A stretch of DNA of 64,000 nucleotides from assembly GCA_013178015.1 (NCBI GenBank), contig JABLXR010000031.1, forward strand, positions 21,108 to 85,107. Direction: 5' to 3'. This document shows positions 1-64,000 of the stretch, one piece after another. The position numbers were made by a program, and so were the translations under genes. Every line of letters starts with the position of its first letter. The first letter of the stretch is position 1. The stretch is from Anaerolineae bacterium (GTDB taxonomy: Bacteria; Chloroflexota; Anaerolineae; DRVO01). The notes beneath the pieces are model-generated. The model worked only from the letters and a program-made list of their open reading frames with translations. It was not told the origin of the DNA and searched no databases.

Positions 1-428
1 CAGACGAGGTGGGGACGTTCCGGGGCCTGTGTGCTGAGTTCTGCGGGCTGCAGCACGCTCAGATGCAGTTCCTGGTGATCTCTCACCCGGAGAGCGACTA
101 CGTCGCCTGGCTGGGGCAGCAGGCTCAGCCGGCACCGACGCCCGGATTCGAGAGCACGCTGCGCGGCCTCGAGATCTTCCTCAGCTCGGCCTGTGTCGGC
201 TGCCACACCATCAGGGGGACCACTGCCATTGGCACGCTGGGCCCGGATCTCACTCACGTCGCTAGCCGAAAGGAGCTCGCTGCCGGCACAGTGGACAACA
301 CAGTCGGCAACCTCGCCGGCTGGATCCTGGATTCCCAAAGCCTCAAGCAGGGCAACCTCATGCCTCCCATGCCCATGCCTCCCGAGGACCTGCTGGCTCT
401 TCTGAGCTACATGGAGACGCTCCGGTGA
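1..428 (+). CDS. ctaC: cytochrome c oxidase subunit II with fused C-terminal cytochrome c domain (caa3-type); 5' end lies outside the window
   Basis: The CuA-centre motif is present (…LCAEFCGLQHAQMQF…), followed by a c-type haem motif CVGCHTIRG. The reading frame is open to base 1, and the next gene is subunit I. Confidence 0.85.
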   Translation, partial: DEVGTFRGLCAEFCGLQHAQMQFLVISHPESDYVAWLGQQAQPAPTPGFESTLRGLEIFLSSACVGCHTIRGTTAIGTLGPDLTHVASRKELAAGTVDNTVGNLAGWILDSQSLKQGNLMPPMPMPPEDLLALLSYMETLR

Positions 429-462
429 TGTCCATGCCCCTGCCGCCGACCGGGAGACCAGC

Positions 463-2334
463 ATGAAGGAAACCGTGAACTACCAGGAGCTGATGCGAGT
501 CTGGCGGAACCCCACCGGCCTGGCGTCGCTGACCCTGGTCAATCATAAGGCAGTCGGGCTCCGCTACATCGTGACCGCGTTCGTGTTCTTCGGATTTGGC
601 GGCCTCCTGGCCCTGACCATGCTGCTCCAGCTCTCCCGTCCCGGCCTCAGCATTCTGTCGCCCTACACCTACAACCAGTTCTTCACCATGCACGGGACGA
701 CTCAGATGTTCCTCTTCGCCGTCCCCGTCATGGAGGGCCTGGGTATCTACCTAGTTCCCCTGATGATCGGCGCCCGAGATGCAGCCTTTCCTCGCCTGAA
801 TGCCTTTGGCTACTGGGTGTACCTGATCGCTGGCGTCACTCTCTACGCCAGCCTGCTCCTGGGGCGCGCTCCAGATGCGGGCTGGTTCAACTACGTGCCC
901 CTATCGGGCCCCGAGTATTCCCCCAATGTGAACATAGACTTCTACACCGCTGCCATCTCCTTTCTGGAGATCGCCGCTCTGGTAGCGGCCGTCGAACTCA
1001 TAGTTACCATCTTCAAGCTGCGGGCCCCCGGCATGTCCATCAACCGCATGCCCCTGTTCGTGTGGGCCATCTTGGTAATGTCGTTCATGATCGTGTTCGC
1101 CTTCCCTCCGCTGGTGCTGGGATCCATCATGCTGCAACTGGATCGGATGGTGGGCACTCACTTCTTCAACGTGGCCGCCGGGGGCAACCCACTCCTATGG
1201 CAGCACCTGTTCTGGTGGTTCGGCCACCCCGAGGTCTACATCATTGCCATTCCCGCGTTCGGGATGATATCCATGGTCATACCAGTGTTCGCTCGGCGGC
1301 ACATCATCGGCTATCTGCCGGTGGCCCTGTCCCTCCTGACCATCGGCCTGGTCAGCTTCGGCCTCTGGGTGCACCACATGTTCACTACCAGCGTCAGCTT
1401 CCTGGGCATGAGCCTCTTCGCCGCTGCCAGCATGGCCATCGCCATCCCGAGCGGCGTCCAGGTGTTCGCCTGGGTTGGCACCATCTACGAGAGCCGGCGG
1501 CTCCTCTGGCGGACGCCCCTGCTTTTCTCCTCCGGGTTCGTGGTCCTGTTCGTGCTCGGGGGAATCACTGGAGTCATGGTAGCCTCGGTGCCATTCGATT
1601 GGCAGGTGCAGGACAGCCATTTCGTCACCGCGCACTTCCACTACGTGCTGATCGGAGGGGCTGTGTTCCCTCTCTTCGCCGGCCTGTACTACTGGTACCC
1701 CAAGCTCACGGGCAGGTTGCTCGACGAACGCCTCGGGCGCCTGAGCTTCTGGCTCATGTTCGTGGGCTTCAACGTGGCCTTCTTCACCATGCACTACACT
1801 GGCTTCATGGGGATGCCCCGGCGGGTCTCCACCTACATGTTCGGCCGCGGGTGGGACACACCTATGCTCATCACCGCAGTGGGCGCGTTCGTGCTGGCTG
1901 CAGGCATCGCCGTCACCCTGGTGGCGGCCATTAGCGCCCACACACGACCTGCTGACGCTCCGGCCGACCCCTGGGGTGGAGGCACGCTCGAGTGGGCTAC
2001 GGCGTCGCCTCCCCCGCCCTACAATTTCGAGATGATTCCGGCGGTGAACCACCGGACGCCCCTCTGGCCGGCCACGGGACAGGTGGGCCCGGCGGACACC
2101 TACTACCACCCTCGCGACGATCAGCGGGAGACCATTGGGACCTCAATTCTCGACGCTGAGCCCCAGCAGCGCGTTCTGCTGGCGGGCAATTCTGTCTGGC
2201 CTGTGTTGCTCGCTCTGGCAGTGGCAATCACCTTCATAGGCTCTATCGTCACTTTGGTCGCCGTACCGATCGGCGCCTTCCTCAGCTTCATCGCCATAGC
2301 GGGGTGGAACTGGCCCCGCGAGGTCGGTGCATGA
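463..2334 (+). CDS. ctaD: cytochrome c oxidase subunit I (haem-copper oxidase catalytic subunit), 623 aa with C-terminal extension
   Basis: Hallmark motifs WFFGHPEVYIIAIPAFG and HHMFT are present, with about 12 or more TM segments. It sits between subunits II and III. Confidence 0.95.
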   Translation: MKETVNYQELMRVWRNPTGLASLTLVNHKAVGLRYIVTAFVFFGFGGLLALTMLLQLSRPGLSILSPYTYNQFFTMHGTTQMFLFAVPVMEGLGIYLVPLMIGARDAAFPRLNAFGYWVYLIAGVTLYASLLLGRAPDAGWFNYVPLSGPEYSPNVNIDFYTAAISFLEIAALVAAVELIVTIFKLRAPGMSINRMPLFVWAILVMSFMIVFAFPPLVLGSIMLQLDRMVGTHFFNVAAGGNPLLWQHLFWWFGHPEVYIIAIPAFGMISMVIPVFARRHIIGYLPVALSLLTIGLVSFGLWVHHMFTTSVSFLGMSLFAAASMAIAIPSGVQVFAWVGTIYESRRLLWRTPLLFSSGFVVLFVLGGITGVMVASVPFDWQVQDSHFVTAHFHYVLIGGAVFPLFAGLYYWYPKLTGRLLDERLGRLSFWLMFVGFNVAFFTMHYTGFMGMPRRVSTYMFGRGWDTPMLITAVGAFVLAAGIAVTLVAAISAHTRPADAPADPWGGGTLEWATASPPPPYNFEMIPAVNHRTPLWPATGQVGPADTYYHPRDDQRETIGTSILDAEPQQRVLLAGNSVWPVLLALAVAITFIGSIVTLVAVPIGAFLSFIAIAGWNWPREVGA

Positions 2335-2942
2335 TGGCGACCGAGCCCCGAGTCGTATCTGCCGAGAGCCTTCCCCTCAACCTCAACGATAACCGCGCGC
2401 CTCTGTGGTGGGGCATGTGGGGGCTCATAGCCATCGAGGCCACGCTGTTCGCTGCCCTGCTGGTCAGCTACTACTACCTCCGGCACTCTGCTCCCGAATG
2501 GCCCCTTGGCGGCATCGAGGAACCCGAGCTTCTCCTCCCCACCGTCAACACTGCCATCATTCTGGTCAGCAGCGTCCCGGTGGCTTGGGCTGACCGGGGC
2601 ATAAGGCGGGGACTGCGGACTCGGCTCGCCGCCGGCTGGTCGGTGGCGGTCATACTGGGACTGGCTTTCCTGGCCATCAAGTACGTCGAGATGAGTAGCC
2701 TAGCGTACCGATGGGACACCAACGCCTACGGTTCCATCGTATGGACCATCATTGGGTTCCACACGGCCCACGTCATGGCCCTGATGCTCAAGACCGTGGT
2801 GGTGCTGACTCTGGCTCTGCGCGGCTACTTCACGGAAAGTCGCAACGTGGGGGTGCAGATCAACGGCCTATACTGGCACTTCGTGGTGGCTGTGTGGATA
2901 CCCATCTACCTTACGATCTACATCTCCCCCAGGCTGCTGTAG
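2331..2942 (+). CDS. ctaE: cytochrome c oxidase subunit III
   Basis: The ATG at 2331 overlaps the ctaD stop (ATGA). The TM-rich sequence MWGLIAIEATLFAALLVSYYYL… is typical of subunit III. The six-frame ORF from 2304 is an N-terminal over-extension. Confidence 0.85.
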   Translation: MMATEPRVVSAESLPLNLNDNRAPLWWGMWGLIAIEATLFAALLVSYYYLRHSAPEWPLGGIEEPELLLPTVNTAIILVSSVPVAWADRGIRRGLRTRLAAGWSVAVILGLAFLAIKYVEMSSLAYRWDTNAYGSIVWTIIGFHTAHVMALMLKTVVVLTLALRGYFTESRNVGVQINGLYWHFVVAVWIPIYLTIYISPRLL

Positions 2943-2955
2943 CACGGGAGGACCC

Positions 2956-3342
2956 ATGTGCGAAGGCGAAGCAGGCACCACTCAAGGCAACCGGGAGAGC
3001 CTTCGGCAATGGTTCGGCACCGTCGGGTCGGCAGCAGCCTGGGCCCTCCACCTGGCGATCACCTATCCCTTGGTGGAGCTCTCCTGCGCTACCGGAGGTC
3101 GGGTGTTCCTGTTCGCGGCCAGCGCGGTGCTGGGGCTGGTCGCCGTGGCCTCCTGGTGGGTCTCCTGGCGGCGCTGGCGCAGCATGAGCCCACAAGAGAG
3201 GGGCAGCCTGGTGAATTCGATGGAGGGAACCAGACAGGGGTTTCTGGTCTACGCCGGTGTGCTGGCCGGAGGGCTTTTCATGCTCGCCATCGTTCTGGCC
3301 ACGTTACCCGTGTTCTTCATAGACCCATGCGCCCGCTTCTAG
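2956..3342 (+). CDS. small 3-4 TM membrane protein, putative caa3 oxidase subunit IV
   Basis: A hydrophobic 128-aa ORF immediately downstream of ctaE in the same orientation. No motif was recognised; the assignment rests on position and topology only. Confidence 0.45.
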   Translation: MCEGEAGTTQGNRESLRQWFGTVGSAAAWALHLAITYPLVELSCATGGRVFLFAASAVLGLVAVASWWVSWRRWRSMSPQERGSLVNSMEGTRQGFLVYAGVLAGGLFMLAIVLATLPVFFIDPCARF

Positions 3343-3451
3343 CTCAGGGCCCAGGCCAGCCGCCGCCGGACCTTCCGACGGGGTGTGCCGTCCCAATGCC
3401 AGACCTCAGCTGCACCGGATCGGTTTCCAGCGAGTCGCAGGCCGGTCTGAC

Positions 3452-4000
3452 ATGAGGAAGAAGGCCGTGACCGGCTATCGCAGCAGCATGGCACGCAAGG
3501 CCGCCACACTCAGTCTGGCTCTGGTCATCTTGGCCTGTGGCTCTGCGCCCGGCCAGCCGGTGCACGAGGTGCCGGGAGGCGACCCTGTCCGCGCTGCCGA
3601 GGCCTTCCGGGTCCGCGGGTGTGTCTCGTGCCATACCATTCCCGGCATCCGCCTGGCCAACGCCACGGTAGGCCCGCCTCTGACCGATTTCGCTGATCGC
3701 ATGTACATCGCGGGCACCCTCTTGAACACCACCGACAACCTCCTCACCTGGATCCTCACCCCCCAGGCGGTGGAGCCCGGCACTGCCATGCCCAACATGG
3801 GCATGACGGAGCAGGAAGCACGCGACATGACCGCCTACCTCTATACCCTCACCCGTCACGGCGAGCCACGCACCCGCTCTAGCTCGGTTCCCAGTCACAC
3901 ACACGCCTCCGGCGGGGCATCGGCAACCTCGCGAGACGCGGTGGCCGTCGGGCAACGAGGGATCACGCTTACAGACCCGTCTCACCCCCCTCATCGGTGA
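3452..4000 (+). CDS. class I cytochrome c (c551/c552-like) lipoprotein with low-complexity C-terminal tail
   Basis: The ATG at 3452 is followed by a signal/lipobox (LALVILACGS), a CVSCH haem site and the conserved distal Met region (…GTAMPNMG…). The ORF from 3383 is probably an over-extension. Confidence 0.75.
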   Translation: MRKKAVTGYRSSMARKAATLSLALVILACGSAPGQPVHEVPGGDPVRAAEAFRVRGCVSCHTIPGIRLANATVGPPLTDFADRMYIAGTLLNTTDNLLTWILTPQAVEPGTAMPNMGMTEQEARDMTAYLYTLTRHGEPRTRSSSVPSHTHASGGASATSRDAVAVGQRGITLTDPSHPPHR

Positions 4001-4174
4001 GGCCGCGTCCATAGGCGCCTGACGACGGGTCTTGGCACGCCGGCCAAGCCTGTGTCCTTCTTCTCTGCCTCGCGTGCGCCAGCCTGGGGCAGGTTGGGGT
4101 ATAATAGCCTGACCCCACCCCATGGACCCAGGCCGCGTCAGGGTGACGCGGGAGGCCGCAGCAGAGAGGGAGGC

Positions 4175-4708
4175 ATGCCTGAACCGGAAACCATGAAGAG
4201 GCCGGCGCTACTGGACGTGCGCAAGCTGGCTTCGAGCGGCGCCCTGGGGACAGTGCGCTCCTACTATGAGGCCGGAAGCGCCTGGCTGGTTCCAGTGGCA
4301 CTGGCTGCAACTGTGATCTTCACCGCCATGGCGGTGGGCATGCTGCTGCTCTACGGTCAGGGTGGCGCTGCTCAGCCGGCGCCTAGCGCCACTGCGCTTC
4401 CCCTGCCCACCGACACGGCTACGCCCCCGCCCACCATAGAGCCAACGCCTACGGCCGAGCCCACCGCCACTGCCACCCCGGAACCGACCGCCACCCCCAG
4501 CCCGACGCCGCGCCCCACACCTACGCCCACCCCGCCGCCCACGGCCACGCCTGTCCCCATCACCTATACCGTGGAGGCAGGTGACACTCTGAGCGCCATC
4601 GCCCGGGCCCAGGATGTCTCTCTGCAAGCTCTGATAGAGGCCAACGACATCGAGGACCCCAATCGCATCCGCGTGGGTCAGGTCCTGATCATACCACGGT
4701 CGGAGTAG
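4175..4708 (+). CDS. LysM-domain membrane-anchored protein with Pro/Thr-rich linker
   Basis: AGAGGGAGG lies upstream of the ATG at 4175. There is an N-terminal TM helix and a low-complexity PTPTAEPTATATPEPTATPSPTPRPTPTPTPP linker. The C-terminal LysM motif reads YTVEAGDTLSAIA…ANDIEDPNRIRVGQVLIIP. Confidence 0.75.
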   Translation: MPEPETMKRPALLDVRKLASSGALGTVRSYYEAGSAWLVPVALAATVIFTAMAVGMLLLYGQGGAAQPAPSATALPLPTDTATPPPTIEPTPTAEPTATATPEPTATPSPTPRPTPTPTPPPTATPVPITYTVEAGDTLSAIARAQDVSLQALIEANDIEDPNRIRVGQVLIIPRSE

Positions 4709-4720
4709 AGGCGGCCGGCC

Positions 4721-5590
4721 TCAGACCCCGCTGTAGGCGCTGAAGCCCCCGTCTACGGGCAACACCACCCCGGTCACGTAGCGGGCCGCGTCCGACAGCA
4801 GGAACAGAGTGGCTGCTACCAGGTCCTCGGGCCCGCCGAAGCGGCCGGCGGGTGTGTGCTCGATGATCCGCTGCCCTCGCGCAGTCAACTCCCCCGAGCG
4901 CTCGTCCATGAGGAGATAGCGGTTCTGCGCGGTGAGGAAGAAGCCAGGCGCCAGGGCATTCACCCGGATGCCGGGCGAGTACTCCTGTGCCATGTGGACG
5001 GCCAACCATTGGGTGAAGTTGCTCACCGCGGCCTTGGCTGCCGAGTAGGCGGGGATGCGAGTAAGCGGCCGAAAGGCGTTCATAGAAGATACGTTCAGGA
5101 TGACACCCTGCCCGTGTTCCTGCATCAGGCGACCGAATACCTGACTGGCCAGGAACGTTCCCACGAAGTTGAGGTCAAACACCCAGCGGACGGCCTCCTG
5201 GGGCAGATCGAAGAACTCCCGCTCGGTCCCCGTGGTAGCCTCAGCCCGGTTGCCCCCGGCCCCGTTGATCAGGAAGTCCACCCGTCCGAATCGATCCACC
5301 ACGCGAAGCGCCGACTGTGCCAAGTCCTCCGGAGCGAGCACGTCACAGCGAACGCCTATCCCCTGCCCGCCTTGGTCCCGGATGGCAGAGGCGACCGCCT
5401 CGGCCGCCGCCTCCGATAGATCCAGAACCGCCACCTGAGCGCCGGCCCGAGCCAGTGCCTGGGCCACCGCGCCGAAGAGGACTCCCCCGCCGCCGGTAAT
5501 GACGGCCACCTTGCCTTGCAGGGCAAACAGATCGGCCAGGTACCGGGCTGGATCTCTCATAGACTCGCCAAGAGTGCCGGCGCCCATCAC
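4721..5590 (-). CDS. SDR-family NAD(P)-dependent oxidoreductase
   Basis: The Rossmann motif VAVITGGGGVLFG is present, with the catalytic YSAAK (YxxxK) and the SDR PG motif (NALAPGFF). Confidence 0.85.
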   Translation of the reverse strand: MMGAGTLGESMRDPARYLADLFALQGKVAVITGGGGVLFGAVAQALARAGAQVAVLDLSEAAAEAVASAIRDQGGQGIGVRCDVLAPEDLAQSALRVVDRFGRVDFLINGAGGNRAEATTGTEREFFDLPQEAVRWVFDLNFVGTFLASQVFGRLMQEHGQGVILNVSSMNAFRPLTRIPAYSAAKAAVSNFTQWLAVHMAQEYSPGIRVNALAPGFFLTAQNRYLLMDERSGELTARGQRIIEHTPAGRFGGPEDLVAATLFLLSDAARYVTGVVLPVDGGFSAYSGV

Positions 5591-6789
5591 CGACCGAACA
5601 CCCCCTGTCGGTCGAACTCGGCGATCTCCTCAGAGGAGTAGCCCAGCTCGGCCAACACCTCCTCGGTGTGTTGACCCAGATCCGGCGGAGGCATCCTTAG
5701 AGTGGCGGGCGTGCCGTAGAGCCGCACCGGCGTGCCGAACAGCTTGAGTGTGCCGGCGCGAGGGTGATCCATCTCTACCACCATCTCGTTGGCGGCCAAC
5801 TGCGGGTCCGCTGCCGCCTCTTCAAACGAGTTCACGTGCCCGCACAGGATGCCGAGAGGTTCCAGGTAGGCGATCCACTCATCGGTGGTCTTCTCCATGA
5901 ATCGCCCGGCGAGCACATCGTTGATTTCCTCCGCCCGCTCGAGCCGGTCGGCGTCGGTAGCGTACCGAGGGTCTTGAGAGAGATCGCCTATGCCCAAGGC
6001 CAGAGACAGATCCCGCAGAGCGTCGGAGGAGAACACCGGCGAGATCTCGATGAAGCTGTCGCGCGTGCGAAACGCCTTGCGAATGACCTTCTCCGTCACT
6101 TCGATGCCGACCTGCGCCGAAATGCGTTCCCGGTTCAGGATGCCCCCGCCCTCCCACGTATGGGCGTGGAAGGCGGCGCTGAAGAGGTCGGTAGTAACTA
6201 GCTGGCCTCGGCCGGTGCGTTCCCGGGCCAGAAGGGCCATGAGAATGCCCTGCACCAGCAGGAGACCGGCCGGGTAATCGGCCGACATGCCGACCGGAAC
6301 CGGCAGGCCATCTGCGCCCAGTGGTTCGAACCATCCTGCCTCGGCCCGGGCCAGCACGTCGTGGCCTCCTCGCCCACGCTCTACGTATGGTCCCCGATCC
6401 CCCCAGCCGCTGGACCGAGCGTACACCAGCCGCGGGTGCACCACCGCCAGATCCTCGTACCCTAGCCCCAGCCGTTCCATGGTGCCCGGTCGGAAGTTAT
6501 GCACCAGCACGTCCGCCGTGAGCACCAGCCTGTGGATGATCTGCTTGCCCCCCTCGGTACGCAGATCCAGAGCCACGCTGCGCTTGTTGCGGTTGAGGCT
6601 GGCGAACGGCATGCTAACCCCGTCCACGTACGGCCCCCAGCTTCGGCTCCAATCGCCCGATCCAGGGCGCTCAATCTTGATCACGTCGGCGCCGAAGTCC
6701 GCCATCAACTGCGTCCCTACCGGGCCCTGGTACACGTGACTGAAGTCCACCACCCGGATGCCCTCCAGGGCCGCCGTGCAACCGGCCAA
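5587..6789 (-). CDS. family III CoA-transferase (CaiB/BaiF family)
   Basis: The motif GIRVVDFSHVYQGPVGTQLMADFGADVIKIERPG is typical of CaiB/BaiF. The start was reassigned to the TTG at 6789, which follows GGGGAGGG and lies directly after the upstream gene stop at 6821. The ORF extending to 6924 overlaps the hydratase gene. Confidence 0.8.
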   Translation of the reverse strand: MAGCTAALEGIRVVDFSHVYQGPVGTQLMADFGADVIKIERPGSGDWSRSWGPYVDGVSMPFASLNRNKRSVALDLRTEGGKQIIHRLVLTADVLVHNFRPGTMERLGLGYEDLAVVHPRLVYARSSGWGDRGPYVERGRGGHDVLARAEAGWFEPLGADGLPVPVGMSADYPAGLLLVQGILMALLARERTGRGQLVTTDLFSAAFHAHTWEGGGILNRERISAQVGIEVTEKVIRKAFRTRDSFIEISPVFSSDALRDLSLALGIGDLSQDPRYATDADRLERAEEINDVLAGRFMEKTTDEWIAYLEPLGILCGHVNSFEEAAADPQLAANEMVVEMDHPRAGTLKLFGTPVRLYGTPATLRMPPPDLGQHTEEVLAELGYSSEEIAEFDRQGVFGR

Positions 6790-6820
6790 GTTTCCCTCCC
6801 CTTCCAGCGCTGGCCCTTCG

Positions 6821-7603
6821 CTATCGCCCCAGCCAGGTCGGCCGGCGCTTCTCGGCGAAGGCCCGCGGTCCCTCGATGTAGTCCTGCGACTGCCGCAACC
6901 GACGCACTGCCTCCAAGCTCTCAATCCGACTGGCAGCCGCTTCCGGAGCCAGGTCCAGCAGAGTCACCGCCGCTTGCTTGGCAGCCTGGACGGCGAGGGG
7001 GGAGCACTGCAGCACCTCCGCCGCCCAGCGCTCTGCCGCCGGCATCAGCTCCGGGCCCGGCACCACTTCATTCACCAACCCCATGCGCAGGGCCTCGGCG
7101 GCACTCACAAACCGGCCGGTCAGCAACATCCCCATCGCCAGATGATAGGGAATGCGCCGCACCAGCTTCACCACCCCACCCTCATCCGCAAGGAGGCCGC
7201 GTCGGGGCTCGGGAAGGCCGAACTGGGCGTGATCGGCCGCCACCAGTATGTCACATGCCAGAGCCAGCTCCAGTCCGCCTCCGACAGCGTAGCCGTTGAT
7301 CGCCGCAATGATGGGTTTCCAGCAACCGTCCAGGGCTGCCGTCCCCACCACTGCCGGCCCCCTTAGCACGGCTTCTTCTGACTGCGAGACTCGGTACTTC
7401 AGGTCGGCGCCGGCGGAAAAGGCCCGCTCCCCCGCCCCCGTGAGGATGACCACCCAGACTCCATCGTCGGTGACAATGTCCTCGAAGACCTGCGCTAGCT
7501 CAGAGCGGGCCGGTGGGTGTAGCGCGTTCATCACCTCCGGTCTATTGATGGTTACGTAACCGACGTGGTCCCTCTTCTCGTAGAGCAAGTACTCGTACGG
7601 CAC
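6821..7603 (-). CDS. enoyl-CoA hydratase/isomerase (crotonase family)
   Basis: The oxyanion-hole region VILTGAGERAFSAGADLK is present. The GTG start at 7603 follows GGAGG and the upstream stop at 7626. The ORF from 7699 overlaps the upstream gene by 74 nt. Confidence 0.85.
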   Translation of the reverse strand: MPYEYLLYEKRDHVGYVTINRPEVMNALHPPARSELAQVFEDIVTDDGVWVVILTGAGERAFSAGADLKYRVSQSEEAVLRGPAVVGTAALDGCWKPIIAAINGYAVGGGLELALACDILVAADHAQFGLPEPRRGLLADEGGVVKLVRRIPYHLAMGMLLTGRFVSAAEALRMGLVNEVVPGPELMPAAERWAAEVLQCSPLAVQAAKQAAVTLLDLAPEAAASRIESLEAVRRLRQSQDYIEGPRAFAEKRRPTWLGR

Positions 7604-7625
7604 CCTCGCCTCCAGCGGAACCGGC

Positions 7626-8087
7626 CTAGCCGTCCTTCCGGGCCCAGTCGTAAGGTATCTCAGAGGTATGGGCCGGCAGCCGATACTCGTCAGGATCATC
7701 GTAATTGTACAGCTCGGTAGGGACGTTCACGATGAGCGTGAGGCTCTCTCCGATACCCTTGAAGCCATGGTAGACGCCCCTCGGTATCTTCACCAGCATG
7801 GGGTTGCGCTCGCCGATGAAGAACTCGTTGATGGTGCCCTGCGTGGGCGACCCCTCTCGGGCATCATAGAGCACCACCTTGGCCATCCCGCTCACGCAGA
7901 TGAAGTGATCGTCCTGCTTGCGGTGGTAATGCCACCCCTTGACCACACCCGGGTACACGGCAGTCACGTATACCTGGCCGAAGCGGTCGAACTCTGGCCA
8001 ATCGCTCCTGAGCATCTCCATGAGATAGCCACGCTCGTCCGGAATCAGGCGCAGCGGGCGCGTCACCACCCCTTCGATCAAGGCCAT
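7626..8087 (-). CDS. RmlC-like cupin (dTDP-sugar epimerase/ketoisomerase family) protein
   Basis: About 150 aa with WHYH and cupin-strand motifs (…VKGWHYHRKQDDHFICVSGMAKVVLYD…). Confidence 0.55.
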   Translation of the reverse strand: MALIEGVVTRPLRLIPDERGYLMEMLRSDWPEFDRFGQVYVTAVYPGVVKGWHYHRKQDDHFICVSGMAKVVLYDAREGSPTQGTINEFFIGERNPMLVKIPRGVYHGFKGIGESLTLIVNVPTELYNYDDPDEYRLPAHTSEIPYDWARKDG

Positions 8088-8127
8088 CTACCGATCCTCC
8101 CCACCGGCAACCTTCCGCGGGCGTTCA

Positions 8128-8931
8128 TCACACCGCTCGGGCAACCGCCAGCATCCTGGGCGAGCCCTCTTCGTAATCCGAGCCATCGTAGTCTCCGAAG
8201 ACCCCCTCCACCGCAAACGCCGTCCTCTCCAGAAGCAGCTCTAGCTCGGGACGATAGAACAGGTACAGCTCCGCCAGACAGGTCTCGCGGATGATCCTGT
8301 CCGGCCGCGCCAAGTCGTACACGCACCTTAGGCGCATCCGTTGAGCCGCCCGGTCCACCTCGGTTACCGACCACTCGTACAGGACTCCCTCGTCTGTGTC
8401 CGTCACCTGCTCCAGCACACAGGCTCCCTGCACTCCCCTCTCCAGCTCGAGGTGGGGGTTAGGCAGGTCCAGCACCAGGCGGCCCCCGGAGCTCAGACTG
8501 AACCGAGCCGCCTCCAGAACCTGCACTTGCTCTTCTCGGTGACCGAAGTGGTTGAAGGTATTGAGCGCCAACAGGGCCAGCGACGCGCCCCGACACACCG
8601 GCCGGCGCAGGTCGGCCCGCACCAGCTGCACCCTATCCGCTGCTTCCTGGCCTTCTAGCCTCGACCGCGCCCGGCACAGCATGGCGGGCGAACTCTCCAC
8701 GCCCAGGACGGCGACGCCCTCGTCCGCCAGCGGCATCAGCAGCCGGCCGGTACCACACCCGAGCTCCAGCACTAGGTGGCTACCTCGGGCCAGGTCGCGA
8801 TAGAAGGCCAGGTCCTCGACGTAGGCACCATGTCGCAGATCGTAGTACCGAGCCAGTCTTTCGAGCTCGGCGAATCGCCCTCCGCCCTGCGCCTCGGCCA
8901 GTCCCAGTGTGTCCGCCTCCCCGCGTGTCAC
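8128..8931 (-). CDS. class I SAM-dependent methyltransferase
   Basis: Motif I reads [12 protein letters not shown]. The protein is about 267 aa. Confidence 0.8.
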
Positions 8932-10097
8932 AGTAGGATTCGATCGGCGAAGCTAGTGCCTGCGCCTCGGAAGCCCAGGCCCAGCAGCTCTGCCGCCGTA
9001 GCTCCCAAATCGGCGAACGTCCGCCTCACCCCGACATCTACGCCCTCCCGGAGGCCTTTTCCAAAGCAGAGCACCGGCACGTACTCGCGGGAGTGATCGG
9101 TACTAGCGGTAGTAGGGTCGCAGCCGTGGTCGGCACTGATGAACAGGACATCCTCCGGCCCGATCTCCTCCAACAGCGAGGGCAAGAAGGTATCGAACTC
9201 TACTAGCGCCTGGGCGAAGCCCTCGACGTCATTCCGGTGCCCGTAGAGCATGTCGAAGTCCACCAAGTTGCCGAAGATCAGCCCTCGAGGAGTGGACCGC
9301 ACGCACTGAAGCAACTGACGCAAGCTGTCCAGGTTGCCCGAAGTCTTGACGTCTTCGGTCAGCGATCGGTGGGCGAACAAGTCGCCCACCTTTCCCACAG
9401 CTACAGTCGGGAGGCCGGCCCGGTACGCGGCATCCAGAACGGTGTCGGCGGGAGGCTCCAGCCCGAAGTCCTTCCGCCTCTCGGTGCGGGTGAAGTGCCC
9501 CGGCTCCCCCACGAAAGGGCGGGCGATGACCCGCGCCACCCCGTGCTCCCCGCGGAGCAGCTCCCGCGCCACCCGACAGATGCGGTATAGCTCCTCGATC
9601 GGGATGACCTCCTCGTGAGCGGCGACCTGGAACACGCTATCGGCGCTGGTGTATACGATGGGAGAGCCCGTCCCAAGGTGCTCAGCGCCCAACTCCTGGA
9701 TGATCTCGGTACCCGATGCCACCTTGTTCCCCAGGACTCCCCTCCCGATGCGACCCGCGAACTCGGCGATGAGGTCCCTAGGGAAACCGTCGGGGTAGGT
9801 AGGGAACGGCCGTTCGGTGATGAGCCCGGCCAGCTCCCAGTGACCCACTATGGAGTCCTTCCCCGCGCTAGCCTCCGCCATCTTGCCGTAGCAGCCGCTC
9901 GGCTGCTCAGGGCAGGCCACCCCCTCGACCGGATGTAGACACCCGAGCCCGAGCGCCTCCAGGCTGGGCAGAGCCAGCCCCCCGAGATAGCGCGCGATGT
10001 TGCCCAGAGTGTCCGAGCCCTCATCTCCGTAGGCAGACGCGTCGGGGAGGGCGCCCACGCCCACGCTATCCAGAACCATCAAGATGCAGCGCTTCAT
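8928..10097 (-). CDS. deoB: phosphopentomutase
   Basis: The N-terminus [20 protein letters not shown]… and an alkaline-phosphatase-type metal site are present over 389 aa. There is a 4-nt overlap with the upstream gene. Confidence 0.9.
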
Positions 10098-10130
10098 CGC
10101 GACCCCGCGGGCCTGCCCCCCCGCGATGGC

Positions 10131-10970
10131 CTAGAGCACGGCAAGGAGTGAGTCCAGGGCGGCCTTGGCCGTCTCTGCCGCCTTCACCGGGCCCAGCGCC
10201 TTCACCTCGTCGCTAAAGGTCTCGATGGAGACCGTCCAGTCATACCCGGTAGCCTGCAGCGCCCGCAGCATGGGAACCAGCGGGATGGAACCCTGGCCGG
10301 GCAGCAGCCGCTTCAGGTCCTCGAGCTGAGCCCGGGGTACCCCAGGATAGGCATCGTTGATGTGGAACTGCACGATCCGGCTCTCCGGCAGCGAGGCCAG
10401 CTCCGTCAGCGTCGCTTCACCCACGTAGAGGTGATAGGAATCCAGAAGCAGGCCCAGGTTGTCCCGACCCAGCTTCTCTATGAAGTGCATCATCTCCGGC
10501 AGCGTGGCTATGAACTTGTACGGACGATCCAGGAAGTTGCCCTGCGGGCCCACGAACTCCAAGCCAAAACGGATGCCGCTTTCTGCCAGGGTGTCGGCCA
10601 CCGCCCCGAGTCGGTCTCGACAAAAGGCAAACGCCTCGGAGTACCGAAGGCCCCACCGGGGAGGCACCCATGTGCAGAGCCGGTCCAGCCCTACCCGTCG
10701 GCACAGCTCCAGGCGCCCTGGCAAGGCGTCCATGTCAGCCCTGAACTGCTCCTCCGTTCCCTGCCAATTGACCGGGATTCCTCCGGAGCCCAGCCTTAGC
10801 CCGCGGTCCCGAAGGTCCTGCACCAGGGTCTCGACCGATCTTGCGCCGATGTACCCTTCCAGGTTCCCCAGCCCCACCTCGATGGCGCCGAATCCGGCTC
10901 TGCTGGCTGCCTGCAGGAAAGCGTCGAAGCTGGCGGCTCCGATGGTGGCATTGTTGAGGCAAGGTATCAT
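10131..10970 (-). CDS. sugar phosphate isomerase/epimerase (xylose-isomerase-like TIM barrel)
   Basis: The ATG at 10970 is preceded by GGGAGG. The sequence is typical of AP-endonuclease-2/TIM-barrel family proteins. The ORF from 11051 is an over-extension that overlaps the upstream gene. Confidence 0.7.
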   Translation of the reverse strand: MIPCLNNATIGAASFDAFLQAASRAGFGAIEVGLGNLEGYIGARSVETLVQDLRDRGLRLGSGGIPVNWQGTEEQFRADMDALPGRLELCRRVGLDRLCTWVPPRWGLRYSEAFAFCRDRLGAVADTLAESGIRFGLEFVGPQGNFLDRPYKFIATLPEMMHFIEKLGRDNLGLLLDSYHLYVGEATLTELASLPESRIVQFHINDAYPGVPRAQLEDLKRLLPGQGSIPLVPMLRALQATGYDWTVSIETFSDEVKALGPVKAAETAKAALDSLLAVL

Positions 10971-11023
10971 CGTTCCTCCCCACCTGTCGGCTCGTCGCCG
11001 ACGGCATGCGTTCCGGTGGCCGG

Positions 11024-12406
11024 CTACCAGCCGTACTGCTCCGGGCCCCATGGCCTGACGGTCAGCTCCTGCTTCACTAGCGTCAGGGTGCGGTCCGGCA
11101 CGTCTTCGTAGAGAACCACCCCCGGCCCGACGCAGGAGTACGCTCCCACCTTGACCCCGGGCATGAGGATGGCATTCACTCCAGTGCGAGAGTAATCGCC
11201 TATGTAGGAGGCGTTGGCTCCCACCGGTGGGCGCTCCCAGGCTCCGCCCACCTGGTGCAGCTTCTCCGCGTCATCGAAGCGCAGGGTGCCGCACACGGTA
11301 GCAGCCCCGATGTCTACGCTGGCCCCGAGGACCCCAACCACCTCGCAGTAGTGATAGAGGTAGGTTCCGGCAAACATGACCCCGCTGAACTCGGCTCCAT
11401 GGCCCACGACGCAGTTCGGCCCCACCACCGCATCAGAAAGCTGGCAGTAGTCACGCACCCGCGCTCCCGCCCCCACGATCACCTGGCCCTGAAGGATGGC
11501 ACCGTTGTCCACTACTGCTCCGGCGCCAACGCTAACGTCGCCCCGAATGCGCACCCGGGGGCCCACCACTGCCCCCTCGGCCACCATCAGTCTCCCTTCG
11601 ATGTCGGCCGCTTCCGAGACCCACGCCGATGAGGCAACGCGATGCGACTTGAGTTCGGAGAAGAGCTGCTCGGCCTCATAGTGGTTAGCTTGGAGTATGT
11701 GCCAGGGTTTGTCCAGGTCCACGAAGGCCCCTTCGGAGCGAATGGCGCGCACGGTCGCCCCGTGCTGAAGGCCGAGCGCCATCGAGGCGGCCAAGTCAGG
11801 CTCCAGCGCCGGCATTCCCCCCACCGGCACGTTCTCCAACAGCCCCGGGTTCGCCTCGAGGTAGCGTCGAAAGGCGGGCGACAAGACACAAACCCCGGTC
11901 CAGCGTTCGCTCGCCTCCCGCGGGTGGCCAATCACCTCGACGAGCGCATCGCCCTCGGTCCGCACGCAAAGACAGCGATTGGGGTCCTCGCCCCCCATGG
12001 GCGCCACGAGCACCGATGCCTCGCCATCCAGCGCCTCCGCCGCCCGGCGCATCTGCTCCAGGTCGCCCACCGACACCAGGACGTCTCCCGGAACTACCAG
12101 CGCGGGCGAATCGTGGGCCTCACTCCAGGCTGCCAGTAGGGCCTGGGCCGAGCCGCGCACCTGGGCCTCCAGCACGCGGACTCCGTCCAGGTCCAGCAGT
12201 GCTGCCCGCACCGGGCCGCCCCTGGCATCTACTACCACGACCAGGCGGCTGACGCCGGCAAGGCGCAGGCGTTCGGCCAGCAGGCGAACCAGCGCCCGGT
12301 TCGCCACAGGCAGAGACGCCTTGGGGCGCACGGTGGCGAAGGGCCACATCCGCCTACCCTCGCCTCCGGCCAGCACGACACCCAGGACACCATCGCTCAT
12401 CGTCAC
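11024..12406 (-). CDS. GlmU-like bifunctional sugar-1-phosphate nucleotidyltransferase with C-terminal left-handed beta-helix domain
   Basis: The N-terminal NTP-transferase motif VVLAGGEGRRMWP…RPKASLPV is present. The C-terminus carries hexapeptide repeats (…IGDYSRTGVNAILMPGVKVGAYSCVGPGVVLY…). Confidence 0.7.
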   Translation of the reverse strand: MTMSDGVLGVVLAGGEGRRMWPFATVRPKASLPVANRALVRLLAERLRLAGVSRLVVVVDARGGPVRAALLDLDGVRVLEAQVRGSAQALLAAWSEAHDSPALVVPGDVLVSVGDLEQMRRAAEALDGEASVLVAPMGGEDPNRCLCVRTEGDALVEVIGHPREASERWTGVCVLSPAFRRYLEANPGLLENVPVGGMPALEPDLAASMALGLQHGATVRAIRSEGAFVDLDKPWHILQANHYEAEQLFSELKSHRVASSAWVSEAADIEGRLMVAEGAVVGPRVRIRGDVSVGAGAVVDNGAILQGQVIVGAGARVRDYCQLSDAVVGPNCVVGHGAEFSGVMFAGTYLYHYCEVVGVLGASVDIGAATVCGTLRFDDAEKLHQVGGAWERPPVGANASYIGDYSRTGVNAILMPGVKVGAYSCVGPGVVLYEDVPDRTLTLVKQELTVRPWGPEQYGW

Positions 12407-12421
12407 CGAGCCCCCCTCCGG

Positions 12422-12916
12422 CTAGCCCACCAGTGCTTGCAGCACCGATCGAACCAGAGAAGCAGCGGGGGCGCTCAGCAGGAGCGCTGTCCCTACCACC
12501 ATGCCGGCCTCCACCAGCCCGACCGCCACGTTCCCACGCTGCAGCTCGAGCTTCTCGTCAATGGGGCCGGTCATCAGGTTGTATAGCCCGGCCGAAAGAA
12601 TCACCGCCAGCGCTCCCACGCCTACCCCGAACAGCAGGCGCAGGCCCTCGATCAGGAGGACCACTGCCGCCTCCCCCGGCCCCAGATCCAGACCCTCCAA
12701 GGGCACCGAGACCACCGGGTAGATCACTAGCGCTACTCCGAAGATCACTCCAGCCAGAACCGCACCCACGGCCGCATTGCCCCGGGCAATCTCGTCCCAG
12801 ACGTCTACGCGCGGCGTCAGAGCCTGAAAGAGAGAAGCCGAGAGGTACACGCCGATGGCAGCAACTATGCCCACCACCACCAGGCGGGCCAGCGCGATGA
12901 CCAGCCACAGTCCCAT
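12422..12916 (-). CDS. DUF350-like integral membrane protein
   Basis: Four or more TM helices. A repeated D..EIARGNAAVG / ELQRGNVAVG motif pair is characteristic of DUF350. Confidence 0.5.
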   Translation of the reverse strand: MGLWLVIALARLVVVGIVAAIGVYLSASLFQALTPRVDVWDEIARGNAAVGAVLAGVIFGVALVIYPVVSVPLEGLDLGPGEAAVVLLIEGLRLLFGVGVGALAVILSAGLYNLMTGPIDEKLELQRGNVAVGLVEAGMVVGTALLLSAPAASLVRSVLQALVG

Positions 12917-12933
12917 ATCCTGCTCCCTACGGC

Positions 12934-14154
12934 CTACGGCGACCGGAAGCCAAACATGCGCCCGCTCTCGGTCGGCCTGGCCCCCAGCTCCACCGGCACG
13001 TCCAGTGTCTCATCACCGCGCACGATGGTCAGAACTACTACGTCGCCCACGGAGTATTTCTCCAGCCGGCTGATTAAGTCGTTCATGCCCGTGATACTCT
13101 GGCCATCCAAGGCGATGATGATGTCCCCACCCACCACCACTACGTCGTCGTAGCCCGGCACGTTGAGCGAGCGGTTGCCTCCTCGGAGGCCAGCTTCCTC
13201 GGCCGGGCCTCCCGATGTTACCTCGCCGATGAGAGCACCCCGGCTCACAGGCAGGTTCCCGACATTCGCCAAAGCATCGGTGATGGTCCACCCTCTGATC
13301 CCCAAGTGCGGGTGCAAGTACCGCCCATCCGTGATGAGGGCGGGCACCACCCTCTTCACAGTGTTGACGGGCACGGCAAAGCCGATGCCGCTGAACTCAC
13401 CCGTCTGGGAGTAGATCATGGTGTTCACCCCAATCACTCGACCGCGTATGTCGAACAGCGGTCCTCCGGAGTTGCCCGGGTTGATGGAGGCATCGGTCTG
13501 GATCAGGTCAGGTAGGGAGAAACCGCTCGCCTGCATGCTCACCCGGCCAAGCGCGCTCACGATACCCGCAGTCATGGTACCCTCAAAGCGGAAGGGGTTC
13601 CCGATGGCGACCGCCGTTTGACCCACCTGGACCAGCTCCGAATCCCCCAGCTCCAGCGGCACTAGAAGCTCCGGATCGGCTCCGACCTGGATCACGGCTA
13701 GGTCGCTGTCCCGATCGGTTCCGACGATGGTGGCCTCGAACTGGCGCTCGTCGGAGAACACCACCGTCACCCGAGAAGCTCCTTCCACCACGTGGTTGTT
13801 GGTCACGATGAAGCCGTTCCGGTCCCAGACCCAGCCGGAACCGGTACCAGTGATGCCAGCTAGGCCAGCCCCGGTGACGTAGATGTGGACCACGGAGCCG
13901 CTGAACCTCTCGTAGATGCTCGCCAGCGCCAGATCGCGAGCTTCCACGTAGCTAAGCACATCCTCGGACACCGGAGTGAGGGCAGGCCGGGGCGTAGGCG
14001 TTGGCACTGTGATGACGGGACGCGCCTCCAGCGTTGCCCTCTCGATCCGAGGCAGGGTGGGCGTCGCTTGCTGCAGTACGCCCAGGGAGGGAGCGCAAGC
14101 AAGACTCAACAGCAGAAGGCTCAGTGTGGCAGCGATCACCAACGGCCTACGCAT
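12934..14154 (-). CDS. HtrA/DegP-family trypsin-like serine protease with PDZ domain
   Basis: The catalytic triad regions are present (NNHVV, GNSGGPL), with a C-terminal PDZ domain and a signal peptide from the ATG at 14154 (MRRPLVIAATLSLL), which follows a GGAGG. Confidence 0.85.
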   Translation of the reverse strand: MRRPLVIAATLSLLLLSLACAPSLGVLQQATPTLPRIERATLEARPVITVPTPTPRPALTPVSEDVLSYVEARDLALASIYERFSGSVVHIYVTGAGLAGITGTGSGWVWDRNGFIVTNNHVVEGASRVTVVFSDERQFEATIVGTDRDSDLAVIQVGADPELLVPLELGDSELVQVGQTAVAIGNPFRFEGTMTAGIVSALGRVSMQASGFSLPDLIQTDASINPGNSGGPLFDIRGRVIGVNTMIYSQTGEFSGIGFAVPVNTVKRVVPALITDGRYLHPHLGIRGWTITDALANVGNLPVSRGALIGEVTSGGPAEEAGLRGGNRSLNVPGYDDVVVVGGDIIIALDGQSITGMNDLISRLEKYSVGDVVVLTIVRGDETLDVPVELGARPTESGRMFGFRSP

Positions 14155-14170
14155 GCACAACCTCCGCGCG

Positions 14171-15160
14171 CTACGCCTCTTGCGCGCTCTGCAGCGCACG
14201 AACTACGACCCGAAGGGCCCTCAGGCCGTCCTCCCCCGTGACGGCCGGGCGGGTGCCGGTGGCGCAGCAGTGCACAAAGTGGCGCATCTCGTCCAGGAAC
14301 ATGTTGTTCTTGCGGAAGACCTCCGGCCGCTGCACTTCCCCCGTGTCCAGCAGGTACATCCCCACCCCATCGGAGGACAGGTCAGCCGGTACCCGGTCCC
14401 GAGGCACAGAACCGGGAAAGAGGATAGAGCCGCCGGGGCCGATGGCGTCCTGCCCGGTCAGGCCGGAGGCCCCAGAAGGCAGCCCCCAGGTCCAGCTCAA
14501 CACTAGCTCGTCGCCGCCTTCGTAGCCTATGCTCACTGTGGCCGTGTCCCACGCCGTGGACTTGAACCGCCGTACCGCCCCCTGGGACCAGGCCATGTCG
14601 CCGAACAGCCAGTTGGCGAAGTCAACATCGTGGATGGCGCCATCCACAATGGGGCCGCCGCCCTTGTCCCGGTCCAGATACCAAGGGCTGCGCGGACCGC
14701 CACTGGCCGCAAAGTGTCGCCAGACTATCGGCCGACCGATCGCGCCCGCCTCCACCAAGCGCTTGAACGCGCCCCAGTCGTTATCGAACCGACGCACGAA
14801 GCCGACCATCAGGTGCACCCCAGCTCGCTCGCAGGCCTGGATCATGGCCTCGGCGTCAGCTTCCTTCAGAGCGATCGGCTTCTCGCAGAACACGTGTTTT
14901 CCCGCCTCGGCAGCCGCCAGCACTGCCAGTGGGTGCAAGAAGGTCGGCAGGCAGACTAGTACCGCATCCACACTTGGATCGCGCACCAGATGGCGGAAGT
15001 CAGTGTAGGTTCGCTCAGGCTCGAACTCGCGGGCGTAGGCCTCCAGTACCTCCTCATCCGCATCCGAGGCGGCGACGATGCCTACCCCTTCTATCTCCCG
15101 CAGTGATCGCGAGTGATACCTGCCCATGCCGCCACAACCGATGATACCGATCTTGACCAT
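14171..15160 (-). CDS. Gfo/Idh/MocA-family NAD(P)-dependent oxidoreductase
   Basis: The N-terminus MVKIGIIGCGGMGRYH and an EKP motif are present over 329 aa. Confidence 0.85.
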   Translation of the reverse strand: MVKIGIIGCGGMGRYHSRSLREIEGVGIVAASDADEEVLEAYAREFEPERTYTDFRHLVRDPSVDAVLVCLPTFLHPLAVLAAAEAGKHVFCEKPIALKEADAEAMIQACERAGVHLMVGFVRRFDNDWGAFKRLVEAGAIGRPIVWRHFAASGGPRSPWYLDRDKGGGPIVDGAIHDVDFANWLFGDMAWSQGAVRRFKSTAWDTATVSIGYEGGDELVLSWTWGLPSGASGLTGQDAIGPGGSILFPGSVPRDRVPADLSSDGVGMYLLDTGEVQRPEVFRKNNMFLDEMRHFVHCCATGTRPAVTGEDGLRALRVVVRALQSAQEA

Positions 15161-15380
15161 AATCCTGCTCCCAGTCCGGGAAGGCTGATTTGCCTCCCCG
15201 TCGTCGTGCCATATACCATCGGCCCGGACGTGCGCTCACTCTAGGCTGCGCCGGCAGGAGTGTCAAGATTCCTCAGAGGGTGCTTGCCAGGCCTCGCCGT
15301 GCATTGGCGACATAGCCGCCCGCTTCCTCCACGTTAACAGTGCGGCCACGCCCGACCTTACGCCCCGATCCGGTGATGAC

Positions 15381-16115
15381 ATGGCCTCAGACGGCTCCGA
15401 GCTGCAAGACAGGCCTGCAGCGACACTCTCGATCGAGACGATCCACCGGAGGCTCGCCGACGAGTACGGTGTGCCCGTCAACCGGGAACCCTCCGAGCCT
15501 ACGGAGGAACTCGTCCGCACCATCTTGTCTCAGAACACCAACGACACCAATAGAGATCGGGCCTTCCGACGGATGAGAACGCAGTATCGGTCATGGGAGG
15601 ACGTCGCTCGGGCCGACACCGCTGCCCTCGCCGACACGATCCGGCCGGGCGGCTTGGCCGATCTCAAAGCCCCCAGAATCCAGAGGGCCCTTGAGGAGAT
15701 CAGGAGCCGAGCTGGCGCCTATGACCTGTCCTTTGTTTGCAGCATGCCCACTCCCGAGGCGGATCGGTGGCTGCGAGCGCTCCCCGGCGTGGGGCCGAAG
15801 ACGGCAGCATGTGTTCTCCTCTTCTCCTGCCAGAAGCCGGTCATGCCCGTGGATACCCACGTCCGGCGCGTCAGCGACCGGTTGGGGCTGATCCCACCAG
15901 GCACCGGCGCTGACGCAGCTCACGCCATCCTCACCGCGCGCGTGCCCGCAGAGCTGATCTACCCGCTACATATCAACCTCATCCGCCACGGGCGCCTGAT
16001 ATGCCGCGCCGGCACACCGCTGTGCCATCGCTGCGTCCTGCGCGACCTGTGCGCCTACGCCCGCGCCCGAGGCCTCGACCACTACTCGCCTAGGACGCCA
16101 GAGAGCCGGGTCTAG
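15381..16115 (+). CDS. nth: endonuclease III family DNA glycosylase (HhH-GPD with 4Fe-4S cluster)
   Basis: HhH-GPD motif region …PGVGPKTAACVLLF… with the catalytic Asp region VDTHVRRV. The C-terminal cluster-binding motif is C-x6-C-x2-C-x5-C. Confidence 0.85.
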   Translation: MASDGSELQDRPAATLSIETIHRRLADEYGVPVNREPSEPTEELVRTILSQNTNDTNRDRAFRRMRTQYRSWEDVARADTAALADTIRPGGLADLKAPRIQRALEEIRSRAGAYDLSFVCSMPTPEADRWLRALPGVGPKTAACVLLFSCQKPVMPVDTHVRRVSDRLGLIPPGTGADAAHAILTARVPAELIYPLHINLIRHGRLICRAGTPLCHRCVLRDLCAYARARGLDHYSPRTPESRV

Positions 16116-16126
16116 GTGACCCGGCT
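16104..16126. terminator. candidate bidirectional hairpin between convergent nth and the dehydrogenase gene
   Basis: AGCCGGGTC-TAGGT-GACCCGGCT forms a 9-bp stem. The nth stop codon TAG lies in the loop. Confidence 0.3.
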
Positions 16127-16152
16127 CTGTCCACGGCGCCAGGAATGTCGCG

Positions 16153-17139
16153 CTACTTGATGCGCTTGGGCACCACGCCCGGGTTGACCTGAGCCGGCAG
16201 GGGCTCTCCCTTTAGCCCGGCGATCAAGTTGTTCGCCGCGATCTCCGCCATCTTGCCCCGCGTCTCTATGGAGGCGCTGGCGATGTGCGGACATACGATG
16301 AAGTTGCTGAGCTTGAGTATGGGATGGTCCGCCGGGATGGGCTCCGGATCCGTGACGTCCACTGCCGCATACGCGATCTCGCCATCGCGCAGGGCGTGAT
16401 ACATATCCTCGGTGTTTACGATGGGCCCCCGGGCGCTGTTCACCAGAATGGCCGTCTTCTTCATCTGCCTGAACCGCTCCGCGTTCACCATCCCTTCAGT
16501 CTCAGGGGTGAGCGGCGTGTGGACACTGAGAAAGTCGGCTTCACGGAAGAGGGTATCCAGGTCCACGTACTCTAGGTTCAGCTCCTTCTCCAGATCCTCC
16601 CGGCGGAAGGGATCGTAGTACAGAACGCGCATGTTGAATCCCTTGGCCCGCTGGGCCATGGCCGACCCGATCCGGCCCAGGCCCAGCAGGCTCAGGGTAG
16701 CCCCATGTACGTCACGCCCGAGAAGGAGCATGGGCCCCCAGGTCTTCCATCGCCCCGCCCGGACGTAGTCCATTCCCTCGACCACCCGCCGAGCCGCCGA
16801 CATGAGGAGAGCAAAGGCGAAGTCTGCCGTCGTGTCGGTGAGCACGCCCGGAGTGTTGCCTACGGCGACGCCCCGCTCAGTGCAGGCAGCCACGTCAATG
16901 TTGTCAAAACCAACGGCGTAGTTGGCTACAACCCTCAACTTGGGAGCCCGATCCAGCAACTCGGCATCTACTGTGTCGGTCAGCAACGACAACAGACCCT
17001 CACAGTCCCGCACTTTCTCTAGAAGCACATCCCTCGGAGGCGGGAGCTCCTCCTCCCAAACCTCGGCGTCGGCGAACTCAAGCACCAGATTGAGTCCCCG
17101 ATCGGGGATGCGACGCGAGACGAAAACCTTAGGCTTCAT
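16153..17139 (-). CDS. D-isomer-specific 2-hydroxyacid dehydrogenase (glyoxylate/hydroxypyruvate reductase-like)
   Basis: The NAD-binding motif GLGRIGSAMAQRAKGFNMRVLYYD is present with the catalytic R/E/H. The protein is 328 aa. Confidence 0.85.
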   Translation of the reverse strand: MKPKVFVSRRIPDRGLNLVLEFADAEVWEEELPPPRDVLLEKVRDCEGLLSLLTDTVDAELLDRAPKLRVVANYAVGFDNIDVAACTERGVAVGNTPGVLTDTTADFAFALLMSAARRVVEGMDYVRAGRWKTWGPMLLLGRDVHGATLSLLGLGRIGSAMAQRAKGFNMRVLYYDPFRREDLEKELNLEYVDLDTLFREADFLSVHTPLTPETEGMVNAERFRQMKKTAILVNSARGPIVNTEDMYHALRDGEIAYAAVDVTDPEPIPADHPILKLSNFIVCPHIASASIETRGKMAEIAANNLIAGLKGEPLPAQVNPGVVPKRIK

Positions 17140-17224
17140 GGCAATGCTCCTTGCGATGATACAGCACGAGTATGCGACGCTGCAGCTAGTGCGCGGGAGA
17201 GTATAGGGCGAACCCGCTCATTCG

Positions 17225-17911
17225 TCAACGCGCGTCCAAACCGCCACCCTGCGGCAGCCGCCCGTGCTGGAAGCCCCGCCTCTCCAGACTGACGGGCAGA
17301 CACAACTCCGACTGGCCCGTTCGGAGCCTTATGTCCAGTTGGGCCCCATCAGCCTGGAGGGCGGCGGCAAACCCGCCTCGCCGTTTGGCGACCTCACGTA
17401 GGGCAACAGGATCACCTATGGCCTGGATTGTCACCTGGCTGCCCAAAGGGTGGCCATCCATGATCGTCCCCTGCGGCCCCTCATAGAATGATGACCAGGC
17501 GGTCACTCTCCTGCCATTCACGGCGATAGCCTCAGCCCCGGCGCTCTTCAACTCGTTCACCAGGTCCCGCACTCCGGCGGCGGTAACGGAGCCGCTCACA
17601 GCCATCTCGATGCCGGGCCCCACCACAGCCACGGCCCCGTTGACGATTCTGAGCTGGTTCAGGCTGGCGGTCATGTCCTCCAGTCGGCCACCGCCCGAAG
17701 GCTCCGTCAGGGCGGCGAGCTCTCGGTCCAGTCTCTCGATCTCTTCCCTCAACGCCTGGTTGGCCGACACCAATGCACCCGCTAGCTCTACCTCCTCCTC
17801 CAGTGACACCGGCCTCGCCATCGACCCGTCGCGCCCCCAGCCGCCGGCAATCGCCACCAGTCCCACGACTGAGCACATGAGGAGGATCAGGTGGAATCGC
17901 GTAGCCCTCAT
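17225..17911 (-). CDS. DUF881-family membrane protein (paralog 2)
   Basis: An N-terminal TM helix and a coiled-coil region are present. The conserved core reads …GPGIEM…AIAVNGRRVTAWSSFYEGPQGTIMDGHPLGSQVTIQAIGDP…. The ATG at 17911 lies just 5 nt after the upstream paralog. Confidence 0.55.
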   Translation of the reverse strand: MRATRFHLILLMCSVVGLVAIAGGWGRDGSMARPVSLEEEVELAGALVSANQALREEIERLDRELAALTEPSGGGRLEDMTASLNQLRIVNGAVAVVGPGIEMAVSGSVTAAGVRDLVNELKSAGAEAIAVNGRRVTAWSSFYEGPQGTIMDGHPLGSQVTIQAIGDPVALREVAKRRGGFAAALQADGAQLDIRLRTGQSELCLPVSLERRGFQHGRLPQGGGLDAR

Positions 17912-17915
17912 GTCC

Positions 17916-18653
17916 CTACTCCCCGATCCGGGCGAACCGCACCGATATCGCCCCCACATAGGCGGGACACCAGACCATATCCCGCTGGTGCACTGCCATG
18001 CGCACCGCACGGCTCGCCACCCGCTGGCGCAGCGACGACAGCTCGGGGTCAACGTTCAGCATCCGCTCCAAGGCCTCCGCATCGCCCACCGCCCTGATGG
18101 TCAGCGGCGGGGTGACGCGCTTCTCCCCCACCACAATCGTACTGCCCACGCAGTACACATAGGTGCCGAAGGCAATCCGCTCCTCGCCCACGCACACCGC
18201 CTCGGCCCCGGCAGACCAGAGGGCGTTGATCAGGTCCCGGAGATCGTAGTCGTGCACGATGAAGGTTTCAGGCTCCTCACCCGCATGCGCCGGTCTGCCA
18301 CCGTCGGCCAGCACAATCTCCAACCCGGGGCCCTCTATCTCAGTAAGCCCCGCCAGTTGGCGCTCCCAGAGCAGCTCCCGCTCCAGTTGGTCCAGCATCG
18401 CGCCACCCTCGGGACTCATGGCCGCCCGCGCCAGGGCCCTGCGCCTCGTTTCCACTCCCTGGCGTAGCACCGCCTGCTCTTCCTCCAGACGGGCCACCAG
18501 ATCGAGTATCGGCTGGCTCTCTGCACTCTCGGCAGGCGCAACGGCGGGGCGGGCATCCGTGAGCCCCTGTGCCAAGAGGAGGCCCAGGAACGCCCCCAGC
18601 GCGATCAGGCTGAGGGAGCGTAGCAACGTGCGTGACAGCTGAGACGAGGCCAA
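17916..18653 (-). CDS. DUF881-family membrane protein (paralog 1)
   Basis: Same architecture as the neighbour (TM, coiled coil, …GPGLEIVLADG…AEAVCVGEERIAFGTYVYCVGSTIVVGEKRVTPPLTIRAVGDAEAL…). Confidence 0.55.
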   Translation of the reverse strand: MASSQLSRTLLRSLSLIALGAFLGLLLAQGLTDARPAVAPAESAESQPILDLVARLEEEQAVLRQGVETRRRALARAAMSPEGGAMLDQLERELLWERQLAGLTEIEGPGLEIVLADGGRPAHAGEEPETFIVHDYDLRDLINALWSAGAEAVCVGEERIAFGTYVYCVGSTIVVGEKRVTPPLTIRAVGDAEALERMLNVDPELSSLRQRVASRAVRMAVHQRDMVWCPAYVGAISVRFARIGE

Positions 18654-18696
18654 GGGCCGCTACTCCACCGAGCGCGAGGGCCTTACAGGGGGAGAC

Positions 18697-19254
18697 CTAG
18701 CCCAGGGGAAAACCCGGCGGTGTGATGGCTATCTCGTATTCGCCGCTGTTGTTGTCGAGATATGTCTCCTGTGGCCCAGGACGCACTGAGACCTCCAGGA
18801 TGTACGAGGGCAGAATCGGGACCACTCCCGAAGCCGGCAGTCTCACCACCTCCGCCTGTCCAGGAGCAAGATAAGGGGCAATCGTGCTTCCGCTGATGAG
18901 CACTCTGCCGCCTTGCGCGGCCGGTGCCCTAAGCCAGGCCTCCACGATCACGTCCCGTTCCGCCTGCCGGCCCCGGTTCTCGAGCGCCACCAGCAGTTGG
19001 AAGCGAGTATCCCCGTCGGGATATCCAATTGCCCCCGCCAAGGGAGGATCTATCTCTGCCCCCAAGAAGGCCAGATCGTGCTCGGGCCACACCGGAGCCG
19101 ACCCACGCCGAGCTTCGGGTGTCTTGGCCGCCTGTGACACTCTGACCTGCCCGCAACCGATGAGCACCAGGCACGCCGCTATCACGGCCACCGAACGGAG
19201 AAGACTGGCAGACCTCACGGTCGCCCCCAAAGCAAGACCAATGGGCACGGGCAT
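18697..19254 (-). CDS. hypothetical lipoprotein
   Basis: A signal peptide with lipobox LIGCGQ precedes a beta-rich domain of unknown family. Confidence 0.45.
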   Translation of the reverse strand: MPVPIGLALGATVRSASLLRSVAVIAACLVLIGCGQVRVSQAAKTPEARRGSAPVWPEHDLAFLGAEIDPPLAGAIGYPDGDTRFQLLVALENRGRQAERDVIVEAWLRAPAAQGGRVLISGSTIAPYLAPGQAEVVRLPASGVVPILPSYILEVSVRPGPQETYLDNNSGEYEIAITPPGFPLG

Positions 19255-19386
19255 AGGAACATCGAGAGGCGCATGGCGGGCATTCTAGTAACCATGGGTG
19301 CGCCACGCAACAAGCGGTAACTACCTCACCAGTCAGCCCCCCGAGCCTGCGTTGAACTCGGGGCCGCTTGCCGGTAGACTGGGAGT

Positions 19387-20568
19387 GTGAGCGTGACTGC
19401 AGCAAGCGACCAGCCACCGGGTAGCCCGGCTCTCGAGACCAGAGCGCCTAGCGTCCTGGTCAAGCCTGTGTCCGCCCGGTGCAACCTGGCTTGTCGATAC
19501 TGCTTCTATCGGGACCGGGCGAGCGACCCCTATCGAGGCGTACCGGCCGGAACCATGCCCCGCGAGACGTTGGCTGCCCTCGTGGCCCAGCACCTGCATC
19601 TCTCGGGGCCGGTCGCCGTGTTTGGCTGGCAAGGGGGAGAGCCCACTCTGGCGGGCCTCGACTTCTTCCGCCAAGTAGTGAACTTCCAGGAACGATACGG
19701 CGCCTCCGGTCAGGTAGTGTGCAACGCGCTGCAGACGAACGGTGTGGCGCTGGACGCCGAGTGGGCCCGATTCCTGGCTCGCTACCGGTTCCTGGTTGGT
19801 GTGAGCCTTGACGGCCCTCCAGAAGTGCACGATCGCTGGAGGCCCGGCCACGGTGGGGCGCCCACCTACGAGCGGGTCATGGCCGGCATCTCCATCCTGA
19901 GGCGGTATCGGGTGGAGACAAACATACTGGCGGTCGTGCACTCCGCCAATGCTCACCTCGCGGAGACCACTCTGTCGTTCTTCCACGCCCAAGGCCTGCG
20001 GCACCTCCAGTTCGTGCCGGCCGTGGACCGTCTCCCCGACGGATCCCTGGCGGCACACTCCCTCGCTCCGGCCGCTTACGGCGAATTCCTCTGCCGCCTA
20101 TTTGACGCCTGGTATCAGGACGGCCGCCCGGAGCTCTCCATCCGTCTCTTCGACAATCTGGTGGGTATCGCCGCCGGGCACCCCAGCGAGATGTGCGAGC
20201 TAGCAGCACGTTGCGACAGCTACTACGTGGTAGAGCACAACGGTGACGTGTATCCTTGCGACTTCTTCGTGGACCGGCCCCGCTACCTCGGCAACCTGCT
20301 TCGTGAGCCGGTGACCCAGATCCTGAAGAGCTCCCGCCGCCGAGCGTTCGCCAGCACCAGACAGACGCTGCCCCAGGGGTGCGCCGACTGCGTGTGGCTG
20401 ACCGTGTGCCACGGGGGCTGCCTGCGGTATCGCTTCGCTGGTACGGGCTCCCTCACCGGGGCCAACTGGATGTGCGAGGCCACCATCATGCTGCTCGAAC
20501 ACGCCTGGGAGCGGATCTGCACTCTAGCCGCAGCCATTCCTTCACATGCCAGCTCTCCCCCAGCGTGA
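19387..20568 (+). CDS. radical SAM/SPASM-domain protein (anSME-like maturase family)
   Basis: GTG start. The CNLACRYC (Cx3Cx2C) motif begins at residue about 31. The C-terminal SPASM cysteine cluster reads …CADCVWLTVCHGGCLRY…. Confidence 0.85.
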   Translation: MSVTAASDQPPGSPALETRAPSVLVKPVSARCNLACRYCFYRDRASDPYRGVPAGTMPRETLAALVAQHLHLSGPVAVFGWQGGEPTLAGLDFFRQVVNFQERYGASGQVVCNALQTNGVALDAEWARFLARYRFLVGVSLDGPPEVHDRWRPGHGGAPTYERVMAGISILRRYRVETNILAVVHSANAHLAETTLSFFHAQGLRHLQFVPAVDRLPDGSLAAHSLAPAAYGEFLCRLFDAWYQDGRPELSIRLFDNLVGIAAGHPSEMCELAARCDSYYVVEHNGDVYPCDFFVDRPRYLGNLLREPVTQILKSSRRRAFASTRQTLPQGCADCVWLTVCHGGCLRYRFAGTGSLTGANWMCEATIMLLEHAWERICTLAAAIPSHASSPPA

Positions 20569-20598
20569 GGGAGAGAAACACACCCGGAGGCCTTCCTG

Positions 20599-21534
20599 AT
20601 GCGCATCGTCTTCTTCTCTTACCGCGGCACCATCGGCGCCCGCTGCTTACAGTGGCTCCTGCAGCAGCCACAGGCAGAGGTGCTGGCGGTGGTCACCTGG
20701 CCTGATTACGTTCACCCGGAGATCAAGATCGCCGTCAAGGAGGTGCTCTACGATGCGCACCTTCCCCTCTACCAGCCGCGGGATGTGAACTCGAGTGCCT
20801 TCGTCGCCCTCCTGCATTCGCTCCGGCCGGACCTGTTCGTTTCCATGTACTTCGGCAAGCTCTTCAAGGCCCCGCTCCTTTCCGTCCCACCCCAGGGCTG
20901 TGTCAACATCCACAACTCGCTTCTGCCCCGATACCGAGGCCAGGCGCCCAACATCTGGGCGGTAGCCAACGGGGATACCGTATCCGGCCAGACCATGCAC
21001 TACCTGGATGAGGGGATGGACACTGGAGACATCATCGCCCGCAAAGAGATACCTGTGGACCCCGCCGACACCGGTTACACGCTGGGGGCAAAGCTGGAGG
21101 ACCTGGGGGTAGAGCTCTTCAAGGAGGCGTTCCCCGCCGTGCTGAATGGTACCGCTGGCCGCCAGAAGCAGGACGACTCTCAGGCTACGGTCTGCCGTGC
21201 GCCTCGTCCTCACGATGCTCGCATAGACTGGACCCGTCCAGCTCCGGCCATAGCCAACTTCGTCCGGGCCTTCACCAGGCCGTATATGGGAGCCTTCACC
21301 CGGCTGGGCGGGCTCACAGTCCGGGTCTGGTCCTCACGTCCCGCCCCCGAGCTTCCGTGGCAGGCGGATGCCGCACCGGGCGACGTGGCAGGAGTGGAGG
21401 CCGAGGGACCAATAGTGCGCTGCGGCCAGGGCCACCTCATCCTGACCGACTTTGAGGTAGAGGGCATCCAGGACCGGAGCTCGGCCCTGTCACTGCTTTC
21501 GGCAGGCAGGCGTAGCTGCGCCTCGTTCGCCTGA
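20599..21534 (+). CDS. formyltransferase-family protein (Fmt/ArnA-N-like)
   Basis: The N-terminus MRIVFFSY…, an NIHNSLLPRYRGQAPNIWAV (SLLP/HxSLLPxxRG) motif and an Fmt-like C-terminal domain are present over 311 aa. Confidence 0.8.
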   Translation: MRIVFFSYRGTIGARCLQWLLQQPQAEVLAVVTWPDYVHPEIKIAVKEVLYDAHLPLYQPRDVNSSAFVALLHSLRPDLFVSMYFGKLFKAPLLSVPPQGCVNIHNSLLPRYRGQAPNIWAVANGDTVSGQTMHYLDEGMDTGDIIARKEIPVDPADTGYTLGAKLEDLGVELFKEAFPAVLNGTAGRQKQDDSQATVCRAPRPHDARIDWTRPAPAIANFVRAFTRPYMGAFTRLGGLTVRVWSSRPAPELPWQADAAPGDVAGVEAEGPIVRCGQGHLILTDFEVEGIQDRSSALSLLSAGRRSCASFA

Positions 21535-21682
21535 GCCCATCGGGCGAAGGATGGCACGGCGATCCGCCTCTTCTGCCCGCCCAACCTCTCGATGGCTTTC
21601 CCTGTGGCTGTGACCCCTCGCCCGTCCCTACAGCCTGGCCAGCGTTGCCCAGAAGCGTCCGCCCCCTCATAACTGCGTCAAG

Positions 21683-21741
21683 TTGCCGGATCCGGCAAAA
21701 AAGTCTGCCGGATCCGGCAATCAGATTTGCCGGATCCGACA
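21683..21741. promoter_or_regulatory. three tandem palindromic operator-like sites TTGCCG-GATC-CGGCAA (ComA-box-like 6-N4-6 geometry)
   Basis: A perfect 16-bp palindrome at 21683-21698 with near-copies at 21706-21720 and 21727-21741, spaced about 22-23 bp apart and lying in an intergenic region. The half-site TGCCGGA recurs at 22454-22488. Confidence 0.6.
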
Positions 21742-21920
21742 TGACGAACCCTGCCTCAAGCCCGGTATCATACACCTGCGGTGGAAGCAAGGCCGTTGCC
21801 GTGGACCGCGGCGACACTGCCGCCAGGGAGGGGAGCCGACCACCTCCAGACTCGCACGGCGGCGGAGGGCCGGGCCTGCGACAGCTTCCGCCATATCTGG
21901 CCAGAGGTGGAGAGGTACCG

Positions 21921-22244
21921 GTGACCGCTCAGAATGGTACAAGGGCACTGGTGTATATTCGGGTGTCCTCGGGCTTCGGCGTGGACGGCCAGCGGGAACG
22001 CTGCCTCAGAGAGGCGATGCGTGCCGGCTGGAGGGTGGAAGCTGGTGACGTGTACATAGACGTAGGGACGGAGGGCGGCCGCGCCTGGCGAGCCCTGCGA
22101 CGGCGGCTTCTGGACGACCAGTCCGTAGCGGCCGTGATCGCCCAGGATCAGACTCGGGTGAGCCAGCAGCGCGACGTCTGGCTCGCCATCGCCGCCGAGC
22201 TGCGCGACCTGGGCGTCGAGCTGCGCACTCCTAGTGCCAGTTGA
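21921..22244 (+). pseudogene. truncated serine recombinase (resolvase catalytic domain only, no DNA-binding domain)
   Basis: A GTG start follows GGAGAGG. The sequence ALVYIRVSSGFGVDGQRERCLREAMRAGW… matches the resolvase N-terminal catalytic-Ser motif. It spans only about 107 aa and lacks the C-terminal HTH. Confidence 0.5.
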
Positions 22245-22423
22245 CCCCTCATCCGGGTACGACGGCCACGGCCAGGGCGTCTCGGGCGGCTGAGCACCCA
22301 TCCCGCACGGGCGCCAGCGGGGCCGCCTGGTCCCTGGCTGGACCCTGTCGGACTCGGACAGGGGCAGAAAGACAGGCCAGGCCGAGGGGAGGCCAACTCG
22401 GACATTGCCGGGTATTGCTTGAT

Positions 22424-22453
22424 TTGACGTGTAATGGAAATCAGCTCTAGTAT
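22424..22453 (+). promoter_or_regulatory. candidate sigma70-type promoter for the precursor operon (TTGACG-N18-TAGTAT)
   Basis: An AT-rich island stands out in a GC-rich background about 170 nt upstream of the precursor ATG. It is followed by the split palindrome CTGCCGGA-N19-TCCGGCAG. Confidence 0.4.
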
Positions 22454-22620
22454 CTGCCGGAAGTGCGAAAGTGGTACCTATCCGGCAGCCAGGCTTGGTG
22501 GGTCCGGCACGGCCGCGGAAGCGGCGGTGGCGCGCTCTGATCGCCGGGGCAGGTAGTGGGGCGGCATACCTTGCCTCCGGAAGGTTACGGCGCCGCTCTG
22601 GAAGCGCTCAGGAGGTCCGT

Positions 22621-22911
22621 ATGAATCATCTGGCCCGCGCTGTACACGACGCACTCTCAGGCAAGAGGTCCATTGATCAGCTCACTGAGACCGAGGCGTT
22701 GGCCCTCGAGGAGTCGCTCAGAAGCCTCGGGCGAGCCCGGGGCTCTGTGGGTCCCCAGGAGGCCTGGGCCGTGTCGCCAATGGCCCAAGCCGGACCGGGC
22801 CCCCAAGAAGCCTGGGCCGTGTCCCCTATGGCTGAGGCCGGTCCGGGCCCTCAGGAGGCCTGGGCCGTATCGCCAGCAAGCAAGACGGACCCCAGCGCCG
22901 GGGAACTCTAA
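22621..22911 (+). CDS. ComX-like precursor peptide with three tandem 16-aa Trp-containing repeats
   Basis: AGGAGG lies 5 nt before the ATG at 22621. The 43-aa leader is followed by GPQEAWAVSPMAQAGP / GPQEAWAVSPMAEAGP / GPQEAWAVSPASKTDPSAGEL, encoded by 48-bp repeats at 22750-22908 that carry synonymous differences. The ORF from 22471 is an over-extension. Confidence 0.6.
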   Translation: MNHLARAVHDALSGKRSIDQLTETEALALEESLRSLGRARGSVGPQEAWAVSPMAQAGPGPQEAWAVSPMAEAGPGPQEAWAVSPASKTDPSAGEL

Positions 22912-23101
22912 GCCGGTTCGGCCGTCGAGGAGCCAATCACACGCCTTGCCTGAGCTGGCAGGTTCTGTTCCCACGACTGCCGCGCCGGACCCGGGGTCTG
23001 CAGGCCACCTAGAAGGCTTCCGTGCCAGAGCCCGTGCCCTGATCGGAGGTTGCCTCAGCGAGGCGGGCGTCGAGCAAGCCTGTGCCCGGCAGATCAGCGA
23101 C

Positions 23102-23968
23102 ATGGTGGCCAGTTGGTTGGATCAGAGCCGGCATCACCAGGGCATACTAGACCTGCCAGCTCTCGTCTGCTGGGCCGCAGGGGGCGACCCCGTCCAGGCG
23201 GCGCCGGCCGGCGCCGCCTGGTGGCTCATGCGGTTTGCTGCCAAGCTCTTCGACGATGTAGAGGACGGCGACCTGTCCCACGGGCTTCCGGAGGCGGTGA
23301 ATCTGGCTTCTGCTGCCCTGATGGCTGCCCAGGCGCTCATCTTGGGCTCGGCCTGGCCAGCCCCGGCTGGCCCTACCGCTGTCGGCCTCGAGTTCGCCCG
23401 CGCCTGCCTCGTAGCTGCCGGGGGGCAGCATCTGGACCTGGCGGTCGCGAGCGGCCAGGCACACATTGACCCGGACCTCTGGCTCTCCATGGCCCAGGGC
23501 AAGTCGGGCTCGCTCCTGGGCTGGGCCGCGTGGGCCGGAGCCGTGGCCGCAGGGGTAGACCCTGCCCTCGCCTGCCACTTCCGTGACTACGGCAGATGGC
23601 TCGGCGTCCTGGTGCAGATTGCCGACGATTACGCCGATACGTGGAGCCCGACCTCTCCGGCCGACCATGGCTTCCGCGGCTCCTCGTTGGCGCTCGCTTA
23701 CGGACATCTGGTCTCCGATGGCGACACGAGGGCGGAGCTCGAGCTGTGGCTGAAGAGAGCCAGGGATGGCGATTGCTGCGCCGCTGAGCTCCTGCGCCGG
23801 AAGCTTGCTTCCCTCGGTGCGCCGGCCTTCCTCGTGGTGGCGGCCAGGGATTGCCGGGAGCGAGCGACGCGTGAGCTCAGGAAGACAGGCTGCCAGGCAA
23901 GTCGCGGTGCTCCCCTGCTGGGCCTCCTGGGACACCCGCTGAGATCGGTCGAGCAGGCGGGGGTGTGA
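23102..23968 (+). CDS. polyprenyl synthase-like isoprenoid transferase (ComQ-like)
   Basis: Two DDxxD motifs are present (AAKLFDDVEDGD and LVQIADDYADTW, the latter in an FQxxDDxxD-like context). The stop lies 4 nt before the kinase start. The start is uncertain: the first in-frame ATG is at 23102 and an upstream TTG at about 22947 is an alternative. The 22673 ORF start overlaps the precursor and is rejected. Confidence 0.65.
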   Translation: MVASWLDQSRHHQGILDLPALVCWAAGGDPVQAAPAGAAWWLMRFAAKLFDDVEDGDLSHGLPEAVNLASAALMAAQALILGSAWPAPAGPTAVGLEFARACLVAAGGQHLDLAVASGQAHIDPDLWLSMAQGKSGSLLGWAAWAGAVAAGVDPALACHFRDYGRWLGVLVQIADDYADTWSPTSPADHGFRGSSLALAYGHLVSDGDTRAELELWLKRARDGDCCAAELLRRKLASLGAPAFLVVAARDCRERATRELRKTGCQASRGAPLLGLLGHPLRSVEQAGV

Positions 23969-23972
23969 CGTC

Positions 23973-26231
23973 ATGGACTTTGCGCCGACCACACAGCTCT
24001 CCCGGAGTTCTCGTGCATCGGCCCTGAGCGCCCTGCACATCGTCCTGATAGTTGCCTGCGCCCTCCTCGTCCTCTGGGCCGCCTCGGCGGCAGTTGGTCG
24101 GTCCTGCAGGCACGGCGGAGGCACCGCCCCCTTCCACGGAGGGGCCTGTCCTTCTTTGGCCGAGGACCTGGCGCCGTTAGCGGTCGCCCTCGGACTGGCG
24201 ATGATAGCCTGGCGACTGCGACACCTGCCCCAACCCTCTCCCTTCCTCACCTTCATAGGCTTCTCGATTGCAGTGGCCTCCGGCAAGCTCGGGCTGCTCG
24301 GCAGCGATGTGGGCATGAGGCTGTACTTCATCTCGCTGGCGGGGGCAGCACCAGCTTTCTTCCTCCTTCATCACCGCCTGCTCGGGGAGCCGTTGGGGCG
24401 CCGTTCCCGGAGGGTCCTCGCGGCGCTCCTCGGCCTGGCCCTGGGGCTCGCCCTGCCGCCGGCTCTGGCCTCCTTCGCCGTCCTGGCAGAGCAGCCCTGG
24501 TACTCCCTGTGGCGGGGAATGGTCCGCCTGTCGGCGGCCTTGTCTGTGTTGGTGTCCGGAGCCTGGCTGGTGTTCTCCTGGAGGCGGGACTGGCCCGAGG
24601 TGAAGCTGCGACCCCTGCGTCTGGTAACCTATGGCAACATCGTCGCCTTCGCCCCTCTGGTGTTGCTGTCCATGCTGCCCGACACCTTTCACAGCCCAGT
24701 CTACGTGCCCTACGAGATCACCCTCTTTGGCTCCCTCCTGAGCCCGCTCTGCTACTCCCACGCTTTCACTATGACCGGTGCCCCGGGGCACGGGGTCCGC
24801 CTGCGGTTCCTTTCTGTCTACCTGATGCTGGCCGTCCTGCTCACCTTCGTCCTCCTGGTGGCAATGGCCGCTTTCACTGTCGCTGGCCTGCCAGTAGGTC
24901 AGGCCTGGGCGATCGCTCTGCTGGTCGCTTCGGCTGCCATCGTTGCCGTCGGGCCGAGCACAAGGCGGTGGTTCACCGGCCTGTCCGAGTGGACCTGGTT
25001 CGGTCGCGGCCCTGGGTACGACCAGATCCTGGATCGCCTGTCCGAGACTCTTTCCACCACCTTGGACCAGGAGCGTCTGCGCCGCATGCTGGTTTCCGAG
25101 CTCGTTCGGGAGTTAGGCCTCTCCGGCGCCGCTCTGTTCCTCAAAGACAGCACCGGTCACCTGCGTCTGGTCGAGGCCGTGGGGTCGATGCACCTGGAGA
25201 ATGCTGACCTGGCTGTCCCCGTGGATGGCCCCCTGGTGGAGCATCTCTCCACCCACCCACGCCCCGTCACCCAAGACGGACTGCGGCAGGCACTTGCCTC
25301 ACACAGCCTTGGCATGGCGGAGCGGTTCCTGCTGGCCATGGAACCGCCTCTCTGGGTGCCGCTCGTCTCGGGGGGCGAGGCGTACGGCCTTCTGCTGGTA
25401 GGTCCCAAGACCGATGCCGACTTCTTCACCCCTGATGACGTGCGCCTTCTGACACTGCTGGGCTACCGCGCCGGGGTGGCAGCACACAATGTGCTGCTTA
25501 TGAAAGAGCTGCGCCGCAGCCACGAGCAGCTTTCCCGGGCTCACCAGCGCCTCCTCGATGCCGTCGAGCAAGAGAGGCGACGCCTTGCCCACGAGCTGCA
25601 CGACGGAGCAGTGCAGCAACTCCTCGCCGTCACCTACCACGTCGCCCACTACCGGCACACCCTTGCCGATGACGGCGGCGAGCAGAGCTCGGCCGTGCAG
25701 GCGGCTTCCGAGGCGCTAGACTCGCTCCGGCAGGAGCTGCTAGCAGTGGTTACCCAGCTGCGGTCCAGCATCAGCGGCTTGCGCCCGGCCGGGCTGGACG
25801 ACTTGGGCCTGGCGGCGGCGCTGGCCGGCTACGTGTCCCGACTGGAACAGGAGCATCTGGGCCGCATGCCCGAGATTGAGCTGGACCTGGATGAGGGTTC
25901 GGCTCGGCTGCCCTCTCGCGTGTCCCTCTGTCTGTTTCGAGTGGCCCAGGAGGCCCTGCGCAACGCCATCAGGCATTCGAGAGCCGATTTTGTGCGTGTC
26001 AGGCTGAGGGTGGAGGCCGAGCGCGTTCACCTCCTGGTGAGTGACGACGGACAAGGTTTCGTCGTACCCGAGCGCCTGAGCCAGCTGACCGGCGAGGGTC
26101 ACTTCGGCTTGCTCAGCATCTCGGAGCGCGTCTCCCTGTTGCCGGGCAAGTTGACCATTCGCTCCCGTCCTGACTACGGAACGGAGATCTCTGTTGATGT
26201 TGACCTCAGCGAGGTAGACCCCAGTGATTGA
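23973..26231 (+). CDS. multi-TM sensor histidine kinase, HisKA_3/HATPase (ComP-like architecture, with GAF domain)
   Basis: About 8-10 N-terminal TM helices and a GAF-like region. The H-box LAHELHDGAVQQLLAV is of HisKA_3 type (NarX/DegS/ComP type), and a C-terminal ATPase domain follows. The protein is 752 aa. Confidence 0.85.
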   Translation: MDFAPTTQLSRSSRASALSALHIVLIVACALLVLWAASAAVGRSCRHGGGTAPFHGGACPSLAEDLAPLAVALGLAMIAWRLRHLPQPSPFLTFIGFSIAVASGKLGLLGSDVGMRLYFISLAGAAPAFFLLHHRLLGEPLGRRSRRVLAALLGLALGLALPPALASFAVLAEQPWYSLWRGMVRLSAALSVLVSGAWLVFSWRRDWPEVKLRPLRLVTYGNIVAFAPLVLLSMLPDTFHSPVYVPYEITLFGSLLSPLCYSHAFTMTGAPGHGVRLRFLSVYLMLAVLLTFVLLVAMAAFTVAGLPVGQAWAIALLVASAAIVAVGPSTRRWFTGLSEWTWFGRGPGYDQILDRLSETLSTTLDQERLRRMLVSELVRELGLSGAALFLKDSTGHLRLVEAVGSMHLENADLAVPVDGPLVEHLSTHPRPVTQDGLRQALASHSLGMAERFLLAMEPPLWVPLVSGGEAYGLLLVGPKTDADFFTPDDVRLLTLLGYRAGVAAHNVLLMKELRRSHEQLSRAHQRLLDAVEQERRRLAHELHDGAVQQLLAVTYHVAHYRHTLADDGGEQSSAVQAASEALDSLRQELLAVVTQLRSSISGLRPAGLDDLGLAAALAGYVSRLEQEHLGRMPEIELDLDEGSARLPSRVSLCLFRVAQEALRNAIRHSRADFVRVRLRVEAERVHLLVSDDGQGFVVPERLSQLTGEGHFGLLSISERVSLLPGKLTIRSRPDYGTEISVDVDLSEVDPSD

Positions 26232-26913
26232 TCGGCGAATCAGAGTGCTCTTGGCTGATGACCACCCCTTCATGCGCGCTGGCATCCGAGCCACGCCGGC
26301 AAGCGAAGGGGACGTCAGCGTGGTAGGCGAGGCCAGCAACGCCGATGAAGCGCTGCAGCTGGCGATGCAGCTCAAGCCCGATGTGCTCCTCCTGGACCTG
26401 CACATGCCCGGGTCTCCGGCAGGGTCCGTGGTTGAGGAACTGAAGCGCCGTTGCCCGAACGTCCGGGTGTTGGTGCTCACCGCCTACGACGACGACGTCT
26501 ACGTACAGGGCATGCTGGCGCTAGGTGTAGCGGGGTACGTCCTCAAGGACGAAGTGCCTGAAGCACTCGTCCGAGCCTTGCGGGCCGTCTACCGGGGCGA
26601 CACGTGGTTCAGCACCCGCGCCCTGAACGCGTTGGCCCGCAGCCGGCAGGCCTACATGCCCCAGGACGGGCAGGGCCTCTTCACTGAGAGAGAGCTCGAG
26701 ATATTGCGCTTGATGATGGTAGGCAAGACGGACCGAGAGATTGCGGACGAGCTAGTCTGCGCGGAGAGGACCGTCCGGTATCACTTGCGCGGCATCTTCG
26801 GCAAGCTGGGCGTAGACAGCAGGGTGGAAGCGGCGGTGCGCGCCGCCCAGCTGAACCTCGGCGGCCGGGAGGGCACTGCTTCGGACTCGAGCGCCGGCCA
26901 ATCGCCCTCGTAG
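26224..26913 (+). CDS. NarL/LuxR-family response regulator (ComA-like)
   Basis: The GTG start overlaps the kinase stop (GTGA). The receiver domain (VLLADDHP…LLLDLHMPG) is followed by the LuxR HTH (TERELEILRLMMVGKTDREIADELVCAERTVRYHL). Confidence 0.9.
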   Translation: MIDRRIRVLLADDHPFMRAGIRATPASEGDVSVVGEASNADEALQLAMQLKPDVLLLDLHMPGSPAGSVVEELKRRCPNVRVLVLTAYDDDVYVQGMLALGVAGYVLKDEVPEALVRALRAVYRGDTWFSTRALNALARSRQAYMPQDGQGLFTERELEILRLMMVGKTDREIADELVCAERTVRYHLRGIFGKLGVDSRVEAAVRAAQLNLGGREGTASDSSAGQSPS

Positions 26914-26917
26914 CCGG

Positions 26918-28150
26918 TCACCCCGCCCCCACGCGAGCCTGCGCTACGGGAGCTAGGCCCAGGCAGCAGGCCCGGTACTGCTCCACGGCCTCGGCTGAGC
27001 GCAGGGAAACCGCGCTCCCTTGAGCGTGCAGGATATCCAGCTCAGGGAAGCATGACCGGTGCAGATAGTAGGCGTACTCCACTAGTTCCAGGGGGCCGTA
27101 GGCCCTCAGGGGCTGACCCGGTAGCTGCACGCAGGCCACGCACTTGCCCGCCTTCACCGCTGCCAGCACGGCTTCACTGCTACGCTCTCGAGCGAACGCC
27201 ACAGTCCAATACTGGCCCAAGGTGTGTTCCACCCCATGGGTGTCCGAGTTGCCCACGACGGGCAGCGACACCCCAGCCCTTAGCAGCTCCATGTGCAGGG
27301 CTATGGCGAGCAAGTTGTCCTCGAACTCCACCTCACCCAGCAGTTCGATCGCGTCCACCTCGCCATCGAGGCACAACCGCCGGCCCACCTCTCGATCCAG
27401 GTGGAACTCGCCCCCTGTCACCCAGAACGGGTGCGCCAAGATGGCCAAGCCGCCCAACTCCCGGATACTGCGAGCCGCCCACAGCGCCCGCGCATACCGC
27501 GCGGCGAGGTCGTCAGCGCAGCCCAGATGTCGCAGGTCTTCTTCGATCTCCGCCAACTGACGGCGATGCTCAGGCCTCTCCCGCAGTTCCGATATCCCCG
27601 CCCGGGTGCCCACTGCCACCAGGTGACCGCGCTCGAAGGTGACCTCCTCGCCCGGTATGACCACGATGGGCAGGGCCTCCCCCAGGGAGGCGGCCTCCGC
27701 GCCACCGTTCCAGTTGTCATGGTCGGTGACGGCCACGAAGTCCAAGCCTGCTGCCCAGGCCGCTCTGAGAAGCTCGGCAGGCGAGGACCGGCCGTCAGAG
27801 TACCAGGTGTGGGTGTGCAGATCTCCTCTCAGAGGCAGCAACCCCGCTAGGCCCGGCTCCACCGCGAACAGGGTTCCTACCCGGTGGCGGCGCCCTCCCG
27901 GAAACTCTAACGTGAGCCCCACCTCGCCAGCGAAGCGGGGAGCGTACCGGAAGCGCACCCGCCCGTCAGGCCCTCGTGCCGCTGCGGCTGTCGCCGGGCT
28001 CGAGGGCCACACCTTGGGATGGAGCTCACACCGGTAGTCACCCTCAGGCAGCCGGTCGTCGACAGCCCTGGGCGCGATAGTGAACTCGGTCTCCCGCCCC
28101 GTCGGCGCCACCAACGGGTAGACGCGCAGATGCACCAGCTCAGGCTCCAC
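26918..28150 (-). CDS. PHP-domain metal-dependent phosphoesterase
   Basis: The PHP motif is DLHTHTWYSDGRSSPAELLRAAWAAGLDFVAVTDHD. The GTG start at 28150 follows GGAGGGG and lies just after the xylulokinase stop at 28162. The ORF extending to 28453 overlaps the upstream gene. Confidence 0.7.
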   Translation of the reverse strand: MEPELVHLRVYPLVAPTGRETEFTIAPRAVDDRLPEGDYRCELHPKVWPSSPATAAAARGPDGRVRFRYAPRFAGEVGLTLEFPGGRRHRVGTLFAVEPGLAGLLPLRGDLHTHTWYSDGRSSPAELLRAAWAAGLDFVAVTDHDNWNGGAEAASLGEALPIVVIPGEEVTFERGHLVAVGTRAGISELRERPEHRRQLAEIEEDLRHLGCADDLAARYARALWAARSIRELGGLAILAHPFWVTGGEFHLDREVGRRLCLDGEVDAIELLGEVEFEDNLLAIALHMELLRAGVSLPVVGNSDTHGVEHTLGQYWTVAFARERSSEAVLAAVKAGKCVACVQLPGQPLRAYGPLELVEYAYYLHRSCFPELDILHAQGSAVSLRSAEAVEQYRACCLGLAPVAQARVGAG

Positions 28151-28161
28151 TTCAGCCCCTC

Positions 28162-29679
28162 CTAGGTCCCCGCTCCCATGCCTACGCGCCAGTCCGCCAG
28201 ACCCTCGAAGACTTGTCGGAGAGCCGGATACAGGGATCGGTACATGGCCGCCAGCCGCTCGTACTCTCGGCGCGCCTGTGGCTGTGGCTCGGTTGAGGGG
28301 CCATACATCACACACGCCTGCCGAGCCTCCTCGAAGGAGTGGAATACACCCGCTCCCATCCCGGCGAGCATGGCTGCGCCCACCACCGCCCTCTCCTGAC
28401 CGATCACTGTCGTCAGCGGCAGCCCCAGGACGTCGGCCTGGATCTGGCGCCACAACCGGCTCCTGGCCCCTCCGCCCGAGGCCACCAGCATGCTCGGGCG
28501 TGGAACCAGCTCGCTCAGGACCTCCAGCCCTTCGGCCAGCGCCATAGCCACCCCTTCCATGATGGCTCGAGCCAGGTGGCCACGCCCATGGCCCAGCGCC
28601 AGTCCCACGAAGGCTCCTCGGGCCCGGCTATCCATGTGTGGCGTCCTTTCGCCTAGGAGGTAGGGTAGGAAGAGCAACCCGCCGGCACCGAGCCCAGCCT
28701 CTGCCGCCTCCCCATCAAGGATCTGGTATCCGGTGTCGGCCGGCAATCCGAGCGTATCTCGCCACCAGCGCAGCGAAAGCCCCGCCGAGAGGATAGCTGC
28801 CATGAGGAACCACGTGCCCGGGACGGCATGCCGGAAGCAGTGCACCCTCAGCTGCGGATCGGGGCTGGGCGAAGCGGCCGGCTGCAGCAGTTGCCCTCCC
28901 GTTCCGACGGTGCAGGAGGCGGTCGAGGGCTCCAGCACACCGTTGCCCACCGCCTGGGCCGCCTGATCCCCTGCCCCAGCGACCACGGGCGTGCCTGCCT
29001 GCAACCCCAACACCTCTGCGGCGGCAGCAGTCAGCCGCCCGGCGACAGCATGAGAGGCGACGATTCCCGGCAGCAGCGTCGTCTCCACTCCTGCCGCCGA
29101 GGTCAGCTCCGCCGACCACTGGTCACGTGTTATGTCAAACAGAAGACTGGCGCTGGCGTCGCTTGGTTCCGAGGCGGCCTCCCCGGTGAGGCGCAGACGC
29201 AGGTAGTCCTTGGGCAAGAGCGCCCACCGTGCCTTCTCCAGCAACTCAGGCCGCTCCGTCCCCAGCCACCGCAGCGTCGCAGCCATGAAGCCGGGGGAAA
29301 CCCTGTTCCCAGCCATACACGCCAGCCGGTCCAGCCCGAGTTCGCAGTTGAGCCCATCGGCGACGGCAGCGCTACGTCCGTCGGCCCAGATGATCGCGCG
29401 CCCGATTGCCCGCCCATCGTCAGAGACGAGCACCGTGCCATGCATTTGCCCCGAGAGTCCGATGGCCCTCACCGATGCGGGCGGCACCTGGGAGCAGTGC
29501 AGCGCCTCGGAGCAGGCCGCAGCGGTGGCCCGCCACCACACCTCCGTATCCTGCTCGGCCCAACCTGGACAGGGCACCTCGATGGAGTACTCCCGCTGAC
29601 CCAAGCCCAGGATTCGGCCGCCCTGGTCCACCACGGCCACCCGAACGCTGGACGTCCCCAGGTCCATGCCGATGAGCAC
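28162..29679 (-). CDS. xylB: FGGY-family carbohydrate kinase (xylulokinase-like)
   Basis: GTG start. The N-terminal phosphate-1 motif is MLIGMDLGTSSVRVAVVD. The protein is 505 aa. Confidence 0.85.
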   Translation of the reverse strand: MLIGMDLGTSSVRVAVVDQGGRILGLGQREYSIEVPCPGWAEQDTEVWWRATAAACSEALHCSQVPPASVRAIGLSGQMHGTVLVSDDGRAIGRAIIWADGRSAAVADGLNCELGLDRLACMAGNRVSPGFMAATLRWLGTERPELLEKARWALLPKDYLRLRLTGEAASEPSDASASLLFDITRDQWSAELTSAAGVETTLLPGIVASHAVAGRLTAAAAEVLGLQAGTPVVAGAGDQAAQAVGNGVLEPSTASCTVGTGGQLLQPAASPSPDPQLRVHCFRHAVPGTWFLMAAILSAGLSLRWWRDTLGLPADTGYQILDGEAAEAGLGAGGLLFLPYLLGERTPHMDSRARGAFVGLALGHGRGHLARAIMEGVAMALAEGLEVLSELVPRPSMLVASGGGARSRLWRQIQADVLGLPLTTVIGQERAVVGAAMLAGMGAGVFHSFEEARQACVMYGPSTEPQPQARREYERLAAMYRSLYPALRQVFEGLADWRVGMGAGT

Positions 29680-29687
29680 GGGCCCTC

Positions 29688-30023
29688 CTACAGGTCCACT
29701 TTGTCCTCAGGGAGGAAGGGCGCCTTGATGAACACCAGCTTGAGGTCGTCGTCCGAGGTGTTGACGATCTTGTGATCGTCCCGCGGCTCCATGCGATAGG
29801 CATCGCCTGGGATCAGAGCGTGCTCCCGGCCACCAGAATGGAGCACCCCGCGTCCACGAACCACGAAGAACGTTTCCTCCACTTCGCTGTGATAGTGGGC
29901 GGGCAGGCTCTCTCCTGGTCTGAGCAGGATGACGCCCCAGTCCACGCGCGGCCCACGGAACAAGTACTTGACCCCGCTGTCGCCGCCCCGATAGGGTAGC
30001 TCGAACTCGTTCACTCGCTGCAT
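29688..30023 (-). CDS. cupin-domain protein
   Basis: A conserved cupin 2 barrel is present (…GESLPAHYHSEVEETFFVVRGRGVL…) over 111 aa. Confidence 0.7.
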   Translation of the reverse strand: MQRVNEFELPYRGGDSGVKYLFRGPRVDWGVILLRPGESLPAHYHSEVEETFFVVRGRGVLHSGGREHALIPGDAYRMEPRDDHKIVNTSDDDLKLVFIKAPFLPEDKVDL

Positions 30024-30033
30024 TGGCTGCTCC

Positions 30034-30726
30034 TCAGACGGCCTGGAAAATGGCTAGGATCAGAGGCGCGAACACCAGTGCGGGCAGGAAGTTGCCCACG
30101 CGCACCCCCCGAATACCGAGCAGACGAATCCCGATGCCGAGGACCATCACTCCACCGGTGGCGGTCAGCTCGGCCACCACCGGGGCAGTGAAGGCGGCCT
30201 CGGCCGCCCCGGCCAGCAGAGTGATGGCGCCCTGGTAGACCAGGATGGTCACCACCGAGAAGAGCACTCCTACACCCATAGTGGAAGCAAATGCTAGTGC
30301 GCTGAAGCCGTCGAGCACGGACTTGACCGCCAGCAGGGAGTAGTCCCCCCTCAGGCCATCGTCCAGTGCTCCCAGGATGGTCATCGGACCGACGCAGAAG
30401 AGCAGGCTGGCGGCCACGAATCCCTCGGTGAAGCGGGATCCATCTGTCCCCCGAACCCGTGCCCGTAGGGCATCGCCCAGCGACGCCAAGCGATCCTCGA
30501 TCTTAGCCCATTCGCCCACCAGTGCCCCCAGCAGCATGGCCAGCAGCACCACCAACGCGTTCTCGGTCCTCAGCGCCATCTGAGTGCCCAGCACGATCGT
30601 CACCAGCCCGATGCCGTCCATTACTGTCTCTCGGGGCCGTTCGCCCAGGCGGCTGCCCAGGAGAAGGCCGGCACCTCCTCCGACTGCCACGGCCCCCGCG
30701 TTGATGAGGGTTCCCGTCAAGCCCAT
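30034..30726 (-). CDS. DUF554 (YqgA-like) membrane protein
   Basis: The N-terminus MGLTGTLINAGAVAVGG…, the MDGIGLVTIVLGTQMAL motif and an overall pattern typical of YqgA are present over 230 aa. Confidence 0.75.
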   Translation of the reverse strand: MGLTGTLINAGAVAVGGGAGLLLGSRLGERPRETVMDGIGLVTIVLGTQMALRTENALVVLLAMLLGALVGEWAKIEDRLASLGDALRARVRGTDGSRFTEGFVAASLLFCVGPMTILGALDDGLRGDYSLLAVKSVLDGFSALAFASTMGVGVLFSVVTILVYQGAITLLAGAAEAAFTAPVVAELTATGGVMVLGIGIRLLGIRGVRVGNFLPALVFAPLILAIFQAV

Positions 30727-30949
30727 CCCCCCTCAGTATCGCCGTCGCGCCCGCATGCTGGGAGGCAGTCGCCCAGGCCGGCCAATTCGATACCGCTGAC
30801 CGCCCCAATCATAGCCACTCACTCTCGCCGAACTGCCCTCCGGTCTCTCTCGCGCTCTCCACTGGAACCACCAACTGACGCAGGCACCGGACCTTCGCGC
30901 GGAGGTCCGGTGCCCGCGTCAGTAAGGTCTGGCCTCTACGGGAGCGCGC

Positions 30950-31531
30950 CTAGCCGGTGAAGAACGGGAACTCGGTGTCGTCCCAGTAGGTGTTGTTGTC
31001 CTCCAGGTACTCCAGACTTCGCTGCAGCCACTGGTGATGACGGTTCTCCTCCTCCATCAGGAGGCGATAGGCAGCTCGAGCGTTGGGGTCGTCGGCCCGT
31101 TCGTAGGCATCCCGATAGAGGGCGAATCCGCGTTCTTCTGCCTTGAGGGCCAGTTCCAGCGCTTCGCGGTCGCCCGACCCGGCGTGAAGACCAGGGATCA
31201 CCCGGCTCGGATCCGGGAAGAGCCGCTCCTCGGGTATGGCAGCCCCAGGCACGTCGCCAGGGGAAACCTTGAACTGCTCAATCGGGGGAACAGAGGCGGC
31301 CTTGGCCTTCTCCACACTGATCCACCCACCGCCATCGAGCAGACTCTGATACTCGCCCGCTAGGACACGGTAGTGCTCCTCTTCGTCATGGGCCAAGCCC
31401 AGAAACATGCGCCGACCCATCTCGTCCCGCACGTGATGGGCAATCGCGAGGTAGTAGCGTCTACCTTCCTGCTCGTTGATGATCGCGTACGCCAGCGCTG
31501 CCAGCGCCGCCGCGTTCGATGCTGAGGACAT
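30950..31531 (-). CDS. ferritin-like/rubrerythrin-like domain protein (no obvious encapsulin targeting tag)
   Basis: Two E…EEH-type helix pairs (…DEMGRRMFLGLAHDEEEHY… and …EEENRHHQWL…) are separated by a Pro-rich linker. The gene is immediately downstream of the encapsulin gene. Confidence 0.55.
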   Translation of the reverse strand: MSSASNAAALAALAYAIINEQEGRRYYLAIAHHVRDEMGRRMFLGLAHDEEEHYRVLAGEYQSLLDGGGWISVEKAKAASVPPIEQFKVSPGDVPGAAIPEERLFPDPSRVIPGLHAGSGDREALELALKAEERGFALYRDAYERADDPNARAAYRLLMEEENRHHQWLQRSLEYLEDNNTYWDDTEFPFFTG

Positions 31532-31583
31532 CGGGCAAACTCCTCCGACTGACAGAATGTACTGACGCGGAAGGCACGATCGC

Positions 31584-32417
31584 TCACTCCAGAACGCAGA
31601 TTCCCTCGGGGCGCCGTATCCGCAGCGCCAGGGTCTCCAGCACCCGGAAGGGATGGTTCAGTTCCTCCGGGCCCTTGTAGGCGACCTGAATATCGCCGCC
31701 GATGGCCAGGTCCAAGACGTCAGGGCCGGATGAGACCAGAGCGCCTGTGCCGGCATCCAGAATGGGGCTCTGGAAGACCCCCGCCTCGGCCACCGACTTG
31801 ATAAGCTCCAGCTCCAGCCTACCTCCGTGCCCGAGAATGCGCAGGAGCTTGGTGTACAAGTCGGGCGCGAGCACCAGAGCGTACGGGCCCATGGCGGCGT
31901 TGGCCACCAATAGCGAGCGGGCCTGTGCCACCGCCGCCAGCCCACTTCCCGGCTCCTCCCAGCCAGCCTCGATCGCCACCGTCACGTGTCCGGGAACCCT
32001 CATGATTCCGGGGTTGTCGTCCGTGCCGTAGAACACCAGTCGGTCCTCCGCGCGGGCGAGCATCGCCCCCGCGGCTGCTCCGGCAGAGACGTCCAGGGGA
32101 GCGTGCAGGTCCCGCGCCGTGGCGATGTCCCGCCACGTGAGCCGAAAGTCCTTGTACAGCATCTCCAGCGCCAGCAGGCGCCTCTCCGTGGGCACGACCT
32201 CGTCGGTCTCCTCTTCGCCATAGGTGCCCATGGTGCCCGGGCTCACGCCCTTGACCTTGTCCACCCACACGGCCTGCACTCCCAGGCCCAGAGGCCCGTA
32301 CAGGCTGATGAACCGCCTCCCTACCAGGTTCGCCCGGGCGGCCTGCATCACGGCAGAATCAATCTGCTCCCACTCCTGGTCGCTCAAGGGAGCGTCCTGT
32401 CGCAACAACAACTCCAT
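31584..32417 (-). CDS. family 1 encapsulin nanocompartment shell protein (linocin M18-like, HK97 fold)
   Basis: The N-terminus MELLLRQDAPLSDQEWEQIDSAVMQAARANLVGRRFISLYGPLGLG aligns with the T. maritima encapsulin start ([20 protein letters not shown]…GRKF…GP.G). The protein is 277 aa with GGAGG upstream. Confidence 0.85.
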   Translation of the reverse strand: MELLLRQDAPLSDQEWEQIDSAVMQAARANLVGRRFISLYGPLGLGVQAVWVDKVKGVSPGTMGTYGEEETDEVVPTERRLLALEMLYKDFRLTWRDIATARDLHAPLDVSAGAAAGAMLARAEDRLVFYGTDDNPGIMRVPGHVTVAIEAGWEEPGSGLAAVAQARSLLVANAAMGPYALVLAPDLYTKLLRILGHGGRLELELIKSVAEAGVFQSPILDAGTGALVSSGPDVLDLAIGGDIQVAYKGPEELNHPFRVLETLALRIRRPEGICVLE

Positions 32418-32487
32418 TGTCTCACCTCCAACAGCGTTATGACTGGAAATCCTCGGCCCGTGGCAGACAGACTGGGCCGGCCTTCCC

Positions 32488-33573
32488 TTACCTAGACTTG
32501 AGGCTACCTACCGTGAATCCGGGCGCAGTGCGCCCAGAGGCGGGCCTCCCCTCCGCCGAGCTCAAGTCGGGCGCGGCGTCCGCCCTCTCCGCCGGTGTCC
32601 CGGTGCGGGCGTCGGCAACCGAGGCCGAATCCTTGCCGGATCCACGCTCCTTCGCCGGCTGAGTACGGCCCAGGCCCGGCCGCTGCGAGGCCGGATCATT
32701 CTCCCGCACTCGCCCCAGCATCAGGTCGAACATGTGAATGTGGAACTCCTCGTTCTCCCGGGCTCGGTCCAGGGTCTCCACCAGCTCGGCTTGATCCTCG
32801 TCGTTGCGCAAGCGGTCAGCGTATTCGGCGTAGGTAGCGGCCACGCTCTTCTCGGCCTCCAAATCCGCTCCCAGCATGTCCCCGGTGGCTTCCCCCTTGT
32901 GCACCAAGCCACGCGCAAACAGGGGGAAGTGACCCGACTCAGCAGCCAGTTCGCCAAACCAGCCCAGGTGCTGCATCTCATTGATAGAGATGGTCTCCAG
33001 CTCTCGGCTCGCTTCGTAGTCCGGGGTGACGAAGGAGTGGAACAGGTACTGGAGGATGACCGTGTATTCGTGCTGGGTAGCGTAGTCTAGCACTCTGGCT
33101 ACCTCAGCCGCCAAGCCCTCGCCCTGGTAGATCCCGGCGGGCTTCCCTTCGAGCTCGCCTCCCGGACCGAACTTCTCGCGGAAAGAAGTGAAGACCTCCA
33201 GGTGAGCACGCTCGTCCGTCAGGATGCGATCAATGAGGGCGACGATCTTAGGGTCGTCAATGGCCTTCTTGTGAGCCTCGTACTGAGCGATGGCGTCCTC
33301 TTCGGCCCGGATGTCCCTCGCCATCCATTCGAGTGGGGCCTTGCCGCCTAGCTCCATCTCGGTGCGGTCCAGAATGGGCTCCCCGCCCAGCTGGGTGATG
33401 GCCTGCGCCAGCCACTTGAAGTGGCGCATCTCATCCCGCGCTGTCTGTTCTATCTCGGCCGCCTCTTCCCCCTCCCCCAGCAGGTAGGCGTGCTGCAGGT
33501 AGAGAATGATGGCTCCGTGTTCATCACGCATGTCGTCGTACAGCATCTTGATGATCTCGTTCTTCGCTGCCAT
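32488..33573 (-). CDS. tandem ferritin-like (rubrerythrin/Bfr-like) encapsulin cargo protein with C-terminal targeting peptide
   Basis: The ATG at 33573 follows AGGAGGG. Two diiron-type ferritin-like repeats (…AYLLGEGEEAAEIEQTARDEMRHFKWL… and …YLFHSFVTPDYEASRELETISINEMQHLGWF…) are followed by a disordered tail ending …APGFTVGSLKSR, which matches the family-1 cargo-loading consensus (TVGSLK). Confidence 0.7.
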   Translation of the reverse strand: MAAKNEIIKMLYDDMRDEHGAIILYLQHAYLLGEGEEAAEIEQTARDEMRHFKWLAQAITQLGGEPILDRTEMELGGKAPLEWMARDIRAEEDAIAQYEAHKKAIDDPKIVALIDRILTDERAHLEVFTSFREKFGPGGELEGKPAGIYQGEGLAAEVARVLDYATQHEYTVILQYLFHSFVTPDYEASRELETISINEMQHLGWFGELAAESGHFPLFARGLVHKGEATGDMLGADLEAEKSVAATYAEYADRLRNDEDQAELVETLDRARENEEFHIHMFDLMLGRVRENDPASQRPGLGRTQPAKERGSGKDSASVADARTGTPAERADAAPDLSSAEGRPASGRTAPGFTVGSLKSR

Positions 33574-33584
33574 TCGCCACCCTC

Positions 33585-34457
33585 CTAACACTGATCGGAT
33601 CTGATCCGCAACCACGTATGCCAGAGCAGTACTGCGTCCTGATCGTTTGTCGGACTCTCGCAGATCACGCGCCCCGACACGCGCAGGCGCGCGAGAACGC
33701 CCAGGAGCCCCCTGTAGTTGAGGTCCGACTCCGGCAGAGGCACATGCCTGATTTCCCCTCGGGCGCCATACTCAATGCCGCTGACGTGTATGTGGACGTC
33801 CTGCAGGGCCTCGCTCCCCAGCGCCTGCCCCATGCGCTGCAGCACCTGCTCAAACTCGTCCTCCGTGTTCATCAGTCCTTGCCTGGCGTGCAAGTGCGCG
33901 AAGTCCAGGCAAGGTCTGACGCCGGGCACATCTTGCGCCAGCCGGAGCAGTTCGTCAAGGTCTCCGAACTGAGCCTGCTTGCCAGTCGTCTCCGGGCGCA
34001 GGCAAATGTGGACTCCCTCCTCTCGCAAGATGTGCGACATCTCAGCAACGTGCGACCGCACCACTTGGTACACGCGCTCAGGTGCGTCGTCGTGCCTCCA
34101 TCCGGCGTGGAACACGACCGTGTCGGCACCACAGAGATACCCGACCCGAGCGGCCTGCAACACCCGGTAGCGACTGGCCTTGACCTTGTCCGCCGACGGG
34201 GAGTTCAGGTTGATGTAGTAGGACGCATGGGCGCTGAGGGCCACGTCCAGCCGATGTGCCTGGGCCTGTACATCCGGTGCCTGATCCGGCCGCACGTTCA
34301 CCCGGTGCACGAAAGCCAGCTCCATGGCCTGCAGGCCAAGCCGCCGCACCTCAGCGATGCCATCCAGGTGGCTGGCTCCACTTAGGCTTCGAGGGACACC
34401 GGCGGTGCCGAAGCGCAGAGGCGCCCCGCATCCGGAGCGCTCCGCTGCCCCTGTCAT
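33585..34457 (-). CDS. nfo: endonuclease IV-like (AP endonuclease family 2, TIM barrel)
   Basis: HASYYINLNSPSADKVKASR resembles the Nfo HAPYLINLG region, with metal-binding H/D/E positions. The ATG at 34457 follows the upstream stop at 34471. The ORF extending to 34685 is an over-extension. Confidence 0.7.
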   Translation of the reverse strand: MTGAAERSGCGAPLRFGTAGVPRSLSGASHLDGIAEVRRLGLQAMELAFVHRVNVRPDQAPDVQAQAHRLDVALSAHASYYINLNSPSADKVKASRYRVLQAARVGYLCGADTVVFHAGWRHDDAPERVYQVVRSHVAEMSHILREEGVHICLRPETTGKQAQFGDLDELLRLAQDVPGVRPCLDFAHLHARQGLMNTEDEFEQVLQRMGQALGSEALQDVHIHVSGIEYGARGEIRHVPLPESDLNYRGLLGVLARLRVSGRVICESPTNDQDAVLLWHTWLRIRSDQC

Positions 34458-34470
34458 CGGCAGAGCGAGC

Positions 34471-35412
34471 TCAGTCGGAAGCGGTGCGAGGGGCGGCGGT
34501 ATCGCCGTCCCACGTCCACACGTACTCGGCGATCTGACCTGGCTCGCCCAGAGGACCCACGTCTTCGCCGTTGACAGCCACTTCCGTACCTCCGGCGTTT
34601 CCGGTGCGTAGGAGGACCGACTCACCGCCGAACCACTGGCGCACCTCACCCGCCTGGAGGGTGCCCTCGTACACCACCTCTCCATCGGCGACTACGCGCA
34701 GCCAGGCGGGACTGGTGATGCGCACCTGCAGCCAGATGCCCGGGACGGGCGTCGACGTGGGCGTAGGCGACGGAACCACTGGCACAGCCGTCGCCGTGGG
34801 TCCGGGGGTGGGAAGTGGCAGCGCGGCCGAGGTCGGCAGAGCTGGCAGGGTAGGCTCCTGCGTCGGATCCATCCTCGAAGGCGAAGCAGTGGGAATGGTG
34901 TCGCTGACCGCAACGGTAGCGGTCATCGTCGGATCGGACAGCGCCAGCGCGGCGGTCTCCGCCGTGAGCGGCAGAGTGGCGACGGGGTTCGTCGCGGGTT
35001 CCCAGCCGAACAGATCACGTCCCCAAGATTCGAGGACTGGCCAGTACCACCACAGAACGGCAGCTACGACGATAGCCGCCAGCACCAGAAGGCCAATGGC
35101 AAGGAGTAGGCGACCGCCACCGATGAGCGGCTCATTCAGCGGCTGGTGCGAGTCCACGCGGCCGCCACCCCGGGAGGCCCGCCCGTACTCCTTCTCCAAC
35201 AAGTTTCGCACCTCGACCGGGTCCAGCCCCAGATACCTGCCGTAGCTAGCTACCAAGCCCCTGAGATAGACGAGGTCAGGAAGGCTTTTCCTGCGACCTT
35301 CCTCGATCGCCTCCAGGTGCAGCTGTCTAATGTGGGTATCGGCGGCTGCCTCGGCCAGGCTTAGTCCCTTGGACTCACGCGCCTCGCGAAGCAGAGCGCC
35401 CAACTCACTCAT
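34471..35412 (-). CDS. rodZ: RodZ-like protein (N-terminal XRE-type HTH, TM helix, Pro/Thr-rich linker, C-terminal DUF4115-like domain)
   Basis: The HTH reads LSELGALLREARESKGLSLAEAAADTHIRQLHLEAIE. A single TM helix and a PT-rich spacer are followed by a C-terminal beta domain (…WLQVRITSPAWLRVVADGEVVYEG…). Confidence 0.65.
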   Translation of the reverse strand: MSELGALLREARESKGLSLAEAAADTHIRQLHLEAIEEGRRKSLPDLVYLRGLVASYGRYLGLDPVEVRNLLEKEYGRASRGGGRVDSHQPLNEPLIGGGRLLLAIGLLVLAAIVVAAVLWWYWPVLESWGRDLFGWEPATNPVATLPLTAETAALALSDPTMTATVAVSDTIPTASPSRMDPTQEPTLPALPTSAALPLPTPGPTATAVPVVPSPTPTSTPVPGIWLQVRITSPAWLRVVADGEVVYEGTLQAGEVRQWFGGESVLLRTGNAGGTEVAVNGEDVGPLGEPGQIAEYVWTWDGDTAAPRTASD

Positions 35413-35713
35413 CAGGCGAGAACTCCCCGCACCCCGGGCGGGGGGCATGGAATGGAGGGACTATACCAGTCGCTGGGCACTACGGCAAAGAGGTAGTCGC
35501 GGTAGATCCAGACCGACTCGGTGAGGTACTGGGGCTTCTGTTGTCCTCCAACAGCCTTTCAGAGCGTCGGATCCTGCACTCCGGCGCCCGAACGCGACAC
35601 GAAGAGGACGGCCATCACCAGCATACCGCTTATCAGGCCGACACAGAACGCCAAAGCGGCCAGCATCTCTACCTCCCGTCCGCGATTGCTGTCTGGGACA
35701 GGAGTTGTGCAGG

Positions 35714-35959
35714 TCATGTGCCATGGCCGCCACCCGCCGATCGGATGCGCTCCTCCGGTGCCCCCAGCCTCCTGAGCTCGTCCACCGTCTGCTCGTAATC
35801 CGTCAGAAGGCTGAGCCATCGCTCGAAGTAGTAGTCCGCCCGCTCGCCTCCTTGCTCCTCCTCCGCGCGGATCACCGAGCGGCCTTTGCCTAGTCGCTCT
35901 GCCAGCGTCGCAGCCTTGTCGAGCAGCTCCTCGATTCTCCCCGCTCCGCTCGCGTTCAC
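35714..35959 (-). CDS. hypothetical small charged helical protein (81 aa)
   Basis: ORF only, with a plausible composition (MNASGAGRIEELLDKAATLAERLGKGRS…). No motif was recognised. Confidence 0.25.
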   Translation of the reverse strand: MNASGAGRIEELLDKAATLAERLGKGRSVIRAEEEQGGERADYYFERWLSLLTDYEQTVDELRRLGAPEERIRSAGGGHGT

Positions 35960-36046
35960 TGCAGCTCGCCTCCCGTGCGCGGGCTTGACAGATCGAATCC
36001 AACCGGCGATGTTCCCCTAGTAGTCTCCAGTTGCAGGTAAGGGAAG

Positions 36047-36949
36047 ATGTCTCTCAAGATGAGCGATCTCATGCCTCGAATCCAGATCGGCCCTCACAGC
36101 CTGTCCCGGCTGATAATCGGCGGCAATCCTTTTAGCGGCAACTCCCACCAGACCTCTGAAGCCGACCGGGAGATGCGGGAGTACCACTCTGCCGCCCGCA
36201 TCCTCGCAACCCTCCGCCGTGCCGAGGGATGGGGAATCAACACGTTCCAGTCTCGCGGCGACAACCACATGATGCGCCTGGTGAACGACCACTGGCGGGC
36301 CGGAGGCAGGCTCAACTGGATCGCGCAGACTGCCAGCGAACGGGCCGACGTATTCGCTAACATCAGCCAGATAGCGCGGGCCGGGGCCATCGGCATCTAC
36401 CACCACGGGGCCCGCACCGATCAGCTCTGGCACCAGGGCCGGATAGACGAGGTGGAGCCCTATCTGCGCGCCATACGGGACACCGGTTGCCTGGTCGGCC
36501 TGGGCACCCACATCCCGCAAGTGCTGGCCTACGCCGACGAGCGCAGCTGGGACCTGGATTTCTACATGGCCTCCCTCTACAACCTGAGCCGTCCCCTGGG
36601 CCAGAGGCCATCGCCCGCGGGCCAGCGTACCACCGATGAGCGCTTCCAGCACGATGACCGGGAAGCGATGCTGGCCGCCATCCGTAACACAGTCCGCCCG
36701 GTCCTGGCCTTCAAGATTCTAGGAGCGGGTCGACTAGCCACGAGTGACGCCGCGCTCCGCTCCGCCTTCGCTCGGACCCTGGCTGGCATCAAGCCCACCG
36801 ATGCCATCGTGGTCGGGGTGTTCACCAAGTACGGCGACCAGGTGGCACGGAACGCCAGGCTGGTGCTGGAGCTGGCCGGGACTACCTCCCTGGGGCGCAG
36901 GCCGCGGCCAGAGGCGGCCGGAGCCACAGGCCCGGTGCCCTCCGCCTAG
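36047..36949 (+). CDS. hypothetical protein (300 aa), first gene of the tetronate-kinase cluster
   Basis: A long ORF with coding-like composition. No family was recognised from the sequence. Confidence 0.5.
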   Translation: MSLKMSDLMPRIQIGPHSLSRLIIGGNPFSGNSHQTSEADREMREYHSAARILATLRRAEGWGINTFQSRGDNHMMRLVNDHWRAGGRLNWIAQTASERADVFANISQIARAGAIGIYHHGARTDQLWHQGRIDEVEPYLRAIRDTGCLVGLGTHIPQVLAYADERSWDLDFYMASLYNLSRPLGQRPSPAGQRTTDERFQHDDREAMLAAIRNTVRPVLAFKILGAGRLATSDAALRSAFARTLAGIKPTDAIVVGVFTKYGDQVARNARLVLELAGTTSLGRRPRPEAAGATGPVPSA

Positions 36950-37848
36950 CCGCCCGTTCCCCCGCGCACCTCCACGTCTGACAGGCCCTCTATCACCTGA
37001 ATGATGGCGGAGTGGTCCAGCCTTCCCTTGCCGTGAGTCACCAGCGACTGGTACATCTGCCGTACCAGCGCCGTGGCTGGCAGAACCGCGCCGGACTCCC
37101 GGGCTGCTTCCAGGGCGATGCCCAGGTCCTTCAGGTGGTAGGCGGCGTAGAACCCCGGCTCGAAGTCCCGCTGCAGCACCTTGGGGGCGCGGTTCTCGAG
37201 CGCCCAGCATCGGGCGGCGCCGCCCGAGATCGCCTGCACCACCTTGGCTGGATCCACTCCCGACTTGGCCGCCAGCACCAGGGCCTCCGCCACGGCCGCA
37301 TGAGTGAGGCCAACCACGATCTGGTTGGCAGCCTTCGTCACCTGGCCAGCGCCGCTGGGGCCCACGTACACTATGTTCTTACCTATCACCTCCAGGATGG
37401 GGCGCACGCGCTCGAAGGCATCCTCCTCGCCCCCAACCATGATGGCCAGAGTGGCGTTTTCCGCCCCGATCTGGCCCCCGCTCACGGGAGCGTCCAGCAT
37501 GCGGACACCCTTCTCCTGCATGGCCCGAGCCACCCTCTTGGTGGTGACCGGTGAAATGGTGCTGGTGTCCACGTAGATGCTGCCAGGGCGAATCCCCGAG
37601 CTGATGCCCGCCTCGCCCAGGGCTACTGCTTCCACATCGGGGCTGTCGGGGAGGCAGGTGAACACAATATCGGAGACAGCCGCCACCTCCGCCGCCGATC
37701 GAGCCGGAGTCGCTCCCAGGCCAGCCAGCTCGTCCACGGCGCCGCGGCTGCGGTTGTGTACGGTCAGAGGATAGCCCGCTTCCAGTATGTGGCGAGCCAT
37801 GGGCTTGCCCATGATCCCCAGTCCGATGAAGCCTACTCGCTCCGGCAT
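36946..37848 (-). CDS. NAD-binding 3-hydroxyisobutyrate/tartronate-semialdehyde dehydrogenase family protein (possible L-threonate/2-oxo-tetronate dehydrogenase)
   Basis: The Rossmann N-terminus VGFIGLGIMGKPMARHILEAGYPLTVHNRS and a 6-PGDH-like C-domain are present over 300 aa. Confidence 0.85.
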   Translation of the reverse strand: MPERVGFIGLGIMGKPMARHILEAGYPLTVHNRSRGAVDELAGLGATPARSAAEVAAVSDIVFTCLPDSPDVEAVALGEAGISSGIRPGSIYVDTSTISPVTTKRVARAMQEKGVRMLDAPVSGGQIGAENATLAIMVGGEEDAFERVRPILEVIGKNIVYVGPSGAGQVTKAANQIVVGLTHAAVAEALVLAAKSGVDPAKVVQAISGGAARCWALENRAPKVLQRDFEPGFYAAYHLKDLGIALEAARESGAVLPATALVRQMYQSLVTHGKGRLDHSAIIQVIEGLSDVEVRGGTGG

Positions 37849-38015
37849 CTGATGTCCTCCTGCTCTCTATCCAAGCCGGCATTATGGCCCCGGCGGGCCA
37901 GCCGGTCAACGTGCTTCGCGCTGCCATTTGACACTGGTGCCCGATGGGGCCACTCTACATGACCGGCAGACGCCTGTCCGCGCCTCTGTCACCGCACTCA
38001 CAAGGAGGGAAGCTC

Positions 38016-38693
38016 ATGCCCAAACGGGTGGGAATGCTGCACACCAGCTTCGTCTTCATCCAGGTGGAGACCATGATCAACGACCTCTTTAGGGAGATCC
38101 TCCCAGATGTCGAGGTGCTGCACTTCGTGGATAGCGAGGTGCTCGCGGCCGTCATGCGCGCGGGGAAGGTAACGCCAGAGGCCGTTCGCCGCCTGACCTT
38201 CCTCGCCCAGGCGGCTCAGGCCGCCGGGGTGGATGCCATCTTCTCCGCCTGTTCCTCCCTCGGCCCCGCAGCAGACGTCGCCGCCCTGTTCGTGGATCGG
38301 CCCCTCATCAAGATAGACGAGGCCATGGCGCGCGAGGCAGTCAGCCGCGCGGCGCGGATCGGCGTGCTAGCCACGGTGCCTACTACCCTGGGCCCCACCA
38401 CCGACCTCATTCGACGGAAGGCAGCCGACGTGGGGAAGACGGTAGAGGTGTTCCCCCGGCTAAGCGAAGGCGCCTTCGAGGCGCTCATGGGAGGCGACAA
38501 GCAACGGCACGATCGCATGGTCCTGGAGGGCGCCCTCGACCTGGCTCCTCAGGTGGAGATTCTCACCCTGGCCCAGGCTTCCATGACGAGGCTAGCGCCC
38601 TGGCTGTCCCAAGAGACCGGGCTCGAGGTCCTCTCCAGCCCTCGCCTCGGCATCGAGCACCTGAGGGACGTGCTGGAGCAGATGGGCAGCTAG
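38016..38693 (+). CDS. Asp/Glu/hydantoin racemase-family protein
   Basis: The ATG at 38016 follows AAGGAGGG. The fold is typical of the arylmalonate-decarboxylase/racemase family (…AGVDAIFSACSSLG…EILTLAQASMT…). Confidence 0.7.
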   Translation: MPKRVGMLHTSFVFIQVETMINDLFREILPDVEVLHFVDSEVLAAVMRAGKVTPEAVRRLTFLAQAAQAAGVDAIFSACSSLGPAADVAALFVDRPLIKIDEAMAREAVSRAARIGVLATVPTTLGPTTDLIRRKAADVGKTVEVFPRLSEGAFEALMGGDKQRHDRMVLEGALDLAPQVEILTLAQASMTRLAPWLSQETGLEVLSSPRLGIEHLRDVLEQMGS

Positions 38694-38701
38694 AGGCCCA
38701 C

Positions 38702-40156
38702 ATGAGTGTGACCCAGCCTGAGGCTAGAGACCGACACTCACCTCTTAGGGCATCTGACGCCTTTGCCGCTCTGCCCCCGCCCTGGACCGATGGCGATCTC
38801 CGCCTTGATATCCGCCGCTGCCTGGAAGCATCCGGCACGGCAGTGGTGGTAGTAGACGACGACCCCACCGGCACTCAGACGGTGCACGACGTGCCCGTAC
38901 TCACGACCTGGGGCCCGGCCGAACTTGGGCGCGAACTGGCGGCCGGCACCTCGGTCTTCTACGTGCTCACCAACTCCCGCGCTCTACCGGTCCAGCGAGC
39001 CGTCGCCCTGGGGCGGGAGCTGGGAACCAACCTGCGCGCTGCTTCGCAGCAGACCGGACGTCGCCTGGAGGTCATCAGCCGCAGCGACTCCACTCTCCGG
39101 GGGCACTACCCGGCCGAGACCGATGCCCTGGCGGAGGGGCTTCAGTTCGAGCCCGATGGCCTTCTCATCGCCCCCTACTTCCGGGAGGGCGGACGCTTCA
39201 CTCTCGATGACGTCCACTACGTCCTCCAGAGAGACACCCTGGTCCCAGCAGCTCAGACGGACTTCGCTCGCGACCCGGCTTTCGGCTATGCCCACTCCAA
39301 CCTTCGCCATTGGGTAGAGGAGAAGACGGGTGGGCGGTGGCCCGCAGACCAGGTGGCAAGCATATCGCTCGATGCCATCAGACGCCGTGGGCCCGAGGGG
39401 GTGCTGCCCCAGCTGCTGGCCCTCAAGGGAGGCCAACCATCGATCGTCAACGCTGCCGACGACCGAGACCTGGAGGTTGTCGTCCTGGCCCTCGCGGAAG
39501 CCGAGAACCGTGGCAGGCGATACCTCTGCCGTACCGCTGCCTCCTTCGCTAAGGTGCGTGGGGGCATCACTGACCGCCCGCTACTGCAGCCCGCCGAAGT
39601 GCGCTCCCGCAGCACCGACGCCCGTGGTGGACTGGTCGTGGTAGGCTCATATGTTTCCCAGACCACTCGGCAGCTGGAGAGGCTCCTTATCGAGCCGGGA
39701 TGGGTATCCGTCCAGCTAGATGTGCCCACCGTGCTCGACCCAGCTCAGCGTCGGGCCTGCCTCGAGAAGGCCGCTGCTTCCCTGGCCAACGCCCTCTCCA
39801 ACGACGCCAACGTCGTGCTCTTCACCAGCAGAGAGCACGTAGGCGGTGGAAACCGAACGGAGGCCCTGGCCGTGGGCCGCTCGATTTCAACGGCTCTGGT
39901 GGAGCTGGTCCGCGGGCTTCCGGTCCGACCCCGGTTCCTGATCGCCAAGGGAGGGATCACGGCCAGTGACCTAGCTACGGACGCCTTGGCCGTCCGCCGA
40001 GCCCTGGTCCTGGGGCAGATCGCCCACGGGGTGCCGGTATGGAGCCTGGGCCAGGAGAGCAAGTTCCCCGGCCTGGCCTATGTCGTCTTCCCTGGCAACG
40101 TGGGCACGGACGACACCCTCGCCGAGGTGGCGCGGTCGCTCTCCCAAGGGCAATAG
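38702..40156 (+). CDS. four-carbon acid sugar kinase family protein (OtnK-like 3-oxo-tetronate kinase; DUF1537/DUF1357)
   Basis: The N-terminal motif VVVVDDDPTGTQTVHDVPVL and a C-terminal nucleotide-binding domain are present over 484 aa. Confidence 0.8.
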   Translation: MSVTQPEARDRHSPLRASDAFAALPPPWTDGDLRLDIRRCLEASGTAVVVVDDDPTGTQTVHDVPVLTTWGPAELGRELAAGTSVFYVLTNSRALPVQRAVALGRELGTNLRAASQQTGRRLEVISRSDSTLRGHYPAETDALAEGLQFEPDGLLIAPYFREGGRFTLDDVHYVLQRDTLVPAAQTDFARDPAFGYAHSNLRHWVEEKTGGRWPADQVASISLDAIRRRGPEGVLPQLLALKGGQPSIVNAADDRDLEVVVLALAEAENRGRRYLCRTAASFAKVRGGITDRPLLQPAEVRSRSTDARGGLVVVGSYVSQTTRQLERLLIEPGWVSVQLDVPTVLDPAQRRACLEKAAASLANALSNDANVVLFTSREHVGGGNRTEALAVGRSISTALVELVRGLPVRPRFLIAKGGITASDLATDALAVRRALVLGQIAHGVPVWSLGQESKFPGLAYVVFPGNVGTDDTLAEVARSLSQGQ

Positions 40157-40211
40157 CCGCCACCGGCAGGGGTGGCCCCAGCCCGGACCATGCTCCTTCG
40201 TTCTGACGGGG

Positions 40212-41600
40212 CTAGACCGCTACATCGCCCAGATCCAGCGGGCAGGTAGTGGAGGTCCAGCCGGCCACGCCTCCGAGCACCACCGTGAGGTCGTCGTGGC
40301 CCTGCTTCTGCAACAGAGAGGCAGCGATGGTGGAGCGCAGCCCACTGCCGCAGAACACGAACACCGGTCTATCCCGCGGGATCTCGTCCAGGTGGCCGGG
40401 AAGCTGCGTGATGGGGACGTGATGCGCCGCCGGGATGCGCCCCTCGCCCTCCAGCTCTCGCTGGCTCCGGACATCCAGGATCCACAGCCGCTCGCCCGAA
40501 TCTAGCACCCCGCACAGCTCCTGAACGGTGATCATACCGATGCTGTCGCTATCCAGGCCGGAAGTGTGCCAGCCCACCATACCCTCGCCCAGGTAGCCCA
40601 CCAAGTCGTCGTAGCCCAGCCGGATCAGGTAGCGCACGGCCTGCTCCGGCGTCGCCGGGTCGGTAACCAGCAGGATAGGTCGCTCGTAGTCTAGGAACCA
40701 TCCGGCGAAGGAGGGCACGCCCTGCTCCCAGATGGACAGCGCCCCGGGGACGTGGGCGGCGTTGAAGGCCAGCTCCATGCGCGTGTCCAGCACCTGAGAG
40801 CCGGACGCGTGGTCGGCGAAGACGTCGGGTGGCAGCGGTGGAGGCACGGGAAGACCACCCAGGACGGGGGGACCGTCGCGGTTGAGCTGCTCCATCATAC
40901 TGAAATACGGCGGCCGTTCCAGGCTGTGGGACACGAACCGGATGAAGCCATCCCGATCAGAGTGCTGCAGGGCGGCATTGTGACGCCTCTCGATGCCCAC
41001 CGTCGTGATCGGCCGGTCGGCGACCCTCTCGCTCCCACACACAGATCCGGCACCATGGGCCGGACACACGATCACCTGATCCCCCAGGGGCAGTATCTTC
41101 TCGAAGATGGTGTCATACAGGAGGCCGGCCATCTCCTCCTGCTTTTCCTCGTCTAGCAGATCAGTGCGCCCCACGTCGCCCGGCAGCAGAGTGTCGCCGG
41201 TGAAGACCATCCAGGGAGCGCCGGTGCCGTCGTGGAGGACGTAGTTCATCATGCCTTCAGTATGCCCCGGGGCGTGGAAGGCGCGCAGAGCCAGCCCCCC
41301 AATGTCGAATCGCTGTCCGTCTTCCACCGCCTGGCCGTAGCCGTAGTCCAGCTGAGAGTCGGCGTGCCACACCTCGGCGCCGGTGAGCCCAGCCAGCTCC
41401 AGGGACCCAATCACGTAGTCCTCATTGCGGTGGGTCTCCAGGACGTAGCGGAGGTGGTATCCCCGCCGTGCTGCTAGGTCAACGTAGACCTGGCAGTCCC
41501 GACGCGGGTCAATCACGGCAGCGATACCATTGCGACCGACGACGTAGGAGAAGTGCGACAATCCTGGGGATCGCACCTGGTCAAACATTATCTGCTTCAT
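40212..41600 (-). CDS. MBL-fold metallo-hydrolase fused to rhodanese domains (persulfide dioxygenase/CstB-like)
   Basis: The ATG at 41600 follows GAGGGAG. Metal-binding histidines lie in …LETHRNEDYV…FHAPGHTEG…. The C-terminal rhodanese domain carries the active-site Cys loop VFVFCGSGLRS. The ORF extending to 42020 is an over-extension. Confidence 0.8.
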   Translation of the reverse strand: MKQIMFDQVRSPGLSHFSYVVGRNGIAAVIDPRRDCQVYVDLAARRGYHLRYVLETHRNEDYVIGSLELAGLTGAEVWHADSQLDYGYGQAVEDGQRFDIGGLALRAFHAPGHTEGMMNYVLHDGTGAPWMVFTGDTLLPGDVGRTDLLDEEKQEEMAGLLYDTIFEKILPLGDQVIVCPAHGAGSVCGSERVADRPITTVGIERRHNAALQHSDRDGFIRFVSHSLERPPYFSMMEQLNRDGPPVLGGLPVPPPLPPDVFADHASGSQVLDTRMELAFNAAHVPGALSIWEQGVPSFAGWFLDYERPILLVTDPATPEQAVRYLIRLGYDDLVGYLGEGMVGWHTSGLDSDSIGMITVQELCGVLDSGERLWILDVRSQRELEGEGRIPAAHHVPITQLPGHLDEIPRDRPVFVFCGSGLRSTIAASLLQKQGHDDLTVVLGGVAGWTSTTCPLDLGDVAV

Positions 41601-41850
41601 ACTTAACTCCCTCAAGCGCTTCAGGCGACCGTCAACGCCATGGCCGAAGAATAGGGCGCGCCCCAGATCCTGTCTACCACGGGCTCGGATCACAGGCGAA
41701 GGGCCTCGGCCACGTCTCCCCTCTCGCGCACAGTGCCGCAGGCCCCGCGGCGGTGACGGAAGCGGGGTAGGAGGCGGGCCCGCGCGTTCGTCGCCGGGCA
41801 GGGACGGTGCCCGTCTGTGCCAACTACAGCTTGTCAGATGACGTTCTCGA

Positions 41851-42938
41851 CTATGCTGCATGAGCTTGCGGTTGCGATGGGCGCTTGAGACCGAACCCGA
41901 ACGGAGAGAGGTCTTGTTGTTGGTCTTGGGCCACGAGAACCAGTTCGCGTTCGGCCGAGTCAATCGGCAAGGTGAAGGTGGGGGAGTAGCGATTGTGGGT
42001 GGCGTGGCGCTTGACCGCACGCCAGAGAAACTCGATCGGGTTGCAGTCGGAGGAGTACATGGGCAAGTGGTAGACGCTCAGGCGTCTGGCCTGCTCGCAG
42101 AGGAACTGCTTCACCTTGGCAGCCAGTTGGTAGGGAGCGTTGTCTTGGATCAGGGACGGGCGTTGGTGGGTCTGGGCCAGCACCCGGCGCAGAGAGGCGA
42201 TGCAGCTATCGGCATCGCACTTGCCTTCAATGCCCTGGTGGAAGAAGCGACCGCCAAAGGACTGGATCAGTGCGAAGACGCTGTAAGCCCTGCTCCTGCC
42301 GCTGGTCTCGAGCACAGGCTGCCAGCCCACCGGGGCCCAGCTGTGGCCCAGTGAGCCCCACTGGGCGGAGTTGGCCTCGTCGCCAAAGAGGATAAGGGCT
42401 CTCCTGCGCCTGCCCCGCTCCAGCAGTGCTGGCCAGGTCCGGTCCAGCCATTGCTGGCGGGCCGCTTCATGCTTCCCATCGGCAGAGAAACGCGCCTTCT
42501 GGAAGAAGAAACCCAGTCGATCCAGCAGCTCGGCCAGTTAGTGCACATTCTAGAGGACGCTGGACTCACGCTCGATCAACCTGTGGATGAGCAGGGCGTT
42601 CCAGCAGCCACCAGCACAGCTGGCCGCCTCCGGCCCTGGCCTGAAGCAGCTCCACCAGACGAGCCTTCTGGGTGGCAGCCAGTTTGCCTGGCCCACCCCC
42701 TTTCCACTCTACCCGCAGACCCACCACTCCCTCCGTCAACAAGCTTCTCCGCCAGTTGCACCCGGTGGCGACCCCCGTGATTCTCCCCCAGGCTCGCCAC
42801 CGACGCACCCTGGCCCACAGCCAGCAGGGCGGAGGTGCACTTGGTCAGACTCACCCCAGCCCCCCTGTAGGCCAACCGCATCGTCTCCGCCAAACCCTGG
42901 ACCGTCTCCCTTCTGATGCGTATCCTGACGATGACCAT
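41851..42938 (-). mobile_element. degenerate IS630-family transposase gene (multiple frameshifts)
   Basis: Three or more overlapping ORF fragments in different frames make up the element. The HTH N-terminus reads MVIVRIRIRRETVQGLAETMRLAYRGAGVSLTKCTSALLAVGQGASVASL. The DDE_3 C-terminus reads …DNAPYQ…LPMYSSDCNPIEFLWRAVKRH…. Confidence 0.6.
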
Positions 42939-43273
42939 CGTTGACCCCCGGATCGGCGCCCGGAGTCATGGCTGCTGTCGGCCTGCCAACAATGGCCATT
43001 CCTGTCACCACTTCCCCATGCAGTGTCCTGAAGGTCCATACCCGCAGTGGTTGAGCCTGCGGCCAGGACCATGCCCCTGAAGGAGGCCCGCTTTCGTGAA
43101 GCGGCGCGAGAACAGGTGGAGTTGGTACCTCGCAGCCTTTCAGGCGAGTCTCGCATCCGTGTACACGGCACGGGGCGGCACAAGAGGGTGGCTGCTCTTG
43201 ACGGGCGCCGACACGGGGGCTAGAAGGGTGGCAGGGAGGCGCGCTGCCGGCAGCAACGTAGGGAGAGAGGTCT

Positions 43274-43567
43274 ATGGTCACTTACTGCGTGCTTTACCAG
43301 TTCACCAGCGCGGGCATGGCGAATGTCAAAGAGCTGCCACGAGGGATTGCAGAGGCCCACCAGGCCGTCGAGGCCATGGGCGGCAGGGTGGTGGCCTGCT
43401 ACGTGCTGATGGGCCAGTATGATTCGGTGGGTATCTATGAGTTCCCCAGCGACGAAGTGGCCTTGGCGTTCTTGTTGGGCATGGGCAGCCGGGGAGTGGC
43501 AAAGACGACGTCCCTGAGGGCATTCACCCCCGAGGCCCTGGCGGAAGTGGTCAAGAACGTGCCCTAG
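43274..43567 (+). CDS. GYD-domain protein
   Basis: 97 aa. MVTYCVLYQFTSAGMANVKELPRGIAEAHQAVEAMGGRVVACYVLMGQYDSVGIYEFPSDEVA… fits the GYD family pattern. Confidence 0.7.
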   Translation: MVTYCVLYQFTSAGMANVKELPRGIAEAHQAVEAMGGRVVACYVLMGQYDSVGIYEFPSDEVALAFLLGMGSRGVAKTTSLRAFTPEALAEVVKNVP

Positions 43568-44167
43568 AAGGGCGCGGACCCCGTCTGCGATAGTATGGCC
43601 GTGAGCCATGGAACACGGGCGTGCCTCCCCCTTGGTCTCCGCCCTCCATGGCCGACCTCTGTGACTCCGCTGAGTGCACAGATCTATGGACGCCAGCTCG
43701 CCTGTCGGAAGCGATGAGTGAGTGCGCCCCGGAGCCCTACAGGCAGGTCGGAACGCTGTAGAGACGGGGAAGGGTTGTGCCCCGTCAATGGCGGAAGAGC
43801 TTGCCGTACCCCACTTTCATGCCGGGGGGGGCCACCAGCAGCGCAGACGATGGCGTAGTGGTCGTGCTGTCCAGAGGAGGGTGAAGGGCTAGAGGAATAT
43901 GCCGAGCCAAGGAATGGCTCGGCGCACCGGTGGCCCCAGGTCGCTCAGGCGCGACCTATCCACTCCAAGGCGGACGGAGCTGAGATGATCGCGCACGGCG
44001 AAGGGGCGCGGCCACCAAGCCAGCGTGGAGGCGCGGCCACGGTGGGCGACGGCAGGAGGTGGTTAGGCCAGTTCTTGCCTGAGCCGGTGGGCAGCTTGTG
44101 GTGGAGACGTGGGAGCCCGCTCCAAGGGGGAGGCCGCCGGGGCTGTTATCTGGTCGCTTTGGGGAGA

Positions 44168-44665
44168 TTACCCCTGTGGCAAGCCGTGCTGGGCTAATTG
44201 GCTGGTGAGAGCAGTCAGCCGATGCAGCAGGAAGTTGGCCAACAGCAGGCGGTGGAGACGGAGGACAGCTCTGAGTTGGTGAGGGTCGCCCCATTGCCTG
44301 AGGATGATGCCGCTCTTCTCATCCCGATACCCCGGCTCGGCGCGGATGCGCCAGCGGTAGAGGATTTCGATCATCTCGGCGCCGGTCAGGTCGGAGCCCA
44401 GGTACCAGGGTTCCTGGTGGCCCCGCTCCCAGAGAGCCAGTACCGCCACCGGCACCTGTTCCTGCTGGCCGCAATGGGTACTAGGCAGCCACAGCCTCTG
44501 CCCTGGCTTGAGGGCCAAGAGCGTGTGCGCCGGGCCGGCCCTGCCATCGGGTGGCGTGAGCCAGGTGTCACCATCGGAGGCGATGACGAGGGAGCGGTTC
44601 CTGACCACGAGCCACCGCACGAGGCTGGCTCTGGCGAAGCCACGGCCGGCAACGACAACGGCCAA
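44168..44665 (-). mobile_element. IS4/IS701-like DDE transposase C-terminal fragment
   Basis: …EMIEILYRWRIRAEPGYRDEKS… matches the conserved Y..RW.IE..F...K C-terminal region of IS4-type transposases. No intact N-terminal part is present, and the upstream frames are broken. Confidence 0.45.
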
Positions 44666-45128
44666 CAGCCCCGGGGCAAGGAAGGACTACGGGTAGTCCA
44701 GCAGTTGTAGCTCGATCAGGTTCTGGCTGAGCCGGGACGCAACCCGATCGCTGGCGACCACAGCCGGTCGGCCTCTCTTGCCAGGCAGAGGACATAGGGC
44801 AGTACCCAGATTGGGCCAAGTGTGCTCAGACGGGAAGCAACCTCGCGGGCTGGAGCGGTCATAGGTGGTGAAGATGATGGGCAAGGGACGACCACTGCAG
44901 GGCGCACTAACGATGAGGGCGGCAGAGCGTTCAAGGTAAGTCGTGTCCAACAATGGCGGCAACAATAGCTCCCCTTGGGTAGGGCTTTCTCGAAGTCGAG
45001 CCTGCGTTGGGCGAGCTGCCATCTGGCGCGGGCCACGAACCACCACCGGCCAGCCAGCACGTATGGCACAGAGGCGATGCAGCGTTCGACAGCGCCCAGC
45101 CTGGCTCCGATAGCCATCTCCGGTAGCC

Positions 45129-45340
45129 TGCCCCAGCGCTTCGACAACGCCCTAGCCGTAGGGGCGAACCTTGTGTTCGCCCGCAGTATTCTCCAGTAGT
45201 CATCTCTGGTGGCCTGCCGCAGCACTGTGACAACGCCCTAGCCGTAGGGGCGAACCTTGTGTTCGCCCGCAGTATTCTCCAGTAGTCATCTCCAGTGGCC
45301 TGCCACAGGACTTTGACGACGCCCTACCCCCTTGGGGCAT
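45129..45340. repeat. about 90-bp tandem direct repeat (about 2.5 copies), each with an internal hairpin GGGGCGAAC-cttgt-GTTCGCCCC
   Basis: The sequence cgacaacgccctagccgtaggggcgaaccttgtgttcgcccgcagtattctccagtagtcatctc occurs twice nearly identically (about 45150-45215 and 45233-45298), with a diverged third partial copy. Confidence 0.5.
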
Positions 45341-45645
45341 ATGGGGCAAGCTTGCCGCGAAGTGGCAGATGGACTCAAGCAGCGCACGAAGACAGCGCCC
45401 TCATACAGCCTGGGGTTAGCGAGGAGGCGTTCCCGGCGCTTGAGCCCGCCGTGCAGGGAGCAAGTTGCACTGGCCCCTGGCCCCGGCGGCAGGGAGCGAG
45501 CGATCTCAGTCTCGCAGTGAACACGTCCGACGGCCCTGCAGCCATCGGCAACTCCTGAGGGTCGGGTTTCTCAAGCCCTACAATGCCTCAGAGCTGCCGC
45601 GATATCCACATCCCAAGAGTGGGGTACCGCAAGGTCCGGTGGCTT

Positions 45646-45674
45646 TTGACACCACTCCGCGCCCCCGATATAAT
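45646..45674 (+). promoter_or_regulatory. consensus sigma70 promoter TTGACA-N17-TATAAT upstream of rplU
   Basis: Exact matches to both hexamers with a 17-nt spacer, ending about 33 nt upstream of the rplU GTG. Confidence 0.5.
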
Positions 45675-45707
45675 CGTTGGGTTGAGCTACTGAGGAGGAC
45701 CGCACCC

Positions 45708-46019
45708 GTGTATGCTGTCATAGAGAGCGGCTCGAAGCAGTACCGGGTCGAACCAGGAATGGTCGTGGAGGTGGATCGCCTCTCGGCAAACCCAGGTGAA
45801 GAAGTCGTGTTCGACCGCGTGCTTTTGGCTAGCGACGGCCGTGACGTCTCCATAGGCACCCCGGTGGTGGACGGCGCTCGCGTCACTGGCGAGGTAGTGG
45901 GACAGCACCGCAGCCGCAAGATCGTGGTTTTCAAGTACAAGCCGAAGCAGCGCTACCGGGTCAGAGGCAGCCAGAGACGGGCCGTTACCCGGGTGCGCAT
46001 CACTGGAGTATCAGTCTAG
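45708..46019 (+). CDS. rplU: 50S ribosomal protein L21
   Basis: A GTG start follows GAGGAGG. The sequence (M)YAVIESGSKQYRVEPGMVVEVDRL… is typical of L21. The ORF from 45465 is an over-extension. Confidence 0.9.
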   Translation: MYAVIESGSKQYRVEPGMVVEVDRLSANPGEEVVFDRVLLASDGRDVSIGTPVVDGARVTGEVVGQHRSRKIVVFKYKPKQRYRVRGSQRRAVTRVRITGVSV

Positions 46020-46162
46020 CCTCCCTGGAACATGGGGTTCGTACCCTGCAGGGCAACACGAATAACCGGAACGATGTCGTAAGGCAGACCCCATGTTGGC
46101 CCTCCTGGTGGGGAGAGGTGTCTGCCCTTACGGGCTGTCTTAAGGTCAGAGGGAGATGAGGC

Positions 46163-46432
46163 ATGGCCCACAAGAAAGGTGGCGGGAGCAGCCGCAATGG
46201 CCGCGACACAGCCGGCAAGCGGCTAGGAGTGAAGCTCTTCGGCGGCCAGCTGGCTCGGCCGGGAGCGATCATAGTGCGCCAGCGAGGCACCCGGTTCCAC
46301 CCCGGCCGTAACGTCGGAATGGGGCGGGACTACACGCTGTTCGCGCTGGTGGAAGGCGCCGTTCAGTTTGAGCAGAAGGGCTCGCGTCAGTACGTGAGCG
46401 TGGTGGCTCCGGATTCGGTGGTTGCGGCATGA
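46163..46432 (+). CDS. rpmA: 50S ribosomal protein L27
   Basis: [24 protein letters not shown]…. Confidence 0.95.
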
Positions 46433-46674
46433 AGGAAGGCATTCATCCCAAGTACTACAAGAACGCGCAGGTGATCTGTGCCTGCGGCAACACCTGGACC
46501 ACGGGCTCGACCAAAGAGGTGATCCGCACCGATGTGTGCTCTCAGTGCCATCCCTTCTACACCGGAGAGCAGCGTATCGTGGACACCGCAGGCCAGGTGG
46601 ACCGTTTCATGCGTCGCCTGGAGCGGAGCCGTGGAGAGGAGGCCGAGGGACAGCAGGAGCAGGCGGCCGAGTGA
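46429..46674 (+). CDS. rpmE: 50S ribosomal protein L31 (zinc-ribbon type)
   Basis: [10 protein letters not shown]…CACGN…[10 protein letters not shown]. The start overlaps the rpmA stop (ATGA). Confidence 0.9.
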
Positions 46675-46708
46675 ACCTCGCTCCGAGCGCAATTGTCCAC
46701 GCCTGACC

Positions 46709-47650
46709 ATGAGCGACCGTCGGCCTCGATCATGTGATACTGCCCAGCCCGCCAACTACGGCGGGCAGGCTGTTATTGAGGGGGTGATGATGCGTAACCG
46801 CGAGCGGATGGCGATCGCGGTCCGTCGCCCCGATGGCGGTATCGAGATCCGCACCGAACCTATGGGTGCCGCCTACCGATCCCGCTGGGCTTCCTGGCCT
46901 TTCGTCCGTGGCCTCTTCACTCTGTGGGACTCGCTGGTCATCGGCATGCGGGCCCTCATGTTCTCGGCCGACGTGGCTGCGGGGGAAGAGGTGGAGCTGG
47001 GCGGGCCGCTCATGTGGGGTACTATGGGGGTGTCGCTGGCCCTGGGCCTTGGGCTGTTCTTCGCCCTGCCTGCCCTTGTCACCTCTTTGATCGAGAGCCT
47101 AGTGCCTGCCGCCTGGGCAACCAACCTGGCCGAAGGCCTCGTCCGCCTACTTCTCTTTCTGGGATACCTGGTTGCGATTTCCCGCATCGAGGACATCGAG
47201 CGCGTGTTTGCCTACCATGGGGCAGAGCACAAGGTGATCAATGCCTACGAGGCGGGAGAACCGCTCGAGACCAACGCTGTCCGTCGCCACAGCGTAACCC
47301 ACGCCCGCTGCGGCACCGCCTTCCTGCTTATAGTGGTTATGGTTTCAGTACTGGTGTTCGGGTTCCTCGGCCGCCCACCACTTCCCCTTCTTCTGGCGAG
47401 CCGGCTCGTTCTGATTCCAGTGATCGTGTCCGTTTCTTACGAGCTAGTGCGTGTGGCCTCCCGCCACCGCGATAACCTGTTGGCGCGCCTGCTGGTGAGC
47501 CCTTCGCTCCGCCTGCAGGCCCTCACCACACGACCGCCCTCGGATGACATGATCGAGGTCGCGCTGGCGGCACTTCGGCAAGTCCTCGACTCGGCACCCG
47601 AGACACCGCCCGCACCATCGTCAGCAGAAGCGCCAGCCACCACCGCCTAG
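46709..47650 (+). CDS. DUF1385 (YqhQ-like) membrane protein
   Basis: The ATG at 46709 is followed by the conserved YGGQAVIEGVMMR and by TM helices. The ORF from 46532 is an over-extension. Confidence 0.8.
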   Translation: MSDRRPRSCDTAQPANYGGQAVIEGVMMRNRERMAIAVRRPDGGIEIRTEPMGAAYRSRWASWPFVRGLFTLWDSLVIGMRALMFSADVAAGEEVELGGPLMWGTMGVSLALGLGLFFALPALVTSLIESLVPAAWATNLAEGLVRLLLFLGYLVAISRIEDIERVFAYHGAEHKVINAYEAGEPLETNAVRRHSVTHARCGTAFLLIVVMVSVLVFGFLGRPPLPLLLASRLVLIPVIVSVSYELVRVASRHRDNLLARLLVSPSLRLQALTTRPPSDDMIEVALAALRQVLDSAPETPPAPSSAEAPATTA

Positions 47651-49305
47651 CCAGCTCGAGCGCTCCCACCCCCGTCGAGTGCTCCCTCATCCGAGGCCGT
47701 CGCTCCCCGCTCATCTGCTTCCTCGACCTCGCGCCGTCCCAAACCCTTGACGAGGGCGTATTCCAGGCTGTCCGCCAGCGCGATCCAGGAAGCCTCGATG
47801 ATGTTCGCCGAGCTGCCCACCGTAGTCCATTTGCGGTATCCGTCGGTGGAGTCAATCAGGACCCGCGTGACTGCCGCAGTGCCGCTGGCCTCGTTCAGTA
47901 TGCGTACCTTGAAGTCAGTCAGGTGCACGCTCGCCAACTGGGGATAGAGGGGCACGAGTGCCTTGCGTGTAGCCTGGTCCAGCGCGTTCACCGGCCCCTC
48001 TCCCTCGGCCGCGGTCAGGAAGGTATCCCCGTTCACCTGCAACTTGACGGTGGCCTCCGCTAGCAACCCTCTGCCCCGGCGCCTTTCCACCAGCACCATG
48101 AAGTCAACCAACTCGAAGGGCGGACGGTATCCGTCCAGGGCTCGAAGCATCATGAGCTCGACCGAGCCCTCTGCCCCCTCGAAGGCAAAACCCCGCGACT
48201 CAAGGCCCTTGATCCGCTCCAGGATCGCTCGCAACGCCTCCTCGTCCAGATGTCCGGCCAGCCCAAACTCCTGAGCCTTGCGCAGGATGTTGCTGCGACC
48301 GGACAGCTCCGACACCAGGATCCGCTTGTGGTTGCCCACCAGCTCCGGATCCACATGCTGGAAGCTGCGCTCCGTCTTCATCATGGCGTCAACATGCATG
48401 CCGCCCTTGTGGGCGAAAGCGCTGGTTCCGACATATGGCATGGTCGGGCTGGGGGCCATGTTGGCCAGCTCGGCCACGTACCGCGACAGGTCTGTGAGGT
48501 GGGCCAAAGATTCCGGCGATACTGCCTGGCGGCCCATCTTGAGCTGCAGGCTCGGAATGATGGTGCACAGGTTGGCATTGCCGCAGCGCTCGCCGTAGCC
48601 GTTGATCGTCCCCTGCAGGTGGGTGGCACCTGCCTCCACCGCTGCCAGCGTGTTGGCAACCGCCAGATCGCCGTCGTTGTGGCAGTGGATGCCGATGGGC
48701 AGGTCGGTCGTCTGCCGCACCCTCTTGGTGATCTCCGACACCTCCGCTACCAACGAACCACCATTGGTATCGCATAGCACCAGGGTGGAGGCGCCACCTC
48801 GCACAGCCGCCTGGAGCGTCTCCAGAGCGTACTCCGGATTAGCCTTGTATCCATCAAAGAAGTGCTCGGCATCAAAGATCACCTCGCGGCCATGGGAGCG
48901 CAACAGGGCCACGCTCTGCTCGATCATCCGCAGGTTGTTATCCAGGGTGGTGCGAAGCACCTCGAACACGTGCAAGTCCCAGCTCTTGCCGAAGATCGCC
49001 ACGGCTGGCGTCTCCGCTTCCAGAAGCATGCGGAGGTTGGCATCGTCCTCAGCCGCCACGCTCGCCCTGCAGGTGCTGCCGAACGCGGTGAGGACCGCAT
49101 TCTCCAGGTGGAGGTGGCGGGCCGCCTGAAAGAACTCGACGTCCTTAGGGTTCGATCCTGGCCACCCACCCTCGATGTAGTGCACCCCGAACCGGTCTAG
49201 CCGGCGAGCCACCTTGATCTTGTCGTCCAGCGAGAACGAAATGCCTTCCTGCTGGGCGCCATCCCTCAGAGTAGTGTCGTAGAGGATGATCCGATCCATG
49301 CCCAC
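47647..49305 (-). CDS. cimA: (R)-citramalate synthase-type LeuA homolog (2-isopropylmalate/homocitrate/citramalate synthase family)
   Basis: The N-terminus MGMDRIILYDTTLRDGAQQEGISFSLDDKIKVARRLDRFGVHYIEGGWPGSNPKD matches the CimA-type subfamily signature (GWPG.NPKD). The protein is 552 aa. It is distinct from the canonical leuA present in the same operon. Confidence 0.75.
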   Translation of the reverse strand: MGMDRIILYDTTLRDGAQQEGISFSLDDKIKVARRLDRFGVHYIEGGWPGSNPKDVEFFQAARHLHLENAVLTAFGSTCRASVAAEDDANLRMLLEAETPAVAIFGKSWDLHVFEVLRTTLDNNLRMIEQSVALLRSHGREVIFDAEHFFDGYKANPEYALETLQAAVRGGASTLVLCDTNGGSLVAEVSEITKRVRQTTDLPIGIHCHNDGDLAVANTLAAVEAGATHLQGTINGYGERCGNANLCTIIPSLQLKMGRQAVSPESLAHLTDLSRYVAELANMAPSPTMPYVGTSAFAHKGGMHVDAMMKTERSFQHVDPELVGNHKRILVSELSGRSNILRKAQEFGLAGHLDEEALRAILERIKGLESRGFAFEGAEGSVELMMLRALDGYRPPFELVDFMVLVERRRGRGLLAEATVKLQVNGDTFLTAAEGEGPVNALDQATRKALVPLYPQLASVHLTDFKVRILNEASGTAAVTRVLIDSTDGYRKWTTVGSSANIIEASWIALADSLEYALVKGLGRREVEEADERGATASDEGALDGGGSARAG

Positions 49306-49326
49306 CTCACCAGCCGCGTGCTAATC

Positions 49327-50253
49327 CTACTCCCAAAGTGGCGTGAGCCACCCATGCCTGTCTGGAACCCGCCCCTGCACGATCTCGAAGAAGGCCGACT
49401 GAAGGGCCTCGGTTATCGGCCCGCGCTCTCCACTGCCCACGCTGATCTTGTCCACCGAGCGAATCGGAGTGATCTCCGCTGCCGTGCCGGAGAAGAACAG
49501 CTCGTCGGCCAGGTAAAGCATCTCGCGGGTGAGAACAGACTCCTGCAGGTCGTAGCCTAGGTCGCGGGCAAGAACCATGACACAGTCGCGGGTTATCCCT
49601 CCCAGCACCGAGTTGGACAGCGGCGGAGTGTAGATTCGCCCCTTCTTCACCAGGAACAGGTTCTCGCCACTACCCTCGGATACGTACCCGTTTGTGTCGA
49701 GCACGATGGCCTCGGCGTAGCCATTCTCCAGCGCCTCCATCTTGATCAGCTGGGAGTTGGCATAGTTGGCCGCCGACTTGGCGAGAGTGGGAAAGGTGTT
49801 GGGAGCCGCTCGGTGCCAAGACGAGACGCAGACGTGAATGCCCTTCTCGATGGCATCCGCCCCCAGATAGGCGCCCCATTCCCAGGTGGCGATGGCCACC
49901 TGCATGGCACAGCCTCTCGGGTCCACCCCCATTTCACGGTACTCGCGCATGGCCAGCGGACGAATGTAGCAGCCCCTGTGGCCGTTCGCCCGCACCGTGT
50001 CCTTCACCGCCTGCCGCAACTCCTCCAGGCTGTAGCGGATGGGCATGCGGTAGATCTTGGCCGAGTCCAGCAGGCGCTGCAGGTGCTCGTCCAGCCGGAA
50101 GCCGGCCGGGCCTTCCGGCAAGGGGTAGGCACGCATCCCCTCGAACACCGCCGAACCGTAGTGCAACGCGTGAGTCAAGACGTGCACCTTGGCCTCGGCC
50201 CAGGGAACCAGTTCGCCGTCGAACCAGATGTACTTCGCCTCAGGTATGGGCAT
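49327..50253 (-). CDS. ilvE: branched-chain amino acid aminotransferase
   Basis: A 308-aa PLP fold type IV protein (…YIWFDGELVPWAEAKVHVLTHALHYGSAVFEG…). Confidence 0.9.
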   Translation of the reverse strand: MPIPEAKYIWFDGELVPWAEAKVHVLTHALHYGSAVFEGMRAYPLPEGPAGFRLDEHLQRLLDSAKIYRMPIRYSLEELRQAVKDTVRANGHRGCYIRPLAMREYREMGVDPRGCAMQVAIATWEWGAYLGADAIEKGIHVCVSSWHRAAPNTFPTLAKSAANYANSQLIKMEALENGYAEAIVLDTNGYVSEGSGENLFLVKKGRIYTPPLSNSVLGGITRDCVMVLARDLGYDLQESVLTREMLYLADELFFSGTAAEITPIRSVDKISVGSGERGPITEALQSAFFEIVQGRVPDRHGWLTPLWE

Positions 50254-50294
50254 GCTCTGCCTCCTTGATTAGTGCCTTGTGACGCACGCCCCGG

Positions 50295-51374
50295 TTAGCC
50301 GCCGATACGCTCGGCCACCAGGGTACCCATGGCATCCGTCCCTACGCGCACTTCCTCCGCCGACCCGCTGTGAATGTCCCGGGTGCGGTATCCCTCGGCC
50401 AGGACCCGCTCCACCGCCAGCTCCACCGCGGTCGCCTCTTCCTCCAGCCCGAGAGAGTGGCGCAAGAGCATGGCGGCGCTGAGAACGGTGGCCAGGGGGT
50501 TGGCTACGTCCAAGCCGGTGTACTTGGGCGCTGATCCATGTATCGGTTCATACAGTCCTAGCTTGCCCCCTCCCAAGGAGGCGGAGGGCAGCATCCCCAT
50601 GGACCCCGCGATCATCGAGGCTTCATCCGTCAGGATGTCCCCAAACATGTTGCCCATCACCAGGACGTCGAAGGTGCTCGGGCGGCGCACCAGGAACATG
50701 GCGCAGGCGTCCACCAGTACGTGCTCGGTCTCCAGGTGGGGATACTCGGAAAACACCCCGGCCGCCACCTCGCGCCACAGACGCGAAACCTCCAACACGT
50801 TGGCCTTGTCTACCGACGACACCAGCTTGCGACGTCGCCCCGCTAGATCACAGGCGAACCGGACTACCCGTTCGATCTCGTTCGCGGCATAGTCCATGGT
50901 GTCGTAGGCCCGCTCCACGCCATTCTCCCGATAGCGACCGCGCTTGCCGAAGTAGATGCCTCCCGTCAATTCGCGTACCACCACCAGATCTACGTCGGCC
51001 ACCACCTCCGGCCTCAGGGGAGATGCGTGCAGCAGGTGAGGGCTGACCTTAACCGGCCTCAGGTTGGCGAAAAGATCCAGCAACTTGCGCAAGCCCAGCA
51101 GCCCCTGTTCGGGCCGGACAGCTGCGCGCGGGTCATCCCACTTCGGGCCGCCCACGGCCCCCAATAGCACCGCATCGCTGGCCTGGCACAGCTCCGCCGT
51201 CTCATCCGGCAAAGCCGTGCCAAACTGGTCGATGGCGATGCCACCGATGGGTGCCTCCTGGACCTCGAAGTCGTGCCCAAACACTGCGGCCACACGGTTC
51301 AGCACCTTGAGGCCCTGCCTGACGATCTCCGGTCCGATCCCATCACCCGGTAGTGCGGCGAGCTTGGCTTGCAT
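50295..51374 (-). CDS. leuB: 3-isopropylmalate dehydrogenase
   Basis: The ATG at 51374 is followed by [18 protein letters not shown]…. The ORF extending to 51908 overlaps leuD in another frame and is rejected. Confidence 0.9.
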
Positions 51375-51376
51375 GT

Positions 51377-51895
51377 CTACTCCTGCGATCGCTCGGTCTG
51401 GGCCAGGCCCAGGTCGCGGCGGGTCTTCTCCACCAGGCCACCCGCCTCGATGATCTCCATCATGAACTCGGGGTACGGCTGCGACTGGTACACGGCGCCG
51501 GTGTCCAGGTTCTCGATCCTGCCGGACTCCAGGTCCACCTGCAGCCGTTGCCCGTCCTCCGTACCGGCAACGGCCTCGGGCGAAACCAGGATGGGAAGCC
51601 CAATGTTGATGGCGTTGCGGTAGAAGATGCGGGCGAAGCTCTCCGCTATCACCGCGCTCACGCCCGCTGCCTTGATGGCCAGCGGTGCATGCTCGCGCGA
51701 GGATCCGCAACCGAAGTTCGGCCCCGCCACTATCATGTCGCCTCTCCGAACCGCTGCAGCGAAGCGGCCGTCTAGGTCCTCCATGCAGTGGCCAGCTAGC
51801 TGATCCGGTTCGGAGACGTTCAGGTAGCGAGCCGGTATGATGGCGTCTGTGTCCACGTTTGCCCCGTACTTCCACGCCCTTCCTTGCAGCTTCAT
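51377..51895 (-). CDS. leuD: 3-isopropylmalate dehydratase small subunit
   Basis: 172 aa. …[14 protein letters not shown]…. Confidence 0.9.
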
Positions 51896-53238
51896 CGAGA
51901 TTCCCCACCTCCAGAGGCTACCACTCGATCAAGTACTCTCATGACCTCGTCGTAGCTCGCTTCCAGCTCGACAGGGGAGTTGGCGTAGCGCGACTGCACG
52001 CCCGGCAGCGACCGTTGGTGGTAGCCCACCTTGAAGTCCGTGAACTTGAGGCCGTGAGCGGTGCTGACCACGATTACCCTGTCGCTACTGCCGATGTCCC
52101 CCCGCTCCACCATCTTGAACAGAACTGCTAACGCCACGCCCGTATGAGGGCAGGTGTACATGCCCGTCCGGTCCGCCCGGGCAGCGGCGTTGGCCAGTTC
52201 GTCCTCGCTGGCCTGCTCCACCACCCCGTCGAACTGGCGCAAGACCTTGACCGCCCGCTCGTAACTCACCGGGTTGCCGATCTGGATGGCGCTCGCCAGC
52301 GTCCGCTGCGCCTGGACCGGGCGGTACTGCTGGAACCCGGTCAGGTAGCTCAGGTACAGAGGGTTGGCCCGTTCCGACTGAGCGCACACCAGCCGAGGGA
52401 GCTTACTGATGAGCCCCAGCTCCCTCATGAGCAGCAGCCCCTTGCCGATGGCGCTGACGTTGCCCAGGTTCCCCACGGGGATGATGATGAAGTCGGGCAC
52501 CTCCCAATCGAATTGCTGCACCATCTCCACGCCCACGGTCTTCTGCCCTTCCATGCGCAGCGGGTTCATGGAGTTGGCCAGGTAGATGGTCTTGTCTTCG
52601 GCTACCCTCTGCACGATGGCCATGCACCCGTCGAAATCGGTGTCCAGAGATAGAACCACCGCCCCATTGGACATGGGCTGCACCAGTTGGCCGGTGGACA
52701 CCTTGTCCTTCGGCAGGATGACAATCGTCGGTATCCCCGCCGCCGCCCCGTACGCCGCCAGAGCAGCCGAGGTGTCCCCCGTAGAAGCACAGGCCACGGC
52801 CCGTATGGGCACGCCATCGGCGATCATCTGCTTCACCGAGGAGATCAGGACCGTCATGCCCAGGTCCTTGAACGAGCCGGTGTGGCTGTTGCCGCACAAC
52901 TTGACCCATAGGTCGGGGACACCGATCTCCTTGCCCAGCCGCTCGGCCCAGAACAGGTTGGTATGGCCCTCGTACATGGAGACGACGTTGTCGTTCTCCA
53001 CCCAGGGGGCCACCCATTCCTTCTTGCCCCACACGCCACTGCCGTACGGCCATTCGTTGGTCCGCAGCCGGTCGTAGAAGAGACGCATCCAGGCCGCGGG
53101 CGAGCGCCTCTTGAGCTCCTCCACATCGTGCTCCACGTCGAGGAGCCCGCCACATTCCTCGCACCGGTAGACTACCTCGCCGATGGCGTACCTTCGGCCA
53201 CAGCCCCTGACGCACTCCAACCAGGCACGATAGGCCAC
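51892..53238 (-). CDS. thrC: threonine synthase with N-terminal zinc-ribbon
   Basis: PLP-lysine motif [11 protein letters not shown]-terminal Cys4 ribbon (C..C…C..C). 448 aa. Embedded within the leu genes. Confidence 0.85.
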
Positions 53239-53248
53239 AGGGTGTCTC

Positions 53249-54265
53249 CTACCTCAACCCCATCTCGATCATCTTCTCCGCTATCTGCACCGCGTTCAGC
53301 GCCGCTCCCTTGCGTATGTTGTCCGCCACCACCCACAAGTCCAAGGCGTTCTCTGCACTCGGGTCCTGGCGGATGCGCCCGACCATCACCTCATCTCGGC
53401 CCGATGCGGCGCGCGGCGTGGGATAGAGCGCCTCCTCCGGCTTGTCCACGACCAGGACGCCCGGAGCGCGCGCTAGCACTTCTCTCGCTTCCTCCGCCGA
53501 AATGGGAAGCTCGAATTGCACATTCACGGCCTCGCTGTGACCACTGAAGACCGGTACCCGGACACACGTGGCGGTCACGGCCAGGTCGGGCTCCCCGAGG
53601 ATCTTCCGCGTCTCTTTGATCATCTTGATCTCTTCGCCGTAGTAGCCTGGGTACTCGTCCCTCAGGCCGGAGATGTGCGGGAAGCAGTTGAACGCGATCG
53701 GGTGGGGATAGACAGACGGCTCTACCGGTTCGCCACGCAGCACGGTAGCGACCTGATTCATCAACTCGTCCACAGCAGCCTTCCCTGTGCCCGATACCGC
53801 CTGGTAGCTGCTGACCACCACGCGCTTGATGCGAGCCACGCGGTGTAGCGGAGCCAACGCCACCACCATCTGAATGGTGGAGCAGTTGGGGTTGGCCACG
53901 AACCCATGGTGGTTCCGAAGGGCATCCGGATTGACCTCGGGAACCACCAGCGGCACCCGAGAGTCCATCCGGAAGTCGTCACCGTTGTCTATGACAATGG
54001 CCCCCGCTTCAACCGCTCTCCAGCCCCATTCGCGGGAGGCTCCTCTGGCTCCCTCTGTTCCGGCAAAGAAGGCGAAGTCAACGCCCCGAAAACGGTCCAA
54101 GCTGGCAGCGGTGACCTCGTAGGTCTCTCCGTCTATGTCCTCCTCTCGATCCCGGGTGGCCATGATCCGGAGTTCGGACAGAGGGAACTCGCGTTCTTTC
54201 AGGACACGAACGATCTCAGTGCCCACCAGGCCGATCCCTACCAGTGCAACGACGTACTTCCTCAT
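53249..54265 (-). CDS. asd: aspartate-semialdehyde dehydrogenase
   Basis: The ATG at 54265 is followed by [19 protein letters not shown]…, and the active-site Cys lies in …NPNCSTIQ…. The start overlaps the leuC stop (ATGA). The ORF extending to 54433 is an over-extension. Confidence 0.9.
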
Positions 54266-54266
54266 G

Positions 54267-55526
54267 TCATAGCTCCTGTGGCGTGCCGATGCGCCCCAGC
54301 ACCGCGGAGGCGGCCGCCACAGCCGGTCCGGCCAGGTATACCTCGCTGGTGCGTGCACCCATCCTGCCCACGAAGTTCCGATTGGTGGTCGACACGCAGC
54401 GCTCACCTTCCGCCAAGACACCCATGTGCCCACCCAGGCAGGGCCCGCACGTGGGGGTGCTCACGGCTGCCCCCGCCTCGATCAGAGCCTCTACCAGACC
54501 TTCGCGTACCGCCTGGAGGTAGATGCTCTGAGTGGCCGGGATGATGATGCAGCGCACGTACGGATGCACTCGGCGCCCTCGCAGCAGTTCCGCTGCCACC
54601 CGGATGTCCTCCATACGCCCGTTGGTGCATGACCCGATCACGACCTGGTCCACACTCACGCCCGACAGCGACTCCGCAGGCGCAGTGTTGCTCGGAAGGT
54701 GCGGCCTCGCCACCGTGAGCGGGATATCGGCCGCATTGTAGTGCCGGACCTCAACGTAGGCGGCATCCGCATCGCTGTCATACGCTCGGTAGGGCTGATT
54801 CGCCCGACCGTCCAGATACCGGCGTGTAGTCTCGTCAACGGCGAACATCCCCGCCTTGCCGCCCGCCTCTATGGCCATGTTGGCCATTGTCAGGCGGCCA
54901 TCCATACTCAGCCCTTCGATGGCCGATCCCCGAAACTCCATGGCCCGATACAGCGCGCCATCCACCCCGATGTCCCCGATGGTATGCAGTATCAGATCTT
55001 TGCCTCCCACCCAGGGTTGCAGTCGGCCGTCTATCACGAAGAGCATGGACTCGGGGACCCGCATCCATATGTGGCCGGTAGCCATGGCCACCGCAATGTC
55101 AGTGGAGCCCATGCCAGTGGCAAATGCGCCCAGGGCTCCGTAGGTACAAGTGTGCGAATCGGCGCCTACTACGAGCTGTCCGGGCAGCACCAGCCCCCGT
55201 TCGGGAAGCAAGGCGTGTTCGATGCCCACTTGGCCCACGTCATAGAAGTTCGGCACGGCCTGCTCGCGGGCGAACTGCCGCACCTGTTTGCACTGCTCCG
55301 CCGAGCTGATGTCCTTGTTGGGAGTGAAGTGATCGCACACCAGCGAGATCTTCGCCGGATCGAACACCCGCCTCACCCCTATGCGATGGAACTCGCGAAT
55401 GGCGATGGGCGCGGTGATGTCGTTGGCCAGCACCATGTCTACCGCCGCCTCAACGAATTCGCCCGCGCCGACCTGGTCCCGACCGCTGTGGGCGGCCAGG
55501 ATCTTCTCCGAGATCGTCATGCCCAT
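54267..55526 (-). CDS. leuC: 3-isopropylmalate dehydratase large subunit (aconitase family)
   Basis: 419 aa. MGMTISEKILAAHSG…. Fe-S Cys ligands in …GSCTNGR… and …TCGPCLG…. Confidence 0.9.
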   Translation of the reverse strand: MGMTISEKILAAHSGRDQVGAGEFVEAAVDMVLANDITAPIAIREFHRIGVRRVFDPAKISLVCDHFTPNKDISSAEQCKQVRQFAREQAVPNFYDVGQVGIEHALLPERGLVLPGQLVVGADSHTCTYGALGAFATGMGSTDIAVAMATGHIWMRVPESMLFVIDGRLQPWVGGKDLILHTIGDIGVDGALYRAMEFRGSAIEGLSMDGRLTMANMAIEAGGKAGMFAVDETTRRYLDGRANQPYRAYDSDADAAYVEVRHYNAADIPLTVARPHLPSNTAPAESLSGVSVDQVVIGSCTNGRMEDIRVAAELLRGRRVHPYVRCIIIPATQSIYLQAVREGLVEALIEAGAAVSTPTCGPCLGGHMGVLAEGERCVSTTNRNFVGRMGARTSEVYLAGPAVAAASAVLGRIGTPQEL

Positions 55527-55598
55527 GGGTGTCTTCCCGCCCTCTGGTTTATGTGCCAGGCGGCGGGAGGCGCCGCCCAGGCCACCTCCCGCCTCTCT

Positions 55599-57194
55599 CT
55601 ATCCACAACCCGAAACCGACTTGGGCGTGTCGGCCTCCCCAGCGCCCTGCCTGCGGGCCGCCAGAAGCTTGTTCAGCGCGCTGACGTAGGCCTTGGCACT
55701 GGCGACGATGATATCGGTGTCGGCGCCTCGGCCGCTGTACACCCGCTGCCGCTTGCCTCCGTCGGCTCCCGGCACGTCAGCCTGTATGCGGATGGTCACC
55801 CGGCCTACCGCATCAATGCCTTCGGTCACCGACTGCACCGTGAACTCGATCAGCTCGTTCTCCTCTCGGACGATGCGGTTGATGGCGCGGTAGACGGCGT
55901 CGACCGGCCCGGTGCCCAAGTCGGCGTCCTGCAGCGTGCCCGAGGGCCCGCTCAGGCGCACGGTGGCGGTGGGGATGCTGTGGTCACCACAGGTAACCTG
56001 CACCTGCTCCAGCCTGTAGGTCTCCTCAGGGTGATAGAGCTCATCCTCGATCAGGGCCTCGATGTCCGCATCGCCCACCGCCTTCTTCTTGTCCGAAAGC
56101 TCCTTGAAGCGGGCGAATACCTGGTCCACCTGAGGGTCACTGAGGTCGTACCCCATCTGCCGCAGGTGCGCCTTGAAGGCATTCCGCCCCGAGTGCTTGC
56201 CTAGCACCAGGGTACTCTGGCCCAACCCTACCGACTCCGGCGTCATGATCTCGTACGTCATGCGGTTGCGAAGGTAGCCAGCCTGGTGAATGCCGGACTC
56301 GTGGGCAAAGGCATTGGCTCCCACGATCGCCTTGTTGGGCTGCACCCGGAATCCGGTGTAGCGGGAGACCATTTGGCTGGTTATGTGAATCTGTTCCGTT
56401 ATCACATCGGTGTGGCAGTTGAACTCGGTGGGGCGAGTTCGCAGAGCCATCACGATCTCTTCCAGGGCCGCGTTCCCTGCCCGTTCGCCAATGCCGTTCA
56501 CCGTGCACTCGACCTGCCTTGCCCCGGCTTTCACCGCCATTAGCGAGTTGGCAGTCGCCAGCCCGAGGTCGTTATGGCAGTGCACCGATATGATGCACCG
56601 GTCTATCCCCCGGACGCTCTCGCGTATCCCCCTTATTAGGGCCGCAAACTCGTCAGGCATGCAGTACCCAGTGGTGTCGGGGATGTTGAGGGTAGTGGCT
56701 CCCTCCTCGATCACCGCCTCCAGCACCTGGTAGAGGTACTCCGGGTCGGAACGCCCGGCGTCCTCGGGAGAGAACTCCACATCCTCACACAGCGAACGAG
56801 CGTATGCTACCATCTCGCGCGCCGTCCTCAGCGCCTGCTCCCGAGTCATCCGGAGCTTGTGCTCCAGATGAATGTCCGAGGTCCCGATGAAAGTGTGGAT
56901 CCGAGGCCGCGCGGCATGACGGACCGCCTCCCAGGCGCGGTCTATGTCGCCCCTGAGCGTGCGCGCCAAGCCGCAGATCACCGGGCCTTCCACTTCCACC
57001 GCGACCTGCCGCACTGCGGCCAGGTCCCCGGGCGAGGCTGCCGGGAACCCGGCCTCGATTATGTCGACATTCAGACGCGCCAGCTGTTTGGCAACGTCCA
57101 GCTTCTCCTCGATGGTCATGGTGGCGCCCGGTGACTGCTCACCATCCCTGAGGGTGGTGTCGAAGATGACTACCTTCTCGCTGTCTGTACCCAC
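55599..57194 (-). CDS. leuA: 2-isopropylmalate synthase
   Basis: 531 aa. [30 protein letters not shown]…HCHNDLGLA…. Confidence 0.9.
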
Positions 57195-57317
57195 TTCCTC
57201 CTCCGGTACTGCCAGAGTTCGTCAGGTCACTGCTGCCGATGTGGCTTCGAGTAAGATCAGCAAGGCCGTCGTCCAGCGACATCACCCCCTTTCCCCAGCG
57301 CCCAGATGACCATCGAG

Positions 57318-58316
57318 CTACTTGCGCTTCTTCAGCCAGGGCATCATAGCTCGGAGCTCCGCCCCGACCCTTTCGATGGGGTGCTCGCGCTCCCGCCGCC
57401 GCATGGCGTTGAAGCTCGGCCGCCCGGCCATGTTCTCCAGTATCCACTCGCGGGCGAACGTGCCATCCCGAATCTCGGCCAGCATGGCCCGCATCTCTTC
57501 CCTCGTCTCCTCGGTGATGACGCGAGGCCCGGCGACATAGTCTCCGTACTCGGCCGTGTCGCTCACCGAGTAGCGCATGTAGCTCAATCCACCCTGGTAC
57601 ATCAGGTCCACAATCAGCTTTAGCTCGTGCAGGCACTCGAAGTAGGCGATCTCTGGCTGATAGCCCGCCTCGAGCAGGGTCTCAAACCCGGCCTTGATCA
57701 GCGCCGTCACCCCACCGCACAGCACCGCCTGCTCCCCAAAGAGGTCCGTCTCCGTCTCCTCAGCGAAGGTGGTCTCTATGACACCGGCCCGAGTACATCC
57801 CAGTCCCTTGGCGTAAGCAAGGGCGTGGGCGCGGGCGCGCCCGCTGTAGTCCTGGTGTACGGCCAGAAGCGCGGGCACCCCGCCGCCCTCGGTATAGACC
57901 TGCCGCATCATGTGGCCGGGGCTCTTCGGTGCCACCATGCTCACATCCACATTCGGAGGCGGGCTGATCTGGCTATAATGGATGTTGAAACCGTGGGCGA
58001 ACATGAGCGTCTTGCCTTCGCTCAGGTTCGGCTCGATGTCCCGCTCGTAGACACTGCGCTGCACCTGGTCCGGAACCAGCATCATGATGGCGTCGGCCTC
58101 GGCCGCTGCAGCGGCCGTCTCCAGCACCCGCAGCCCTGCCTGCTCGGCGTCGGCCCGGGACCGACTGCCAGCATACAGACCCACCCTCACGTCGAGCCCG
58201 CTGTCGCGCAGGTTGAGCGCATGAGCGTGCCCCTGGCTGCCGTAGCCAATCACGGCGATCTTGCGGTCCTTGAGCAGCCCCAGGTCCGCGTCAGCGTCGT
58301 AGAACATAGTGGCCAT
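57318..58316 (-). CDS. ilvC: ketol-acid reductoisomerase
   Basis: 332 aa. [36 protein letters not shown]…. Confidence 0.95.
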
Positions 58317-58356
58317 GAAGTCCCTCCTTGAACGGACGCAAGGTTATCTGATACTG

Positions 58357-58827
58357 CTATCCTCGCGCCAGGGCCAGGATGCCCGTGCGCGTTAGCTCCT
58401 GAACACCGTACGGTCTCAGCAGCTCCAGCAGCGAGTCCACCTTGTCCTCGGTTCCGGTGATCTCGATGATCAAAGACTCGGGCGAGACGTCTACTATGTT
58501 CGAGCGGAAGATGTTGGCCAGTCCGATGACCTCGGAGCGGTTCGCAGGAGTGGCGTGGACCTTCACCAGAGCCAGCTCTCGGCTCACGTTGGCCCCATCC
58601 AGGTCGAACACCTTGGTGACGTTCACCAGCTTGTGCAGCTGCTTGGCCACTTGCTCCAGGGTGCGGTCGTCGCCAGTGACCACCACCGTCATGCGCGATA
58701 TGCCCGGGGTCTCGCTATGTCCGACCGCTAGGCTGTCAATGTTGAACCCCCGGCGGCGAAAGAGATTCGCCACCCGGTTGAGGACCCCCGGCTTGTCTTC
58801 CATCAGAGCTACTATGGTGTGACGCAT
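58357..58827 (-). CDS. ilvN: acetolactate synthase small (regulatory) subunit
   Basis: 156 aa with an ACT domain. MRHTIVALMEDKPGVLNRV…. Confidence 0.9.
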   Translation of the reverse strand: MRHTIVALMEDKPGVLNRVANLFRRRGFNIDSLAVGHSETPGISRMTVVVTGDDRTLEQVAKQLHKLVNVTKVFDLDGANVSRELALVKVHATPANRSEVIGLANIFRSNIVDVSPESLIIEITGTEDKVDSLLELLRPYGVQELTRTGILALARG

Positions 58828-60536
58828 TACGCCCTCTCCTCCACCAGACAGCGCTCCGTAGGTAACGGCCTGCGGATCATCTCGCGAATGGTCTGGCCGG
58901 CTGGCACCATCGGGTACACGTTCTCTTCCCCTTTGACTCGGAACTCGAGCAGGAAGGGTCCGGGCGTGCTGGCAGCTGTGTCTATCGCAGCATCCACCTC
59001 ATCCCTTCGGTCAACTCGCAGGCCCGGCATGCCATACGCCTCGGCTATCTTGCTGAAGTCCGGGCTAGTGATAGCAGTGGCGCTGTAGCGCCGGCGGAAG
59101 AAGATCTCCTGCCACTGGCGCACCATGCCCAGGTATCCATTGTTGAGGACGACGATCTTTATCGGCAGGCGCTCCTGAACGATGGTGCCCAACTGGTTGA
59201 TCGTCATCTGAGCCCCACCGTCTCCCGCCACTACCCAGACCGGCACACCGGGGTTGCCGACCTGAGCCCCGATCGCGGCCGGAATAGCGTACCCCATGGT
59301 GCCCAAGCCGCCCGAGGTGCACAGCCCGCGAGGCCGGTTGTGCTGGTAGTACTGGGCCTCCCACATCTGATTCTGGCCCACATCCGAGACCATAAGCGCC
59401 TGGCCTCCGGTGACTCTGGATATGCGGTCAATCACATATGGGGGTAGGATCTCGTCGCTCTCTCGATTCAGGATGTCGCGCTCTGCCTCTTCCCGCTTCC
59501 ACTCGCGGATCAGCTCCCACCAGGGCTCAAACTCACAAGGCTGAACCAGGGGAACCAACTGCTGCAAGGCGTACTTTGCGTCGCCAACGATGGGCACCGT
59601 GGGCGCCACATTCTTGCCCACCTCAGCCGGGTCCACGTCAATGTGAATGATCTTGGCATTCGGAGCCCAGGCAGAGGGCCTGCCCGTAACCCGATCACTG
59701 AACCGCATGCCCACGGCCAGGATCAAATCGGCCTTGTCAGCCGCCATGTATGCCGAAGCAGCGCCGTGCATCCCGATGAAGCCCAGACTCTGAGGGTCCG
59801 ACTCGGGGAAGCTGCCCAGCCCCAAGAGGGTCATGGCCACTGGAGCCCGGTACTTGCGCGCTAGCTGCGCCAGTTCCTCCCAGGCACCTGCACGATTGAC
59901 GCCGCCTCCCGCGATAATCAGCGGCCGCGCCGCCGCATTCATCAGCTCGGAAGCCGTCTTCAGTTGGCGGGCGTTCGGCCTCACGGTGGGACGATAGCCC
60001 GGCAGGTCAACTCTGTCCGGGTACTCGTAGACGGTCTTGCCCAGGGCCACGTCGCGAGGCAGATCAATGAGCACCGGCCCCGGCCTTCCCGTGCGGGCGA
60101 TGTGAAACGCCTCCTTGATCACCGTGGCCAACTCCTCGACCCGGCCGACCAGGTAGTTGTGCTTGGTGATGGGCAGCGTGATGCCGGTGATGTCAGTCTC
60201 TTGGAAGGCATCCTTGCCCAGCACTGACGTAGCCACCTGGCCCGTGATGGCGACTATGGGGACCGAATCCATGTACGCAGTGGCGATCCCTGTCACTAGG
60301 TTGGTCGCGCCCGGCCCCGATGTGGCCATGCAGACGCCCACCTTGCCCGTGCTCCGAGCGTAGCCGTCCGCCGCATGGGCGGCCCCCTGCTCATGCCGCA
60401 CCAGGATGTGGCGGATCGGGTAGTCCATCATGGTGTCGTATACGTCAATGATCTGGCCGCCAGGGTATCCGAAGACAACCTCCACCCCTTCTCTTAGCAG
60501 CGATTCCCAGACTATCTGTGCACCGGTCAGTTCCAT
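58827..60536 (-). CDS. ilvB: acetolactate synthase large subunit (ThDP-dependent)
   Basis: 569 aa. …GYPGGQIIDVYD…. ThDP motif GDGGAQMTINQL…. Confidence 0.9.
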   Translation of the reverse strand: MELTGAQIVWESLLREGVEVVFGYPGGQIIDVYDTMMDYPIRHILVRHEQGAAHAADGYARSTGKVGVCMATSGPGATNLVTGIATAYMDSVPIVAITGQVATSVLGKDAFQETDITGITLPITKHNYLVGRVEELATVIKEAFHIARTGRPGPVLIDLPRDVALGKTVYEYPDRVDLPGYRPTVRPNARQLKTASELMNAAARPLIIAGGGVNRAGAWEELAQLARKYRAPVAMTLLGLGSFPESDPQSLGFIGMHGAASAYMAADKADLILAVGMRFSDRVTGRPSAWAPNAKIIHIDVDPAEVGKNVAPTVPIVGDAKYALQQLVPLVQPCEFEPWWELIREWKREEAERDILNRESDEILPPYVIDRISRVTGGQALMVSDVGQNQMWEAQYYQHNRPRGLCTSGGLGTMGYAIPAAIGAQVGNPGVPVWVVAGDGGAQMTINQLGTIVQERLPIKIVVLNNGYLGMVRQWQEIFFRRRYSATAITSPDFSKIAEAYGMPGLRVDRRDEVDAAIDTAASTPGPFLLEFRVKGEENVYPMVPAGQTIREMIRRPLPTERCLVEERA

Positions 60537-60555
60537 GGTTGCCTCCTCTGGCCCG

Positions 60556-62232
60556 TCAGTCCTCAGCCAGAACGGCGCCGGTGTTGGCCGACGTGACGAG
60601 CTTCGCGTAACGCCTCAAGTAGCCCCGTTTCACCCGCGGCTCCCACACCGGAAGCTCCGCGAGCCGCCTCCGTATCTCCTCGTCCGCTAGCTCTACCTCG
60701 ATCAGCCCAGCCTCGATGTCCATGGATACTATGTCGCCGTCCCGTAGAGCAGCGATCGGGCCCCGTTCGGCCGCTTCGGGAGAAACGTGCCCCACGGCAG
60801 CCCCCCGAGTGGCACCCGAGAACCGCCCGTCCGTCAGAAGTGCGACCTGCCCGTCTAGTCCCATCCCTGACAGGATCGAAGTGGGAGTCAGCATCTCCCG
60901 CATTCCCGGCCCTCCCTTGGGGCCCTCGTACCGGATCACCAGCACTTCTCCTTTCTCGAACCGACGCGCCAGGAAGGCCCTGGTGGCCTCCTCCTCGCTA
61001 TCGAACACTCGCACCGGACCACGCAGTCTCATGCGGTCGGCGGCTACGGCGGCCTTCTTGATCACTGCTCCCATCGGGGCCAGGTTGCCGAAAAGCACCG
61101 CCAACCCTCCGGTACGGCTGTATGGATCTGCCAGAGGGCGAATCACGGCCGGGTCCTGCACGGCAGCCGCCTGCACCACGGACTCAATCCCACCCGGCGC
61201 CACCACCTTGGCGGACAAGTTCAGCAGCCCGGCGTCTGCCAATCTCCTTTGCACCGCCGGAATCCCGCCTGCCAGGTGTAGCTCCTCCAGTCGGTGCCCG
61301 CCCACCGCCGGGCTCATCTTGGCCAGGTGCGGGGTACGGGCGCTGACCTCATTGACCTGCTCCAGCGAGAGAGGTACCCGGGCCTCCCGGGCTATGGCCA
61401 GCAAGTGCAGCACGGTGTTGGTCGAGCCGCCCAGCGCCATGTCCACGCTCAGGGCATTGGCGAAGGCCGCCGGACTAAGGATGTCCAGAGCCCTCACCCC
61501 CTCCCGGATGAGGTCCATCACCCGCATTCCCGTCCGCCGGGCTAGACCCAGGCGGTCGCCCGACACGGCCGGAACGGTACCATTGCCAGGCAGCGCCATC
61601 CCCAGGGCCTCCGTGAGGCAGTTCATGGTGTTGGCGGTGAACATCCCCGCGCATGACCCGCAACCTGGGCAGGCGGCCCGTTCCAGCCGATCGAGTTCGT
61701 CCTCCGTCATAGCGCCACTCGCGACGGCGCCCACGGCCATGAACACATCATTGAGGTCCACCAGCCGGCCTTCGTGTCGGCCAGCTAGCATGGGCCCACC
61801 GGAGACAATGATGCAGGGCACGTTCAGCCGGGCGGCCGCCATCAGCATGCCCGGCACGATCTTGTCGCAACTGGCCACCAAGACCAGGCCGTCGAACGCG
61901 TGCGCCTCCGCCAAGCTCTCCACCGAGTCCACCACTAGTTCCCGACTGGCCAGGGAGTAGCACATGCCGGCGTGGTTCATAGCGATGCCATCGCAAATGG
62001 CCGGCACATTGACCTCGAAGGGAGTCCCCCCGGCCATGCGTACCCCAGCCTTGACCGCCTCGGCTACCCGGTCCAGGTGTTGATGCCCCGGTATTACTTC
62101 GCTGTAGGAGTTGACCACCCCTACCAGCGGGCGGGCCATCTCCTCGTCGGTGACCCCGAGCGCGCGGAGTAGAGACCGGTGGGGGGCCCGCTCGATTCCT
62201 TTGGTGACGGCGTCGCTACGGCTGGTACCCAT
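60556..62232 (-). CDS. ilvD: dihydroxy-acid dehydratase
   Basis: 558 aa. …[12 protein letters not shown]…. Fe-S ligands in …[17 protein letters not shown]…. Confidence 0.95.
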
Positions 62233-62526
62233 GTGTCACTCCTGTGCAGTCTGAATGAAAGAGGCGCACTCGCCTCGCCTTCCGGCTGAAGAGTGCGCCC
62301 TCGCTGTGAGGCCCTTCCCTCACGCTCTTCAGAAGAGAGCTCCGCACACAACAAAGAACCTCCCTTGTCGGGAGGTTCGTACGAACTGATCTATGCTACT
62401 TGGCGCTCAGGCCTACTTCCTCCCGACAAGCGGCGACCGCTCCTCAAGTACGAGGAGCACGGTAATTACGAGGAGTAGGCCCTTAGGTTGGCCGGGTGTC
62501 TGGTCCAAATCCCACCTCGGACGAAT
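62233..62526 (-). promoter_or_regulatory. structured 5' leader of the ilv-leu operon (two terminator-like hairpins; candidate attenuator/T-box-like element)
   Basis: The leader is about 290 nt between the predicted promoter and the ilvD ATG. A 13-bp long-range stem GCUUGUCGGGAGG/CCUCCCGACAAGG is followed by UUCUUUGUUGUGUG. A second hairpin GGCGCACUC…GAGUGCGCC followed by UCUUUCAUUC lies about 25 nt before the RBS. Confidence 0.4.
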
Positions 62527-62532
62527 GGCGCC

Positions 62533-62561
62533 ATACTACCACGCCGCGATGGACCTGTCAA
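62533..62561 (-). promoter_or_regulatory. candidate sigma70 promoter (TTGACA-N17-TAGTAT on minus strand) for the ilv-leu operon
   Basis: The reverse complement of 62533-62561 reads TTGACAggtccatcgcggcgtggTAGTAT. Confidence 0.4.
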
Positions 62562-62974
62562 ACGGGCCACAGCTCGAGATTGCGTGGGCCGGTGCCCACC
62601 AGCATAGCCGCTCGGGTGCTTCCCCACGTTCGGCCCACGAGAGCAGTCCCCGACAACCCTGCGGGTATACCCCCCTTCGAGCGTTGCGCGCCCCCACGCG
62701 CGCCCTGCCTCCACCCGAAGACCGTCGCCTTGCCGCCGCCGCCAACCGCGGAGCCTGCTCTGAGAGGCTGCGCGCAGACCGCCTACGCCGCTTCACCCGT
62801 ACTGCTGCCGGGTGAACACACTTGTGCCCTCGTTCGTGAACTCCTGCTCGGACGGAACTTGCGAGCCTCGCCCCCGAGCCGACGGCCGCTACCGGCACGC
62901 AGCCAACTAGGCTATAATCCCTGCTGAAGACCCGGCTTCCACGTCGTTTGCTCCCCTCGTCGAAGGAGAGACTC

Positions 62975-63838
62975 ATGTACACCGTCAGGACCGTCAACGG
63001 GATCCCCTATCGCCTCCTCGGCTCCACTGGCGAAGAGGTCAGTATCATCGGTGTCGGTGGGTTCCATATCGGCCGCTACCGCGACCGGGAGCTGGGGGTG
63101 CGCATTGTACGCACGGCGCTGAACGAAGGCGTCAACTTCCTGGACAACGCCTGGTGCTACAACGATGGGCTGAGCGAGGAGATAATGGGTCTCGCCCTGC
63201 TGGGCGGCTACCGCGACCAGGCTTTCCTCATGACCAAGAACCACGGGAGGGACGCGCCCACGTTCCGCGCCCAGCTGGAGCAGAGCCTGCGAAGGCTCCA
63301 GACCGACAGAATTGACCTTCTCCAGCTTCACGAGATCATTGACGATGGCGTTCCTCAGCGCATTCTCTCCCAAGGCGTCGTAGAGGCCGCGCTGGAGGCC
63401 AAGAAGCAGGGCAAGATCCGTTACGTCGGGTTCACCGGTCATCGCTGGCCCCGACTACTGGAGGAGATGCTCGAGGGGAGCGACATCTGGGACGCGGTCC
63501 AGCTCCCCGTCAACCTGCTGGACCACCACTACCGGAGCTTCGCCCGCTCCCTGATCCCACGCCTGAGCGAAGCCGGCATCGGGATCATCGGGATGAAGAG
63601 CCTTGCCGGAGGCAACTTGCTTCGGGCGGGTGTCTCCGTGCGAGAGGCGATTTCGTACTCGCTATCGCAGGCGGTATCCACCCTGGTCTGCGGCATGGAC
63701 TCCCTTGACGTCCTGGAGCAGAACCTGGCCATAGTGAGAGACTGGCACCCCCTATCGGCCGAAGAGCAGAGCCGGCTCCTCGACCGAGTAGCGCTGGCAG
63801 CAGAGACCGGGCATCTAGAGCACTACAAGACTGGCTAG
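62975..63838 (+). CDS. aldo/keto reductase
   Basis: The ATG at 62975 follows GAAGGAGAG. …IIGVGGFHIGRY…, NAWCYNDGLSEEIMG and the AKR catalytic tetrad region are present. Confidence 0.85.
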   Translation: MYTVRTVNGIPYRLLGSTGEEVSIIGVGGFHIGRYRDRELGVRIVRTALNEGVNFLDNAWCYNDGLSEEIMGLALLGGYRDQAFLMTKNHGRDAPTFRAQLEQSLRRLQTDRIDLLQLHEIIDDGVPQRILSQGVVEAALEAKKQGKIRYVGFTGHRWPRLLEEMLEGSDIWDAVQLPVNLLDHHYRSFARSLIPRLSEAGIGIIGMKSLAGGNLLRAGVSVREAISYSLSQAVSTLVCGMDSLDVLEQNLAIVRDWHPLSAEEQSRLLDRVALAAETGHLEHYKTG

Positions 63839-64000
63839 CGTGGGCAGGCTTCTCCCTCTGTCGAAAGGGGGCCAGCCTGCGCTGGCCTCCCAGGCTTCGG
63901 CCCAGCCCGCGTGGCCACCTCTTCAGCACCGCGCAGGCGCTCACGGGGAGCCATTAACCCATCCCACGGCCGGTTCAGTGGAGGAGAAGATGAGACAGCG

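Follow-up and report, generated by a model that had tools for sequence, protein, structure and literature searches.

A capsid-fold gene that stands between two genes for ferritin-like proteins raises the question of whether the three form an iron-handling encapsulin or whether a phage remnant happens to lie beside unrelated genes. We analyzed such a locus in a 64-kb stretch of DNA (hereafter, the window) from an Anaerolineae metagenome-assembled genome (MAG). As detailed below, the locus very probably is a chromosomal family 1 encapsulin of Anaerolineae (Chloroflexota) with a double ferritin-like protein (DFLP) as its core cargo, operating by the mechanism that we propose.

Gene organization of the locus

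Three closely spaced minus-strand genes make up the operon, as judged from the ORF listing; they encode a 361-aa cargo, a 277-aa shell protein, and a 193-aa rubrerythrin-domain protein (Table 1). All three ORFs were recovered on the strand and at the positions at which an earlier sequence-only reading of this DNA had placed them. Counted from the gene upstream of the cargo, the intergenic distances are 11, 70, and 52 nt, and a ribosome-binding site (RBS) precedes each gene of the operon: AGGAGG lies 8 nt ahead of the cargo ATG, GGAGGTGA precedes the ATG of the shell gene, and GGAGGA that of the third gene. Cargo and shell genes thus share a strand, with the cargo gene immediately upstream, the order expected of a family 1 encapsulin, and 70 nt separate the cargo stop from the shell start. 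A separate gene call, made on a metagenome contig of identical sequence, likewise gave a cargo of 361 aa. We discarded a longer version starting from a GTG at 33615, which would overlap the upstream gene and lacks an RBS; moreover, the homologs begin at the ATG.

Table 1. Features of the encapsulin locus, in window coordinates
Feature	Position	Strand	Basis
GC-rich hairpin, 21 bp, just 3′ of the third gene	30874..30923	−	RNA fold
Accessory rubrerythrin-domain diiron protein, 193 aa (third gene)	30950..31531	−	PF02915, E = 1e-14, in two stretches
Family 1 encapsulin shell protein, 277 aa, HK97 fold	31584..32417	−	NCBIfam, Pfam, and PDB matches
Cargo gene, 361-aa DFLP ("Bfr-type" encapsulin cargo)	32488..33573	−	ORF, Pfam, PDB sequence match
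Targeting peptide core FTVGSL, cargo residues 353–358, followed by KSR and stop	32500..32517	−	Read from sequence
Disordered low-complexity linker, cargo residues 293–351 (~60 residues)	32521..32697	−	pLDDT
C-terminal four-helix ferritin domain, cargo residues 156–292	32698..33108	−	AF2, internal repeat
N-terminal four-helix ferritin domain, cargo residues 4–135	33169..33564	−	AF2, ligand conservation
AP-endonuclease-2/xylose-isomerase-like TIM-barrel gene, 290 aa, upstream of cargo	33585..34457	−	PF01261, E = 2.5e-34

The hairpin after the last gene has a predicted folding energy of −53.2 kcal/mol (z = −5.4 against shuffled sequences, with 0 of 200 shuffles as stable) and likely closes the transcription unit at its 3′ end; having no T-tract, it escaped a scan for consensus terminators. 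No structured RNA was matched by Rfam across 29.5–36.5 kb. At the other end, the stop codon of the TIM-barrel gene lies 11 nt ahead of the cargo ATG, and therefore the two genes are probably cotranscribed. This gene also adjoins the DFLP gene in related loci L002 to L007, including L003, which has no shell gene; it is not part of the encapsulin system. The neighborhood of the operon comprises genes for an FGGY kinase, a cupin, a DUF554 protein, the AP_endonuc_2 protein, a RodZ-like protein, and a dehydrogenase.

The shell protein belongs to family 1 encapsulins

The shell protein matched both curated models of the family well above their cutoffs: NCBIfam encap_f1 (NF041155) scored 242.1 bits against a cutoff of 100 over residues 4–276, and Pfam Linocin_M18 (PF04454) scored 208.6 bits against a cutoff of 24.3 (E = 1.2e-61) over the full length. 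The latter alignment starts at residue 1, which bears out the earlier proposal of a family 1 shell aligned from its first residue. The best PDB match was Myxococcus xanthus EncA (E = 1e-71, 46% identity over 270 residues), and the T=4 shell of Quasibacillus thermotolerans was matched at E = 7e-66; the match to the Thermotoga maritima shell, which has the smaller T=1 form, was at about 1e-13.

The cargo is a double ferritin-like protein

The 361-aa cargo matched the Pfam models Ferritin, Ferritin-like, and Rubrerythrin, the Ferritin model in two stretches, and a protein 100% identical to it carries the annotation [quoted passage not shown]. In a sequence search of the PDB, its top match was 9viw_A, the DFLP of Thermocrinis minervae (TmDFLP), with an E value of 2.3e-32; the alignment joins query residues 4–285 to chain residues 13–290 and so spans both domains. 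TmDFLP and the DFLP of Caldanaerovirga acetigignens (CaDFLP), the latter an encapsulin core cargo, come from the study in which the DFLP family was defined, PDB entry 9VIW was solved, and ferroxidase activity was shown (Anuchina et al. 2025, bioRxiv 10.1101/2025.09.13.676036). When the AF2 model of the cargo was searched against the PDB with Foldseek, (mini-)bacterioferritins were the top matches for each domain (TM 0.75–0.87, normalized to target). Only single-domain bacterioferritins (Bfr) and mini-Bfr were matched in this search and 9VIW was not returned; the cargo is therefore tied to 9VIW by the sequence search.

Aligned with one another, the cargo halves share 24% identity (E = 2e-12), and AF2 predicts two bundles with eight helices in total, as expected of two four-helix domains that arose by duplication. 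The N-terminal bundle comprises helices 4–32, 36–61, 80–104, and 108–135, mostly with pLDDT >85, and the C-terminal bundle comprises helices 156–182, 186–212, 230–255, and 259–292. The two diiron repeats that had been read from the sequence are therefore a real duplication, but each is a complete four-helix bundle and not a helix pair. The earlier description of a fused, Bfr-like cargo with two domains, encoded just upstream of the shell gene, is thus borne out by the 9viw match, the internal repeat, and the AF2 model.

Both bundles contain a complete E-ExxH-E-ExxH diiron site. In the N-terminal domain, the ligands E18, E48, H51, E91, E121, and H124 line up with the TmDFLP site; their columns are invariant in alignment A1 and, among 120 homologs, either invariant or conserved in 119, the lone exception being an alignment gap. 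The C-terminal ligands E169, E199, H202, E241, E275, and H278 are likewise invariant in A1 and conserved in 119–120 of 120 homologs, with E169 read from A1 alone. The cargo thus has the EEHEEH set that defines DFLPs in its N-terminal domain and a complete one in its C-terminal domain as well; 57% of DFLP members have EEHEEH in the C-terminal domain. Furthermore, each domain has one putative heme-ligand methionine (M49 and M200), in columns that are invariant in 119–120 of the 120 homologs.

A disordered tail ends in a canonical targeting peptide

Downstream of the second bundle, pLDDT falls below 50 over residues 296–361, and the cargo ends in ...TAPGFTVGSLKSR, just as the sequence-only reading had given it. 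The targeting-peptide motif was defined as [LF]-x-[VI]-G-x-[LI], following Anuchina et al. 2025, and FTVGSL at residues 353–358 of 361 conforms to it; the earlier proposal of a C-terminal targeting peptide after a disordered tail was therefore correct. The tag matches FTVGSL/LTVGSL peptides seen bound in the shell structures of Q. thermotolerans and M. xanthus (cited in Anuchina et al. 2025). Among 120 homologs, 69 end in [FLW]T[VL]G[SG]L, and this flanking motif is conserved next to linkers that are otherwise unconserved and unalignable. The span from the last ligand His to the tag is 74 residues here, the longest among the 69 tagged homologs (median, 43). The cargo has the sole ORF C terminus with a targeting-peptide-like motif in the window; a scan of the ORF C termini found no second tagged cargo.

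The third gene encodes an untagged rubrerythrin-domain protein

AF2 modeled the 193-aa protein as a four-helix bundle (mean pLDDT, 84) with the ligands E20, E50, H53, E132, E162, and H165 and with an insert of ~55 residues, mostly nonhelical, between the helix pairs. Fold matches were weak, all with E values of at least 1.5e-3, and were limited to DPS-like proteins, TM1526/COG1633, and Bfr. The protein has a diiron bundle, zero cysteines, and no rubredoxin domain match; it is not a classical rubrerythrin and belongs to the rubrerythrin-domain-only (COG1633/erythrin-like) type. No [FL]T[VI]GSL-like motif was found at either terminus. Its C terminus reads as a conserved TYWDDxExPFF, which loosens to W..D.E.P.F[ED]G in the wider family. 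An exhaustive profile search gave 335 clusters of this family at E ≤ 1e-10; a word-indexed search gave 4 proteins only.

Joint gain and loss of tag and shell gene in Chloroflexota

We compared DFLP loci across Chloroflexota, scoring tags from the ORFs, with loci L027 and L040 counted as tagged. At the 70 scorable loci, tag and adjacent shell gene were either both present (13 of 13) or both absent (57 of 57), giving a Fisher P of 2e-14 that is uncorrected for phylogeny; on a neighbor-joining tree, the coupling is supported by only about four independent state changes. In L003, a close relative, the shell gene has been lost, the third gene persists as a remnant, and the tag has degenerated into STVGGR. 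Hence, the tag and the shell gene have been gained and lost together.

In L002, L004, and L006, the shell gene is followed immediately by an ortholog of the third gene; in L013, L016, L018, and L021, that slot is taken by another small gene of rubrerythrin-like type, and L012 has shell and cargo but lacks the third gene. Over a larger set of loci, 48 of 81 in Chloroflexota had a rubrerythrin-domain gene within 5 kb of the DFLP gene and on the same strand, whether a shell gene was present or not.

Proposed mechanism

Judging from homologs and the literature, the shell protein would self-assemble into an icosahedral compartment of the HK97 fold, with the larger T=3 or T=4 form suggested by its nearest relatives. 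As the shell forms, the DFLP would dock in a luminal groove of the shell protein by its C-terminal FTVGSL, and the flexible linker of ~60 residues would hold the DFLP inside. The co-occurrence of tag and shell gene (13 of 13 and 57 of 57 loci) lends such assembly and selective loading indirect support. The DFLP itself is probably a heme-bridged dimer and not a 24-mer cage. With the diiron centers complete in both domains, it would oxidize Fe(II) that arrives via the shell pores, and the ferric mineral may be held in the encapsulin lumen; we propose the lumen as the store since the DFLP lacks an internal cavity for storage. The untagged rubrerythrin-domain protein, as its gene neighborhood alone suggests, is most likely a cytosolic, coexpressed diiron partner for the handling of peroxide or the redox state of iron.

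Alternative explanations

Several other readings of the locus were weighed. There is virtually no probability that the "shell" is the major capsid protein of a prophage or a degraded phage, with the ferritin genes as unrelated neighbors. The protein does match Phage_capsid_4, weakly and below threshold (24.7 bits against a cutoff of 27), which is expected from the shared HK97 fold; however, it has no PHROG match, passes the encap_f1 equivalog model, and follows the cargo tag in its presence, and its neighbors are housekeeping genes, among which, over 6 kb to each side, there is no gene for a terminase, a portal, a protease, or a tail. The sequence-only reading had made its proposal conditional on just such a lack of phage context, and a phage-capsid origin of the shell is effectively refuted, given that both a PHROG match and phage neighbors are lacking. 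It is very unlikely, too, that the DFLP forms a 12-mer or 24-mer-equivalent ferritin cage that is packaged in the encapsulin as a shell within a shell, which is how "Bfr" cargos were first interpreted. Andreas and Giessen (2021, PMC8346489) raised this possibility, each cargo domain resembles cage-forming (mini-)bacterioferritins, and another double-ferritin family, from Asgard archaea, forms a dodecameric shell. Nonetheless, TmDFLP and CaDFLP were dimers or monomers by size exclusion chromatography with multiangle light scattering (SEC-MALS), SAXS, and crystallography, AlphaFold3 built no cages, and the cargo is a full-length homolog of TmDFLP and not a member of the Asgard family.

The third gene invites two further readings. 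One is that its product is a second cargo, loaded through a noncanonical signal such as the C-terminal YWDDxExPFF. The place of its gene immediately behind the shell gene, both here and in the related loci named above, where the same or another rubrerythrin-like gene fills the slot, and its strongly conserved C terminus speak for this. However, the canonical targeting motif is at neither end, and W..D.E.P.F[ED]G also occurs in relatives beside untagged DFLPs at shell-less loci, which marks it as a feature of the family and not a shell tag; in addition, L012 does with shell and cargo alone. We consider a second cargo unlikely. The other is that the compartment serves mainly in oxidative stress and peroxide detoxification: the DFLP would use H2O2 with Fe(II) as cosubstrate, in a Dps-like manner, and would be coexpressed with a rubrerythrin-type peroxide handler and a DNA-repair endonuclease. 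Many Anaerolineae and Dehalococcoidia are anaerobic, and rubrerythrins there serve in peroxide defense. Consistent with this, rubrerythrin-domain genes recur near DFLP genes regardless of a shell, and an AP-endonuclease-2 family gene lies immediately upstream, an adjacency that is kept in close relatives. On the other hand, the DFLP ligands are the bacterioferritin ferroxidase set, and TmDFLP oxidized Fe(II) in air; the endonuclease adjacency is seen in a single close clade only, where it may reflect inheritance of gene order, and PF01261 is a broad TIM-barrel family in which an endonuclease IV assignment is not established. A predominantly peroxide-related role thus appears possible but somewhat doubtful, and it does not preclude an iron store, as the two roles are not mutually exclusive.

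Relation to known encapsulin systems

The locus is a further example of a DFLP-encapsulin, from an Anaerolineae MAG. It shares with the described DFLP-encapsulin systems the two-domain architecture, both methionines, the N-terminal EEHEEH site, and the gene order of cargo and then shell; its FTVGSL tag is identical to that of CaDFLP, and its shell, like that of C. acetigignens, is closest to M. xanthus EncA. It differs from them in its Chloroflexota/Anaerolineae host, in its unusually long linker, and in the rubrerythrin-domain gene directly after the shell. TmDFLP was characterized as a dimer with substoichiometric heme and ferroxidase activity that forms no cages; heme occupancy of recombinant DFLPs was 3–8% only, and the crystal was heme free. 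Activity of the C-terminal site of TmDFLP could not be shown, and Ser replaces one Glu there (ESHEEH), unlike the EEHEEH of the present cargo. DFLP loading into encapsulin rests on motifs and AlphaFold models in that work (Anuchina et al. 2025).

The closest solved shells are those of M. xanthus EncA, with the cargos EncB/C/D, and of the Q. thermotolerans IMEF encapsulin. Those systems likewise have an LTVGSL/FTVGSL core in their targeting peptides and a cavity-less ferroxidase cargo, with the lumen as the iron store, as we would also expect here. By contrast, they carry as cargo either half-ferritin EncFtn, in decamers, or dimeric IMEF, whereas the present cargo is a fused, heme-type double four-helix bundle. 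Unlike those iron-mineralizing family 1 systems, the window showed no Bfd-like ferredoxin with an N-terminal tag in a scan that covered its ORF C termini. The cargo resembles Bfr and mini-bacterioferritin in the ferroxidase ligand set of each domain and in a Met placed like the Bfr heme ligand; it differs from Bfr in that two subunits of the Bfr dimer are fused in one chain and, judged from homologs, in that it would form no cage. The "Bfr" cargo class was assumed to consist of cage-forming bacterioferritins arranged as a shell within a shell (Andreas and Giessen 2021), and later data favor dimers.

The sequence-only reading had called a double-ferritin cargo unusual. It is indeed a minority type, but it is not novel, having been catalogued in 2021 (Andreas and Giessen 2021) and characterized in 2025 (Anuchina et al. 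2025); therefore, the locus adds a clean example to a known kind of system, and the general understanding of encapsulins is unchanged by these results. As a complete Chloroflexota encapsulin of the DFLP type, with both diiron sites intact, a canonical tag, and a compact operon, it is a reasonable candidate for demonstrating DFLP loading and iron mineralization in the shell.

DFLP and rubrerythrin-domain genes across Chloroflexota

Among GTDB species-representative genomes, 421 contain DFLP relatives, and the matching protein clusters number >1,000. The family was first reported with 157 InterPro members (Anuchina et al. 2025), and in Chloroflexota it is much larger than that. We tentatively raise the possibility that the functional unit in this group is the DFLP together with an untagged rubrerythrin-domain protein, the shell being an optional module that is gained or lost with the tag. 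Were this so, a dedicated redox role outside the shell would fall to the rubrerythrin-like protein; it might clear peroxide from iron oxidation or aid heme-mediated iron release, and would represent a partner class so far undescribed for encapsulin iron stores. As an observation in itself, the recurrence of a rubrerythrin-domain gene beside DFLP genes is a modest addition from the comparison.

Gene organization of the encapsulin locus

The encapsulin operon proposed in a sequence-only reading of the window was recovered as three minus-strand ORFs at the same coordinates, encoding a double ferritin-like protein (DFLP) as cargo, a shell protein, and a third protein.

Features of the encapsulin locus and its surroundings (window coordinates)
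Feature	Position	Strand	Remarks
Third ORF	30950-31531	minus	193 aa
Shell ORF	31584-32417	minus	277 aa
Cargo ORF	32488-33573	minus	361 aa counted from ATG
Cargo linker	32521-32697	minus	74 residues, last ligand His to tag
Hairpin, 21 bp, GC-rich	30874-30923		directly after third gene; RNA folding
AP_endonuc_2/xylose-isomerase-like TIM-barrel gene	33585-34457	minus	stop 11 nt before cargo ATG
300-aa ORF	36047-36949	plus	no Pfam match at E<=1e-3

A Shine-Dalgarno-like GGAGG precedes each of the three ORFs, with gaps of 70 nt between cargo and shell and 52 nt between shell and third gene. A GTG at 33615 that would lengthen the cargo ORF was rejected as its start: the extended frame overlaps the preceding gene, homologs begin at the ATG, and independent gene calling on an identical metagenome contig (Logan SRR6186653) passed the GTG over. 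The hairpin has a folding energy of -53 kcal/mol (z = -5.4), a value that 0 of 200 shuffles reached. A RodZ-like gene, itself behind a weak sigma-70-like site, precedes the TIM-barrel gene; given that site, this gene order, and the 11-nt spacing, all five genes may share a transcript, while comparative evidence links only the last three functionally. Adjacency of the TIM-barrel and DFLP genes is kept in six close relatives (L002 to L007 among our numbered Chloroflexota loci), including the shell-less one; the TIM-barrel gene may be co-transcribed or the gene order may simply be inherited. GC content is flat at ~65% over the whole window, and Rfam gave no family match in 29.5-36.5 kb. The gene call for the plus-strand 300-aa ORF was repeated on the identical metagenome contig.

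The cargo contains two complete ferritin-like domains

Three results bear out the proposed fusion of two ferritins. The cargo has an internal repeat (residues 6-128 versus 157-282, 24% identity, E 2e-12); its AlphaFold2 model, built from a 23-sequence alignment, shows two bundles of four helices each (residues 4-135 and 156-292, pLDDT mostly >85) followed by a disordered tail (residues 296-361, pLDDT <50); and its best solved relative by sequence, the 306-aa 'bacterioferritin' 9viw_A (E 2.3e-32), aligns with residues 4-285, covering both domains. 9VIW is the Thermocrinis minervae protein, TmDFLP, from the preprint defining DFLPs (bioRxiv 10.1101/2025.09.13.676036). Taken singly, the domains matched mini-bacterioferritin and bacterioferritins in fold. 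Each carries the full bacterioferritin ligand set (E18, E48, H51, E91, E121, and H124; E169, E199, H202, E241, E275, and H278) and one candidate heme ligand (M49 and M200), at positions where methionine is a 100% conserved heme-ligand candidate in DFLPs (bioRxiv 10.1101/2025.09.13.676036). These columns are invariant in the 23-sequence alignment and kept in 119 or 120 of the 120 best homologs. Both diiron sites are intact in the cargo, whereas in the C-terminal domain of TmDFLP a Ser replaces one Glu.

The targeting tag is coupled to the shell gene

The cargo ends in ...APGFTVGSLKSR. An identical FTVGSL core has been seen bound to the shell of Q. thermotolerans and is predicted for the Caldanaerovirga acetigignens protein, CaDFLP (bioRxiv 10.1101/2025.09.13.676036). 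[FL]TVGSL-like C-terminal motifs occurred in 69 of the 120 best homologs, behind unalignable linkers of 19 to 74 residues; in all others of the 120, the chain ends ~10 residues past the last helix. Measured from last ligand His to tag, distances in the 69 tagged proteins go down to 19 and have a median of 43, and the linker of our cargo is the longest. When the C termini of all window ORFs were scanned, no other tag-like sequence was found.

A genome-contig scan located cargo relatives in 421 GTDB species-representative genomes, and the best 80 matching loci were kept, nearly all labelled Chloroflexota and overwhelmingly Anaerolineae and Dehalococcoidia. Among these and the window's own contig, 70 loci were scorable. 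All 13 tagged DFLP genes were directly followed by a family 1 shell gene, whereas none of the 57 untagged genes had one within the available flank (uncorrected Fisher p 2e-14, kinship ignored). When the ferritin core was placed on a neighbour-joining tree, tag state changed about four times, and shell adjacency switched along each time. L003 shows this most clearly: in this close relative (60% identity) from Anaerolineae bin232 (JAXGMM010000001.1, a 2.09-Mb contig), the shell gene is naturally deleted and the tag has decayed. Compared with window 30950-33573, L003 4121-6997 retains the upstream TIM-barrel gene, the DFLP gene, and DUF554; the whole shell gene is gone, the third gene is reduced to its last ~18-43 codons (6109-6161, aligning with window 31006-30954 at 77% nucleotide identity), and the DFLP tail reads STVGGRKGDK, FTVGSLK having become STVGGRK. 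Thus, conservation of the motif across unalignable linkers and its co-occurrence with the shell gene both argue that the TVGSLK tag recognized in the sequence-only reading is functional.

Several untagged Dehalococcoidia DFLPs (among L030, L032, L033, L035, L038, L046, L051, and L054) end instead in ..[VI]N[IL]PDSGG (as in LGEIVNIPDSGG), a conserved tail that could be an unrelated interaction motif.

A rubrerythrin-like gene recurs beside DFLP genes

Rubrerythrin half-motifs (PF02915, E 1e-14) occur twice in the third-gene protein, whose ligands are E20, E50, H53, E132, E162, and H165. AlphaFold2 modeled it at a mean pLDDT of 84 as a four-helix bundle into which ~55 mostly non-helical residues are inserted. 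It contains zero cysteines and hence no rubredoxin domain; thus, rather than a classical rubrerythrin, it is a diiron protein of the rubrerythrin-domain-only kind. Foldseek found no close structural relative (best E 1.5e-3, DPS-like, COG1633-type). An exhaustive profile search gave 335 clusters at E<=1e-10, many sharing a C-terminal W..D.E.P.F[ED]G motif.

Orthologs (49-62% identity) follow the shell gene at the same position in L002, L004, and L006; in L012 the third gene is absent. By family HMM, 48 of 81 loci had a rubrerythrin-domain gene on the strand of the DFLP gene and no more than 5 kb from it, in two rubrerythrin-domain-only subtypes of ~155-161 and ~175-193 aa. In L013, L016, L018, and L021, the gene immediately behind the shell gene is of the ~155-aa subtype. 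In many shell-less Dehalococcoidia loci, that subtype comes after the untagged DFLP gene, or the ~180-aa subtype is found 1-4 kb upstream. Rubrerythrin-domain-only genes follow untagged DFLP genes in L020, L025, L028, L034, L035, and others, and stand 1-4 kb upstream in L023, L029, L030, and others. Behind the shell gene of L002 and L006, two such genes lie in tandem. Since these neighbours occur with or without a shell gene, the pairing is more general than the encapsulin, and the shell gene, if present, lies between the two.

Relation to described DFLPs

The DFLP family was defined by Anuchina et al. (2025), who assigned it 157 InterPro members (56 of them tagged), solved 9VIW, and demonstrated heme binding and ferroxidase activity (bioRxiv 10.1101/2025.09.13.676036). 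A distinct, cage-forming double ferritin of Asgard archaea was described in a related 2026 preprint. NCBI already lists a protein identical to the cargo, under the name 'ferritin-like domain-containing protein [Anaerolineae bacterium]'. Given that family and this entry, DFLP-type encapsulin cargo is already described and our locus is a further example; the sequence-only reading, confirmed overall in its observation and supported in its interpretation, overstated the novelty of a fused double-ferritin cargo. Our protein search gave >1,088 90%-identity clusters at E<=1e-5 among 8,000 candidates scored, and, together with the genome scan, this shows a family much larger than the 157 members. What this analysis adds is modest: the family's size among Chloroflexota, a strict coupling of tag and shell gene that a natural deletion exemplifies, a rubrerythrin-like neighbour that recurs, and the unusually long linker of our cargo.

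Shell protein and proposed function of the compartment

The shell protein scored 242 bits (cutoff 100) against NCBIfam NF041155, 'family 1 encapsulin nanocompartment shell protein', and matched Pfam Linocin_M18 over its full length (E 1e-61), in agreement with its earlier assignment to family 1. A phage remnant was considered; we regard this as highly improbable, as the score against the phage-capsid model PF25209 was under threshold, PHROG gave no match for the shell, and the genes up to 6 kb away are of ordinary chromosomal kinds (PHP-domain protein, FGGY kinase, cupin, DUF554, TIM-barrel endonuclease family, RodZ-like, and dehydrogenase). The shell thus shows neither the phage grouping nor, within these 6 kb, the phage flanks that the sequence-only reading named as refuting it. 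M. xanthus EncA is the closest solved structure (E 1e-71, 46% identity, 270 residues), and the T=4 shell of Q. thermotolerans comes next (E 7e-66). Far weaker matches (E 1e-13 to 1e-10) were obtained for the shells of T. maritima and mycobacteria, which are of the smaller T=1 form. These matches suggest that our shell is T=3 or T=4.

In the best-supported model, the compartment would be an encapsulin for iron oxidation and storage. Characterised DFLPs occur as dimers; they oxidise Fe(II) but neither build a cage nor store iron, and the authors of the preprint propose the encapsulin lumen as the storage cavity, with loading predicted from motifs and AlphaFold models (bioRxiv 10.1101/2025.09.13.676036). 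Our cargo fits this model, its loading being predicted, and the lumen would hold the iron that it oxidises. A compartment mainly for peroxide defence, which is compatible with iron storage, is a less likely but sensible alternative. A ferritin cage within the shell appears very unlikely for a protein whose characterised relatives are dimers. It is also rather improbable that the rubrerythrin-like protein encoded beside the shell is a non-canonical cargo, as none of the 335 third-gene clusters carries an encapsulin tag; judged by gene neighbourhood, it is read as an untagged, probably cytosolic partner.

Follow-up and report, generated by a model that had tools for sequence, protein, structure and literature searches.

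The leader of ilvD in this Anaerolineae genome is very probably a ribosome-mediated transcription attenuator, in which translation of a short leader peptide would sense the charging of Leu, Val and Ile tRNAs, and possibly of Thr tRNA. This reading, built on sequence comparison and folding models, draws on the anatomy of the leader, its conservation in related lineages, covariation within its helices, coding constraint on its ORF and the thermodynamic hierarchy of its alternative structures. The leader lies on the minus strand of the window, by which we mean the whole 64,000-nucleotide stretch of DNA analysed here; all coordinates refer to the window, and elements on the minus strand are read from the higher to the lower number. 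An earlier sequence-only reading had already described the region as a candidate attenuator, and this was borne out in the form of a conserved terminator/antiterminator switch 5' of the ilv-leu operon. The same reading had considered classic peptide attenuation unlikely, whereas the evidence presented below supports exactly this mechanism.

The ilvD locus and its leader ORF

The genes 3' of the leader constitute a branched-chain amino acid biosynthesis cluster according to NCBIfam assignments. When the minus strand was scanned from 62232 to 46500, no further promoter-like site and no strong terminator were detected, and the 12 genes from ilvD to cimA probably form a single operon. Upstream of ilvD, we found TTGACA-17-TAGTAT with a TG extended -10 as the sole sigma-70-like match on the minus strand in 16 kb. 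The hexamers and their position (62561-62533) agree with the promoter named in the sequence-only reading, to which our scan adds the extended -10 TG. With a transcription start site predicted near 62526, the promoter is presumably used to produce a leader of about 290 nt before ilvD, and the long leader reported earlier is real. The whole leader folds better than shuffled sequences (z = -2.9). The features of the locus are as follows.

62533-62561, minus strand: promoter with -35 TTGACA (62561-62556), 17-nt spacer, TG (62541-62540) and -10 TAGTAT (62538-62533), from a consensus scan
62512-62518, minus strand: Shine-Dalgarno (SD) sequence of the leader ORF, GAGGUGG, from the sequence
62413-62508, minus strand: TTG-initiated leader ORF, 31 codons and a TAG stop, (M)DQTPGQPKGLLLVITVLLVLEERSPLVGRK, from ORF translation, with homologous ORFs in 13 other lineages
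62446-62478, minus strand: regulatory run LLLVITVLLVL, with six Leu, three Val, one Ile and one Thr codon, from translation
62230-62243, minus strand: ilvD SD AGGAG (62243-62239) and start codon ATG (62232-62230), from the sequence; ilvD encodes dihydroxy-acid dehydratase (769 bits)
47647-62232, minus strand: gene cluster ilvD-ilvB-ilvN-ilvC-leuA-leuC-asd-thrC-leuD-leuB-ilvE-cimA, from NCBIfam assignments

The central feature is a leader ORF (62508-62413) that carries a start codon and a ribosome-binding site of its own; its predicted product is LDQTPGQPKGLLLVITVLLVLEERSPLVGRK, that is MDQTPGQPKG-LLLVITVLLVL-EERSPLVGRK. Ten of 11 consecutive codons in its core specify Leu, Val or Ile, the amino acids made by the operon itself. 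The sequence-only reading had stated that no Ile/Val/Leu-rich leader ORF was present; this proved to be wrong, and the ORF was probably overlooked because it begins with TTG.

Homologous leaders were found 5' of ilvD in 13 other Anaerolineae-type lineages with IlvD proteins 85% to 63% identical to that of the window, and all family counts given here refer to these 14 lineages (the window and the 13 related loci). A scan of reference genomes with IlvD yielded distant relatives alone, none of them above 66% identity, and the closer relatives were taken via the protein database. While the upstream neighbour genes are unrelated, the leader ORF is always located immediately 5' of ilvD. The motif TTGACA-N14-TGnTAnnnT is present in all 14 leaders, 11-52 nt 5' of the leader start codon. 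GAGGUG precedes the TTG start by 4-6 nt in the window and in lineages L081, L082, L083, L114 and L115, and in the window, L081, L082, L083 and L114 the TTG is placed exactly 24 nt past the -10 hexamer, consistent with its use as the start codon. Across the family, our start-picking rule assigned TTG to seven of the equivalent ORFs, ATG to four and GTG to three.

The codon run appears to be selected as codons. Over the 14 lineages, L/I/V accounts for 78% of the run in frame, compared to 24% and 1% in the other two frames, and U occupies the second codon position in 122 of 154 run codons. Several positions of the run are L/I/V in 13 or all 14 lineages, with codon positions 1 and 3 being variable. 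Searches of the leader peptides against Pfam and NCBIfam yielded no family match.

Competing helices and the proposed attenuation mechanism

Between the leader ORF and ilvD, the first structural gene, lies an intrinsic terminator (T1), and the leader contains an antiterminator that uses the 5' arm of T1, so that the two are mutually exclusive. The helices involved are listed in the order of transcription.

62470-62482, minus strand: region 1, GGGCCUACUCCUC, codons G-L-L-L, which pairs with 62424-62410 (GGGAGGAAGUAGGCC, including the stop codon) in the minimum free energy (MFE) structure of the leader
62439-62458, minus strand: hairpin P1 within the ORF, GCUCCUC-GUACUU-GAGGAGC, codons L-L-V-L-E-E, dG -12.5 kcal/mol
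62419-62430, minus strand: region 2, the antiterminator 5' arm CUUGUCGGGAGG, ending 3 nt before the stop codon (62415-62413), from sequence and covariation
62364-62375, minus strand: region 3, the antiterminator 3' arm CCUCCCGACAAG, with a well supported 9-bp core
62346-62378, minus strand: intrinsic terminator T1, GAACCUCCC-GACAA-GGGAGGUUC (62378-62356) followed by UUUGUUGUGU (62355-62346), dG -16.5 kcal/mol

T1 is a local 9-bp hairpin that we found in all 14 lineages; all of its alignment cells are paired, and four of its nine pairs are changed on both sides. P1 is likewise paired in 100% of cells in the 14 lineages, its closing pair being CG in nine, GC in three and UA in two. Taken together, T1 and P1 are paired in all of 222 cells with compensatory changes at six pairs, values that none of 500 shuffles reached. 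P1 probably serves as an RNA polymerase pause hairpin.

The antiterminator (2:3) comprises 12 bp in the window with a dG of -29.9 kcal/mol. Region 3 overlaps T1 in part of its 5' arm, in its loop and in the first base of its 3' arm, and the conserved 9-bp core of the antiterminator covaries with the terminator-loop bases (GUC/GAC, GUU/AAC, UUU/AAA). At the pair col78:141, for example, the 14 lineages have CG (eight), UA (four) or UG (two), which shows that loop bases of the terminator change in step with region 2. The long-range stem noted in the sequence-only reading corresponds to this pairing of 62430-62419 with 62375-62364, although with 12 bp instead of 13 bp, and the alternative partner suspected for it is found as a local hairpin on the same 3' sequence, namely T1. 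The U-rich tract had been assigned to the wrong structure: the long-range stem is the antiterminator, and the tract belongs to the local 9-bp hairpin.

Region 1 is predicted to act as an anti-antiterminator by pairing to region 2. In the window the 1:2 structure has a dG of -36.2 kcal/mol and is present in the MFE fold. Across the family, 1:2 is not one alignable helix, and other lineages reach equivalent sequestration with different sequences.

To simulate leader translation, we folded transcripts with ribosome masks. At equilibrium, T1 wins in nearly every condition when the full attenuator is folded. Since this assay was non-discriminating, it was replaced by transcripts cut at the terminator loop, with the ribosome placed on the first branched-chain codons or on the stop codon; and since T1 is favoured at equilibrium, the switch would have to be kinetic. 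With the ribosome on the first branched-chain codons, the antiterminator probability in the truncated transcripts was 0.7-1.0 in 13 of 14 lineages, and with the ribosome at the stop codon it was at most 0.07 in 10 of 14; in the window, the stop-codon ribosome abolished the antiterminator. In silico, the geometry is hence that of an attenuator: region 2 is blocked once the ribosome has reached the stop codon and left free when the ribosome stalls on the regulatory codons. In lineages L082, L084 and L114 the stop codon is located further downstream and the stop-codon mask leaves the antiterminator intact. With no ribosome, the antiterminator probability was low in most lineages, the exceptions being the window, L082 and L084. 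Because the antiterminator still forms in the ribosome-free truncated transcript of the window (P 0.99), termination in the absence of translation hinges on 1:2 forming first.

Based on these models, we propose the following sequence of events. Transcription would begin about 7 nt past the conserved extended -10, a ribosome would load at GAGGUG-N4-UUG and translate the 31-codon ORF, and the polymerase would probably wait at P1 for the ribosome to catch up. When branched-chain aminoacyl-tRNAs are abundant, the ribosome is expected to reach the UAG stop and cover region 2, leaving region 3 to pair with region 4 as T1, and the transcript would end 5' of ilvD. Under shortage of a branched-chain amino acid, the ribosome would stall within LLLVITVLLVL and mask region 1, and the free region 2 could capture region 3 once transcribed, the 12-bp helix being more stable than T1. 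T1 would then be blocked, allowing read-through into all genes from ilvD to cimA. If the leader is not translated, region 1 would take region 2 and T1 would form too. We expect the response in vivo to follow this scheme.

Other explanations of the T1 switch fit the data less well. The sequence-only reading had suggested a T-box or other RNA switch and an Rfam scan including T-box RF00230. In a T-box, uncharged tRNA binds the leader and stabilises the antiterminator, as in Bacillus subtilis ilv-leu; T-boxes are known from Chloroflexi (PMC3766115), the B. subtilis ilv-leu operon is under T-box control (cited in PMC5794164), and a terminator/antiterminator pair is present here as well. However, at the gathering score Rfam matched no family in the window or the 13 related loci, and a permissive scan of 62150-62950 (E up to 10) returned neither a T-box nor a riboswitch. 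The sole leader-family match in that scan was a weak Phe_leader on the terminator (18.8 bits compared to a gathering score of 55, E 2.2). Moreover, what is conserved 5' of the antiterminator looks like a translated ORF, constrained at the level of its codons, and not like a Stem I or specifier structure, which leaves the T-box possibility unsupported and next to negligible. Only slightly less improbable is a small hydrophobic (membrane) peptide gene with the hairpins as its ordinary terminators and no attenuation. The 31-residue peptide does have a hydrophobic core of transmembrane-like length and the ORF is conserved, but the core consists nearly entirely of L/I/V/T in place of the mixed F, A, G and W typical of membrane helices, the peptides lack a Pfam or NCBIfam match, and the ORF is always directly 5' of ilvD whatever the upstream neighbour. 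Its seemingly conserved C-terminal residues, LLVLEE and VGR, coincide exactly with the RNA helices P1 and region 2, which covary with their partners, and an antiterminator overlapping the ORF end would be purposeless for a simple small gene.

We also consider it very unlikely that the leader is a riboswitch for a metabolite or alarmone (branched-chain amino acid, keto-acid or ppGpp) with an incidental short ORF. A long, structured leader (z = -2.9) and the conserved fold of element 2, described below, would be compatible with such a switch, but models of the ppGpp / ykkC subtype 2a and other branched-chain-linked riboswitches in Rfam match neither the leader nor element 2, and no riboswitch family is found in the window or at related loci. 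In addition, the run keeps its amino-acid class while the nucleotides vary, a pattern not expected from an aptamer, and the stop codon is conserved in its placement with respect to region 2. A riboswitch reading is tenable for element 2 only and not for the T1 switch, for which leader-peptide attenuation remains our preferred explanation.

A second structured element before ilvD

The second hairpin and U-tract that had been noticed just before the ilvD ribosome-binding site are confirmed at about 62303-62253, where the hairpin corresponds to helix Pc of a larger structure that we term element 2.

62251-62337, minus strand: element 2, a structured RNA of about 85 nt between T1 and the ilvD SD, from covariance model R1
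62332-62325, minus strand: Pa 5' strand CUGAAGAG, modest support
62323-62306, minus strand: Pb hairpin, pairing conservation
62303-62291, minus strand: Pc 5' arm CGAGGGCGCACUC, pairing conservation
62293-62286, minus strand: Pa 3' strand CUCUUCAG, modest support
62271-62261, minus strand: Pc 3' arm GAGUGCGCCUC, pairing conservation
62260-62253, minus strand: U-rich tail UUUCAUUC, from the sequence

The covariance model R1 recovered element 2 only in its seven source lineages, which form one subclade, always in the same position and nowhere else. When this and the other covariance model were run over the window and 823 kb of loci, neither turned up an additional copy of its element. A metagenome scan with the terminator pattern gave 28 matches, mostly unrelated generic terminators, and the three true copies all belonged to lineages already included in the comparison. 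Pb and Pc are paired in 88% of cells with eight pairs changed on both sides, and 0 of 500 shuffles reached the observed values. Column-wise scoring of Pa was impossible with a linker to Pb of variable length, and a test of cognate against permuted strands was used instead; in the divergent L115 lineage, Pa-like pseudoknot pairing was no better than in shuffles. Element 2 thus contains two supported helices, Pb and Pc, and possibly a pseudoknot via Pa. With respect to the earlier expectation that the hairpins should be conserved in relatives, T1 is conserved and the second hairpin gives a mixed picture, its helix being found in seven lineages and its U-tract not being conserved.

Pc might be a plain second terminator, either constitutive or back-up, or an mRNA-stabilising or processing hairpin that senses nothing, and for element 2 we regard this as a serious possibility, at somewhat less than even chances. 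Its high stability (dG -26.8 kcal/mol) is in line with such a role, as is the U-rich tract directly 3' of Pc in the window, L114 and L084, or the U-run after 4-5 nt in L082 and L113; invariant bases of element 2 mostly lie in helices and not in junctions, and in other lineages this position is occupied by unrelated GC-rich hairpins. On the other hand, the closest relatives, L081 and L083, lack a U-tract after Pc, a constitutive terminator there would silence the operon, and Pb and the possible Pa are conserved together with Pc, which exceeds the needs of a plain terminator or stabiliser. Our best guess, and no more than a guess, is that element 2 would provide a further control point, independent of the ribosome, for transcripts that have read past T1, acting as a conditional terminator or pause or as a ligand or protein site. 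A more novel reading, which we consider rather unlikely, is that element 2 is a new cis-regulatory RNA, namely an H-type pseudoknot (Pa/Pb/Pc) into which a hairpin is inserted and which would bind a ligand or protein, working in tandem with the attenuator. In that case, the 12-gene ilv-leu-asd-thrC-cimA operon would integrate tRNA charging with a second metabolic or stress signal, and ribosome-dependent and ribosome-independent sensors would be arranged serially within one leader, an unusual combination. Two further roles were rejected: SD sequestration as the main function, as SD accessibility was 0.2-0.7 and the pairing partner inconsistent, and a second leader peptide within element 2, as the sequences show no conserved ORF there.

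Relation to known attenuators

The ilvD leader family in Anaerolineae is an undescribed family with a known mechanism, and since this mechanism is textbook knowledge the conceptual advance is small. Its value lies in a covariation-backed attenuator family from uncultured Anaerolineae, present in at least 14 lineages and absent from Rfam, that could enter annotation resources. It also illustrates a pitfall, in that leader-peptide screens restricted to ATG miss TTG-initiated leaders, and the in-ORF hairpin and element 2 are concrete targets for work on the tuning of attenuation in a lineage that grows slowly and has a high GC content.

Leader-peptide attenuators control the enterobacterial ilvGMEDA (ilvL) and ilvBN (ivbL) operons as well as proteobacterial trp, leu, thr, his and phe operons. 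Like the ilvD leader, these combine a short translated ORF rich in cognate codons with alternative 1:2, 2:3 and 3:4 helices ending in an intrinsic terminator, and their stop codon is placed so that the terminating ribosome blocks the antiterminator. In contrast to them, the leader described here belongs to the phylum Chloroflexota, has a TTG start and a conserved in-ORF hairpin right after the regulatory codons, and precedes a 12-gene operon that also includes asd, thrC and cimA; sequence or profile similarity does not extend beyond the weak Phe_leader match.

Leader-peptide attenuation has long been seen as a trait of Proteobacteria and Actinobacteria and was recognised in Firmicutes later (PMC2965389, PMC5794164). 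In Chloroflexota, T-boxes are the documented form of RNA control linked to amino acids (PMC3766115), and we found no description of leader-peptide attenuation in this phylum in the literature searched. In Corynebacterium, ilvBNC is reported to be subject to the same upstream attenuation logic, with a three-hairpin model (PMC11857589). The attenuators reported for ilvBNC in Corynebacterium and other actinobacteria resemble the ilvD leader in exerting leader-peptide or uORF control on ilv genes in high-GC organisms outside the Proteobacteria (PMC1262725, PMC11857589, PMC10272879) and differ from it in phylum and in having ilvB and not ilvD as the first gene. No curated model detected sequence similarity between these attenuators and the ilvD leader. 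The B. subtilis ilv-leu T-box shares with our leader a long structured RNA and a terminator/antiterminator pair before an ilv-leu operon; it senses uncharged tRNA-Leu via Stem I and the T-box bulge and has no leader peptide, whereas no T-box signature is found here.

Among the closest known systems is that of Staphylococcus aureus; a report on Listeria monocytogenes also belongs to this context (PMC5864092). The same logic has been documented for the S. aureus ilvD leader, which encodes a leucine-rich attenuator peptide (PMC5794164). As in the Anaerolineae leader, the S. aureus attenuator ORF lies 5' of an ilv-leu operon that starts with ilvD, and for S. aureus, too, a T-box was considered and then excluded (PMC5794164). 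In both leaders the terminator follows the stop codon at a distance of a few tens of nt, 52 nt in S. aureus (PMC5794164) and about 34 nt here. The leader sequences are unrelated. While the antiterminator proposed for S. aureus ties up the poly-U tail without disrupting the terminator stem (PMC5794164), that of the Anaerolineae leader pairs with the 5' arm and loop of the terminator, as in classical attenuators. Finally, the second layer of control is provided by CodY in Firmicutes, whereas here this role, if it exists at all, would fall to the RNA element 2.

The leader ORF and the gene cluster it precedes

The stretch upstream of ilvD is a regulatory leader, as the sequence-only reading had proposed, and very probably works by ordinary leader-peptide attenuation, not as a T-box. 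Its features are ordered within 62561-62230 on the minus strand.

Features of the leader and its gene cluster in the window
62561-62533, minus: sigma-70-type promoter, TTGACA, 17-nt spacer with TG, TAGTAT (sequence reading)
62518-62512, minus: leader-ORF Shine-Dalgarno, GAGGUGG (sequence reading)
62508-62413, minus: leader ORF, 31 codons, TTG start (ORF reading)
62430-62419 with 62375-62364, minus: antiterminator, long-range 12-bp stem (sequence reading)
62378-62346, minus: terminator T1, local GC-rich hairpin plus U-tract (hairpin search)
62337-62253, minus: second structured stretch, its 3' end a hairpin with U-rich tail (sequence/hairpin reading)
62243-62239, minus: ilvD Shine-Dalgarno, AGGAG (sequence reading)
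62232, minus: ilvD start, ATG (sequence reading)
47647-62232, minus: 12-gene cluster ilvD-ilvB-ilvN-ilvC-leuA-leuC-asd-thrC-leuD-leuB-ilvE-cimA (family assignments)

The promoter had been correctly predicted and is the sole sigma-70-type match on the minus strand within 16 kb in a consensus scan. An Ile/Val/Leu-rich leader ORF, by contrast, had been denied, yet one is present at 62508-62413, initiated at TTG and encoding (M)DQTPGQPKGLLLVITVLLVLEERSPLVGRK*. Its stop codon lies 3 nt past the end of region 2, the segment that can pair with region 1 as anti-antiterminator (1:2) or with region 3 as antiterminator (2:3); this spacing matches the classical geometry of trp and ilv attenuators. Both terminator-like hairpins of the sequence-only reading are present, as is its long-range stem with an alternative partner, but that stem is the antiterminator (12 bp), while the terminator is a local 9-bp hairpin sharing the 3' sequence of the antiterminator stem.

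After ilvD, ilvB, ilvN and ilvC, the cluster continues from leuA through cimA with asd and thrC interposed between leuC and leuD, and the thrC stop overlaps the leuD start at 51892-51895. A scan of the minus strand between the cluster genes down to 47647 found no further promoter-like site and no strong terminator. Thr codons recur in the branched-chain run of the leader peptide in many lineages, which hints that Thr charging may be sensed as well. In the related locus L117, a pyrroline-5-carboxylate reductase-like gene (F420_oxidored/P5CR_dimer; 3354-4250) lies between ilvD and ilvB. The window has a G+C content of about 65%, and an uncultured Anaerolineae MAG encodes a protein with 100% identity to its IlvD. 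Directly upstream of the leader promoter, across a gap of 350 nt, a 176-aa ORF (62912-63442, minus) has no NCBIfam or Pfam match.

Conservation and switching of the attenuator

We compared contigs carrying IlvD relatives at 85%, 79%, 78%, 78%, 76%, 73%, 73%, 72%, 69%, 69% and 68% identity, and added two species-representative loci, L001 and L004 (IlvD 66% and 63%). Most of these loci differ in the upstream neighbour gene; the long gene-free stretch before ilvD is kept in every one, and all the leaders have a short ORF homologous to that of the window.

Leader ORFs of related loci
L081: ...GLLLVITELLVLEEPFPLVGRK
L083: ...GLLLVITTLLVLEERSALVGRQWA
L114: ...GLTLTIMVLLVVEEHSVLVGG...
L084: ...GVILTIIGLLVVKELCWAVGRSCA
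L117: ...NAIISLILVKLLYLQELVAVGRDPM
L001: ...VIILIGLLVLQEPLPVGRETAH

The promoter pattern TTGACA-N14-TGnTAnnnT occurs in 14/14 lineages. In the window, L081, L082, L083 and L114, GAGGUG precedes TTG, and exactly 24 nt separate this start from the -10 element. Across an 11-codon run in the 14 lineages, Leu/Ile/Val account for 78% of codons in frame versus 24% and 1% in the other frames, with U at the second base of 122/154 codons. Several run positions are L/I/V in 13-14 of the 14 lineages while codon bases 1 and 3 vary freely. Selection thus acts on amino-acid class, as it should for regulatory codons. The seemingly conserved residues after the run, LLVLEE and VGR, overlap RNA helices. In L115 (~1160-1250), the leader ORF stops at UAA right after P1, the hairpin inside the ORF, 7 nt before rather than after region 2; the remaining attenuator is intact, and some of region 2 would still lie within reach of a ribosome terminating there.

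Covariation across the orthologous leaders supports P1, T1 and the antiterminator. In the 14-sequence alignment, every one of the 222 cells of P1 and T1 is paired (100%), six pairs show changes on both sides, and these values are reached by 0/500 shuffles. The 9-bp antiterminator core (GUCGGGAGG with CCUCCCGAC) is conserved, and three of its pairs use terminator-loop bases that are unpaired in T1. Changes in these loop bases are matched by changes in region 2 (the window has GUC/GAC, L117 and L001 have GUU/AAC, L119 has UUU/AAA); pair col78:141 is CG in eight sequences, UA in four and UG in two, and in L004 both partners change jointly (GGUUGGG-AA-GAGGCU with AGCCUC-A-CCCAACC). The loop-base covariation and the joint change are not explicable by the terminator alone. 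A covariance model built on the P1-to-T1 segment matched only its 14 source sequences in 823 kb scanned: the remaining 78 ilvD loci, from Dehalococcoidia, Chloroflexia, Bacillota, Desulfobacterota and other groups, gave no match, and the window yielded no further copy. At window 12596-12665 (minus) the attenuator-1 covariance model scores weakly (17.1 bits, E 0.04), probably by chance.

Folding energies in the window
1:2 (region 1, the G-L-L-L codons, with GGGAGGAAGUAGGCC, stop codon included): -36.2 kcal/mol
2:3 antiterminator: -29.9 kcal/mol
T1: -16.5 kcal/mol
P1: -12.5 kcal/mol

Once the complete terminator is present, folding favours T1 at equilibrium nearly whatever the ribosome position, so the device must act co-transcriptionally. 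We therefore folded transcripts ending at the terminator loop with the ribosome footprint masked. With the footprint on the first branched-chain codons, antiterminator probability was 0.7-1.0 in 13/14 lineages; moving the footprint to the stop codon lowered the probability to <=0.07 in 10/14, the exceptions being L082, L084, L114 and L117.

A second conserved structure before ilvD

Downstream of the attenuator lies a further conserved structure of ~85 nt (element 2), common to seven lineages (window, L081, L083, L082, L113, L114 and L084) and located between T1 and the ilvD Shine-Dalgarno. It comprises two hairpins, the small Pb and the long Pc (CGAGGGCGCACUC with GAGUGCGCCUC in the latter), both predicted by RNAalifold on a MAFFT alignment. 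In a model-based alignment, which is biased toward this structure, 88% of Pb and Pc cells are paired and eight pairs have changes in both strands; 0/500 shuffles scored as high. Pairing is also possible between a GA-rich strand that lies shortly before Pb (CUGAAGAG) and a CU-rich one (CUCUUCAG) that reaches from the upper part of the Pc 5' arm into the Pc loop. This candidate helix, Pa, would give an H-type pseudoknot topology; other versions occur in L114 (GGAGAG/CUCUCC) and L113 (GUGGAG/CUCCGC). Support for it is modest, with duplex z-scores between -3.7 and +0.1. Among only five distinct sequence versions, the cognate total of the 6-bp Watson-Crick core was reached by 1/120 partner permutations, the cognate arrangement itself, and that of 8 bp with G-U allowed by 11/120.

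Pc is the hairpin that the sequence-only reading had placed, with a U-tract, before the ribosome-binding site. The U-tract lacks conservation: in the window, L114 and L084 it comes straight after Pc, in L082 and L113 it is shifted away from the hairpin, and the two closest relatives, L081 and L083, have none. Conservation here lies in the fold rather than in a terminator. Occlusion of the ilvD Shine-Dalgarno by element 2 was not consistent across lineages. Its covariance model found no other copy in the sequence searched, Rfam gave no match, and nothing of the kind is present in L117 and L119; other lineages carry unrelated hairpins there. As to the function of element 2, our leading guesses are a second checkpoint that does not depend on the ribosome, or a hairpin affecting mRNA stability. 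In six of the seven lineages (window 62306-62323; L081, L082, L113, L114 and L084), Pb carries GGA at the 5' arm/loop boundary (GGGGA or AGGGA), a likeness to CsrA-type binding sites that is pure pattern recognition. In L001 (~3660-4020, an Anaerolineae MAG), the T1-to-ilvD spacer is 388 nt and holds inverted repeats rich in A and T (ACGTAATACGT, GTAATAAGTAA ... TTACTTATTAC), perhaps a small mobile or repeat element that inserted there.

Identity of the leader and comparison with known systems

A T-box-like riboswitch had been entertained as the alternative to an attenuator, and T-boxes and riboswitches are reported from Chloroflexi (PMC3766115). Rfam returned nothing at gathering score, T-box included, in the window or 13 related loci, and a permissive leader scan gave no T-box either, its sole match being Phe_leader on the terminator hairpin (18.8 bits; gathering score 55). 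The attenuator reading, on the other hand, is borne out by a terminator/antiterminator switch that is paired and covarying in 14 lineages. Leader peptides matched no Pfam or NCBIfam family, and this attenuator family is not covered by the curated libraries searched.

Before examples from Firmicutes, leader peptides were known only from Proteobacteria and Actinobacteria (Naville and Gautheret, PMC2965389). For Chloroflexi, another paper considers the genomes too few for judging leader genes (PMC4833913). A literature search on Anaerolineae and leader peptides found nothing relevant, and no earlier account of leader-peptide attenuation in Chloroflexota came up in the papers found. In S. aureus, an attenuator peptide lies upstream of ilvD (PMC5794164); Listeria ilvD is the topic of PMC5864092, and actinobacterial ilvBNC leaders that of PMC1262725 and PMC11857589. 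Among the Desulfobacterota, unrelated Ile/Leu/Val-rich leader ORFs (for example MNTNIINILLVIILVEVIINTSIRRGS) end ~90-110 nt upstream of ilvD (L041, L046, L054, L059, L070, L077 and L080) and presumably represent independent leader-peptide attenuators, so that leader-peptide control of ilvD looks recurrent across phyla.
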